Origin: Kiritimatiellia bacterium
GTDB lineage: Bacteria; Verrucomicrobiota; Kiritimatiellia; JAAZAB01
Direction of reading: 5' to 3'
NCBI GenBank assembly: GCA_041674125.1
Contig: JBAYWJ010000001.1
Location: 1-44,655 of the forward strand
DNA length: 44,655 nt
Numbering within the stretch: the stretch's first letter is position 1; each line of letters begins with the position of its first letter. The position numbers were made by a program, and so were the translations under genes. Shown in pieces: positions 1 to 44,655 of the stretch. The notes under the pieces were generated by a model. The model searched no databases. It had not been told where the DNA came from and saw only the letters and a program-made list of their open reading frames with translations.

Positions 1-327
1 CGCAGAGGCCTGGCAGGGGAAGAGGCGCGCCCGTAGATGAATATCAACGCGATGGTCCAGAAGCAGAAAAGGAAAAATAAAATTGTAAGGGGGATGTTCA
101 GCGCGTCGAGCATGGCCCTCCTGCCTGCTGCGCCCGGAAAGGCGCGGGTGCGTTCATGCGATAAACCTGCCACTTCCACGAATGATTTTCAAGGACGTAG
201 TGGCAACGCGTTTGAGAGCGCCGGGCGGGCAGGCCGGGACATGATCGCAGCCACGAGCAGGCGCGCGTTTACAGGAAGCTTGGCGAGCCAGCCTGCTTCA
301 GCTATATTCTGCTCAAGGAAGGCCACT

Positions 328-1656
328 ATGTGTCATCATAAAAAAATGTCCGCAGGACTTGCGCTTGGCCTGCTGTTACCGGCGCTGCTTGGAAAAACAT
401 GCATGGCCGATGAAATCAAATATTCTCTCAAGGGTCGCATCATGGATACCAGCGACAACTGGCTGCCGGATGCGCGCGTGGCCCTGAATCGCGCCGGCGC
501 TGTCACCAACACCGACGGTAACGGCCTGTTCACCCTGGAATTTGCGCCCCCCGCACCCCTGGCGGCGGATGACAAAAATAATTATGACTACCTTGAAATT
601 GACAAGGAAGGCTACCAGGGGCGCACGGTCGAGATAAAGGATTTGGAATATTTCAGCCGCCCTGCCGAAGAAAAGATCGAGCCGGTCGCGGTGGGCGCGG
701 ACAACGTCGGCTTCAGCGTAAGGATGTATACCGCGCCTTCCATCCACAACCTGCCGGGAGCCATGGGAATCAAGGACGAGGGCCAGCCCATCAGCACGGA
801 GCTATTCGAGAAGGTTTTGGCGCAGAAGGAATCCCGTAAAACTTTCAGTGGACCGACGGAGCGCGTTTGGTTTCATGCCTATGTGCCAAAGGGCGTCAAA
901 AAACTCAAGGCCGCCTTCCTGATCTCACGCCACGGCATGGGCACGATAGATAATCCGGTTTTGCGGAAGTTCGCCGATGAAAACGATATTGCCCTGGTGG
1001 GGATCCTGGGCGATCCGGTCCAGCGCGGCTGCTGCCCTGTCAGTTTGCTGGATGAGCATATTGAAAAGCTCGCGAAGATGACAAACCATCCTGAGCTGGC
1101 GACCGTGCCGGTTTTCACATTCGGGCACTCCAACGGCACGGGCTTCGCCACGGTTTACGCCTCCCGGCGGCCGGAGCGGGTGATCGGGTGGATCTCGTAC
1201 CATTCCGGCTGGAGCTGGCAGCTGCAGTTTCCGGGCCTTGAAAAGGTACCGGGCCTCGTGATGCACGGCCAGAAAGACCAGTGGCTGGATCACGGCCAGG
1301 AGCAGATTGTGAAACACCTTCGTAGCGCCCGCAACGCGTCCGTGGCCATGATGCTGGAAGGAAACGTGGGGCATGGCCCGGTCAACGCCGTGGCCACATG
1401 GGAGTTCATCGTTGAATTTTGCAAGGCGGCCATGCGCGTCCGCCTGGGCGATGACGGGCAACTTCGGCCCGTGGCCATCGAGCAGGGCTGGCTGGGGGAA
1501 AATTACGACCGCGCAAAGGGCGGCCAGCAGGACCTGGCCATTTTTCCTTATGACAAATATCCCGCTGACCGCTCCATCGCCAACTGGCTGCCCGATAAAC
1601 AGTTCGCTGAAGCCTGGCAACTCTATGGCAAAACCGACCCGCGCTCCCAGAAATAA
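328..1656 (+). CDS. Secreted alpha/beta-hydrolase (esterase-like) with an N-terminal carboxypeptidase-regulatory-like beta-sandwich
   Basis: Lies in ORF 37..1656. The preferred start is ATG 328, preceded by aaggaagg, giving the signal-like N-terminus MCHHKKMSAGLALGLLLPALLG. GRIMDTSDNWLPDARVAL...TNTDGNGLFTLE resembles a CarboxypepD_reg domain. There is a nucleophile-elbow G-H-S-N-G (FTFGHSNGTGF), and later HGQKD and GHGP segments fit a Ser/Asp/His hydrolase. Confidence 0.6.
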   Translation: MCHHKKMSAGLALGLLLPALLGKTCMADEIKYSLKGRIMDTSDNWLPDARVALNRAGAVTNTDGNGLFTLEFAPPAPLAADDKNNYDYLEIDKEGYQGRTVEIKDLEYFSRPAEEKIEPVAVGADNVGFSVRMYTAPSIHNLPGAMGIKDEGQPISTELFEKVLAQKESRKTFSGPTERVWFHAYVPKGVKKLKAAFLISRHGMGTIDNPVLRKFADENDIALVGILGDPVQRGCCPVSLLDEHIEKLAKMTNHPELATVPVFTFGHSNGTGFATVYASRRPERVIGWISYHSGWSWQLQFPGLEKVPGLVMHGQKDQWLDHGQEQIVKHLRSARNASVAMMLEGNVGHGPVNAVATWEFIVEFCKAAMRVRLGDDGQLRPVAIEQGWLGENYDRAKGGQQDLAIFPYDKYPADRSIANWLPDKQFAEAWQLYGKTDPRSQK

Positions 1657-1933
1657 GATGATGCTTACCAAAAGTTCAGTCCCAGCTCATTATCCAAAAG
1701 CATTGAGATATGCAGTTGACATTCAGGCCCCCCTGGGGTGCTTTGCAGAATAATGAATATTCCTTTCTGCCTGTTCTCAGGTAAGGCGCCGTCCTTTTTG
1801 ACCTGCAGCATATTGTCCGGATCGCGCCGCCGGGAGGGCGAAGGAATCCCGTGAAACGCGGGACGAGATGGAAACTTGATCACACGTTTGGAGGGGTCAA
1901 TTGCAGGATAATCTTGAAAACAAAGGTTTAAAC

Positions 1934-2007
<74 letters not shown>

Positions 2008-2342
2008 TTGTATTAAAATCTTTTCACCGCTGACGGATCGTAAGACCAGTGGCCATTTCAGCCATGCGAGCCGGATTCAGTTGCGTATCGGGCGGTGCCT
2101 CTTCCTTTGATCTGTTTTTCAAGAGCCCGTGCGACTGACCGTGTCTCTACAATCTTGGAAAATACTTCTATCCAGTCATCTGTCTGACTTGTTCATTTAC
2201 TTTGGCCATGCACATGCTGGCGCCTGCGCTTTGCGTGAAACCGCGAAAAATACTGTATAATATTTGTTTAACTTCCGGGAATATAAAACATACACATAAT
2301 AAAGCAAAACTTTCATCTCCCGCATCATCCCGCTTTAACGCT

Positions 2343-2456
2343 CCCTCACCACCAGTCCCGCGCTGCGCGGGACTGGCTTGGAAGCTTGCGGCGCGTCCCG
2401 CGCCTGCTGGAGCTCTGCCTTTGATGGCGCAAAACGCGCCATAAACCTACACCCGC
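2343..2456 (-). pseudogene. tRNA-Gly-derived sequence interrupted by three ~21-nt GC-rich hairpin insertions, with the T-arm and 3' acceptor not conserved
   Basis: Four blocks are identical to the tRNA-Gly at 1934..2007, in the same order and strand: ccctcaccaccag (2343-2355), cttggaag (2377-2384), gctggagctctgcctttga (2406-2424) and ctacacccgc (2447-2456). They are separated by tcccgcgctgcgcgggactgg, cttgcggcgcgtcccgcgcct and tggcgcaaaacgcgccataaac. Each spacer contains a perfect 6-7 bp palindromic stem. Confidence 0.6.
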
Positions 2457-2694
2457 ATGGAAAGTTGGATTGTAAATATCATACGTCCGTCAAATCGTCA
2501 AGAAAGGGTTGGCTGGAACAAATACGGTAAATTTTCTCAACGATTAACTAGAAAGAAAGATAAAACCGTGGTCTGATATCTTTGGGCTGGCATGTCTAAA
2601 TAAAAAAAGTATAAAATCTCAAACTTAAAGCGCAAGATTTAACAAACCTTAATACTGAAACATTACCCCGGAAAACCGAATGACTGTCATAAGA

Positions 2695-3375
2695 TCAAAA
2701 ACGCTTTATGTTTATTGGATCATCGCAGATAAATGCATTAGTGATAGCAGGCACTAATATGTTATTGGTTGTCATGTCAGGGTTTTTGGTGGAATCCACC
2801 CACATGCCCGAACCGGAACAACGGACAAAATTACCGCCCATACCATTTGTGCCGCTAAGATGATTACCGCCCCAGGTGTTTACAAGATTGCCAAAATCAA
2901 TACTGTTCAGGCCATTAATATCGCATAACAGACAAAGGTTTCCGTCACTGTCCGACCGCCCGGCAATAAAGTGGTAACTACAGTGCGTTTCGCCTTTTGC
3001 TACGGTGTCGAAATCATTAGTGAGATCATTTGCCAATTTATGCATTGGGGTTGAGCGGTAAGATCCGGCGGCCGACGGGCAGATTAACATACCAGGCTGA
3101 AGTGATCCGGACATGGCAAGACTTCCGTTTGGTCCAACCAAGTTGGTCTGAGGGAAAGCTGGACGGAATGAGTCGCGCGGGTCAAGTCCCCACGCCGCGC
3201 AGGCCTTGTAGATACCGTTAAGGTTTGAAAGGCAGTTGATGCGGCGCGCGTTTTCACGGACGGCCCCGAGTTTCGGGAAAAGCAAGGCCGCCAAGATGCC
3301 GATGATCGCGATCACGACGAGCAGTTCCACGAGAGTGAACGCTTTCTTTTGAATTCTGCCGAATATTCTTTTCAT
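2695..3375 (-). CDS. Prepilin-type N-terminal cleavage/methylation domain protein (type II secretion pseudopilin-like, DUF1559-like)
   Basis: Start ATG at 3375 is preceded by GGAGGAAAAAGG. The N-terminus [34 protein letters not shown] is the classic pseudopilin leader plus hydrophobic helix ([14 protein letters not shown]). The C-terminal GGNHLSG...[14 protein letters not shown] resembles the DUF1559 tail. The gene is visibly AT-richer than its surroundings. Confidence 0.85.
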
Positions 3376-3969
3376 CCTTTTTCCTCCCGGATTTTCTTTT
3401 TCCCGTGATTTACTCAGTAACACCTGTCAGTAATAAATAAAATATAAACTTTTACCGTATCATGTCAACAATATTTTGGATTTTGAACCTTATAGAAATA
3501 AATGTTGTCAAAAGACAAATTAGGTGTCATAAAAGCCCGGACCATATAGTGCCTGAAACACGAAGAAACTCGGAGAAAAATCCAGTCGGATCCGGACGGA
3601 CAAGAATATTTCCGCCCGAAAGCGGACCCGCCGAAGTGGATACCACGGAGATGGAGGAGGCACGGAGCAGAGATTGCTTGGAACCGGCTTTTCCTGGACA
3701 CAAAACCCGGTTCCAATCAATGACTTGTCATGGAGAAGCAAGGAAGGGAGCCCTTGATCATGATGGAATCGGTAAATCGCGCGGTTTTTTCCAATATCAA
3801 GGTCGTTTTGTCAAATTTGGAAGCAGCAGAATGCGGCGATCAAATTTGCCAAAATCTCCTCTTGATATATCTCCGCGTCTCGTTCTGTCTCCGTGGTAAG
3901 ATGATCCTATTCTTAAAATGCCCTTAATGAAGGTAGCAAGTTGGGTTGCGGGCTTAAGCCCGCATTGAG

Positions 3970-4779
3970 ATGGAAGAAGACAGCATGAAACCGGGGCTTT
4001 ACATCGTCGGCACGCCGATCGGCAACCTGGAGGACATTACCGCCCGGGCTCTGGAAACGCTGCGCGGCGCTGATTTTATCCTTGCCGAGGACACGCGCCA
4101 CACGCGCATCCTGCTGGACCGCTTTTCCATCAAAACATTCCTGGTAAGCTGCCACCGTTTCAACGAGTGCTCGCGGATTGAGTCCGTGCTTGAAAAAATC
4201 CGCTCCGGCAAGGCCGCCGCCCTGGTGACCAATGCCGGCATGCCGGGCGTCGCCGATCCGGGCGCGTTCATGGCGCGGGCCTGCCGGCAGAACAATCTTT
4301 ACGTCACGGTCATTCCCGGCGTCTCATCCGTCACGGCGGCGGTGGCCTTGAGCGGGTTTGGCGGCGGGGGATTTATCTGCGAAGGATTTCTGCCGCGCAA
4401 GCAGGGCGCGCGCCGGCGGCGCCTGGCCGGGTTGAAATCGAGCGACAAGCCCGCGGTTATCCTGGAGTCACCCTACCGCTGCCTGAGGTTGCTCGAAGAA
4501 ATTGAAGAGGTATTCGGGCAGAGGGAGATATGCATGGGCAGGGAACTGACGAAAATCAACGAGGAATGCCTGTGGGGCAGTGCCGCAGAAATCAGACTGA
4601 CCCTTGCCGGACGCGTGGCCGGCGCGCCGCAGAGGCAGATCAGGGGCGAGGTGATCTTTGTCATCGCCGGCGCCTCACGGAAGGAAGCGCGCGAGGCATC
4701 CGGTGCGGATGAAGACGCCGAAGCGCCCGCTGAAGCCGGCCCCGGGGCTGATCCGGGACAGGGCCCGGGAGCCAAATGA
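3970..4779 (+). CDS. rsmI: 16S rRNA (cytidine1402-2'-O)-methyltransferase
   Basis: GLYIVGTPIGNLEDITARALETLRGADFILAEDTRHTRILLDRFSI is the RsmI / tetrapyrrole-methylase-fold N-terminal signature. An alternative start is ATG 3985. There is a ~40-aa low-complexity acidic/Pro-Gly C-terminal tail. Confidence 0.85.
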   Translation: MEEDSMKPGLYIVGTPIGNLEDITARALETLRGADFILAEDTRHTRILLDRFSIKTFLVSCHRFNECSRIESVLEKIRSGKAAALVTNAGMPGVADPGAFMARACRQNNLYVTVIPGVSSVTAAVALSGFGGGGFICEGFLPRKQGARRRRLAGLKSSDKPAVILESPYRCLRLLEEIEEVFGQREICMGRELTKINEECLWGSAAEIRLTLAGRVAGAPQRQIRGEVIFVIAGASRKEAREASGADEDAEAPAEAGPGADPGQGPGAK

Positions 4780-4826
4780 ACAATTGATTCGGATCATTTT
4801 TGTGGTATATTGCAGGGTTTGCGCAT

Positions 4827-5543
4827 ATGAACAAGCACAAGCATCATCCGCAGGAAGAACACAAAAAAACCGCCGATGAGGCGCAGCCCGGCGCGCCGGC
4901 CGGCGCTGAGCCGGCCCCGGCAGCGGGAAACGACTCTTCCAAACCCGCCCGGCCGGCTGAAGCGGCCGAGGCCGAAAAGCTCAGGAAGGCGGAAGAGGAG
5001 TGCGCGCGGCTGAAAGACCAGCTCCTGCGCCTGGGGGCGGATTTTGAAAATTTCCGCAAGCGCTCCCTTCGTGAGAAAAATGAAATCTGCGAGAACGCCA
5101 ACGAGGCGCTGGCGCTCGATCTGCTGCCGATAATCGACCACCTACAGCTGGCGCTCAAAGCCGCTGCAAAACACAAGGCTAATTTGGCCGGATCTCCCCG
5201 GCCAGAGCCCGGGACGAAGACAGCTCAGTCCCATTTGACAAGCTCAGGACAGGCCGAAGCCTCTTTCCTGGAAGGGCTGCGGCTCATCCACGAACAGATG
5301 ATGAACACCCTTGCCAAGTTCGGGCTTGAACCGTTCGAGTCTGAAAAGCAGCCCTTCGACCCGGCGCGGCACGAGGCCGTCAGCTGCCTGCCTTCGGAAA
5401 AAGACCCCGAGGGCACAGTCATGACCCAGAGCAGGCAGGGTTACCGTTTTAAGAAAAAAATATTGCGCCCGGCGCAGGTGGTTGTTTCCAGCGGCAAAGC
5501 GGAGTTACCGCTGACCGAAAACAAAGAAAACTCCAATAACTAA
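4827..5543 (+). CDS. grpE: Nucleotide exchange factor GrpE
   Basis: LKDQLLRLGADFENFRKRSLREKNEICENANEALALDLLPIIDHLQLAL matches the GrpE coiled-coil/four-helix core. First in-frame ATG at 4827; the ORF track opens at TTG 4800. Low-complexity N-terminus. Confidence 0.85.
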   Translation: MNKHKHHPQEEHKKTADEAQPGAPAGAEPAPAAGNDSSKPARPAEAAEAEKLRKAEEECARLKDQLLRLGADFENFRKRSLREKNEICENANEALALDLLPIIDHLQLALKAAAKHKANLAGSPRPEPGTKTAQSHLTSSGQAEASFLEGLRLIHEQMMNTLAKFGLEPFESEKQPFDPARHEAVSCLPSEKDPEGTVMTQSRQGYRFKKKILRPAQVVVSSGKAELPLTENKENSNN

Positions 5544-5678
5544 ACTCCAAATCCCGAATAAATCCCAATGGACAAATTTTCAGCTATCAACATATCTTTG
5601 CTTGCCGCCTTTGAGGTTGAATTTTGGTTATTATTTGGAGCGTGGCATCCGGATATTGGAATTTTAAGGTAAACTCAG

Positions 5679-6839
5679 ATGGCAGCAAAACGCGACTATT
5701 ATGAAATTCTCGGGGTTTCCCGCTCGGCGTCGCTGGATGAAATCAAGAAGGTTTACCGGAAGCTGGCGATGCAGCACCATCCGGACAAGAACTCCGGTAA
5801 CAAGCAGGCCGAAGAGCGCTTCAAGGAACTTTCTGAAGCCTACGAGGTGCTGAGCGACGCCGATAAAAGGCAGCGTTACGACCAGTTCGGGCACGCCGGC
5901 GTCAAGTCGTCGTTCGGCCCGGGCGGTTTTGATTTCTTCCGCGACTTCACGCACGGCGCCGATTTCCAGGATGTTTTCGGCGACCTTTTCGGCGGGAGCA
6001 TCTTTGAGGACGTTTTCTCGCGCGGCTCCGGCAAGCGCAGGCCCGCGCGCGCCGCCCGCGGGGCCGACCTGCGCTACGACCTGGAGATCAGCTTCGAGGA
6101 ATCGGTGTTCGGCGCCGAGCGCGAAATTACCCTGCCGGTTTCCCAGGAATGCGGCGCCTGCCGCGGCAGCGGCTGCGAGCCCGGGCACAAGAAAGAAACC
6201 TGCCGGCGCTGCGACGGCCACGGCGTGGTGGTCGCCGCCAGCGGCTTTTTCCGCATCCAGCAGGACTGCCCCGCCTGCGGCGGGCGCGGTGAAATTGTCA
6301 CCCATCCCTGCCGGACTTGCCGCGGCACGGGCATGGTAAAAAACCGCCAGCAGCTTTCAATCAAAATCCCGAAGGGCGTTGAAACCGGCTCGCGCCTGCG
6401 CCTGGCAGGCAAGGGGGAAGGCGGGACGCAGAACGGACCGGCCGGCGACCTTTACATCATCCTGCACGTCCTGCCCCACAATATTTTCCAGCGCGAGGGC
6501 GTGGACCTCTTCTGCGAGCTGCCGGTGGCGCTTGAAACCGCCGCCCTGGGCGGGGAAGCGGAAGTGCCGACCCTTGAAGGCTGGGCAAGGATCAAAATTG
6601 ACTCCGGCACCGACACCGGCAAAATCCTGCGCTTAGGCGGAAAGGGAGTTTATGACCTCAACACCGGCACAAGGGGCGACCTGCACGTCCGCCTGACGGT
6701 GGAAACCCCCAAGAACCTTTCCTCCGCCCAGAAAAAAAACCTGGCCGAATATTGCGCGGTTTTGGGCGAAGACAATCATCCCTCCTGCGCCCGCTTCCGC
6801 AAAAGCGCCGAAGAATTTCTTAAGCACAGGGAGAAGTAG
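5679..6839 (+). CDS. dnaJ: Molecular chaperone DnaJ (type I Hsp40)
   Basis: J-domain [33 protein letters not shown] with the HPD motif; a G/F-rich linker; four CxxCxGxG zinc-finger repeats ([32 protein letters not shown]); and a C-terminal substrate-binding domain. Confidence 0.95.
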
Positions 6840-6905
6840 CCGGAACCCGGCGGCCAGGCAGGGAAAGCTGGATGCGAATGCCGGCTCCCGGCTTCACCAA
6901 ATAAG

Positions 6906-7769
6906 ATGCACCGCTGTTTTTCAGACCCGGAAAACTGGAAGGGCGAGCTTGTTGAGCTTTCCGCCGGGGAATCCGACCACCTCCTGCGAGTGCTGCGCGC
7001 GCGGGCGGGGGAAACGGTTGAAATTTTTGACGGCCGGGGGCGCGTGGCCGCCGCGAAGCTGGTTTGCGGCCGCGAAGGCTACGCGCGCCTCGAAACGATC
7101 CCGGGAAGCAGCCGCCTGGTCCCCCCCGAGGCAATCTCCCTTGTCCTGGTCCAGGCCGTTCCCAAGCAGGCCGCGATGGAGGAAATTATCCAGAAGGCCG
7201 TCGAGCTGGGCGCAAGTAAAATTGTCCCGGTGACAACCGAAAGGACGGTTGTGAAGTTCCGCGGCCACGCGCGGCCGGGCGCGAAGACTGAACCGGACCG
7301 TTGCTGTCTGCCCGCGGACAACCACATGGAACGCTGGCGCAAAATCGCCCTGGCTGCCGCCAAGCAGTGCCAGGCGGCCTGGCTGACGGAAATCAGCCCG
7401 GTAGCCTCGTTGCAGGAAGCCGCCCGGAGCGCGCGTGAGGATTTGAAAATCTTCGGCTCGCTCGACCCGGACGCGCGTTCATTGAAAAATATCCTGACGC
7501 CGTTGCCGGCGGCCAAAAGCATAGCTCTGGCGGTAGGGCCGGAAGGCGATTTCACGGAAAGCGAGCGTCAGCTGCTGGCGGCGGAGGGTTTCATTCCGGC
7601 CGGGTTCGGCGCCCGCGTGCTGCGGGTGGCAACCGCCGCCGTTTTCGGATTAAGCGTGCTGAAGCATGAATTCCGGTCTTATAATGATTGTGATTCCCGG
7701 CTTGATCCGGCCTTCGCAGCCAAAGGCTTTGCTACGGACTTCGGCGAGCTCAGTCGAGTCGCGGAGTAG
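6906..7769 (+). CDS. rsmE: 16S rRNA (uracil1498-N3)-methyltransferase
   Basis: N-terminal PUA-like segment (HRCFSD...ELSAGESDHLLRVLRARAGETVEIFDGRG) and a C-terminal SPOUT knot region (AVGPEGDFTESERQLLAAEGFIPAGFGARVLRVATAAVFGLSVL). It carries a ~17-aa internal insert and a ~30-aa C-terminal tail relative to my recollection of typical RsmE. Confidence 0.8.
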   Translation: MHRCFSDPENWKGELVELSAGESDHLLRVLRARAGETVEIFDGRGRVAAAKLVCGREGYARLETIPGSSRLVPPEAISLVLVQAVPKQAAMEEIIQKAVELGASKIVPVTTERTVVKFRGHARPGAKTEPDRCCLPADNHMERWRKIALAAAKQCQAAWLTEISPVASLQEAARSAREDLKIFGSLDPDARSLKNILTPLPAAKSIALAVGPEGDFTESERQLLAAEGFIPAGFGARVLRVATAAVFGLSVLKHEFRSYNDCDSRLDPAFAAKGFATDFGELSRVAE

Positions 7770-7803
7770 GCCCGGGAATCCAGAAATTTATGAGAAGACT
7801 GGC

Positions 7804-7821
7804 TTCCCGCTTCCGCGGGAA
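7804..7821. terminator. Hairpin between convergent rsmE and the DUF2723 gene (possible bidirectional terminator or REP-like element)
   Basis: ttcccgc-ttcc-gcgggaa forms a perfect 7-bp stem. It sits between the stop codons at 7769 (+) and 7839 (-). No flanking U-run, so the terminator call is weak. Confidence 0.3.
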
Positions 7822-7838
7822 TGACAGAAGACAAGTTG

Positions 7839-10784
7839 TCACGGCGTTATCAGGCCGGGGAATGTAGAAAAGCCCTGCGGCTGGGGCGACCCGACCATTT
7901 TCTGGAATCCTTCCATGGCGCGCAGGGGATCAAGGCGCTGGTCTTTGCGGATCACATCCTTTATCGGCTCCCCGCCGATGGCGATCGCCTGCTGGAGCGA
8001 CTGCATGGCATTGCCGGGCTGGTTCATCGCGGCCTGGACGCAGCCCAGCTCCAGCCAGACGCGCGGGTCAGAGCGTTCGCGCGCGAGGTAATGCTGGTAG
8101 GCTTCCACCACCATCCCCAGGCGCTGGGGCTGGACCGACATGGCGATTTCGGCAATTTTGATGCAGGCCTGCGGGGGCAGGTTTGTGTTCTTCAAAACCT
8201 GCAGCGAAAGGTCGACGAACTGCGGGTCCTTGTTGCACAGCAGGTAAAGCTGGATAAGCTCGAAAACGCGGTCGAGGGCCGTGCCGCCGCGCGCGAGCTC
8301 CGCCTGCAGCTCTTCGATGCGGGCGTGCTTCTTCTCCAGGTCGTTGATCTGGCCTATGAACCCGATGATCCTGTCGTTGCGCGGGTCCTGCGCCAGGTTC
8401 TTTTCCATCACCTGGCGCGCGTCGGCAAAGCGCCCGTGCTGCATATAAAGATCCGCAAGGCGGAAGTTGGCCTCGGGGCTGCCGGGGTAGAGCTCGATGG
8501 CCTGGCGGAATGCCGCCTCGGCCTCATTGAGCAGGCGCCGGTAGGCATACAGGCCGGCAATGGCGCAGCGCAGCTTGGAAAACGACTTGCGCGCGGTGAC
8601 GTCCCTGAGGAATTTACGGTCGTTCAGCAGGCGGTTGGCGTACCAGTTCCAGAAATCCATGTCGTTTTTGATCATCTCCGGGGTGAGGGCCGGCAAGGGC
8701 TCGGGGTTGATTTTCATGATCAGCCCGTGCGGCTCGAGGTAGGGATACATCCAGGCGATGACGTAGCTTTCCTCCACGTAAAAGGCATGCCGGTGCTTGT
8801 TGGCCTCAAAGATGGCCTTGCTGATGATGCCGTTAATCTCCATCACGCCCTGCACGCCCTGCACGCTGACCTTGCCGCTCTTGTCAACCGTAACGGCGGC
8901 GTTGGCCGGGATGCGCCCGGCGCGCACGTCCTCCACGTAGGACTGGAACGCGCGGTTGGTGTCCTGCGGGGTCGGGATCCAGATCTGGTCGCCGTAGAGG
9001 TCGCGCATGACGTTCATGTAGGTGTTGTCCGCCAGCGCGTTCTGGGTGATGAGGAACACGTCCGGGCGCACCTTGGCCGAGTAAATCATGTAAGTGGGCA
9101 CAAAACGCCCCGGGTCGGTGCCGCCGTAAAATACGGCGTTGGTGCCCATCTCGGGGGGGTACTTTGGATTGGGGGGCGGCGTTTCGCCCGGGCGCAGCTC
9201 CTCCATGATGGCGTCGATTCCGCGCAGCTGGTAATTGCCAAACTGCCAGCCGAAGTCGTGCCCGTTCTGCTCGTTCCCGCCGGTCGTCATGATGATTTGT
9301 TCGTCGTACTGGTTCTGCCAGATCAGGGAAAGCGGCAGGAGCAGGGCAACCAGGATGCCCAGGGCCAGCACGATCCTGCGCCCGAAGGCGCTCTCGATGA
9401 ACGCGAGGCCGAAAAGCAGGCCGTAGCCCAGCCAGACGGCGTAGACCGCGGTTGACTGCACGAACTGCACCTCGGCGATGAAGAGCGACTGGACGTCATG
9501 CGGCGGGTTCAAAATCACCATCATGCCCGGGCCCATGAAGGCGAACCCGATGATCGTGCCCGAAAGCCAGGCCCAGTTCTTGCGCCAGATGTGCCTGAAA
9601 TAAAAAACCGGCACCAGCGCCAGGAAGGCAATCGGGAACGGGAACTGGTCTTCCAGCTCGCTGACGAACTCGTAGGACTGCTTGAGGAAAGCCATGGGCG
9701 TCAGGGCCGGTGAAAGCGCCTGGTACTGGCCGCGGGTGACGGCGTGCTTGAAGCCCTCCCAGGTGCGCGGGTAGCCCCAGTTCATGGGCGGATTGAATTC
9801 AGATGCGATCGGCAGGTAGATAAAGAGGCTCAGGCCCAAGCCGGCGCAGGCGATCATGGGCAGCACCCGCCGCCATTCGGTGAACAGCTCGCGCGTGAAA
9901 ATAAACATCACCGCCGGCGCCGCCAGCATCAGTACGGCGATGAAAATCCACTGGCTGCGCGGCTCGAAAGGCCGGATTGCGTATTCCGGGAACCAGATGC
10001 AGAAAAGTATAAACGCTCCCATGATGACCAGGCCGGCGGCAAAGCAGTCCCGGCAGAGCTTGCGGTCCGTCGCAAAAAGGACCAGCACTATGGCCGGCAC
10101 CAGGAGCACGACCGGCTGGCAGTTGGTGAAGGTTACGCCGAACACCAGCGCCATCCAGTAAAGCAGCCTGCTCGATCCCGGCCGCCGCATCCAGGCGTAA
10201 AGCAGCGTCATGATGAGCACGTGCAGGAAAGCGTTCAGGGTATAGACTTCGGCAATGGTCGCCTGCGACCAAATAAACGGGCTGAAGGCCAGCAAGAGCC
10301 CCGCCGAAACACCGCTGGCCCAGCTGATTATTTTTTCGTTTATGGTCAGGGGGCGGTCTTCCTCGCGGCGCCGGAACTGCAGCATGTCCATCCCCGAGCG
10401 GCTGACGAGGAGCGCCAGGTTGCCGGCCAGCAAAGCCCCGAAAAATGCCGAGAGGAAACCAACCCCCCAGGCCGGGTTGGGGTGTCCCCAGAAGGTTTTC
10501 CAGTGGAAAATCCACTGGGAAATCCACGCCAGGATCGTCCAGAGCGGGTAGCCGGGCGGGTGCGGGACGCCGAGGTAATCCGCGGCCACGATCAGCTCGC
10601 CCGAGTCCTCCAGGGTCACCGAGGGCGCCAGGGTGTAGGTGTAAACCGCGAGCGATATCACGAAAGCCGCTGCAAATGCAACCCAATCCTGTATTCCGAA
10701 CAGGGCGCCATGGGACGCCGGCGCAACGGATTGCCTTTCAAGGGCGCGGTCATCGGGCTTATTCTGCTTATGCTTTTTATCCAT
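7839..10784 (-). CDS. Polytopic membrane DUF2723 (TMEM260-like) glycosyltransferase-like protein with C-terminal TPR repeats
   Basis: The N-terminal motif YTLAPSVTLEDSGELIVAADYLGVPHPPGYPLWTILAW is typical of DUF2723 / dolichyl-phosphate-mannose-type transferases. It is followed by more than 10 hydrophobic segments and a soluble tail with TPR-like repeats (AEAAFRQAIELYPGSPEANFRLADLYMQHGRFADARQVMEKNLAQDP). ATG at 10784; the ORF track opens at TTG 10793. Confidence 0.75.
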   Translation of the reverse strand: MDKKHKQNKPDDRALERQSVAPASHGALFGIQDWVAFAAAFVISLAVYTYTLAPSVTLEDSGELIVAADYLGVPHPPGYPLWTILAWISQWIFHWKTFWGHPNPAWGVGFLSAFFGALLAGNLALLVSRSGMDMLQFRRREEDRPLTINEKIISWASGVSAGLLLAFSPFIWSQATIAEVYTLNAFLHVLIMTLLYAWMRRPGSSRLLYWMALVFGVTFTNCQPVVLLVPAIVLVLFATDRKLCRDCFAAGLVIMGAFILFCIWFPEYAIRPFEPRSQWIFIAVLMLAAPAVMFIFTRELFTEWRRVLPMIACAGLGLSLFIYLPIASEFNPPMNWGYPRTWEGFKHAVTRGQYQALSPALTPMAFLKQSYEFVSELEDQFPFPIAFLALVPVFYFRHIWRKNWAWLSGTIIGFAFMGPGMMVILNPPHDVQSLFIAEVQFVQSTAVYAVWLGYGLLFGLAFIESAFGRRIVLALGILVALLLPLSLIWQNQYDEQIIMTTGGNEQNGHDFGWQFGNYQLRGIDAIMEELRPGETPPPNPKYPPEMGTNAVFYGGTDPGRFVPTYMIYSAKVRPDVFLITQNALADNTYMNVMRDLYGDQIWIPTPQDTNRAFQSYVEDVRAGRIPANAAVTVDKSGKVSVQGVQGVMEINGIISKAIFEANKHRHAFYVEESYVIAWMYPYLEPHGLIMKINPEPLPALTPEMIKNDMDFWNWYANRLLNDRKFLRDVTARKSFSKLRCAIAGLYAYRRLLNEAEAAFRQAIELYPGSPEANFRLADLYMQHGRFADARQVMEKNLAQDPRNDRIIGFIGQINDLEKKHARIEELQAELARGGTALDRVFELIQLYLLCNKDPQFVDLSLQVLKNTNLPPQACIKIAEIAMSVQPQRLGMVVEAYQHYLARERSDPRVWLELGCVQAAMNQPGNAMQSLQQAIAIGGEPIKDVIRKDQRLDPLRAMEGFQKMVGSPQPQGFSTFPGLITP

Positions 10785-10974
10785 AACATGCAAAGAGCGC
10801 AGTTTAATTGCAGATTAACGGCATTGCAACAGTATTTTTTGACTTGTCGACTGCATACGCCGGACCATCGGTTGCCGGCACTGCATCACTTTTTTTCATA
10901 TACGCTATGGCCGGCAGGTTGTATATTCAGGCCGAATACCCCGACAACCATCAAAAGGCAAGCAGCCCGCAACC

Positions 10975-11697
10975 ATGACAGCCACATCCTTCCGGCAGCG
11001 CGGAACAATGTTCGACGCGGCCATGTTCCTGGCCAACTGCCTCCTGGCCTGGCCCCTGGCCGGGCTGGTAAAAAAAACACAGGGTGACGATCCGCTGTTC
11101 GGCGCCTGCCTTCTGGCGGCGGTTTGCCTGCACACCGCCGGGGCCTGTTTCAAGCGCCGGCCGCTTCATGCGCGCCTCGCCGCGCAGAACACCCCGGCCA
11201 TGGGCGGATGGGGGTATATCTTCTTCCTGACGCTCTCCGTGATGCACTACGCCGTTTTTGTTATGTGCGTCACCGTGGGGCTCGCCGACCTTGGCCTGGA
11301 GGGCCGGATGGGCGCGGCTGAACCTTTTGTGGTCCTTGGATGCGCCCTGGCGCCTTCGGTGATGGCCATTGCCGCGCTCGTCCCGCCGCGGGCGCGGGAG
11401 GAGCCAGGCCCCGCAATGGAAAGGAGGGAACTGATCGCCGACGCGCTGGTCTTTGTCTCAACGGTCATCATTATGGCCTGGTGGGACGGGTTCTGGGCGG
11501 AATACCTTGTCACCGCGGCCCGGCCGAATGTGCTGATGGGCCTCCTGCTGGCCGTCCTTACAACAGTTCCCTTCGCCATGTTCTACCTGGCGCCGCGGAT
11601 GGTGCTGCTCAGGGAGGATTATGCCCGCGGCCGGACCTGGATCAGCGCGGCTATAGTGATGCTGCCCCTGGCCGCCCGGCTCATTTTCGGCAGCTGA
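10975..11697 (+). CDS. Hypothetical polytopic membrane protein (about six hydrophobic segments)
   Basis: ATG-initiated 240-aa ORF with alternating hydrophobic stretches and Arg-rich loops. No family was recognised. In a GC-rich genome, the ORF length alone is weak evidence. Confidence 0.45.
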   Translation: MTATSFRQRGTMFDAAMFLANCLLAWPLAGLVKKTQGDDPLFGACLLAAVCLHTAGACFKRRPLHARLAAQNTPAMGGWGYIFFLTLSVMHYAVFVMCVTVGLADLGLEGRMGAAEPFVVLGCALAPSVMAIAALVPPRAREEPGPAMERRELIADALVFVSTVIIMAWWDGFWAEYLVTAARPNVLMGLLLAVLTTVPFAMFYLAPRMVLLREDYARGRTWISAAIVMLPLAARLIFGS

Positions 11698-11717
11698 AAG
11701 GGCGCCGTTTTTTCATG

Positions 11718-11761
11718 TTGACTCCCGCGCGTAAAAGCACAAGTATTGCCAACGATGGCAA
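11718..11761 (+). promoter_or_regulatory. Putative sigma70-type promoter plus LacI-family palindromic operator overlapping the lacI-like gene start
   Basis: TTGACT (11718-11723), a 17-nt spacer, then AAGTAT (11741-11746), followed directly by TTGCCA-ACGA-TGGCAA (11746-11761). The core TGCCAACGATGGCA fits the LacI/CcpA-type pattern TGnnAnCGnTnnCA. The same 18-mer TATTGCCAACGATGGCAA recurs at 40911-40928. Confidence 0.6.
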
Positions 11762-12732
11762 GTAATTTGAAAAGCGCGGCCGTGACTCTCAGGCACGTGG
11801 CGGAGGAAGCCGGCGTATCGATCCGGACCGTCACCCGCATGCTGAAGAACGAGCCGGGCGGCAACCCGGAGACCTACGCAAGGGTCAGAAAAATCGCCGA
11901 CCGCCTAGGCTATGTGCCGAATGTCGCCGCGCGCAACCTGAAAATCCGATCCAGCAACATGGTCGGGCTGGTCACATCCGCCGGCGGGAACGAAATGCGC
12001 ATCCGGATCCGGATTGCCCTGCAGAAGCGGCTCGAAGGCGCCGGCAAATATTTCATAAGCGGCATGATCGAGCGCGGCGGGGAAAAGCTTGAGCGCATGC
12101 TGAGGGACTGGAGCGGGCTGGCGCGAGACGTCGTATTCCTGACCTGGCCCCATGAGCTTAATCCGGCCGAAATCCTCACCGGGCTGCCCATGCGGTTCAT
12201 TTTCGTTGACTGCCTGGATGACCGGGCCCGCGACGTCGTGCTGATCGACAGGGTTGCCGGCGTGCGCGCGGGCGCGCAGCTCCTGATCAAAACCGGCCAC
12301 CGCCGCATCGCGCGCTGCGGCCCCGACATGCCCACCCGGCGCATGGGCTTCAATGCCGCTTTTGAGGACAAGGCCGGGGCCGGGGTGATAAAATGCGAAA
12401 TCACCACCTCCGGCATCGGCCCGAAGGAAGGCTATGACGCCGGGCCGGCTATCATGAAAAAGGCCGTTGACGCGGTTTTTTTTGAAACTGACAGCCTGGC
12501 TTTAGGTTTTTACAAATACGCCCACGAGCGCGGGATCCGGATCCCGGATGATATCGCGGTGGTCGGCTTCAACGACAACCCCGCCGGCCTCTACGCCTGC
12601 CCCGCCTTGAGCTCGGTGGCCCTCCCCATCGAGGCGATGGCCGGCGAAGTTTGCGACATGATCGTGAAGCCGCAAAAAAAACCGCGCAAGGTGACTTTCC
12701 CGGCCAGATTTGTCAGGCGGGAAAGCGTTTAA
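11755..12732 (+). CDS. LacI-family transcriptional regulator
   Basis: N-terminal helix-turn-helix VTLRHVAEEAGVSIRTVTRMLKNEP...YARVRKIADRLGYVPNVAARNLK, followed by a periplasmic-binding-protein-like sugar-binding core (DAVFFETDSLALGFYKYAHERGIRIPDDIAVVGFND). ATG at 11755, or in-frame TTG at 11767. No obvious Shine-Dalgarno sequence. Confidence 0.9.
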   Translation: MASNLKSAAVTLRHVAEEAGVSIRTVTRMLKNEPGGNPETYARVRKIADRLGYVPNVAARNLKIRSSNMVGLVTSAGGNEMRIRIRIALQKRLEGAGKYFISGMIERGGEKLERMLRDWSGLARDVVFLTWPHELNPAEILTGLPMRFIFVDCLDDRARDVVLIDRVAGVRAGAQLLIKTGHRRIARCGPDMPTRRMGFNAAFEDKAGAGVIKCEITTSGIGPKEGYDAGPAIMKKAVDAVFFETDSLALGFYKYAHERGIRIPDDIAVVGFNDNPAGLYACPALSSVALPIEAMAGEVCDMIVKPQKKPRKVTFPARFVRRESV

Positions 12733-12792
12733 GAGCGTGTGCCGGTTTTCAGCAATGCGCCTTGAACAGAACAACTGGAGGGAGAAAATGCC

Positions 12793-15252
12793 ATGTCCTC
12801 AAAATTAATGTCATTTTCCTCCCTGGTCATAGTGCTGGGCTATGCAATCTTCGGACAGCCGGCTGCCAGTGCGGAAGCGTTCATCGTCAGGGACGGCAAG
12901 GCCAATGCCGAAATTGTGATCGCCGGGAATCCCCCGCGCACGGTCATGCTGGCGGCCGATGAGCTGCGGTCATACGTTGAGAAAATCTCCGGCGCTAAGC
13001 TGTCGATCACGAACGCGCCGGGCAATGGCGTCCCCGTGAAAATCTACGTCGGGCAAAGCGCCCACACCGACAAGCTCGGTATCAAGCCCTACGACATCAA
13101 GGACGGCGGCTACCGGATGGTATCCGGCGACAAGTGGCTGGCCCTCATCGGCCGTGACGATGACTTCACGCCGATCGAACCCTGGCCGCGCAGGAGGAGC
13201 GCCGAAGTTATTGAGCAGTGGGATAAGCTGACCGGCAACGCCAAATGGGGAAATCCCATGGGTGGATTCTTCAAGAGCTACAGCGGCCAAGGCGGCAGCA
13301 TATTTAATTTCGGCAAGCCTGATTTCCAGCCACGTGACCAGAATGATGCGGTCTGCGTATGGGCCTTCGACGAGCGTGGTTCGTTCAACGCGGTCTGCGA
13401 TTTTCTGCGGCGCCTGGGCGTGAGATGGTTCATGCCCGGTGAAATCGGCGAAGTGCTCCCGACAATGTCCTCCATTCCTCTGCCACGCCTCGATGAAACC
13501 ATCCGGCCGGACTTTCCCATCCGGCGCTTCAACTTCAACTTCGCCGGTTCGCACGACGTCACCATGTGGGCAATGCGCCTGGGGATCCGCGACCCGTACG
13601 GCGTCATGACCGCCCACGGCATTAACACATTGACCGGAAGGCCCGAGTTCCAGGCGGCGCACCCGGATTATTTCGCACTCTACGGCGGCAAGCGGAACAA
13701 TACTCCCGAATCACATTACCATCAGCCATGCCTCTCGTCCGAGGGACTCTTTCAGGAAACCGTCCGCTGGGCGCGAACCGTGTTCGACCATTACAAGTTC
13801 GAAACAGTCGACGTCATGCCCCCCGACGCTTTCGTCTCCATGTGTCAGTGCCCGAAATGCGAAGGTAAGGATACGCTAGAGCGGGGCCGTCTCGGGCGCA
13901 TGTCCGATTACGTATGGGACTACGTTAACCGTGTTGCGGAAGAAACCGCCAAGACACACCCCAACAAGAAAATTTCATGCTGTGCCTACGGTCCATACAC
14001 GCTGCCGCCGCTGAAGATTGATAAGCTGAATTCCAACGTCGTGGTCATTGTCGTGGGCGGACGCGAGCCGTTTTCCTCGCGTCCGGAACAGCGTGATGAA
14101 ATCAGGAAGTTCCGTGAATCCTGGATCGAGAAGACAGATAATAAGATACTCGTCTTCGAAAACTATCCTTTCACTCTGCGAGGCTTTTATCTGCCCGCAT
14201 TCTGCCACAAAACCATCGGCGCGAGCATCAATGAGACCAGGGGCTTCTCCCAGGGCGAAGATATCTGGACATCCCAGGGAGGTGCGGGCGGATTGCCCCA
14301 GGCAGGATGGAACCACTTCACCATCTACTTCACCGCGCGTATGTACTGGGAGAAGGACGCGGACGCGCTCTTCGATGACTATTGCCGCATGTTTTACGTC
14401 CCTGCCGAAAAAGAGATGAGGGCTTTCTTCGAATACTGCGAGGCCAACTGGCAGGACATGGAAAAGGATAAGGAGAAGACCATGCGGGCTCTCAACCTTT
14501 TTGCCGAAGCCGAAAAGAAGGCCGATGTTCAGTCAATATATGGCAGGCGAATCGCGATAGTGGCGGACTACCTGAAGCCTTTGAAGAGCAAGAGCCAGCA
14601 ACTGCAGGTAGGCCGCGGGCCCGTTCCGGAGTTCCGTTTGGCGCCGGACGCCGACGGTATCCGCATTGACGGGAAGCTGGACGACGAGTTCTGGCAGAAG
14701 TGCCCGTACTTTGCCAACGGCAGTCTCGCGGAGCTGGAGACAGGCCGCAAGCCCGCTTTCGGGACCTCGTTCAAGGCCGCATGGGGGAACGAATCCATCT
14801 ACCTTGCCATCCGGTGCGAAGACAGGCCGGGCGCCCCGCTCAACATCGGCACGAAGAGGAATGAAGACGCGGCACTTTGGGACGGAGACGCCATCGAAAT
14901 CCTGCTCGAAACGGACACGCATTCCTATTATCAAATATCGATCAACCCCGCCGGCGCGATCGTGAATATAGACCGGCTCAACCGGAAAAACGTATGGGAC
15001 TCGATGGCGGAGGTAGCCACGGAGGTCGGTGACGGTTTCTGGACGATAGAAATACGCATTCCCGTGGTCGAGAAGACGAACGACCCGCTGCACCAGGTGG
15101 ATGGCAGAAAGCCGACCGATTCTCTCCCGTGGTACTTCAATGTATGCCGCCAGCGCCTGCGGCAGACAGGTTCGGAGTTTTCGGCGTTCTCGCCGACCGG
15201 CACCAAAACGTTCCATGACGTCATGAAATTCGGCAAGCTTTATATGAAGTAA
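12793..15252 (+). CDS. Secreted DUF4838-like putative glycoside hydrolase with C-terminal CBM9-like domain (paralog 1)
   Basis: GGAGGGAG RBS and a signal peptide (MSSKLMSFSSLVIVLGYAIFGQPAASAEA). Family signatures shared with five other ORFs: FIVRDGKANAEIVIA...AADELRSYVEKISGAKL, ERGSFNAVCDFLRRLGVRWFMPGEIGEVLP, HPDYFALYGGKR, PCLSS...MCQCPKCEGKD, then IDGKLDDEFWQ...AIEILLETDTHSYYQISINPAG...PWYFNVCRQR...MKFGKLYMK. Confidence 0.85.
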   Translation: MSSKLMSFSSLVIVLGYAIFGQPAASAEAFIVRDGKANAEIVIAGNPPRTVMLAADELRSYVEKISGAKLSITNAPGNGVPVKIYVGQSAHTDKLGIKPYDIKDGGYRMVSGDKWLALIGRDDDFTPIEPWPRRRSAEVIEQWDKLTGNAKWGNPMGGFFKSYSGQGGSIFNFGKPDFQPRDQNDAVCVWAFDERGSFNAVCDFLRRLGVRWFMPGEIGEVLPTMSSIPLPRLDETIRPDFPIRRFNFNFAGSHDVTMWAMRLGIRDPYGVMTAHGINTLTGRPEFQAAHPDYFALYGGKRNNTPESHYHQPCLSSEGLFQETVRWARTVFDHYKFETVDVMPPDAFVSMCQCPKCEGKDTLERGRLGRMSDYVWDYVNRVAEETAKTHPNKKISCCAYGPYTLPPLKIDKLNSNVVVIVVGGREPFSSRPEQRDEIRKFRESWIEKTDNKILVFENYPFTLRGFYLPAFCHKTIGASINETRGFSQGEDIWTSQGGAGGLPQAGWNHFTIYFTARMYWEKDADALFDDYCRMFYVPAEKEMRAFFEYCEANWQDMEKDKEKTMRALNLFAEAEKKADVQSIYGRRIAIVADYLKPLKSKSQQLQVGRGPVPEFRLAPDADGIRIDGKLDDEFWQKCPYFANGSLAELETGRKPAFGTSFKAAWGNESIYLAIRCEDRPGAPLNIGTKRNEDAALWDGDAIEILLETDTHSYYQISINPAGAIVNIDRLNRKNVWDSMAEVATEVGDGFWTIEIRIPVVEKTNDPLHQVDGRKPTDSLPWYFNVCRQRLRQTGSEFSAFSPTGTKTFHDVMKFGKLYMK

Positions 15253-15399
15253 TATCGGCTGCTATGAATATCTGCCAAGGGGCGTCATGTACAAAATGCG
15301 CTGAATCAGCCTACATGGCTAAAACAGAAAACATGAGCGCTTGTGATTGCCGCTTGCGGTTACATGTTTTTCAGATCATTTTTTGAGAAGCATTTATCG

Positions 15400-15552
15400 T
15401 TCGGCACGAAGCCGGACGAAAACAAGCCCTGGCATTTCAACGTCTGCCGCCAGCGCCTGCGCGAGAAAGAACCGGAATATTTGGCTTTTTCACCGACCGG
15501 CAAGAAAGGCTTTCATTTCCCGCGCAAGTTCGGTCGGCTTTTTGTAAAATGA
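15400..15552 (+). pseudogene. C-terminal relic (~50 codons) of a seventh DUF4838/CBM9-like paralog
   Basis: FGTKPDENKPWHFNVCRQRLREKEPEYLAFSPTGKKGFHFPRKFGRLFVK aligns with the last ~50 residues of paralog 1 (DGRKPTDSLPWYFNVCRQRLRQTGSEFSAFSPTGTKTFHDVMKFGKLYMK). Nothing upstream resembles the remaining ~770 codons. Its TGA overlaps the ATG of paralog 2 (ATGA at 15549-15552). Confidence 0.75.
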
Positions 15553-18035
15553 GCATGAAAAATAGCGGCAAAAGCATGTCGCACGTCCGGCCGGCCGGTT
15601 TTGTCATATCGCTCTTGGCTATCTTGGCAATTTACCCGGCTCAGGGCAGCGAACACATCGTCAGTAACGGCAAGGCTAACGCCGAAATCGTGATTGCCGC
15701 CGATCCTCCGCGCATGGTGAAGCTGGCGGCCGAAGAGCTGCAGGCCTACGTTAATCAAATATCGGGCGCGGAGCTGACAATCGTAACCAACGTCACCGCG
15801 GCATATCCGGTCAAAATCTACGTGGGCAAAAGCGCTTACACGGACAAGCCTGACGTCATGGCTCGACCGGGCTCGCCACCGGCCGATGACGGGCTGAAAT
15901 ACGGCGCGTTCCGCATGAAGTCGGGGCCGGATTATTTAATACTGCTTGGCCATGATTTCGACTTCGCGCCCAAGGAGCCGCATGAGTCGGAAAGCAAGGA
16001 CAGGACCCAGGCGCTGGCGGAGTGGGATAAGCTGACCAAGTCGCGGACGGACGCGGCCTGGGGGAACCCGATGGGCGGAATAAGCCGGGCTTTCAACAAG
16101 GCCACCGGGACATGGGCGCATGACGAGGGCGGGTCGCTGAACGCGGTCTATGAATTCCTCCATGACCTGGGCGTGCGTTGGTACCTGCCGGGCGAGCTGG
16201 GGGAAGTGGTGCCGGAAACAAAAACGATCGCGTTGCCCTCTGTTGACCGGCTGGTGCGGCCCACGTATCCGCTGCGGTATTTCATGGGACCGTCTTACGC
16301 AAACGCGCCGCGCGAGGCTGTGTTGTGGGGGCGCCGTTTGAGATTGAATTACGGCTACGAGCTGCTGGGCGTGGGGCAGAAGACGCACGGGTTGAGCAAC
16401 GTGCACGCGCGCAGGGAAATGCAGGAAAAGCATCCGGAATACTATGCCCTGATCGGCGGCAAGCGCGACGTCAAGACCAGGGGCACCGGCCATGCCTGTT
16501 TTTCATCGGAGGGGCTGCAGCGCGAGGCTGCCAACTACGCCCGCGCGGTTTTTGACATCTACGACGAGCCGACCCTGCAGCTTTCGCCCCAGGACGGGCT
16601 GCGGATGTGCCAGTGCGAAAAGTGCGGCAAGCTGACGCCTTCGGACGCGGTCTGGGGTTTTCTTGACCGCGTGGCGCGCGAGGTATACAAGACCCATCCC
16701 GACCGCCTTTTGATCGGCGCCGCCTACACGTCATACCGCGATCCGCCGGAAAACATCAGCCGGCTCAGCACCAACATTGCTATCCGGATCAACAACGTGG
16801 GGCGCCCCACGCTGGACGTCCCGGAGCGCTGGGAATGGTACCAGGGCCTCGTGACGGGCTGGCAGGCCAGGGCGGCCTCCGGCAAGATTATCCGGGTGGA
16901 AAATAATTATTACAGCACGGTGATTCACCCGCACATTATCGCCAAAGACCTGAAGGCCATGCGGGGCATCTCGCTGGGCGAGATGAACGAGGTCAGCCGG
17001 GAAAAAGCCGCCGGCGGACAGGGGCAGACCTGGGGCAAGCCGGGGCTCAACCACCTGAATCTCTACGTCAATGCCGCCTTTCTCTGGGATGCCGACCAGG
17101 ACCTGGACGCGCTGCTGGATGAATACTACACGCTCTTCTACGGTCCGGCAAAAAAGGAGATGCGCGCGGCGTTTGAACATGCCGAGGCCAGCTACAGCCG
17201 GGAAGGGAAAGCGTGCATGGAACTGCCGGGGCTCATCCGGTTCGTGGAGCTGCTGCACGCAGGCCGCAAGGCCGCCGGCGGCACCGTATACGGGAAGCGC
17301 GTCCAGCTGATCCTGGACGAACTTGATCCGCTGGAAAAGCTGCGCGCCATGCACGCGATCAATACCCAGCGCACGAACGCGCCGGCTTTTTCTCCCTGGA
17401 ACCTTGACAACGGCAAATGGGACCAGGCCTGGAAAAACTCCCGGGTGGACGGGAAGCTGGATGAACCTTTCTGGCGCAACCAGAAGCTGCTGCAAATCCA
17501 GGGCGGGGGAGGCAAGGCGAAGTATGAAACGCTTTTCAGCATTTTGCCCGGTCGCGGAGTTATATGTGTCGGCATCATGTGCCGCGGCATGACCAAGCAG
17601 CCTCCCAATATTTCCACGACCAGGGATGGCGATCCGGCCATCCTGCATGGCGACCATGTCGAGTTCCTGCTGGAAACGGACGCGCACGCCTATTACCGCA
17701 TTGTCGTCAATCCCGCGGGCGCGCGCCTGGAAATGGACATGGCGGAAGACGGCGTCGGCGCGGCCTGGTCTTCCAATGCCGAGATATCCGTGGACCGGGG
17801 CGGGGATTACTGGTCGGTCGAAATGCGCATCCCGGTGGTGCCCGAGGATGAGGGCGCGGGCGACCCCAACCATTACGTGCTTTACCGGCGCATGCCTTCG
17901 GAACTCTGGCCTTGGCATTTCAATATCGGCCGGGTGCGGGTCCGGGGCGATGAAACGGAGAAATCGGCATTTGTTCCCGCCGGCGAAAAGGGCTTGCAGG
18001 ATAGGCTGAAATTCGCGCGCCTGATTGGCAAATAA
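15549..18035 (+). CDS. Secreted DUF4838-like / CBM9-like protein (paralog 2)
   Basis: Signal-like RPAGFVISLLAILAIYPAQG. HIVSNGKANAEIVIAADPPRMVKLAAEELQAYVNQISGAEL, GGSLNAVYEFLHDLGVRWYLPGELGEVVP, HPEYYALIGGKRD, ACFSS...MCQCEKCGK, VDGKLDEPFWRN, PWHFNIGRVRVR. Alternative starts at 15555 and 15576. Confidence 0.85.
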   Translation: MSMKNSGKSMSHVRPAGFVISLLAILAIYPAQGSEHIVSNGKANAEIVIAADPPRMVKLAAEELQAYVNQISGAELTIVTNVTAAYPVKIYVGKSAYTDKPDVMARPGSPPADDGLKYGAFRMKSGPDYLILLGHDFDFAPKEPHESESKDRTQALAEWDKLTKSRTDAAWGNPMGGISRAFNKATGTWAHDEGGSLNAVYEFLHDLGVRWYLPGELGEVVPETKTIALPSVDRLVRPTYPLRYFMGPSYANAPREAVLWGRRLRLNYGYELLGVGQKTHGLSNVHARREMQEKHPEYYALIGGKRDVKTRGTGHACFSSEGLQREAANYARAVFDIYDEPTLQLSPQDGLRMCQCEKCGKLTPSDAVWGFLDRVAREVYKTHPDRLLIGAAYTSYRDPPENISRLSTNIAIRINNVGRPTLDVPERWEWYQGLVTGWQARAASGKIIRVENNYYSTVIHPHIIAKDLKAMRGISLGEMNEVSREKAAGGQGQTWGKPGLNHLNLYVNAAFLWDADQDLDALLDEYYTLFYGPAKKEMRAAFEHAEASYSREGKACMELPGLIRFVELLHAGRKAAGGTVYGKRVQLILDELDPLEKLRAMHAINTQRTNAPAFSPWNLDNGKWDQAWKNSRVDGKLDEPFWRNQKLLQIQGGGGKAKYETLFSILPGRGVICVGIMCRGMTKQPPNISTTRDGDPAILHGDHVEFLLETDAHAYYRIVVNPAGARLEMDMAEDGVGAAWSSNAEISVDRGGDYWSVEMRIPVVPEDEGAGDPNHYVLYRRMPSELWPWHFNIGRVRVRGDETEKSAFVPAGEKGLQDRLKFARLIGK

Positions 18036-18206
18036 AAATGAGGCCAAAGAAATGGCGCGCCATGGATGGAAATGCGCGTGAAAAAATCCGACCATGTCGG
18101 GATCATGCGATCACGACTGTAATGAGGGCGGCCGTTCCATCCAAGTTCAAGCAAATATCAATCAGCCGGCCGGTTAACGTGGCAAGCCCGATGAAATGGA
18201 GTCCGC

Positions 18207-19691
18207 ATGTATAATATCATTGATTACGGGGCAATAGCTGATGGAAAGACTGTCAACACCGGGCATATCCAGAAGGCTATCGATGACTGTGCCGGCAAAG
18301 GCGGCGGAACTGTTTATTTCCCGGCAGGAGAGTTCATATCGGGGACGCTTTACCTGAAGAGCCATGTTACCTTGCACATGGAAACAGGCGCCGTATTGCG
18401 GGGGAGCAAGGATGTCAGCGATTACCCGGTGACCGTTCCGGATGGCATATCCAAGGATGCCGAATTCACCCGGAGCCTCATCTACGGGGAAAACCTGAAA
18501 CATGTAGGTATCACGGGCCACGGAATAATCGACGGCAATTCAGGGGCCTTTTTCCAGGACCTGCAGGAGCTCAGGGCATCGGACTACATGGCCTGGCGCA
18601 AGCTACGGCCCTTCAACGTCCGCATCGTCGGCTGTGAACATGTGGTGATCAAGGATGTCACTCTGATGAACGCGTGTGCCTGGTGCGTGCATTGCCGGGG
18701 ATGCGGCAATCTCCAAATCGGGGGGATTGCCCTGGACAGCAGGCAGAAGGGCGTCCCGAACGCCGACGGCATTGATCTCGATGGCTGCGAAAATGTTCGC
18801 ATCTCAGATTGCGACATCACCAGCAGCGACGACGCCCTGGTAATCTTCGGCAAAACTTCCAAGAACATCGTCATCGCGAATTGTTTGCTGAGTTCCAACT
18901 GCCACGCGTTCAAAATATACGGCTCGGGCGCTTTTCAGAACATCTGCCTCAACAACTGTATTATCCATGATACAAACAGGGGCGGAATATCGCTGCAACT
19001 GCATAACGGGTGCCGCCTTGACAATTTGTCGGTATCCAACGTCATCATGGACAGGGTAAAATGCGCCCTCTGGATCCAGCAGACCGGAAGCCCCGGCCAT
19101 GAACCGGAAGGCAGTGTATCCGACATCAGCATCAGTAATATCCAGGCAAAAGGCGCGGACAGCATCGGCTGCCTCATCACGGGCACGCCGGCTTTCCCGC
19201 TCAAGAACGTCACATTGAGCAACATCCGGATTGCCTTTGCAGGGGGAGGCACGAAAGACCTGGCGGAGCTGGAAATAGGAGAATTGCCCGAGCACGACGA
19301 AAGCGTTTTCGGGAAAAAGCTGCACCAGCGCCTTAACAATCACAACCAGTTCGGGATGCTCCCGGCGTACGGTTTCTATTGCCGCCATGCGGAAGGCCTG
19401 GTCATGGAAAACATCGGTCTTTCATATGAATCAGCCGATCACCGGCCGGCCGTGTATTTCAAGGATGTCAGGGATTCAAGGCTGTCCGGTCTGCGGGCCT
19501 CCTATGAAGAAGACGCCGGATCTCTGGTTGTTATTGACGGCTCGCAAAACATCGTCATCAATGGCTGTGACGCAACCGGACGCATTGGCGCTTTGGCCCG
19601 CCTATTGAAATGCAGTAACCATATACATTTTGCAGGTAACAATATATCCGGGCAAGCTGACCCGGATTTCTCACAGGAGAAATTAGGTTAA
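18207..19691 (+). CDS. Glycoside hydrolase family 28-like right-handed beta-helix enzyme (polygalacturonase/rhamnogalacturonase-type), no signal peptide
   Basis: The N-terminus YGAIADGKTVNTGHIQKAIDDCAGKGGGTVYFPAGEFISGTLYLKSHVTL is a pectate-lyase-3-like cap. The catalytic-region pattern is NADGIDLDGCENVRISDCDITSSDDALVIFG...NCHAFKIYG (NxDG, DD and H motifs of GH28). Confidence 0.8.
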   Translation: MYNIIDYGAIADGKTVNTGHIQKAIDDCAGKGGGTVYFPAGEFISGTLYLKSHVTLHMETGAVLRGSKDVSDYPVTVPDGISKDAEFTRSLIYGENLKHVGITGHGIIDGNSGAFFQDLQELRASDYMAWRKLRPFNVRIVGCEHVVIKDVTLMNACAWCVHCRGCGNLQIGGIALDSRQKGVPNADGIDLDGCENVRISDCDITSSDDALVIFGKTSKNIVIANCLLSSNCHAFKIYGSGAFQNICLNNCIIHDTNRGGISLQLHNGCRLDNLSVSNVIMDRVKCALWIQQTGSPGHEPEGSVSDISISNIQAKGADSIGCLITGTPAFPLKNVTLSNIRIAFAGGGTKDLAELEIGELPEHDESVFGKKLHQRLNNHNQFGMLPAYGFYCRHAEGLVMENIGLSYESADHRPAVYFKDVRDSRLSGLRASYEEDAGSLVVIDGSQNIVINGCDATGRIGALARLLKCSNHIHFAGNNISGQADPDFSQEKLG

Positions 19692-19703
19692 ATGAGAAAT
19701 CCG

Positions 19704-19734
19704 CTTTTGCCGCAATCCCTTGCGGCAAAAGTTT
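19704..19734 (+). terminator. Putative intrinsic terminator after the GH28 gene
   Basis: cttttgccgcaa-tccc-ttgcggcaaaag forms a perfect 12-bp stem with a 4-nt loop, starting 13 nt after the stop codon and followed by ttt. The U-run is short. Confidence 0.45.
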
Positions 19735-19989
19735 CGGCGCGGTGCTAACGCACCTTGCTCCCCTCGGCCTGAGCTCGGGACGAAGGCAAGATAGCCTTTC
19801 GATGCGCCGAAAGGTTAATCCTGAGTAAGCCCAGTATTTACTGGGCGCATCGAAGCCCTTCGGGCGCATTTCACACGCAAAGTGTTAGAAATGCGGGCTA
19901 AGGTCCATGTATCAGATGGCACCATCGGGAAACCCGGTGTAATCGTTGGATAAAAATCGAAGTCAAAACGCACAGGGGGAGAAGGATTC

Positions 19990-21372
19990 ATGGCAAACAA
20001 ACGTCCGAATATTTTACTTATCCTTTCAGACGACCAAAGCGTGCCCCACGTCGGGTGTTACGGGTCGCCGAACGTGAAGACGCCAAACCTGGACCGGTTC
20101 GCTTCCCAGGGCATGCGCTTCAACCGCGCCTACACCACCTCGCCGCAGTGCGCGCCCTCGCGCACTTCGATCTTTGCCGGGCGTTCCCCCGTATCCCTGG
20201 GGGTCACGCGCTTCGCCCAGCCGGCCCGTCCCGACACGGTGTTCTTCACGGATATCCTGCGTGAGAACGGCTACTTCGCCGGGCTCATCGGCCGCCATCA
20301 CCACCTGGCCGGACGCGTGGAGCATACCCCGGTCGAACAGGAGGCATTGGAAGCGGCCGGACTGCTCTATGCCGAAAGCCGATTCGACCTGGTCAATACG
20401 TTCCGCACATGGGAGGACAAGGGCCTCGATCTGGCCGAGCAAGGGCTTAACGGGTTCTTAGATGCCGTACCGGAGGAAACGCCGTTCTTTCTCTACCTCG
20501 GCTTCAACCAGCCCCATACACCGTGGCGCGGAGATCATCCTGATTTCCAGCCTAATCCTGCTGAGCTCAAGTTGCCGCGGCATCTGCCTGATCTGCCCGA
20601 GATCCGCGAGGGCTATTGCAAATTCCTGAAATCGATCTTTGATCTTGATCGCGGGTTCGGCCGGGTGATGGGCATTCTTGATCAACGCGGCCTGGCCGAA
20701 AACACCATAGTCCTGTTCATGGGCGACAACGGGGAGGCTCTCTTCCGCGGCAAAGGGACCCTGTACAACTCAGGCAACAACGTCCCCTTGCTGATCCGGT
20801 GGCCGGGTGTCGTGGATGCGGGCGCTGTCACGGATGCCCTGGTCAGCGGGGAAGACCTTGCGGGCACACTGCTCGATGTGGTCGGGCTCAAGCCCGAGCC
20901 TCGTATGACCAGCGTGAGCTTCCTGCCTCTTTTGAAAGGCGAGCGCTTTGAGCCGAGGAAGCATGCTTTTGTCGAACGCGGATACCACGGCAAGATTGGC
21001 TCGATTGAGCTCTCCTGTAACATGGATTTTTCCCGCGGAGTGGTATCTGACCGCTACTTTTTCATCTATAACACGACGCCGGAGAAGCCCTTCGCTCCGG
21101 TGGACTTGAAGGGCGGGCCCATGTGGCAGGCGACCGTGAAAGCCCGGGAAGCAGGCGCTCTCAGCCCCGAGCACGAGCGGATTTATTTCGGGCCGCGCCC
21201 GCTATTCGAGCTGTATGACCTGCATGCCGACCCCGACCAGTTCAACAACCTGGCGGACTCCCCCGGGCACAACGCCGCGGGTATTGAACTGCGCGACGTC
21301 CTGACACAATGGATGATACGCGAGCAGGACTATCTGCCTCTGCCCAACTACACAGGCTGTTCCCCAAAGTAG
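19990..21372 (+). CDS. Cys-type sulfatase (arylsulfatase family), no signal peptide
   Basis: GGGGGAGAAGGA RBS. PNILLILSDDQS metal-binding start; the formylglycine motif C-A-P-S-R-TSIFAGR; later GDNG and a C-terminal ELYDLHADPDQFNNLA motif typical of S1 sulfatases. Confidence 0.9.
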   Translation: MANKRPNILLILSDDQSVPHVGCYGSPNVKTPNLDRFASQGMRFNRAYTTSPQCAPSRTSIFAGRSPVSLGVTRFAQPARPDTVFFTDILRENGYFAGLIGRHHHLAGRVEHTPVEQEALEAAGLLYAESRFDLVNTFRTWEDKGLDLAEQGLNGFLDAVPEETPFFLYLGFNQPHTPWRGDHPDFQPNPAELKLPRHLPDLPEIREGYCKFLKSIFDLDRGFGRVMGILDQRGLAENTIVLFMGDNGEALFRGKGTLYNSGNNVPLLIRWPGVVDAGAVTDALVSGEDLAGTLLDVVGLKPEPRMTSVSFLPLLKGERFEPRKHAFVERGYHGKIGSIELSCNMDFSRGVVSDRYFFIYNTTPEKPFAPVDLKGGPMWQATVKAREAGALSPEHERIYFGPRPLFELYDLHADPDQFNNLADSPGHNAAGIELRDVLTQWMIREQDYLPLPNYTGCSPK

Positions 21373-21541
21373 GCCGGCATGGCACGGAACCTATCTCAAA
21401 ATTGGCATGGAGCATGGTGCGACAGTTGCACTGGCGGAGACCCGCTTGCAGAACGCCGCCATGGCCGACGCTTCCCGGCCGAGCTCGTGCGGGCAAGCTC
21501 TGCCGGCCGCGCCGCCGTATTCCATTGGAACAGAGCGCATA

Positions 21542-22393
21542 TCATTGCGCATCTTTTGGGTCGGATTTTGACCGCGAGGGGCTGAATCCCATGATGCGCT
21601 TGAAGGCCTTGGAAAAGGAGTAGGGGTCGGCGAAGCCCAGTTCGTAGCCCACTTCGCCGATGGAACGATTGCGCTGCTGCAGCTCATGGAGCGCGTGGGT
21701 CATTTTGCGCCGTAGCAGGAAGCGGTGCGGCGGGCAATCCGCATGGCGCTGGAACAAGCGGCATAACCTGGCGTGGGTGGTGCCGAATTGCCGGGCGACA
21801 TCCGCCACGCTGCGAATTTTGATATAATTATGAATAATATACTCCCGGCAGCCGGTAAACAGCATGCGGCCTGGATCGCCGGTGGCGCTGGCGTGTTCAT
21901 GTTCCAGGCGGATGGTCTGGAGAGTAGGAGGCAGCAGCCCGGCCACAATGTCGCTGGCGGCTGGATAGCCTTTGCCGGCGGCTGTCAACATGGCCATAAA
22001 CAGGGATTCCACCTGGCCGGCATCGGCGGGGGCAAAGATGCGGGAAGACTGCCCCAGGAATTCCGTTACCACATTACTGCCGGGTGTGAACCGGACAACA
22101 CAGATCAGCAGGCGCAAGCCTTTTTCGGCAATGACCGAGAACCCGTATTGGCAAGGCTCCCTGGCAAGGTAGACAATGTGGCCCGGCCTGGCTTCCAGCC
22201 GCGATGTTTCCGTTTCGATGGCCAGGCATCCTTCCTGGATATAAGCAATAAAACTGCTGTCGTGCCCGCGACGGACGTGATGGAATTCACGGTTCCAGTG
22301 TTCCTGGGCGACGCGCAGAACCCACGGCCGGCCCTTTGAAGGTTGGTTCAGGATATAGCTTTGCTTGCTGATGAATTTTATATTGCTTGGCAT
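21542..22393 (-). CDS. AraC-family transcriptional regulator (cupin-like sensor domain plus double HTH)
   Basis: C-terminal IRSVADVARQFGTTHARLCRLFQRH...HRFLLRRKMTHALHELQQRNRSIGEVGYELGFADPYSFSKAFKRIMGFSPS is the AraC/XylS HTH signature. Divergent from the URO-D-like gene pair. Confidence 0.9.
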   Translation of the reverse strand: MPSNIKFISKQSYILNQPSKGRPWVLRVAQEHWNREFHHVRRGHDSSFIAYIQEGCLAIETETSRLEARPGHIVYLAREPCQYGFSVIAEKGLRLLICVVRFTPGSNVVTEFLGQSSRIFAPADAGQVESLFMAMLTAAGKGYPAASDIVAGLLPPTLQTIRLEHEHASATGDPGRMLFTGCREYIIHNYIKIRSVADVARQFGTTHARLCRLFQRHADCPPHRFLLRRKMTHALHELQQRNRSIGEVGYELGFADPYSFSKAFKRIMGFSPSRSKSDPKDAQ

Positions 22394-22396
22394 TGG

Positions 22397-22432
22397 TCAA
22401 AAATAGACATTAAATAATCAAAAATCAACATT
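22397..22432. promoter_or_regulatory. Two 15-nt direct repeats with 21-bp phasing in the araC/URO-D divergent region (candidate AraC-type binding sites)
   Basis: TCAAAAATAGACATT (22397-22411) and TCAAAAATCAACATT (22418-22432) are 13/15 identical, with starts exactly 21 bp apart. A TATAAC -10-like hexamer at 22458-22463 has no good -35, as expected for an activator-dependent promoter. Confidence 0.5.
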
Positions 22433-22511
22433 TTCATGGCATTATTTGATGTTAGTTTATAACCATATGAAAATAATGGGCATCTTTTGATTGGAGCATG
22501 AGAGGAAAGAC

Positions 22512-23618
22512 ATGACAAATCAACAAGATCATAATTGCGCAAAAACCCAGCCCGCGGTGAAGCCCTCTGCTCCCGCCGATATCCGCAACGGCGCCCCTGC
22601 CAACGGCCTGGTATGGGGGCTTGAAAATTTCGGCAGCCACCGTCCGCCGGCGGACGAAGACTTCTACACCCGCAACGGACGCCAGTTCCTGCGCTGCTCG
22701 AGCTGGGAGCAGAAAATGAGGCGCCAGAAAGACCGCCCGAAACCATGGTTCCTGACCACGTTTGACGGCGTCGAATACACGGAAACCGAAGATGGCGAAC
22801 ACGACGTCTTTACCTGGAAAACACCGGCTGGCACCGTTACCGGCCGCCGGCACGAAAACCATTTCTGCGAGTACCCGATAAAATCGCTCAATGATCTTGA
22901 TGTCTGGGTTTACGTGTATTCCCATGTCGGCTTCCGCCGGAACGATTCCTGGTTCGAGCGCCACGATGCGCGGAAATTGGATACCATCGGGCTGAACTGG
23001 TCCCCCGTGCAGCAGCTCCTGGAGTTCGATATCGGTGTTGAAAATTTTTATTATTTTCTCATGGATGCGCCCGACAAGATGAACGCGCTCCTGGAAACCA
23101 TGCAGGCCCGGTGCATGGACCGGCTGCGCCTCGGGCTTTCACTTTTTCCGCAAGCCAGGAACATATACTGGGGAGAAAACACCTCTTCAAGCCTGATCTC
23201 GCCCGACTACTACCGCCAGCTCACCATGCCCCATATCCGGGCTTACGCCCGGCTTGCCCACCAGCACAACAAGCGCCTGAACGTCCACATGTGCGGGCTC
23301 CTGCGGGACCTGCTCGACTGCTTCGTGCCCACGGAAATGGACGGGATCGATTCCGTGACCCCGCCGCCGGTCGGCAATACACCCTTCCGCATGGTCCGCG
23401 AAAAATTCAAGCCGGATTTTTACATCATGGGCCGCATGAACGCCCAGCTCTGGATGGGCAAAAGCCGCGATGGCATCCAGGCCGTCGTCCGGGATTTGAT
23501 TTACCCGGAATTGCTGCGGACGCCATTCCTCTTTGCGGTCACCCCGGACGCCATCCCGGATATTCCGCGCGAGGATGTCATGAATCTGTACGAGGCGCTC
23601 GAAACCATGGAGTGGTGA
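22512..23618 (+). CDS. URO-D-fold (uroporphyrinogen decarboxylase / MT2 methyltransferase superfamily)-like protein, divergent N-terminus
   Basis: GAGAGGAAAG RBS before ATG 22512. The C-terminal half (ISPDYYRQLTMPHIRAYARLAHQHNKRLNVHMCGLLRDLLDCFVPTEMDGIDSVTP...) aligns with the next gene and with my recollection of URO-D family barrels. It contains an H-x-C-G element (VHMCG). Confidence 0.5.
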   Translation: MTNQQDHNCAKTQPAVKPSAPADIRNGAPANGLVWGLENFGSHRPPADEDFYTRNGRQFLRCSSWEQKMRRQKDRPKPWFLTTFDGVEYTETEDGEHDVFTWKTPAGTVTGRRHENHFCEYPIKSLNDLDVWVYVYSHVGFRRNDSWFERHDARKLDTIGLNWSPVQQLLEFDIGVENFYYFLMDAPDKMNALLETMQARCMDRLRLGLSLFPQARNIYWGENTSSSLISPDYYRQLTMPHIRAYARLAHQHNKRLNVHMCGLLRDLLDCFVPTEMDGIDSVTPPPVGNTPFRMVREKFKPDFYIMGRMNAQLWMGKSRDGIQAVVRDLIYPELLRTPFLFAVTPDAIPDIPREDVMNLYEALETMEW

Positions 23619-23767
23619 ATAATTTTACCCTTCTTCGCCAGAAAGCCCTGTGGCTTGCCACAGGGATGAATGGCATCTGTGGCTTCGCAGGGTTCCGCAA
23701 AGATGCCCCGTCCCGACCTCTTCGAGTCGGGACCGCGGGGTGCTTCACTAAAGAAAAGGTACAGGAT

Positions 23768-24880
23768 ATGAGCAATCAAATGACAGCACGGGAACGATTC
23801 GTCAGGACCTTGACCGGGGAAAAAGTCGACCGGGTACCCTTCATGAAAATATTCGGGGGGGACAATGCCTGCCGCCCGGAGTGGGAAAAGGAAGTCCCTG
23901 GCCTGAAAGAGCGCATTGACGAACTGCTCAAGTTTGAGGGCCGTTACCGCGGCTGGGCCAGGACCGGTGTCCACATGGACCCGACCGGGTGGGAAGAGGG
24001 GGAGATTATTGAGGAGAAGGGCGAATATGTGATTTTGCGCCGTGGCGAGGGCACCCTGGAGCAGCGCTGCAAGGATCGCAAGGCCGGCTACGGACGCCAC
24101 ACGATCGAGTGGCCGGTCAAGGATATGGCCAGCTGGCAGGAATACAAGCGCAAGTATCTTGATCCGGATGATCCGGCGCGCTTCCCGAAGGATTGGCCGG
24201 AGCGCGTCAGGGAATACAAAAGCCGCGATTATCCCCTGCAGCTCACACACCGCGGCGTCTACGGCTTCGCGCGCGAGCGCATGGGCGACGAGAACCTGGC
24301 CTACGCCTTTTACGACCAGCCCGAACTGGTGCACGACATGATGGAAAACTACACCACCATGGCCATCAAGGTCTGGGAAAAGCAGGTGGCCGAGGTGGAG
24401 TTTGACCTGATCGAGTGCTGGGAAGACATGGCCTCCAAGAATGGCGCCCTCATTTCGCCTGCCATGTTCCGCGAATTCATGACGCCCTGCTACCGGAAGA
24501 TCGCCGCCTTTGCCAAAGAGCACGGGATAAAAATCATCCTGGTGGATTCCGATGGCTTCATCGAGGAACTGGCCGGGCTCATGCTGGCAGGCGGGGTGAC
24601 AGCCATGTACCCTTTCGAGGTGCTTGCTGGCAACGATGTTGCCCGGGTTCGTGACCGTTACCCGAACATTGCATGCCTGGGCGGACTTCGCAAGGAGTGC
24701 ATGTATGAAGGCCAGGCGGCGATTGACGCGGAAATGGAGAAGGCGCGAATGCTGATCCGGAAAGGCCGCTGCATCCCCGGCCCGGATCATTTTGTCCTCA
24801 GCCTGGCGAGCTTTGCCAACTACCGCTATTTCATGGAACGGCTGCGGGAAGTGGTCATGACGACCGCTCCAGAAAATTAG
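23768..24880 (+). CDS. Uroporphyrinogen decarboxylase (URO-D) family protein
   Basis: The N-terminus MTARERFVRTLTGEKVDRVPF is the typical URO-D family opening. WEDMASKNGALISPAMFREFMTPCYRKIAAFAKEHGIKIILVDSDGFIEELAGLMLAGGVTAMYPFE. ATG 23768 lies inside the longer ORF 23111..24880, whose upstream part is repeat-derived. Confidence 0.75.
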   Translation: MSNQMTARERFVRTLTGEKVDRVPFMKIFGGDNACRPEWEKEVPGLKERIDELLKFEGRYRGWARTGVHMDPTGWEEGEIIEEKGEYVILRRGEGTLEQRCKDRKAGYGRHTIEWPVKDMASWQEYKRKYLDPDDPARFPKDWPERVREYKSRDYPLQLTHRGVYGFARERMGDENLAYAFYDQPELVHDMMENYTTMAIKVWEKQVAEVEFDLIECWEDMASKNGALISPAMFREFMTPCYRKIAAFAKEHGIKIILVDSDGFIEELAGLMLAGGVTAMYPFEVLAGNDVARVRDRYPNIACLGGLRKECMYEGQAAIDAEMEKARMLIRKGRCIPGPDHFVLSLASFANYRYFMERLREVVMTTAPEN

Positions 24881-24912
24881 CACGTGAAACATTTACCACG
24901 GATGAACACTGA

Positions 24913-24956
24913 TTGACACTGATGTTGACATTCGACTATTGACGGTCAACCGTCAA
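24913..24956. promoter_or_regulatory. TTGAC motif cluster ending in an 18-nt palindrome upstream of the second sulfatase
   Basis: TTGAC occurs at 24913, 24925 and 24939. TTGACGG-TCAA-CCGTCAA (24939-24956) has perfect 7-bp arms and lies ~80 nt upstream of ATG 25035. Confidence 0.35.
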
Positions 24957-25034
24957 CAGCCTGGGCATATCCGTGAAATCCGTGTAATCAGTGGTGAATA
25001 TTGGGTTGCGGGTATAGGCCACGTTAGGAGGAAC

Positions 25035-26375
25035 ATGAGCGCCAAGAAGCAGCCGAATATCATCGTCCTGGTCAGCCACGACACGGGCCGGCATATCGGC
25101 CCCTACGGCATAACAACGGTAAAAAACCCAAACGCCGACCGTCTTGCCGCGGAGGGCTTCATGTTCACCAGTTCTTTCTGCACCGCGCCGGGCTGCTGTC
25201 CCTCCCGCGCCGGTCTCTTCAGCGGCCGCTCGCCGCACGCGGTGGGCATGCTCGGCCAGGCCGGCGCCTGGGCCGGATTCCGCTTTTCGGCGGATGCAAC
25301 CCATGCCGCCACCCACTTCAAAAAACTGGGTTACGAAACAATGCTTCTTGGGCTGGCGCATGAAGTTGCCGGGGCCGGCTGCCACGAGTCTTATTTTGAC
25401 GGCATCGGCTTCGATATCCTCCGGCATGACGGCGGCCGATTGTTCGCGAAGGACTTGCGGACAAAAATGCCGGCCATCCTGGATGCGCGCAAGGCGCCGG
25501 AAAAGCCTTTCTACCTCCAGATCGGCACGCAGGAAACCCACACGGGCTATTTACGCGACGGCGTCACCCCCTTCGACGAGCTGGGGGTGACGATCCCGGA
25601 TTCACCCGTGCTGGACAAGAACGGGCCCGGAACGCGCCGGCAGTTCGCGGAGCTCCAGGGCGCGGTCAACCGTCTGGATGAAGGCCTGGGGCACATAATT
25701 GCTACCTTGGAACAACGCGGGCTGGCCGAAAGCACGATCCTGGTCAACACGACCGATCACGGCCTGCCGATGCCCCGGGAGAAAACCACGCTCTACGACC
25801 GCGGGATCGGCGTTTACCTGATAATGCGCTATCCTGGAGTGTTCCCGGCCGGCCAACGCAGCGACCACCTCATCAGCAATATCGATGTGCTGCCGACCCT
25901 AATCGAGGCCGCCGGCGGCACTCCTCCGCCGGAGATCGAGGGGCGCAGCTTGTATCCGCTCCTGACCGGAGGAAACTACCGGCCGCGCGAGATGCTCTTT
26001 GCCGAGAAAACCTACCACACTTCCTATGACCCGCTGCGCTGCGTGCGCACGAAGAAATACAAGTACATCTTCAACTTTGAATCCGTGACGCCCGAAAATT
26101 ACTGCCTCGACATATTCAATAAGCCGGTGCTGCTGGAAAGCCTGGGCAAGATGCCACACGGCCCCAACCGGTTTGATGAGCTCTATGACCTTGAGGCCGA
26201 TCCGGGCGAAGCCAGCAACCTGGCCGAAAAATCCGAACACCAGGAAACGCGCAAGCGCCTGGCCACAGAGCTGGTAAAATGGATGGAGCAGACCGGCGAC
26301 CCGCTTTTGAAGGGGCCGGTGGCCTCGCCGCGTTTTTACGACAAACTTAACTGGCTGAAACAGCAAAAAGGATAA
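25035..26375 (+). CDS. Cys-type sulfatase, no signal peptide
   Basis: AGGAGGAAC RBS. PNIIVLVSHDTG, the motif C-C-P-S-R-AGLFSGR, TTDHG, and C-terminal ELYDLEADPGEASNLA. Confidence 0.9.
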   Translation: MSAKKQPNIIVLVSHDTGRHIGPYGITTVKNPNADRLAAEGFMFTSSFCTAPGCCPSRAGLFSGRSPHAVGMLGQAGAWAGFRFSADATHAATHFKKLGYETMLLGLAHEVAGAGCHESYFDGIGFDILRHDGGRLFAKDLRTKMPAILDARKAPEKPFYLQIGTQETHTGYLRDGVTPFDELGVTIPDSPVLDKNGPGTRRQFAELQGAVNRLDEGLGHIIATLEQRGLAESTILVNTTDHGLPMPREKTTLYDRGIGVYLIMRYPGVFPAGQRSDHLISNIDVLPTLIEAAGGTPPPEIEGRSLYPLLTGGNYRPREMLFAEKTYHTSYDPLRCVRTKKYKYIFNFESVTPENYCLDIFNKPVLLESLGKMPHGPNRFDELYDLEADPGEASNLAEKSEHQETRKRLATELVKWMEQTGDPLLKGPVASPRFYDKLNWLKQQKG

Positions 26376-26400
26376 TTAAATGATAAGGAATTTCAAAGTT

Positions 26401-26539
26401 GCCACAAAGAGGCACAAAACCTGCCCACAATGGCTACCTGCCCACATCGCTACGCGAAGTGTTGCGGGCGGGCGCCACAGGCGTTGCAGGCGGGTTCACA
26501 AAATAATATTTTTGTGTTCTGCTTGTGCTTTTTTGTGGC
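26401..26539. repeat. MITE/REP-like intergenic element bounded by 16-nt imperfect inverted repeats
   Basis: gccacaaagaggcaca (26401-26416) matches the reverse complement of tgtgcttttttgtggc (26524-26539) at 14/16 positions. Internal features are the direct repeat cctgcccaca x2 and the hairpin cacaaaa-taatat-ttttgtg. Confidence 0.45.
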
Positions 26540-26607
26540 TAATTATCTTTCATGCCACAGGCAGATGCGCCTATGGCGGAAAAAGCTGCGGTGTTGCCGC
26601 CTAATTT

Positions 26608-27906
26608 ATGCACTACGAAAGCAAAGACTTGAAACTTCTGGATGACCGGGTCACAGACCGGCTCGGCACCATCACGCTGGCCGACATTCCCGACCCGCAG
26701 CCGCGCTGCCCCGCGCGCCTGGAAGGAACCACGCCCATCCTGGAACGGCTCTGGCGCGTGGCGCTTGACGATGCCGAGTCCAACATCCGGGAGACGGAGC
26801 TTGGAAAATATTTTGCCGGCGGCGCCAAGTTCGGCGCGATTGTTTTCACCCGCGACATTTCCTACTCGGGCATACTCGGCCTCAACCGGTTTTACCCGGA
26901 CATCATGCGCAGCGGGCTGGATGTAACCCGGCGCGTGCATTGGGATACAGGCTTTGCCGTCACCCCCGGCCACGCCGTTCCTGCCATTGACGTCCCGTGG
27001 GAGGAAACCGGCCTGGACAACACCGCCTTCAAGGATCGTTACCACACCAACTGCTACAGCCGCCGGACGGATGACGTTATCTGGCTCTGGGCCGCACGCG
27101 ATTTGTTTTCCCTTGGCACAACGTCCCGTGAAGATTGGACTTGGCTGTATGACTGGGGCATGAAATTCTTCGAGCGTTTTTACCGTCCTTTCTTTGATCC
27201 GGTTGACGGTCTTTACCGCGGGCAGGTCAGTTTTGTGGACGTGACCTGGCCGGAGCGCGGCCGGGCGACGAGCGGATACCCGGCACACTACACAGTCGAG
27301 GATTGCCTCATGATCAAGGCCTCCTCAACGAACGCGCTTTACCTCAAGGGCCTGCGCGTCATGGCCGAAGCCGCGGAAACCATCGGGCGCAAGGATGAAG
27401 CGCGCAACTGGACGGAAAGGGCGGAAAAACTTAAGGGCGCGATCCAAAACAACCTGGTCGCCAAAAATGGCCGGATCGCCTGCTACAAGGACCGGCACGG
27501 GGACCTGTCGCCGCATTCAGACGCCCTTGGAACGGCGCTTTGCATCCTTCACGACGCTGTTGACAAATTAACCGGCGCGGAATCCGCACGTCGTTATCCG
27601 AAAACACCCATCGGTATCCCGCTCTTCGACCCGTTTTGGCCCAACGACCTCATGTACCATAACAATTCCAGCTGGCCTTTCGTGGACGCCCTTTTTCTTT
27701 GGGCTGCGGAGAAGGTCCTGGGCGAATCGCAGGCCGCTTACAACCTGGCGCTGCTGGCGCGGGTGGTGAAGCCCGACGGTTTCCACGAGCTGGTGAATAT
27801 ACGCAGCGGCGCCGTCATTGGCAGCTGCCACCAGCTCTGGTCGGCAGCCGCTTTCATCAACGCCAGCCGGCGCGCGGGCCTTACTATACGCGGGAGGTCA
27901 ACATGA
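26608..27906 (+). CDS. Six-hairpin (alpha/alpha)6 glycosidase-like protein (GDE_C/GH63/GH15-like), no signal peptide
   Basis: IVFTRDISYSGILGLN and MYHNNSSWPFVDALFLWAAEKV resemble the RD...  and YHNG.VWP motifs of amylo-alpha-1,6-glucosidase-type barrels. The assignment is from memory only. Confidence 0.5.
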   Translation: MHYESKDLKLLDDRVTDRLGTITLADIPDPQPRCPARLEGTTPILERLWRVALDDAESNIRETELGKYFAGGAKFGAIVFTRDISYSGILGLNRFYPDIMRSGLDVTRRVHWDTGFAVTPGHAVPAIDVPWEETGLDNTAFKDRYHTNCYSRRTDDVIWLWAARDLFSLGTTSREDWTWLYDWGMKFFERFYRPFFDPVDGLYRGQVSFVDVTWPERGRATSGYPAHYTVEDCLMIKASSTNALYLKGLRVMAEAAETIGRKDEARNWTERAEKLKGAIQNNLVAKNGRIACYKDRHGDLSPHSDALGTALCILHDAVDKLTGAESARRYPKTPIGIPLFDPFWPNDLMYHNNSSWPFVDALFLWAAEKVLGESQAAYNLALLARVVKPDGFHELVNIRSGAVIGSCHQLWSAAAFINASRRAGLTIRGRST

Positions 27907-28934
27907 AATCATCACAGGAGAACATACGCCTTGGATTTGTGGGTTTGCGCAATAACGGGTTGCACCATCTGCGCCTGGCGCTGGAATTGCCCGGCGTGGA
28001 CGTTGCCGCCCTGGCCGATACCGACGCCGGGCGGCTGAAGTCGGCCGCGGCGCTTGCGGGCCGCGATGCCGTGCCTTATGATTCCGCCCAGAAGCTTTTC
28101 GGGGCTCCGGGCGTGGATGCGGTGGTGCTTTCATTGCCCAATTTTCTGCACGCTCCCATGGCGATCGCCGCCATGCGGCAGGGCAAGCATGTCCTCGTGG
28201 AAAAACCCATGGCCATTAACACGGCCGAGGCCCGCGAAATGATCCGGGTGCGGGATGAAACCGGAACGCGGCTGATGGTGGGGATGAACCAGCGCTTCAA
28301 CCCGTACACGGTGGCGGCGCGCAAGGCAATTGCCGCGGGCGCCATAGGGGAGGTGCAGCAGTGCCGGACGCGCTGGCTGCGCATGCGCACGGAGTTGTGG
28401 GGCGGGGCGCGCGGAAACTGGTGCCTGACCCCGGAAAAATCCGGCGGCGGGCCCCTGATGGACCTTGGCATCCACAAGCTGGACCAGGCGCTGTACCTGG
28501 CGGGAGGATTTCATCCGGTCAGGCAAATCGCCGGCTTTGCGACTTACGGCGTGGGCCGTAAGTCGGCCGCCGCGTACGGGAAGGCTTATGAAATCGAGGA
28601 CTATGCCTTCGGGTTAGTGCGTTTTGGCGATGGTCTCGTTTTGACGGTCGAGGCCAGTTATTTCCTCAATATTCCCGGGGAAACGCAGGACACGGTCATC
28701 ATCGGCACTGAAGGCTCAGTGCACCTGGCGCAGGGCAAGGCGACCTTGATGACCATGTCCGGTGACGACTTGGTTTCAAGGGAGCTCGAGCCGGACAAGC
28801 AGACAGCCAAATCCTGCGTGGAACACTTCTGCCGGGTGCTGCACGGGCACGAGTCTTTGATCCCGACGGCTGAGGAGGGACTGCGGGGGCTTGAGATCGT
28901 GGAAGGGATATATGCCGATGCGCAAGCCAGGTAA
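27903..28934 (+). CDS. Gfo/Idh/MocA-family NAD(P)-dependent sugar oxidoreductase
   Basis: Rossmann start IRLGFVGLRNNGLHH, the conserved KHVLVEKPMA (EKP motif), and a C-terminal alpha/beta domain. Its ATG overlaps the stop of the upstream gene (ATGA at 27903-27906), implying translational coupling. Confidence 0.85.
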   Translation: MKSSQENIRLGFVGLRNNGLHHLRLALELPGVDVAALADTDAGRLKSAAALAGRDAVPYDSAQKLFGAPGVDAVVLSLPNFLHAPMAIAAMRQGKHVLVEKPMAINTAEAREMIRVRDETGTRLMVGMNQRFNPYTVAARKAIAAGAIGEVQQCRTRWLRMRTELWGGARGNWCLTPEKSGGGPLMDLGIHKLDQALYLAGGFHPVRQIAGFATYGVGRKSAAAYGKAYEIEDYAFGLVRFGDGLVLTVEASYFLNIPGETQDTVIIGTEGSVHLAQGKATLMTMSGDDLVSRELEPDKQTAKSCVEHFCRVLHGHESLIPTAEEGLRGLEIVEGIYADAQAR

Positions 28935-29008
28935 AGCCCGTTGTAACGTTAAGATCGGGCAACAAAAACCGGTACTTCGGTACAAAATTCAGGAAGGAGT
29001 GTAAACTT

Positions 29009-31969
29009 ATGATCAGTTCCATAGAAAATTTCAGAACCCATAAAAGGGCGCTGGTCTTTCTCCTGTTCGGCTTGACGGTTGTTGGACGACCGGTGATGGG
29101 CGCGGAAACATTCATCGTCAGGGATGGCAAGGCCAACGGCGAAATCGTCATTGCCGCGCAGCCCGCGCGGACCGTGCGGCTGGCGGCGGCCGACCTGCAG
29201 GGCTACATCCAGAAGATCACCGGCGCGCGGCTGCCGATCGTCACCGAGCCGGGCGGCAAGGGGAGCGTCAAGCTTTTCGTCGGCCGCAGCCCGCATACCG
29301 ACAAGCTCGGCGTCACCGCCGCTGGGCTGAAGCACGGCGCCTATTGCCTCCGCTCGGGCGATGACTGGCTGGCCTTCATCGGCGACGACACGGACTTCGT
29401 TCCGCCCGAGATTTGGGCGCGCCGAGGCGGTGACGCCAAAGAATATGAGCGGGTGCAGAAAGAGTGGGAAGCCGCGTCCGGCGGTCCCTGGCTGGCGCCG
29501 GCTGTTGCCGGCCACATGTGGAAGAATCGCCGCCATGTGCCGGCCGAAGTTGGCCTGCCCGACGCGGCCACCCGCCCCGGCAAGGGACAGACCTTCGAAA
29601 TGTGGACCTACGACGAGCGGGGATCGTACAACGCGGTCGCCGCCTTTCTGCAGGAGCTCGGCGTGCGCTGGCTGATGCCGGGCGAGCTGGGCGAGATCGT
29701 GCCCAAGATGAAATCAATCGCCCTGCCGCGGACCGACCGGACCGTTCGCCCCGACTTTGAAATCCGCGCCTTCCATCTCAATATGGGGGAATGGACCTTC
29801 CGCCTGGGGGCGCGCGACCCGTTTAGGGCGTGGACCGAGCACGGCATGAGCCTTTTGCAGCGCGAGGAAATATTCGAAGCCCACCCGGAGTGGTTCGCCC
29901 TGTACGGGGGCAAGCGGGACATCAGGCAATTCTGTTACTCGAGCGAGGAGCTGTTCCGGGAAACGCTGCGCTGCGTCCGGGCTCAGTTCGACGTGTACGG
30001 CTTCGAGGGCGTTTCGGTGATGCCGCCCGACGGCTACACCGCGATGTGCCAGTGCAAATTGTGCGAAGGGAAAGATGATCCCGGTCGCCCCCTGCTGGGC
30101 AGGCACTCGAACTATGTGTGGGGCTTCGTAAACCGCGTGGCGAAGGAAATCGCCAAAACTCACCCGGGCAAGCTCATTTATAACCTCGCGTACAATTATT
30201 ACAGGCTGCCGCCGACGAACATCGACAAGCTCGAGCCGAACGTGCAGGTGATCCTCTGCGGCGGGCGCCATACTCCGGGCCTTCCCGCGGCCGGGCAGGC
30301 CGAGCTCCGCGCGTGGCGCGAAAGCTGGCTGCCGAAAACAGACCGCCCGCTCGAGATGTATGAGAACTATCCGTGGACGAGCCGCGGCCACTACAAGCCC
30401 TGCTTCGCGGCCCGGACCATCGGCCAGGACATCAACGCCACCAAGGGCATTTCGCGCGGCGAAGGAATCCACATGAATGCCATGCAGAAAAAAAACGCCG
30501 GCAGCGACGCCTTCAACGCGTTCCAGATTTACTTCACGGCGCGCATGTACTGGGGCGGCAGGGAGCAAAATCCCGAAGAGCTGCTCGACGAGTATTGCCG
30601 CCTGCTCTACGGCCCGGCCGGGGATGAAATGAAGGCTTTTTTCAACTACAGCGAAGCGAACTGGCAGGACATGGAAAAGGACAAGGCGAAGGTTGACGCG
30701 GCGCTTACCCTATTCGACGGAGCTAAAGCGAAACTGGAGCCGGAGAGCATCGAGGCGCGGCGCCTGGCGCCGCTCGACCAGTTCCTGAACGGCTTGCGGG
30801 AGAAGTCGGCGCAGCTGGGGCAGAAGCGCGGCGTGGTGCCGTCGTTGCGCCTGGTGGGCGAGGCCAATGGCATCGTCATTGACGGACAGCTTGACGAGCC
30901 GTTCTGGCAACAGATCAACACCGGTTCCACCGGCCGGCTGCGCGAGGTGCAAACCGGCCGGTGGCCAGCCCTGGGGACCTCGGTGAAGGCCGGCTGGTAC
31001 GGCAACAGCCTGTACTTCGCCGTCCGCTGCGACGAAGTCCCCGGTGAGAAACCGAACGTCACGGCGGACAAGCACGACGACATGGGGATTTTTTATGGCG
31101 ATGTCGTCGAAATTCTGCTGGAAACAAGCATGCATTCCTACTACCAGATCGCCGTCAACCCGGCCGGGGTGGTGTGCGACCTTGACCGCGCGAAGGGAAT
31201 CTCCGAGTGGGACTCCCTGGCCGAGGTCGCCGCGCGCGTGGCCGACGACCACTGGGCGCTCGAAATTCGCATTCCCGTCACCGATAACGCGGATGACCCC
31301 CTGCACCAGGTCATGGGCCGCGCGCCCTCGATCAGCCTGCCGTGGTTTTTCAACGTTTGCCGCCAGCGCCAGCGCGAAAACGGGGTTGAGCACTCGGCTT
31401 TTTCGCCGGCGGGAAAGAGCGGCTTTCACCACCCGATGAGCTTCGCGCACCTGTACACGGGACTCTCGCACAAATTCGAGGCCGACCTGACCGTGACGAA
31501 TTTCCCTGGCGCGCTCAGCGCGGCGGAGAAGTTGCCGAAGGCCGAGTCACTGACGGCGCTGGTCGCTTTGGCCGAGGGGTCCCAGGGCAAGCTTTCAGAG
31601 CTCCAGCAGTCTGAAGCGCTGAAGCAGGCGGCCGCCGTGGCCCGCGCCTTGAAGGACTTCTCCCGCGCGGACGAGCTCGCCGGGCGCATTCCCGTCGAGG
31701 CGGTGAAGAAGACCGTGCTCATGCACAACCTGCTCGACCAGAAGAAAGCGGCGGAGGTGATTGAGAAGCTCGGCCAGGAGGACATCGCCGCCTGGCCATT
31801 CTGGGCGGTCGGCGAAGGATACTTTGCGCGCGCTCGCGCCTATGCCGCCACCGGCGACCGGGCCAGGGCCGAGTCCGATTTCAAGGCGGCTCTTCCGCTC
31901 ACCGGCGATCCACGCGTTCGAGAAGCGATTCTCAAAGCCCTCCGTGAGCTGACCGGCGAGGCGAAATAA
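29009..31969 (+). CDS. Secreted DUF4838-like / CBM9-like protein with an extra ~165-aa helical (TPR-like) C-terminal extension (paralog 3)
   Basis: AGGAAGGAG RBS and a signal peptide. FIVRDGKANGEIVIAAQ, ERGSYNAVAAFLQELGVRWLMPGELGEIVP, HPEWFALYGGKRD, FCYSS...MCQCKLCEGKDD, IDGQLDEPFWQQ, PWFFNVCRQRQR, MSFAHLYTG. It then continues where the other paralogs stop. Confidence 0.85.
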   Translation: MISSIENFRTHKRALVFLLFGLTVVGRPVMGAETFIVRDGKANGEIVIAAQPARTVRLAAADLQGYIQKITGARLPIVTEPGGKGSVKLFVGRSPHTDKLGVTAAGLKHGAYCLRSGDDWLAFIGDDTDFVPPEIWARRGGDAKEYERVQKEWEAASGGPWLAPAVAGHMWKNRRHVPAEVGLPDAATRPGKGQTFEMWTYDERGSYNAVAAFLQELGVRWLMPGELGEIVPKMKSIALPRTDRTVRPDFEIRAFHLNMGEWTFRLGARDPFRAWTEHGMSLLQREEIFEAHPEWFALYGGKRDIRQFCYSSEELFRETLRCVRAQFDVYGFEGVSVMPPDGYTAMCQCKLCEGKDDPGRPLLGRHSNYVWGFVNRVAKEIAKTHPGKLIYNLAYNYYRLPPTNIDKLEPNVQVILCGGRHTPGLPAAGQAELRAWRESWLPKTDRPLEMYENYPWTSRGHYKPCFAARTIGQDINATKGISRGEGIHMNAMQKKNAGSDAFNAFQIYFTARMYWGGREQNPEELLDEYCRLLYGPAGDEMKAFFNYSEANWQDMEKDKAKVDAALTLFDGAKAKLEPESIEARRLAPLDQFLNGLREKSAQLGQKRGVVPSLRLVGEANGIVIDGQLDEPFWQQINTGSTGRLREVQTGRWPALGTSVKAGWYGNSLYFAVRCDEVPGEKPNVTADKHDDMGIFYGDVVEILLETSMHSYYQIAVNPAGVVCDLDRAKGISEWDSLAEVAARVADDHWALEIRIPVTDNADDPLHQVMGRAPSISLPWFFNVCRQRQRENGVEHSAFSPAGKSGFHHPMSFAHLYTGLSHKFEADLTVTNFPGALSAAEKLPKAESLTALVALAEGSQGKLSELQQSEALKQAAAVARALKDFSRADELAGRIPVEAVKKTVLMHNLLDQKKAAEVIEKLGQEDIAAWPFWAVGEGYFARARAYAATGDRARAESDFKAALPLTGDPRVREAILKALRELTGEAK

Positions 31970-32049
31970 TGGTTCAACGAAAAAAGCTGAGGATCGGAAT
32001 CATCGGTGCCGGGAACGGATATGTATTGAAAGGCGGAAATATATCATAA
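31969..32049 (+). pseudogene. 26-codon relic of a second Gfo/Idh/MocA oxidoreductase gene
   Basis: MVQRKKLRIGIIGAGNGYV... is a canonical Gfo/Idh/MocA N-terminal Rossmann opening. Its ATG overlaps the TAA of paralog 3 (TAATG). The frame runs into AT-rich repeat sequence and stops at 32049. Confidence 0.6.
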
Positions 32050-32203
32050 TCCTATGAGATAATTTCAAAACTAAAAAGACACGGCGGCTGAGCGCCGTGA
32101 CTACAAAATAAAATCGTTGATTATAAATGTATTATGCTGTAGCCGCCCCGCTCAGTCGGGGCGTCCCGTTGAGTTTTGAAATTACCTCATATAATAATCC
32201 TAT
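32046..32203. mobile_element. MITE-like element: 17-nt terminal inverted repeats, a flanking 10-nt direct repeat and internal paired hairpins
   Basis: gagataatttcaaaact (32056-32072) matches the reverse complement of agttttgaaattacctc (32172-32188) at 16/17 positions. ataatcctat occurs at 32046-32055 and again at 32194-32203. Inside are the hairpins cacggcg-gctgag-cgccgtg and gccccg-ctcagt-cggggc, arranged as an inverted pair around an AT-rich centre. No transposase is present. Confidence 0.5.
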
Positions 32204-32220
32204 ATGAAAGGAAAAGGCCC

Positions 32221-32943
32221 ATGAGCAAATACGGCTATGACGACACCCCCGTGATTCCCGGCTCGAACTGGAAGGTCCATGATTCACGGCGGCCCCTGCC
32301 GCGCGCCGTGGCCGCGCCCGCCGCTTCGGATCATTCTGCCCCGCCGCCTTCCGACGCGGTGGTTCTTTTCGACGGCCGCGACCTTTCCGGCTGGGAAACC
32401 TGCGAAGGCAAGCCGGCCGGCTGGAAGGTAGAAAATGGTTTCATGGAAGTCGTGCCGGGGAGCGGCTCCATCCGCACTAAAAAGGCGTTCGGCGACTGCC
32501 AGTTGCACTTGGAGTGGGCCGCCCCGGCGGTGGTCGCGGGCGAAAGCCAGGGGAGGGGCAACAGCGGCGTCTTCATGATGGGCCGCTACGAAATTCAGGT
32601 GCTTGACAACTACGAGAATCCGACTTATGCCGACGGCCATGCCGGATCTATCTACGGCGAATTCCCGCCCCTGGTCAACGCCTGCCGCAAGCCCGGCGAG
32701 TGGCAGACTTATGACATTGTCTGGCAGGGGCCACGCTTCGAAGGCGAGCGGCTCATCCGGCCCGCCTGCGTGACGCTGCTGCATAACGGCATGCTGGTCC
32801 AGGATCACCAGGTGCTGATCGGCCCAACGTCGCACCGCAAGGTGGCCCCCTGGGTGCCGCATCCCCCGGAAGGCCCCCTTGTTCTGCAGGACCACAAGAA
32901 CCCGGTGCGCTTCCGCAACATCTGGTACCGGCTGGCGTTTTAA
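32221..32943 (+). CDS. DUF1080 (3-keto-disaccharide hydrolase family, concanavalin-like) protein
   Basis: LFDGRDLSGWE...WKVENGFMEV...GSIRTKKAFGDCQLHLEW...GNSGVFMMGRYEIQVLDN...GEWQTYDIVW...LLHNGMLVQDH...LVLQDHKNPVRFRNIWYR is the DUF1080 pattern. ATG 32221 follows GAAAGGAAAAGG. Confidence 0.85.
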   Translation: MSKYGYDDTPVIPGSNWKVHDSRRPLPRAVAAPAASDHSAPPPSDAVVLFDGRDLSGWETCEGKPAGWKVENGFMEVVPGSGSIRTKKAFGDCQLHLEWAAPAVVAGESQGRGNSGVFMMGRYEIQVLDNYENPTYADGHAGSIYGEFPPLVNACRKPGEWQTYDIVWQGPRFEGERLIRPACVTLLHNGMLVQDHQVLIGPTSHRKVAPWVPHPPEGPLVLQDHKNPVRFRNIWYRLAF

Positions 32944-33061
32944 AGGTTTTCCGGCAGCACGAAGGAATAATGATGGCCGATTTCACAATTTCCTCTGCCG
33001 CGGATAACTGCGCCTGAATAATTTTGGCCACAATAAACAGGTTAAAAAGGAGACATGACAA

Positions 33062-34273
33062 GTGCATAAGATCATAGAAACAAAAGCCATCTGCAAACAG
33101 CCGCGGAAATACATCGGCTGGCCCACCGTGGCGCGCGCGCCGGACGGGACGGTCTACGCCGTATTTTCGGGGGACCGCGACGCACACGTCTGCCCGTTCG
33201 GCAAAAGCTATATCATGTCCTCGAAAGACGGGGGCATTTCCTGGAGCGAGCCGCGGGTTGTGAACGACACGCCGCTCGACGACCGCGATACGGGGCTTTG
33301 CGTGCTTCCAGACGGCACCCTGGTTATTACCTGGTTTACTTCTTATTATTACCGGGCTTACGAGGTGAACTGGGCGGGATATAGTCAGTCGGGTAAATAC
33401 ACCAAAAAAGTCCTTCCCTGGGCCGAGTGGGAAAAGGAGCTGAAGGCCATAACCCCTGATGACCTCGATATATGGGCGCCCTTCATAACCTGTCCCGCCC
33501 CTGAAGAATCCGAAAAGTGGGCGAAGGCGTGGGCTGATCTTGGCTGTGAAAGCTCGGTCGCCTACGATCCAAGGTTTCCGGCGCCAACCCGGAGATTTGG
33601 CTATTGGACCCGGCGCTCCCATGACGGCGGGCAAACCTGGGACCGGCCGACCCTTTCGCCGGCCAGCGCGCCGCACGGGCCGAACGTCCTGCCGGATGGA
33701 AAACTGATTTACGCCGGCATAGACCTTGCCTGGTCAGGAAATATCGGCGTAGCCGTTTCACCCGACAGGGGATTGAGCTGGAAAACGCTTGCTGCTTTGA
33801 AAGCCCGGGTCGGGCGGAAGGATGGAATTGATGCCCGGCTCTGCGAGCCGCACGTGGTGTGCGCGCCTTCGGGAAAGCTGGTAGGCCTGGCGCGCTACCA
33901 GGCGGCGCTCCCGGGCGAGGAGCGTTTCCTCTGGCAATTCGACAGCGAGGATGGCGGCGCGACCTGGAGCGAGCCGCGCCCGACGCCGCTGAACGGCTAC
34001 CCGCCGCACCTTTTGCGGGTGAGCGACGGCCGGCTGCTGGCCAGCTTCGGTGTTCGCCACGAGCCGCTTGGGAACCGCTTCTGCTTCAGCAGCGACGAGG
34101 GCCGCACCTGGGATGTCGCCGGCCAGCTGCATGTGGGGGGAGCCCCGGACAAGGACCTGGGATACCCGGCCACGGCGGAAATGGCGCCGGGCAGTTTTCT
34201 CTCGGTTTATTACCGCAAAGACCATGCCGACGAAAAACCATGCCTGATGATGACGCGTTGGTGTGAAGATTAA
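33062..34273 (+). CDS. BNR/Asp-box beta-propeller protein (sialidase/GH33-like fold), no signal peptide
   Basis: Five Asp-boxes are present: SKDGGISW, SHDGGQTW, SPDRGLSW, SEDGGATW and SSDEGRTW. GTG start at 33062, 8 nt after AAAGGAGA. Confidence 0.8.
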   Translation: MHKIIETKAICKQPRKYIGWPTVARAPDGTVYAVFSGDRDAHVCPFGKSYIMSSKDGGISWSEPRVVNDTPLDDRDTGLCVLPDGTLVITWFTSYYYRAYEVNWAGYSQSGKYTKKVLPWAEWEKELKAITPDDLDIWAPFITCPAPEESEKWAKAWADLGCESSVAYDPRFPAPTRRFGYWTRRSHDGGQTWDRPTLSPASAPHGPNVLPDGKLIYAGIDLAWSGNIGVAVSPDRGLSWKTLAALKARVGRKDGIDARLCEPHVVCAPSGKLVGLARYQAALPGEERFLWQFDSEDGGATWSEPRPTPLNGYPPHLLRVSDGRLLASFGVRHEPLGNRFCFSSDEGRTWDVAGQLHVGGAPDKDLGYPATAEMAPGSFLSVYYRKDHADEKPCLMMTRWCED

Positions 34274-34323
34274 GTATAAAATAATTCATTGACGATATAA
34301 AGACGTGTAACGGAACATAAAAC

Positions 34324-36798
34324 ATGCCGCGAATATTTGCATTCTATAGAATAACCATCATCGCTGCTATCCTCGCGCTCGGACACACTGGCGCATTCGG
34401 GTTGCAATTCATTGCCAGGGACGGAAAGCCCAATGCCGAAATCGTCATTACCGAAAAGCCGGCGCGCCTGACGAAGCTGGCGGCGCGCGAACTGCAAACT
34501 TATATCCGTAAAATCAGCGGGGCGGAGTTGGCGGTAACGAACGCACCCGGCGGCGCGCCGGTGCAGGTTTACGTCGGTAAAAGCGCATACACTGATAAGC
34601 TGGGCCTGGACACCTCCGGGTTGAAATACGGCGCCTTCCGGATGGCTTCCGGTACTAATTATCTCGCCCTTCTCGGACCGGACAAGGATTTTGTGCCGAT
34701 CGAGCCCTGGGTGCATGACCGGAAAGACAGGGAGCGAGTCCTGCAGGAATGGGACAAGATCACCGGGGACAAATTCGCCTCGCCCTATTCGCACCAGTAC
34801 CGGCGCTACTCGGCCTCGCTGGATTTCTGGGAGGATGACGACGCCGGCACACTGAACGCCGTGCACGAGTTTTTGCGCTCGCTCGGGGTGCGCTGGTATT
34901 TTCCCGGTGAGATCGGGGAAGTCGTGCCGAAGCTGGAGAACATCGAGTTGCCGCAAGTTGAAAGGACGGTAAGGCCGGATTTCCCGCTGCGTTACCTGCA
35001 ATGGGTATACAAGAGTGCCGGTCTGCCGGAGGACGATTTGTGGTGGAGCCTGCGCCTGGGGGGGAGCGGGAGCTTGGAGCTGCTCGGGCTTACGCAGACC
35101 TGCCACGGGATGAAGTTCGTCACCACGCGCGATGAGATGAAGAAGGAACACCCGGAATATTATGCTCTCTGGAACGGTAAACGGGCGACGGACCACCGCG
35201 AGTGCGGGGCGCCCTGCCTCTCATCGGAAGGGGTCTTCCAAGAGCACCTGAAATACGCCCGCGCGGTTTTTGACCATTACCGCGAACCATTGATATCGCT
35301 GGACGTGTGCGACGGCTACTCAAGGCTTTGCGGGTGCGACCTGTGCCGCGGCAAGGATGACAAGAATTATGAATGGAGCGGCAACCTGGCTGGCCGCGGC
35401 CTTCTTTCGGATTACATCTGGGAATATACGCAGCGCGTGGCGCGGGAATTGCAGAAGAGCCATCCGGACCGGCGGGTGAGCGGCATTGCCTACGGCTCCC
35501 ACATGCTGCCGCCGGAAAAAATCGCCAAGCTCAATCCCAACCTGTCCGTGCTGATCAACCAGCGCCGCAGCAACTTCCACGATCCGGCCGTGTGGGAAGA
35601 ATATATCAAACTCCGCAAGGCCTGGCTGGAAAAGCTGAACGGAGGCGATCTTTTCATCTTCGAGCATTATTCGCCGAACGAGGGCCTTCCGGATTACAAC
35701 ATGCGGGCCATCGCCGCCGACCTGCGCTCATTGAAGGGAATATCGAAGGGCGATACGGTAGAGCTTTTCCACCATCGTCCGACGGATAAGTTCGCCTGGC
35801 ATGCCATGGCGGTAATGCATCTTAACCTGTACGTGACCGCGCGCCTGTGGTGGGATGCCAACCAGGACCTGGACGCTCTCCTGGAGGAATACTACACCCT
35901 CTTTTACGGACCTGCCCGCGGTCAGATGAAAGCCTTTATCGAGTTTTCCGAGGCAAACTGGCCCGGGATGACCACGCAGCCCGGACTAATTGACCGGGCG
36001 CTGGAATTGCTGAAAGCGGCCCGCACCGCAGCCGGCGACGGCATTTACGGACAGCGGGTGGATTTGCTTGTGGCCTACTGCGAGCCCCTGCGGCAGTTGC
36101 GCTCTCGCCTGGGCAAGGAGCGGGTGGATGTGCCCCAGGCGCGAGCCCTGGAACAAAGCATGAAGGGCGAGCCGCTGGACGGCAACCTGGACAACGAAGC
36201 CTACTGGCCTAAAAAAACCAGGGTTTACCGGCTGTACGACCTGGAGAGCGGGAAAACCACGGGCGGGTCCGGCTCGATTAATCCCCGGACGACGTTCCAG
36301 GTGTTCCATGGCAGGGACAATGCCCTGTATTTTGGCATCCGCTGCGCGGAACCGGACATGGTGAACCTCAACATCACGGCCACCCGAAACGGCGACACGA
36401 ATATCTGGGCCGGCGATTACATCGAGCTCCTGGTCGAAACCCAGGTGCATTCTTACTATAGGATTGCCGTCAACCCGGCCGGAGCGCTGGTGGATGCGGA
36501 CATGGGCGCGGGCGGAGGCGTAAACCCGGATTGGGATTCATCGGCCGTGGCCGCCGTGCAACGCGGCACCAGCGGCTGGACCGTGGAAATGCGCGTTCCC
36601 TGGGCAGGCGATGATGCCCGCGACGCGGATCCCCTGCTCGGGATTGCCGGGCGCAAGCCCGGACTGAAATATCCCTGGTTCATCAACGTCTGCCGCCAGC
36701 GCATACGCAATGGCAAGTTGGAGCGCTCGGCCTGGTCGCCGACCGGCACGAACACTTTTTATGACGATATGAAATTCGGCGAGCTTTACATTAAATAG
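34324..36798 (+). CDS. Secreted DUF4838-like / CBM9-like protein (paralog 4)
   Basis: Signal-like ITIIAAILALGHTGAFG. FIARDGKPNAEIVITE, AGTLNAVHEFLRSLGVRWYFPGEIGEVVP, HPEYYALWNGKRA, PCLSS...LCGCDLCRGKDD, LDGNLDNEAYW, PWFINVCRQRIR, MKFGELYIK. Confidence 0.85.
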   Translation: MPRIFAFYRITIIAAILALGHTGAFGLQFIARDGKPNAEIVITEKPARLTKLAARELQTYIRKISGAELAVTNAPGGAPVQVYVGKSAYTDKLGLDTSGLKYGAFRMASGTNYLALLGPDKDFVPIEPWVHDRKDRERVLQEWDKITGDKFASPYSHQYRRYSASLDFWEDDDAGTLNAVHEFLRSLGVRWYFPGEIGEVVPKLENIELPQVERTVRPDFPLRYLQWVYKSAGLPEDDLWWSLRLGGSGSLELLGLTQTCHGMKFVTTRDEMKKEHPEYYALWNGKRATDHRECGAPCLSSEGVFQEHLKYARAVFDHYREPLISLDVCDGYSRLCGCDLCRGKDDKNYEWSGNLAGRGLLSDYIWEYTQRVARELQKSHPDRRVSGIAYGSHMLPPEKIAKLNPNLSVLINQRRSNFHDPAVWEEYIKLRKAWLEKLNGGDLFIFEHYSPNEGLPDYNMRAIAADLRSLKGISKGDTVELFHHRPTDKFAWHAMAVMHLNLYVTARLWWDANQDLDALLEEYYTLFYGPARGQMKAFIEFSEANWPGMTTQPGLIDRALELLKAARTAAGDGIYGQRVDLLVAYCEPLRQLRSRLGKERVDVPQARALEQSMKGEPLDGNLDNEAYWPKKTRVYRLYDLESGKTTGGSGSINPRTTFQVFHGRDNALYFGIRCAEPDMVNLNITATRNGDTNIWAGDYIELLVETQVHSYYRIAVNPAGALVDADMGAGGGVNPDWDSSAVAAVQRGTSGWTVEMRVPWAGDDARDADPLLGIAGRKPGLKYPWFINVCRQRIRNGKLERSAWSPTGTNTFYDDMKFGELYIK

Positions 36799-36825
36799 CC
36801 GGCCTGATGCTGCTCACTTAAAAAA

Positions 36826-38115
36826 TCAGCGCACGCTGAAAATCATCCCCGGCAGGTGGTATTCGTAACAGCCCATGTCCACGATGCCGGAAAAGCGGTC
36901 AACCCGCGAACGCCGGTCCAGGTCCGGGGCGCCGGCCATCCAGGCCTGGTTGGTGCCGGCATTGATGCAGGGGGAACCATCCGAGAGGCGGAAATCGCCC
37001 GCCGCATAATCCACGAAGGCCGGGTAGTTTGTGGTGTTGCTCCCGGGGAAGGTGCCGAGCAGGCCGTTGGTTATGGTGCAGGAATAATACATGTAGAGGT
37101 TTGTGATAGCCGTGCCGGGCCCCATGGAACAGGCATTGCCGGTAAAATTGACGGGCGTGTTTGAATAGATGATTGAGTTCAGTATGTTCAAGGTCCAGTT
37201 GGAGCGCCGGGCGTGGATGCCGCCGCCGACCGTGTGGCCGAAAATCACACAGTTTTCCAGGTTGAGCATGCACTCGGCCGGGTCAGCGCCCGATCCAACC
37301 ACGCTGAAAATGGCATAGCCGCAATAGGGGTAATTGCCCCAGTTGTCGTATATAAGCGTATTTCGAAACGTTTGCCGGCTGCGGTACATATGCACGGCGG
37401 AACCCCCGCGATTGAGGTCGTTGCTTGCGCCCATCGACCGATTGCCGTGAAAGATGGAGTCGGTGACCAGGGCGTGATAGTTTATAAACATGCCACCGCC
37501 GCTTCCGGGGGCTACTCCTGCGGGATTATTCGTCGCCATATTATTCCGTATCACGCAGTTGGACACCGTCAGGTGGCGGCTGCTGTAAATTCCTCCGCCG
37601 TTATCGTACGTTTTATTATCGGTGATGGTGCAATTCTGCACAACGGTGGTCATGTAAGTTGCACTCACCGGCGTTACCAGGATTCCCCCGCCGTAGTTGG
37701 TGGCCGAACAGTTGGTGATCGTGAACCCGTCCACGATGTACAGGTTGGTGGTGGTGGTAAAGTTCTGGATCGTGATTCCGCGATATTGCCCGCCGCCGTC
37801 TATGATCGTGCTTTCCGGCGCGCTGTTCGAGCTGCGCAAGGCCAGCGCCTTGTTGAGGACCACCACCGTCGGCCCGTAGGTGTTCGAGGGAGCAGCCGGG
37901 GCGTAATAATGCCCTGCCCCGACCCAGATTGTGTCATTGACGGCCGCCTTATTGACGGCGTCCTGGATGTTGCTGGCCGCCTGCCCCCAGGTGACGTACC
38001 CGGCCCCGGGATCCGGGGTCTGGCCGTTCTGGGCAACGTAGCGGTCCGCGGCCGCGGCGCCAGCCGCGCAGAGCGCCGCCGCAAAGGCCGCAAAAAGTTT
38101 CATTGCCATTGTCAT
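36826..38115 (-). CDS. Secreted right-handed parallel beta-helix repeat protein (polysaccharide lyase/hydrolase- or adhesin-like)
   Basis: Signal peptide MKLFAAFAAALCAAGAAAA. The opening RYVAQNG...WGQAASNIQDAVNKAAVNDTIWVGAGHYY is typical of PbH1 proteins. Repeated NC.I..N units are present (NCSATN, NCTITDN, SNCVIRNN, DSIFHGN, ENCVIFGH), and the C-terminus has the ...VDMGCYEY motif. Confidence 0.75.
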   Translation of the reverse strand: MTMAMKLFAAFAAALCAAGAAAADRYVAQNGQTPDPGAGYVTWGQAASNIQDAVNKAAVNDTIWVGAGHYYAPAAPSNTYGPTVVVLNKALALRSSNSAPESTIIDGGGQYRGITIQNFTTTTNLYIVDGFTITNCSATNYGGGILVTPVSATYMTTVVQNCTITDNKTYDNGGGIYSSRHLTVSNCVIRNNMATNNPAGVAPGSGGGMFINYHALVTDSIFHGNRSMGASNDLNRGGSAVHMYRSRQTFRNTLIYDNWGNYPYCGYAIFSVVGSGADPAECMLNLENCVIFGHTVGGGIHARRSNWTLNILNSIIYSNTPVNFTGNACSMGPGTAITNLYMYYSCTITNGLLGTFPGSNTTNYPAFVDYAAGDFRLSDGSPCINAGTNQAWMAGAPDLDRRSRVDRFSGIVDMGCYEYHLPGMIFSVR

Positions 38116-38295
38116 GTAGATTTTCGTCCGGAACTTGCTTGTATGCCAATGATTTCAATTATGCCGGAGGGGCCTGCCTCTGTCAAAATATTATTCAATA
38201 AATACTGGCAATGTTGCATGCAAGCCCTACAATCGTCTGGAAAAAGCAATCTGGCCCGCCTCGGTAAAATTACAGGTAACAGGAGGAAAACAAAT

Positions 38296-40755
38296 ATGAA
38301 CCTCAGAAAAATGCTCAGCGCCGCGCTCATGTCCGCGCTTGTTCTGTGCCTCGTCATACCGGCGGGATGGGCCGCAGAGTTCATTGTCAAGGAAGGCAAG
38401 CCCCAGGCCGATATTATCATCCCCGAAAAGCCCACCCGCATGCAGAAGCTGGCGGCGGAAGAATTGCAGAAGTACGTTGAAAAAATATCCGGAGCCAAAT
38501 TGGCGGTCACAAACGCACCGGGCTCTGACTTGCCTGTCAAGATCTACGTGGGCAAAAGCGCATCCACCGACAAACTCGGCCTGGACAACAAGGACCTTGA
38601 CCACGGCGCCTATCTCATGAAATCCGGGGCGGACTCGTCCGCCAAGGTGGATTACCTCGCCCTGATGGGCAAGGATACGGATTACTTCCAGGAAAAGCCC
38701 GGCAGCGGCGGCGATGTTTATCCCGTCAACAGCGGTGACCGTAAACGTGCCGTCGAGGCCTGGGTAAAGAAGCACGGCGAACAGTGGAGTACGCCTTTCA
38801 TGTCTTATTTCAAGGCTTATAATGCCAAGATGGGAATCTGGAGCGTTGACGAGCACGGGTCGCTGAACGCGGTCAATGATTTCCTGCGGTCGCTGGGAGT
38901 GGAATGGTACATGCCGGGCGACTTCGGCGAGATCCTGCCGAAGATGGCCTCCATTCCACTGCCGAAAATTGACAAGACCGTCCGGCCGGAATTCGCCTCG
39001 CGCCACATGGGTTTTTACCAGAACGCTCCTTTCCAGGCTTCCCCGGATGAAATGCTCTGGCAGTTGAGGCTGGGCCTCAATCCAAACGGCAACCTCGGCG
39101 GGCACGGCATCGCAAACATGCTCGGCCCGGAAAAGGTCAAGAAAGAGCACCCTGAATATTTTGCCTTGTATGGCGGCAAACGCGAGACCGAAAGCCGCGG
39201 CGGCAAGCCCTGCTATTCCTCGCAGGGATTGATGGAGTCTTCCCTTGGTTTTACCCGCCTGATGTTCGACCATTACAAAGAGGATATCGTCTCCCTGATG
39301 CCGACCGACGGCTACGCCTACTTCTGCCAGTGCGACCTGTGCAAGGGCAAGGACACGCCCGCGCGCGGCTACGACGGCATGATGTCGGATTACGTCTGGG
39401 ATTTCATCAACCGCGCCGCGGCCGAATCGGCCAAGACCCATCCAGGCAAAAAAATCAGCTGCTACGCTTATTCCACCTACCTGCTGCCGCCGGAAAAGAT
39501 AGAGAACTTCCACCCCAATGTCGCCATGGGGATCTGCCAGCACCGCAGCCGGTTCTGCGACCCGGCCGTCCGTAAGAAATACCTTGCTGTCCGCGAAGAG
39601 TTCCTGAAAAAACTGCCCGGCAAAAAAATCGGCACCTATGACTATTACCTGGACCCGCGCGCAGGCGTGCCGGTCTATTTCCCGCGCATCATCGCCGAGG
39701 ACATGAAGTGGCTCAAGGGCAAGGTTCACGGCGAATACATGGAAGTTTACCGCAGCGCCAGCTCGGCCAACAACCCCAAGCCCGACCCGGCCCTGGCCGC
39801 CAACCACCTCAACCTCTGGCTCACGGCCCGCCTCTACTGGGATCCCGACCGGGACGCGGAGGCCATGCTCGCGAAATACTTCCGCGATTTCTACGGCCCG
39901 GCGGAAAAGGAAATGAAGGCCTTCGTAGAGTTTTGCGAAAAAAATCATACCCTCATGCGCAGCAAGGTGGAAACCATTGACGCCGCCTTCAAACTGCTGG
40001 CCAAGGCCCAAAAGGCCGCCGGCGTGGGCAACATCCACGCCGACCGCGTCCAGCTGCTGGCCGAGCTCATGTCCCCGCTGCGCGAGCTGCGCGAAAAGCT
40101 GGAAGTCGGCCGCAAGAACAACCCCGTGGCCATGCTTGCCGACCGCGGCAAGGAAGTGCCCAAGCTTGACGGCAACTTTGACGATGCATTCTGGAAGGAC
40201 GCACCTTCCTACGAACTCAGGGACCTCAAAACCGGCGCCGCAATGACCAACAAGGCCAGCTTCAAGATGGCTTGGGCCAACGACAGCCTTTATTTCGCCA
40301 TCCGCTGCGATGACAGCGACATGAAGAACATTTATATTCCCGCCACGAAAAACGGCGACAGCCTCATCTTCGACGGCGACGCCGTGGAAATCGAACTTGA
40401 GTCGCCGTCCCATTCCTATTACCAGATTGCCATTGACCCGGCCGGCCACGTCATTGATCTGGACCGCAAGAGCGGATTCGGTTCCCAGTGGGAATCGGGG
40501 ATCGAGGCGGTTGTTGTAAAGAATGAAACATCCTGGAGCATCGAGGCGCGCCTGCCGGTCATGGGCGCCACCCAGGAGGAGCTGAACCCGGAGCTTGGCA
40601 TTTCCGGCGACAAGCCCACTTCGGATACCCCGTGGTATTTCAACGTCTGTCGCTTGCGCAAACGCGATAAAGTTGTTGAAACCTCGGCTTTTTCCCCGAC
40701 CGAAACGGGCGGGTTTCACAACGTCATGAAGTTCGGCAAGCTTTCCGTCAAGTGA
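38296..40755 (+). CDS. Secreted DUF4838-like / CBM9-like protein (paralog 5)
   Basis: AGGAGG RBS before ATG 38296, with signal peptide MNLRKMLSAALMSALVLCLVIPAGWA. FIVKEGKPQADIIIPE, HGSLNAVNDFLRSLGVEWYMPGDFGEILP, HPEYFALYGGKRE, PCYSS...FCQCDLCKGKD, LDGNFDDAFWKD, PWYFNVCRLRKR, MKFGKLSVK. The 37213 start in the ORF track is a read-through of antisense sequence. Confidence 0.85.
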   Translation: MNLRKMLSAALMSALVLCLVIPAGWAAEFIVKEGKPQADIIIPEKPTRMQKLAAEELQKYVEKISGAKLAVTNAPGSDLPVKIYVGKSASTDKLGLDNKDLDHGAYLMKSGADSSAKVDYLALMGKDTDYFQEKPGSGGDVYPVNSGDRKRAVEAWVKKHGEQWSTPFMSYFKAYNAKMGIWSVDEHGSLNAVNDFLRSLGVEWYMPGDFGEILPKMASIPLPKIDKTVRPEFASRHMGFYQNAPFQASPDEMLWQLRLGLNPNGNLGGHGIANMLGPEKVKKEHPEYFALYGGKRETESRGGKPCYSSQGLMESSLGFTRLMFDHYKEDIVSLMPTDGYAYFCQCDLCKGKDTPARGYDGMMSDYVWDFINRAAAESAKTHPGKKISCYAYSTYLLPPEKIENFHPNVAMGICQHRSRFCDPAVRKKYLAVREEFLKKLPGKKIGTYDYYLDPRAGVPVYFPRIIAEDMKWLKGKVHGEYMEVYRSASSANNPKPDPALAANHLNLWLTARLYWDPDRDAEAMLAKYFRDFYGPAEKEMKAFVEFCEKNHTLMRSKVETIDAAFKLLAKAQKAAGVGNIHADRVQLLAELMSPLRELREKLEVGRKNNPVAMLADRGKEVPKLDGNFDDAFWKDAPSYELRDLKTGAAMTNKASFKMAWANDSLYFAIRCDDSDMKNIYIPATKNGDSLIFDGDAVEIELESPSHSYYQIAIDPAGHVIDLDRKSGFGSQWESGIEAVVVKNETSWSIEARLPVMGATQEELNPELGISGDKPTSDTPWYFNVCRLRKRDKVVETSAFSPTETGGFHNVMKFGKLSVK

Positions 40756-40787
40756 AGCTGCCGGCCCGGGCCGCGGACTATTTTCCA

Positions 40788-40820
40788 GCGCGGATTAGGG
40801 AGTTAATACCGTATCCGCGC
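40788..40820 (+). terminator. Hairpin downstream of paralog 5 (weak terminator candidate)
   Basis: gcgcggat, a 17-nt loop, then atccgcgc: a perfect 8-bp stem, 33 nt after the stop codon. No U-run. Confidence 0.3.
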
Positions 40821-40881
40821 TTCGCACAGGCCGGGCCAGGAAACGTAAAAACGCGACGCACCAAAACATATCCTCAAGATA

Positions 40882-40928
40882 TTGACAGATACCGCAAATG
40901 ATGCAAACATTATTGCCAACGATGGCAA
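40882..40928 (+). promoter_or_regulatory. Second copy of the promoter plus LacI-type operator module, upstream of paralog 6
   Basis: TTGACA (40882-40887), a 17-nt spacer, AAACAT (40905-40910), then TATTGCCAACGATGGCAA (40911-40928). This is 33 nt upstream of ATG 40961. The 25-nt stretch TATTGCCAACGATGGCAA-N-TAATT is identical at 24/25 positions to 11744-11768. Confidence 0.6.
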
Positions 40929-40960
40929 CTAATTATTTCTCTCGAGGCGGGGGCAAAACG

Positions 40961-42910
40961 ATGTCTGCAGGCAAAGGTGCTACATCTATCGTTCTGACGG
41001 GATTATTCTTCTCGCTTTACGCCGGGGCCGGGGAAATGAAACTGGTGGATTATGGGTCGGCCTCCGTGCCGGTCGTCATCTTCAAGGACGCACCCCCCCT
41101 GACGCGCCAGGCGGCAGAAGATCTGGCTGCCTACATTGAAAAAATCACCGGCGCGAAGCCCGAGGTCATCGAGGGCCTGCCGGATCCCGTGCCGGAACAT
41201 GCCATCTGGGCCGGGTACCAGCCGAAGCTCAAGGAAATATTCCCGAAAATTGATTTTGACTTCAAGCGCCCCGAGGAAATTCTGATCGCCTGCGACGGCA
41301 AAAACCTGGTCATCGCCGGGCGCGACCGCTGGGATCCTGACCGCCTCACCATCGCGCGGCCACACGGCAAGCCGGTCGGCATCCAGCAGGAATACGGCAC
41401 CTGCAACGCGGTTTACACTTTCCTGCAGGATTACCTCGACGTGCGCTGGCTCTGGCCGGGGGAGCTGGGGGAGGACATAATAAAAAAGGATACGATCGCC
41501 TTCGCTCCCTTCGAATACCGCTACCACCCGCAGTGGCGCTACCGCTCCGGCCTTTTCGCCATCATGTCGCGCGCCCACAAACGCGCCCAACGCAACGAAT
41601 GGGTGCGTCATCAGAGGATCGTTCTGGATTCTTTCGACGCGGAAGCCGGCGGCCACGGCTTCGGCGACTGGTGGGATAAGTACCACACAAACCACCCGGA
41701 CTACTTTGCGCTCCAGCCGGACGGCACCCGCAGCGGCTTTCCTGAGCCGAACAGGGCCAAGCTCTGCCATGCCAACCCGGCCGTGTGGGACCAGTGGATC
41801 GCGAACGTGGGGGAGCAGCTCAAGGAAAATCCTTTCCAGACCGTCTTTAACGCCTCGCCCAATGACAGCTACGCCAGCGGCCACTGCATCTGTACCAACT
41901 GCCGGGCCTGGGACAACCCGGATGGCCGCATGCTGTCTTTTCACTGGAAAGGCCTGACCCAGGAATATGTTTCGCTCACTGACCGGCACATCACCTTTGC
42001 CAACATAGTCGCACGCAAGTTGAAGGAAAAATACCCGGGCAAGGACTATTACGTCTCCATGCTGGCCTACGGCAACTGGCGCCCGCCGCCGGTCAAGGCC
42101 GTGCCGGACGACAACGTGCTCATCGTGAACGTGGCCAACCTCTTCTGGGGCACCAACTCTGTATCGAAGGAGGGTGGGGGGTACAGCGCCTTGGATTATG
42201 CCGCCTGGGGCAAGGTGGCGAAAAAACAGGTCTGGCGGCCGAACACGGGCGACCCGGCCGGCTGGCAGAAGGGCCTGCCGGACGTGCCCTTCGGACGGCG
42301 CATGGAGGTCTTCCGGTTCGTCGCCGAAAACAATTGCGCCGGCATCTACGTGGACCAGGTCTGGGGCCATTGGGCGACCCAGGGGCCGATTTATTACATG
42401 ATGGCCCAGCTGGCCTGGAACCCGTATGCGGATGGACGGGCGATCCTGGAAGATTACTACCGCCGTGCCTATGGCCCGGCCGCCGGAGAGCTCAAGGCAT
42501 ACTGGGAAATGATGGAGCGGGCCCGCGACCGCAAGGTGGATGAATTCCCGGGCGAAGAAAACGGGTACGCCGAGGTTTACGACAAGGTTTTTTTTGAAAA
42601 AGCCTGTAAACTCATGGACGATGCGGCTAAAAAGGTCGCGGGGGCGCCGGCAAAATACGCGGAGCGCATTGCCTTCACGCGCGCGGGGCTGGACTACACC
42701 AGGCTGGTGGCGGATTTGCGCGCGGCGATGGCAAAGGTCCGGCAAAATAAGGACCATCATCCCGAGGCGGACAAAGAGGCGCGGGCGCTGTGGGAGCAGA
42801 TCGACCAGATCAAAAAGAAATACCCCGATGCCATCAGGTGGACCATGATTACGCCGAATTCGGAATACATGCTGCGCGGCGGGGGTTTGCATCCGGATTT
42901 CATGAAATGA
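40961..42910 (+). CDS. Secreted DUF4838-like protein lacking the CBM9-like domain (paralog 6, divergent)
   Basis: Signal peptide MSAGKGATSIVLTGLFFSLYAGAG. VPVVIFKDAPPLTRQAAEDLAAYIEKITGAKP, YGTCNAVYTFLQDYLDVRWLWPGELGEDI, HPDYFALQPDG, LCHAN...HCICTNCRAWDN, and ILEDYYRRAYGPAAGELKAYWE align with paralogs 1-5. ATG 40961 follows GAGGCGGGGG. Confidence 0.8.
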   Translation: MSAGKGATSIVLTGLFFSLYAGAGEMKLVDYGSASVPVVIFKDAPPLTRQAAEDLAAYIEKITGAKPEVIEGLPDPVPEHAIWAGYQPKLKEIFPKIDFDFKRPEEILIACDGKNLVIAGRDRWDPDRLTIARPHGKPVGIQQEYGTCNAVYTFLQDYLDVRWLWPGELGEDIIKKDTIAFAPFEYRYHPQWRYRSGLFAIMSRAHKRAQRNEWVRHQRIVLDSFDAEAGGHGFGDWWDKYHTNHPDYFALQPDGTRSGFPEPNRAKLCHANPAVWDQWIANVGEQLKENPFQTVFNASPNDSYASGHCICTNCRAWDNPDGRMLSFHWKGLTQEYVSLTDRHITFANIVARKLKEKYPGKDYYVSMLAYGNWRPPPVKAVPDDNVLIVNVANLFWGTNSVSKEGGGYSALDYAAWGKVAKKQVWRPNTGDPAGWQKGLPDVPFGRRMEVFRFVAENNCAGIYVDQVWGHWATQGPIYYMMAQLAWNPYADGRAILEDYYRRAYGPAAGELKAYWEMMERARDRKVDEFPGEENGYAEVYDKVFFEKACKLMDDAAKKVAGAPAKYAERIAFTRAGLDYTRLVADLRAAMAKVRQNKDHHPEADKEARALWEQIDQIKKKYPDAIRWTMITPNSEYMLRGGGLHPDFMK

Positions 42911-42966
42911 CGACAAAATATTTTGTGCGCTTTTCAAAGGGCATTACCATAGCACCGGAATATAAC

Positions 42967-44469
42967 ATGGAAAACATGTCAAACATCATGGATCGCAGAA
43001 ATTTTCTCAAGGGGATCGGCCTGGCCTGCGCCGGCGCCCTCTGCGCGGACCGGCTGCTGTTCGCCGCCGGCGCCGGGCCTTATCCCGTCAATGGAAAGGA
43101 AACCAGGATGCCGAACATTGTTTTGATCATGACCGACGACCAGGGCTGGGGGGAAACAGGCTATTACAATCATCCCGCCCTTAAAACCCCCAACCTGGAC
43201 GCCATGGCCGCCAACGGCCTGCGCTTCGACCGCTTCTACGCCGGCGCCCCGGTCTGTTCGCCCACCCGCGCCAGCGTCCTGACCGGCCGGGCCAACGACC
43301 GGTGCGGTGTCCCGAACCACGGCCACGCCCTGCGGCTCCAGGAAAAAACCCTGCCGCAGGCACTCAAGCGGCGCGGCTATGCGACCGGGCACTTCGGCAA
43401 ATGGCACCTGGATGGGCTTACCGGCCCCGGAGCTCCCATCCTGAAAGACGACCCGCGCGGCCCCGGCGCATTCGGGTTCGACGAGTGGCTCTCCGCCACC
43501 AACTATTTCGACATGAATCCGATCTTAAGCCGCAATGGAAAGTGCGAGGCGTTCAAGGGCGACACTTCCTCGGTAATCGTCGGCGAGGCGCTGAAATTTA
43601 TAAGAGCGGCGGCGCAGGATAAAAAGCCTTTTTTCGCCGTTATTTGGGACGGCTCCCCGCATAAACCGTGGATCGCGAGCATGGAGGACCAGGACCTGTT
43701 CCCGGGCCTGGACGAGGAAAGCCGGAAGCATTACGGCGAGCTGGCGGCTTTTGACCGGAGCGTCGGCATCCTGCGCAAGGGGCTGCGCGACCTGAAAGTC
43801 GAAAACGACACTCTGGTATGGTACTGCAGCGACAACGGCGGGCTCGGCGGCGTCACGCCCGGCACGGTCGGCCATCTGCGCGGCCTCAAGGGTTCGGTTT
43901 GGGAAGGCGGGCTGCGCGTGCCTTGCGTCGTGGAATGGCCCGCCGCCATTAAGCCGCGCGTTTCTTCCTATCCCGCTTCCACCATGGATATTTTTTCCAC
44001 GATTGCCGGCGTTCTGGGGTTGCCGCAATCGGATCTCCTTGAACCGGTTGATGGCGAGAGCCTCGCGGACCTGTTCAAGCGGGACATTGCCCGCCGCGAA
44101 AAGCCCATCCCCTTCCGGTACCAGAAACAGGGCGCGCTGCTTGACAACGACTTCAAGCTGGTAACGGAGAATATCGGGGAAGGCAAGTGGGAGCTTTACA
44201 ACTTGAAAGCGGATGCAGGAGAAACCAAAAATATAGCCGGAGAACATCCTGAAATATTCAGCCGGATGAAGTCAGCTTTTGAGAAATGGAACGCTTCGGT
44301 TGACGGGAGCGTCGCCGGCAGGGACTACCCGGAGGGCAAGGTCCGCGCGGACGAGCCGAAGCCGCATTCATGGAGAGAAGATGAACGCTATAAGGCCCTG
44401 TTTGCGGAATGGGAGAAAAAGCCCGAATACAACCGGCTCATGCGTAATGTGCGCCGGAAAGAGCCTTAG
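42967..44469 (+). CDS. Tat-exported Cys-type sulfatase
   Basis: Twin-arginine leader MDRRNFLKGIGLACAGAL. PNIVLIMTDDQGWGE, the motif C-S-P-T-R-ASVLTGR, CSDNGG, and C-terminal ELYNLKADAGETKNIA. Alternative starts at 42976 and 42988. Confidence 0.9.
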   Translation: MENMSNIMDRRNFLKGIGLACAGALCADRLLFAAGAGPYPVNGKETRMPNIVLIMTDDQGWGETGYYNHPALKTPNLDAMAANGLRFDRFYAGAPVCSPTRASVLTGRANDRCGVPNHGHALRLQEKTLPQALKRRGYATGHFGKWHLDGLTGPGAPILKDDPRGPGAFGFDEWLSATNYFDMNPILSRNGKCEAFKGDTSSVIVGEALKFIRAAAQDKKPFFAVIWDGSPHKPWIASMEDQDLFPGLDEESRKHYGELAAFDRSVGILRKGLRDLKVENDTLVWYCSDNGGLGGVTPGTVGHLRGLKGSVWEGGLRVPCVVEWPAAIKPRVSSYPASTMDIFSTIAGVLGLPQSDLLEPVDGESLADLFKRDIARREKPIPFRYQKQGALLDNDFKLVTENIGEGKWELYNLKADAGETKNIAGEHPEIFSRMKSAFEKWNASVDGSVAGRDYPEGKVRADEPKPHSWREDERYKALFAEWEKKPEYNRLMRNVRRKEP

Positions 44470-44509
44470 AGCTTATCCGCAAATTAATTTGAACCATGAT
44501 TACTGTTCA

Positions 44510-44592
44510 GTTTCGCGCATGGCAAGGCGGCCGCGGAATGGGCATACCAGGAAGGTATGTCCTTCCACGGTCAACGCCGCCACGCGCGAAAC
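44510..44592. repeat. Structured REP-like element downstream of the last sulfatase
   Basis: Long-range pairing of gtttcgcgc (44510-44518) with gcgcgaaac (44584-44592) encloses two overlapping, mutually exclusive 6-bp hairpins: catacc/ggtatg and ggaagg/ccttcc. Confidence 0.35.
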
Positions 44593-44655
44593 CTGGCGTA
44601 ACCCGTTAGGGCATCGCGGCTTTTGTAAATCCGCGGCGTTCCTGGCGAGGGTCAA

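Follow-up and report, generated by a model that had tools for sequence, protein, structure and literature searches.

The closest described counterparts of the system reported here are the local repressors of the LacI/GalR family, such as RbsR, the GntR of the LacI family, GalR and those of the RegPrecise-type regulons in PMC4052901, in which a regulator with an HTH, a hinge and a periplasmic-binding-protein-like (Peripla_BP) domain is encoded beside carbohydrate-active genes and acts at an even palindrome with a central CG, overlapping the -10/+1 region of its own promoter and of at least one nearby catabolic promoter. CcpA exerts catabolite control in the Firmicutes on a global scale; it depends on HPr-Ser-P, and its cre sites are degenerate and number in the hundreds. 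A survey of the LacI family (PMC4052901) reported an even palindrome with a central CG for 1173 of 1303 regulators and classed about 90% as local sugar regulators; 72% of regulators were autoregulated, autoregulation was found in more than three quarters of the local regulators analysed (888 TFs), and less than 1% of LacI-family sites lay in coding regions. A search of that text for "Verrucomicrobia", the one phylum name used, gave 0 matches.

The locus that we compare with these systems belongs to a Kiritimatiellia bacterium and lies in a stretch of 44,655 nucleotides, hereafter the window, that was analysed as a whole; the contig comes from a landfill metagenome. Housekeeping genes (GrpE, DnaJ and two RNA methyltransferases) occupy positions 1-11 kb of the window, together with a TPR/TMEM260-like gene on the minus strand, and a carbohydrate locus extends from 11755 to the contig end (Table 1). 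Besides six DUF4838 proteins, this locus has a GH28, three sulfatases, two URO-D-like genes, a GH-like six-hairpin protein, a GFO/IDH/MocA oxidoreductase, a 3-keto-disaccharide hydrolase and a BNR protein. Since DUF4838 is the catalytic domain of the CAZy families GH163 (the complex N-glycan endo-GlcNAcase BT1035) and of GH185 (the 6-sulfo-GlcNAcase Sp_0475) (PMC10570127), the locus plausibly degrades a sulfated, GlcNAc-containing glycan.

Table 1. Observed and predicted features of the window (positions count from its first nucleotide)
Feature	Position	Strand	Details
Predicted lacI promoter	11718..11746	+	-35 TTGACT (11718-11723), 17-nt spacer, -10 AAGTAT (11741-11746)
Operator 1 (predicted)	11746..11761	+	TTGCCAACGATGGCAA; 16-bp palindrome, central CG; extended module 11744-11767
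LacI-family regulator gene	11755..12732	+	325 aa as called; alternative in-frame GTG at 11782
DUF4838 + CBM9 glycosidase-like "paralog 1"	12793..15252	+	Pfam; 60-nt gap after lacI, GGAGGGAG before ATG
Six DUF4838 proteins	12793, 15549, 29009, 34324, about 38296, 40961		Pfam
AraC regulator gene	21542-22393	minus	
Predicted paralog 6 promoter	40882..40910	+	-35 TTGACA (40882-40887), 17-nt spacer, -10 AAACAT (40905-40910)
Operator 2 (predicted)	40913..40928	+	TTGCCAACGATGGCAA; extended module 40911-40934; between predicted -10 and paralog 6 start
DUF4838 "paralog 6" with signal peptide	40961..42910	+	Pfam DUF4838 1.1e-39; ATG 40961 preferred
Sulfatase with twin-arginine signal (MENMSNIMDRRNFLK)	42967..44469	+	Pfam Sulfatase 1.1e-49; motif DRRNFLK

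Judging from the sequence, we consider it very probable that the palindrome TTGCCAACGATGGCAA, like the 16-bp sites of the local repressors, serves as operator for the LacI-family repressor whose gene lies at the left of the locus, and that it controls two promoters of the window. The initial annotation had placed a repeated module at 11744 and 40911 with 24 of 25 positions identical. Both positions stand, and the identity needs correction: the extended modules, TATTGCCAACGATGGCAAGTAATT at the first site and TATTGCCAACGATGGCAACTAATT at the second, match at 23 of 24 positions, or at 23 of 25 when a further base (T in one, A in the other) is counted. An 18-nt run, TATTGCCAACGATGGCAA, is identical in both copies, and identity past the palindrome, seen in this genome only, amounts to 2 nt on the 5' side and 6 nt on the 3' side (TA...nTAATT). 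Searching with the 16-mer core gave exactly two places in the window with 0 mismatches, in agreement with the initial annotation, which had seen no other full copy there by eye, and 0 of 100 dinucleotide shuffles reached this number. The core is indeed an inverted repeat, symmetric at 14 of 16 positions around the central CG (halves TTGCCAAC and GATGGCAA); it thereby has the form of a LacI-family operator (an even palindrome, 14-22 bp long, with a CG step at its centre) and conforms to the generic LacI/CcpA pattern TGnnAnCGnTnnCA. A symmetrised weight matrix, built from sites of other organisms only and from none of the window, scored 28.8 bits at each of 11746 and 40913, the next window match having 8.6 bits and the maximum on 30 shuffles being 18.6 bits. 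This matrix revealed no further sites above background in the 44.6-kb window, and with only two sites present the motif does not behave as a dispersed repeat, the condition that had been named as one that would refute its role. Weaker operators before the other paralogs were considered and rejected: the matches with 3-4 mismatches at 38384 (the next best in the window, with 3), 29115 and 34412 are coding sequence and specify the F-I-V-(K/R)-(E/D)-G-K motif that the paralogs conserve at the N-terminus; the first of these is kept as coding sequence in L165, a syntenic relative from wastewater. Whatever direct repeats the window has besides are stretches of coding sequence, 60-88% identical, that the DUF4838 paralogs share.

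The gene at the first site encodes a LacI-family regulator, as had been annotated, with an N-terminal HTH and hinge helix and a C-terminal periplasmic-binding-protein-like effector domain. The Pfam LacI domain (PF00356) is matched over the full model at residues 11-56 (E 2.6e-11) and Peripla_BP_3 (PF13377) with an E of 4.2e-25, while PDB matches to LacI-family proteins range from 1e-24 to 1e-17 with full-length alignment (5ysz, 3dbi, CcpA, LacI, PurR). None of the NCBIfam equivalog cut-offs was reached by the regulator (the best, RbsR, gave 139 bits vs a cut-off of 382), so it is not the orthologue of a characterised regulator. It belongs instead to a distinct orthologous group (P0002-P0021) whose members are 87-35% identical, the generic LacI background being about 30%. 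Its recognition helix is AGVSIRTVTRMLK and its hinge VPNVAARNLK, with the conserved Leu; the helix AGVSIRTVTR and the hinge AARNL are kept in all orthologues. The "IR" pair of this helix (AGVS-IR-TV) differs from the corresponding pair in LacI (YQ), PurR (TT) and CcpA (MA). The window also departs from the known local repressors in its half-site, TGCCA, and in its targets, which are DUF4838 glycosidase-like genes and sulfatases of Kiritimatiellia/Lentisphaeria-type organisms. Those relatives of the regulator and of paralog 6 that carry a taxon name come from MAGs of Kiritimatiellia, Victivallaceae/Victivallales and Lentisphaeria.

Both window copies follow the TTGAC(T/A) -35 hexamer and 17-nt spacer that had been described for them, but the -10 boxes are weak, each matching the consensus at only 3 of 6 positions, which is why a generic promoter scan called neither promoter. 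The spacing from -35 to module differs by 3 nt between the two copies. Transcripts are predicted to start at about 11752-11755 for lacI and about 40915-40919 for the paralog 6 unit; public sludge runs, possibly of RNA, gave low-coverage contigs of related strains and no 5' ends. Operator 1 shares bases with the predicted -10/+1 region of the lacI promoter and, as had been pointed out, with the start codon of the regulator, since the called ATG (11755) lies within it; this is an unusual position given that so few sites of the family fall in coding regions (PMC4052901). The core of the second copy ends 32 nt before the paralog 6 ATG, which is thus the 33rd base after it, in line with the "33 nt upstream" of the initial annotation. 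That ATG, the start assumed in the initial annotation, is supported by the lengths (651-652 aa) and N-termini of the paralog 6 orthologues, whose equivalent start stands behind GGAGG/GGAG, and ATG 40922, inside operator 2 and in frame with paralog 6, is probably unused. The paralog 6 promoter has the same register as those of sites L005-a, L005-b and L156 in related contigs, and predicted promoters at or near the consensus occur at lacI in the relatives L052 and L012 (TTGACA-N17-TATAAT) and L080 (TATACT). A TTGAC[AT]-like -35, a spacer of 16-18 nt and a -10 ending 0-3 nt before the palindrome are predicted at 12 of 13 primary sites. At these genes the bacteria are predicted to use standard sigma-70-type promoters.

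These features suggest a simple mechanism. A repressor dimer would bind the two TGCCA/TGGCA half-sites with its hinge helices at the central CG. Since the operator starts 0-3 nt past the -10 hexamer and would span the transcript start (roughly -5 to +12 of the sigma-70-type promoters), repressor bound there would keep RNA polymerase either from forming an open complex or from leaving it. At the first promoter the repressor would control its own gene, probably together with the downstream DUF4838 gene or genes, and at the second it would control paralog 6 and the Tat-exported sulfatase. Release would follow when the Peripla_BP_3 domain binds an effector, a sugar or a derivative of one, which probably arises as the locus breaks down its sulfated glycan. 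Our data show the sequence and position of the sites, their conservation and their co-occurrence with the regulator, and from these we infer binding, repression (not activation), transcript starts, operon extents and effector.

Paralog 1 is probably co-transcribed with lacI; no terminator was found in the gap between them, and the fold of this gap is unremarkable. The sulfatase is probably in the same transcription unit as paralog 6, which is plausible because only 56 nt separate the two genes and the scan predicted no + strand terminator between them. The second copy had been proposed to drive the Tat sulfatase too, and the gene indeed has a textbook Tat motif, DRRNFLK; in the 87% relative, however, the gene that follows is a different one. 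The second copy had further been taken to mark the right end of the locus. This has to be withdrawn, as the contig stops about 190 nt past the sulfatase and what had been seen is merely the contig end. The regulon boundary and the single effector that the initial annotation had drawn from the two sites are inferences. Since the window has no further ones, the interior of the locus would be either transcribed from the two promoters or otherwise controlled, and the AraC gene is an obvious candidate for its controller.

Conservation of the motif upstream of orthologous genes in related genomes, which the initial annotation had named as a check, was found at nine of 13 lacI groups and at two paralog 6 orthologues. 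Contigs of ten members of the orthologous group were obtained by exact look-up of their proteins, and scanning public collections with the motif added a further three loci with lacI. The palindrome is at the lacI promoter in 9 of 13 separate contig groups (metagenome and MAG contigs, 87-40% protein identity), with the consensus TTGCCAWCGWTGGCAA, the central CG retained and the flanking DNA otherwise diverged. We estimate the chance of a match with two or fewer mismatches in 300 nt at about 1.6e-4. The site thus co-occurs with the orthologous regulator, forming a phylogenetic footprint.

Among relatives with 87% identity to the window LacI (L001-4) the site is identical and lies over the ATG. 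At 76% identity (L005/L006) the arrangement is TTGACA-N17-GAACAT-TA-TTGCCAACGATGGCAA, with the ATG inside the site and upstream DNA that is otherwise unalignable. More distant forms are TTGCTATCGATGGCAT, 74 nt upstream of lacI, in L007-9 (67%), TTGACA-N16-TATGGT-A-TTGCCATCGTTGGCGG in L169 (53%) and TTGACA-N17-TATAAT-AA-ATGCCAACGTTGGCGA in L012/13 (43%). In two low-GC Victivallales MAGs the site follows at once on TTGACA-N17-TATAAT (L052) or TTGACA-N17-TATACT (L080), and a second site lies 44 bp or 32 bp downstream, respectively; L090 likewise has a pair, spaced by 32 bp, in which the TTGCCA half of the leading site doubles as the -35. Such operator pairs at the lacI promoter, with a spacing of 32-44 bp, are reminiscent of the cooperative multi-operator repression of the E. 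coli lac repressor. The window itself, in contrast, has single sites 29 kb apart, which do not permit lac-type looping, and its protein, 325 aa long, has Peripla_BP_3 as its last domain. A site at lacI is absent from four orthologue loci (L010, L011, L168 and L170), showing that autoregulation is not universal. We also considered whether the asymmetric centre AACGAT is orientation-specific and rejected this, as the asymmetry is flipped in L169 and the centre is symmetric in L007 and L012, where the fully symmetric forms TGCCATCGATGGCA (L007-b) and TGCCAACGTTGGCA (L012) occur.

The second site is conserved in its own right. Paralog 6 has orthologues in L165 (87% identity) and L166 (83% identity), and a 14-nt core, TGCCAACGATGGCA, is kept 55 nt and 30 nt upstream of their GGAGG-/GGAG-led ATG, the intergenic region around it having diverged beyond alignment. 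Over the syntenic paralog 3-to-6 segment L165 has only one site, as in the window; L167, a 60% homologue of paralog 6 in a different context, has none. Further predicted targets emerged in other relatives. A second exact site in L005 (L005-b; TTGACA-N17-GATCAT-GA-site) has a lactonase gene on one side and a sulfatase gene on the other, and L156 has the orthologous arrangement (TTGACA-N17-GATTAT-site-ATAGGAGAATAAC-ATG of the sulfatase). The second site of L007-9 (L007-b; TTGACA-N16-TAATAT-TA-TTGCCATCGATGGCGA) precedes a 3-keto-disaccharide-hydrolase-like gene. Downstream of the lacI orthologues we found DUF4838 in L001-5 and, after an SSF transporter, in L168, and a 440-aa GFO/IDH/MocA oxidoreductase in L012, L052 and L080. 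With sulfatase, 3-keto-disaccharide-hydrolase-like, DUF4838 and GFO/IDH/MocA genes adjoining the sites or lacI orthologues, the target set mirrors the gene content of the window. When the 18-mer TATTGCCAACGATGGCAA was used to scan public collections, nearly all of the about 150 matches lay inside ORFs of unrelated taxa, where they encode I-A-N-D-G-K/N (penicillin-binding proteins, response regulators), and only L052, L080, L090 and L156 were of promoter type; none of the matches came from a further contig of the organism of the window.

An improbable but not negligible explanation of these data is that the palindrome is the operator of a different regulator, either another LacI paralogue or a CcpA-like global regulator, and that the adjacent lacI is merely one of its targets. 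The window is one contig of a genome, the binder could be a second LacI paralogue that shares the recognition helix, the motif conforms to the generic LacI/CcpA pattern, and the four orthologue loci without a site at lacI are compatible with such an arrangement. However, the site is at the promoter of this one orthologous group in most contig groups, including the distant low-GC MAGs, it is often in tandem pairs, local LacI regulators are as a rule autoregulated (PMC4052901), and the targets form a narrow functional set outside central metabolism. The likeness to CcpA/cre extends to the cre-like core and to its overlap with a predicted promoter, as for repression. Unlike cre, the window site is near-invariant, rare (two in 44.6 kb) and linked to its own regulator gene and one functional gene set. 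The regulator does not fit global catabolite control of the CcpA/cre type, as it scores 79.8 bits with the ccpA equivalog TIGR01481 vs a cut-off of 442 and the window has only two near-identical sites.

We regard it as very unlikely that the palindrome acts instead as an RNA hairpin, that is, as a weak intrinsic terminator or attenuator or as a stabiliser of the mRNA 5' end, and not as a protein-binding DNA site. A simple scan flagged 40913-40928 plus CTAATTATTT as terminator-like, and the window copies fold at -8.9 and -7.2 kcal/mol (z-scores -2.65 and -3.38). Yet the stem has only 6 bp with 3 G-C pairs, and it is the sequence as such that is invariant, down to the unpaired central ACGA/CG. 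Where relatives do differ, the changes are non-compensatory (TTGCTA...TGGCAT in L007), and folding is no better than that of shuffles in L165 or L007. Moreover, the site comes after a -35/-10 pair, not where a gene ends, and goes together with one regulator family. We consider the terminator label given to operator 2 by the generic scan a mislabel. That the match reflects recent copying of a promoter cassette, or coincidence, and plays no part in regulation is hardly credible: identity beyond the palindrome in this genome and the mostly intragenic occurrence of the 18-mer would fit, but both sites are kept at orthologous positions in diverged surroundings, the palindromic core alone is retained, and neither window copy lies in the IANDG reading frame of a gene.

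Within the operator reading, a further possibility concerns translation. The right operator half, CG-ATG-GCAA, always contains an ATG, which shares the lacI reading frame in the window, L001-4 and L005/6, and in L005 it is the only in-frame start codon before the HTH. We suggest, tentatively and with some doubt, that in these loci lacI starts at the ATG of the operator itself and that its mRNA is leaderless or nearly so, the predicted transcript start lying just 0-6 nt upstream of this ATG. In the distant relatives the operator lies 45-300 nt upstream of a normal start, with a Shine-Dalgarno in at least L080. The operator-internal ATG was rejected as a general start codon, since in L156, L165 and L007 it lies in another frame or stop codons come after it; for L005-b and window site 2 homologous N-termini indicate a downstream start behind a Shine-Dalgarno-like sequence. 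Were the leaderless reading true, a single element of 16 bp would be operator, transcription start region and start of translation at once, and the leader would have "collapsed" onto the operator in this lineage in one evolutionary event.

The switch proposed here is an ordinary LacI-type sugar-operon switch and conceptually routine, though it belongs to bacteria that have been little studied. The LacI-family orthologous group and its motif are previously undescribed and belong to PVC-group bacteria; we found no described operator in the literature for uncultured Kiritimatiellia/Lentisphaeria-type bacteria from landfill or wastewater. The finding offers a testable regulatory handle on a large sulfated-glycan locus, with its six DUF4838 proteins, three sulfatases, GH28 and BNR protein. 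The motif TTGCCAWCGWTGGCAA, combined with TTGACA-N17-TATAAT promoters, could be used to scan complete MAGs and so define the regulon, which may in turn give hints at the inducing sugar and at the substrates of the uncharacterised DUF4838 paralogs.

The operator-like 18-mer TATTGCCAACGATGGCAA recurs inside genes of many unrelated bacteria in the public collections (loci L014-L164), where ATT GCC AAC GAT GGC AA encodes I-A-N-D-G-K/N; penicillin-binding-protein-like ORFs, for example, have it as part of 'YNAIANDGK', and response regulators as part of 'VIANDGK'. Given these intragenic copies, scans that use the motif alone need caution. Three weak operator-like matches in the window were ruled out as operators, since they lie in coding DNA and lack the central CG. 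The motif they encode, F-I-V-(K/R)-(E/D)-G-K, is conserved at the N-termini of the DUF4838 paralogs (the six glycosidase-like genes of the window), and the match at 38384 is kept as coding DNA, at 7364, in L165, a syntenic wastewater relative.

Positions of the features discussed
Feature	Contig	Position (strand)	Sequence or basis
Weak operator-like matches, 3-4 mismatches	window	38384-38399, 29115-29130, 34412-34427	coding DNA
Long overlapping ORFs	window	7839-10793 (-); 7821-9455 (+); 9744-11087 (+)	ORF calls
106-nt spacer segment	window	15427-15532	direct-repeat match
Matching coding segment of paralog 3	window	31340-31445	repeat family D2
Strong GC-rich hairpin	window	40787-40826	GCGCGGAT...ATCCGCGC, inside structured region
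Site-2 promoter	window	40880-40928	ATTGACAGA...GCAAACATTATTGCC
Tat sulfatase gene	window	42967-44469 (+)	
lacI promoter, 76% relative	L005	9960-10007	ATTGACAGA...GCGAACATTATTGCC
Near-perfect long inverted repeat	L007	2925-2970	AGGAGGCTGCCGGACGTTGGC ttc GCCAACGTCCGGCAGCCTCCT
Laminin_G_3 gene	L165	11966-14896	

Among the long overlapping ORFs, domain hits were returned only for the minus-strand ORF of 984 aa (TMEM260-like O-mannosyltransferase plus TPR), so the two on the plus strand are probably spurious, a product of high GC content. The 106-nt segment within the 296-nt spacer between paralogs 1 and 2 shows 72% identity to the coding segment of paralog 3, and paralogs 1, 4 and 5 also have similar sequence at their C-terminal ends. 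The segment follows its paralog 1 equivalent at a distance of exactly 300 nt, and it looks like the remnant of a duplicated gene end.

Two predicted hairpins lie close to the predicted operator-bearing promoters. In the contig with the 67% lacI orthologue (L007), and identically in L008 and L009, the inverted repeat follows the operator and precedes the start of lacI, and is a strong predicted hairpin in the lacI 5' leader. The window hairpin is located just 3' of the paralog 5 stop and 5' of the site-2 promoter, in a region with a predicted folding energy of -47 kcal/mol (z -2.5); no T-tail is present at this hairpin, which may be a terminator or insulator dividing two transcription units.

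The predicted transcription unit starting at site 2, the second operator copy, upstream of paralog 6, varies in gene content among close relatives, since in L165 a 976-aa Laminin_G_3 protein is encoded directly after the paralog-6 orthologue (87% identical) and the Tat sulfatase is not at the corresponding place. The site-2 promoter is itself closer to the lacI promoter of L005 than to the window's own lacI promoter, sharing with the former a 3-nt longer spacing. This similarity suggests that promoter-operator cassettes have been moved or copied between genes.
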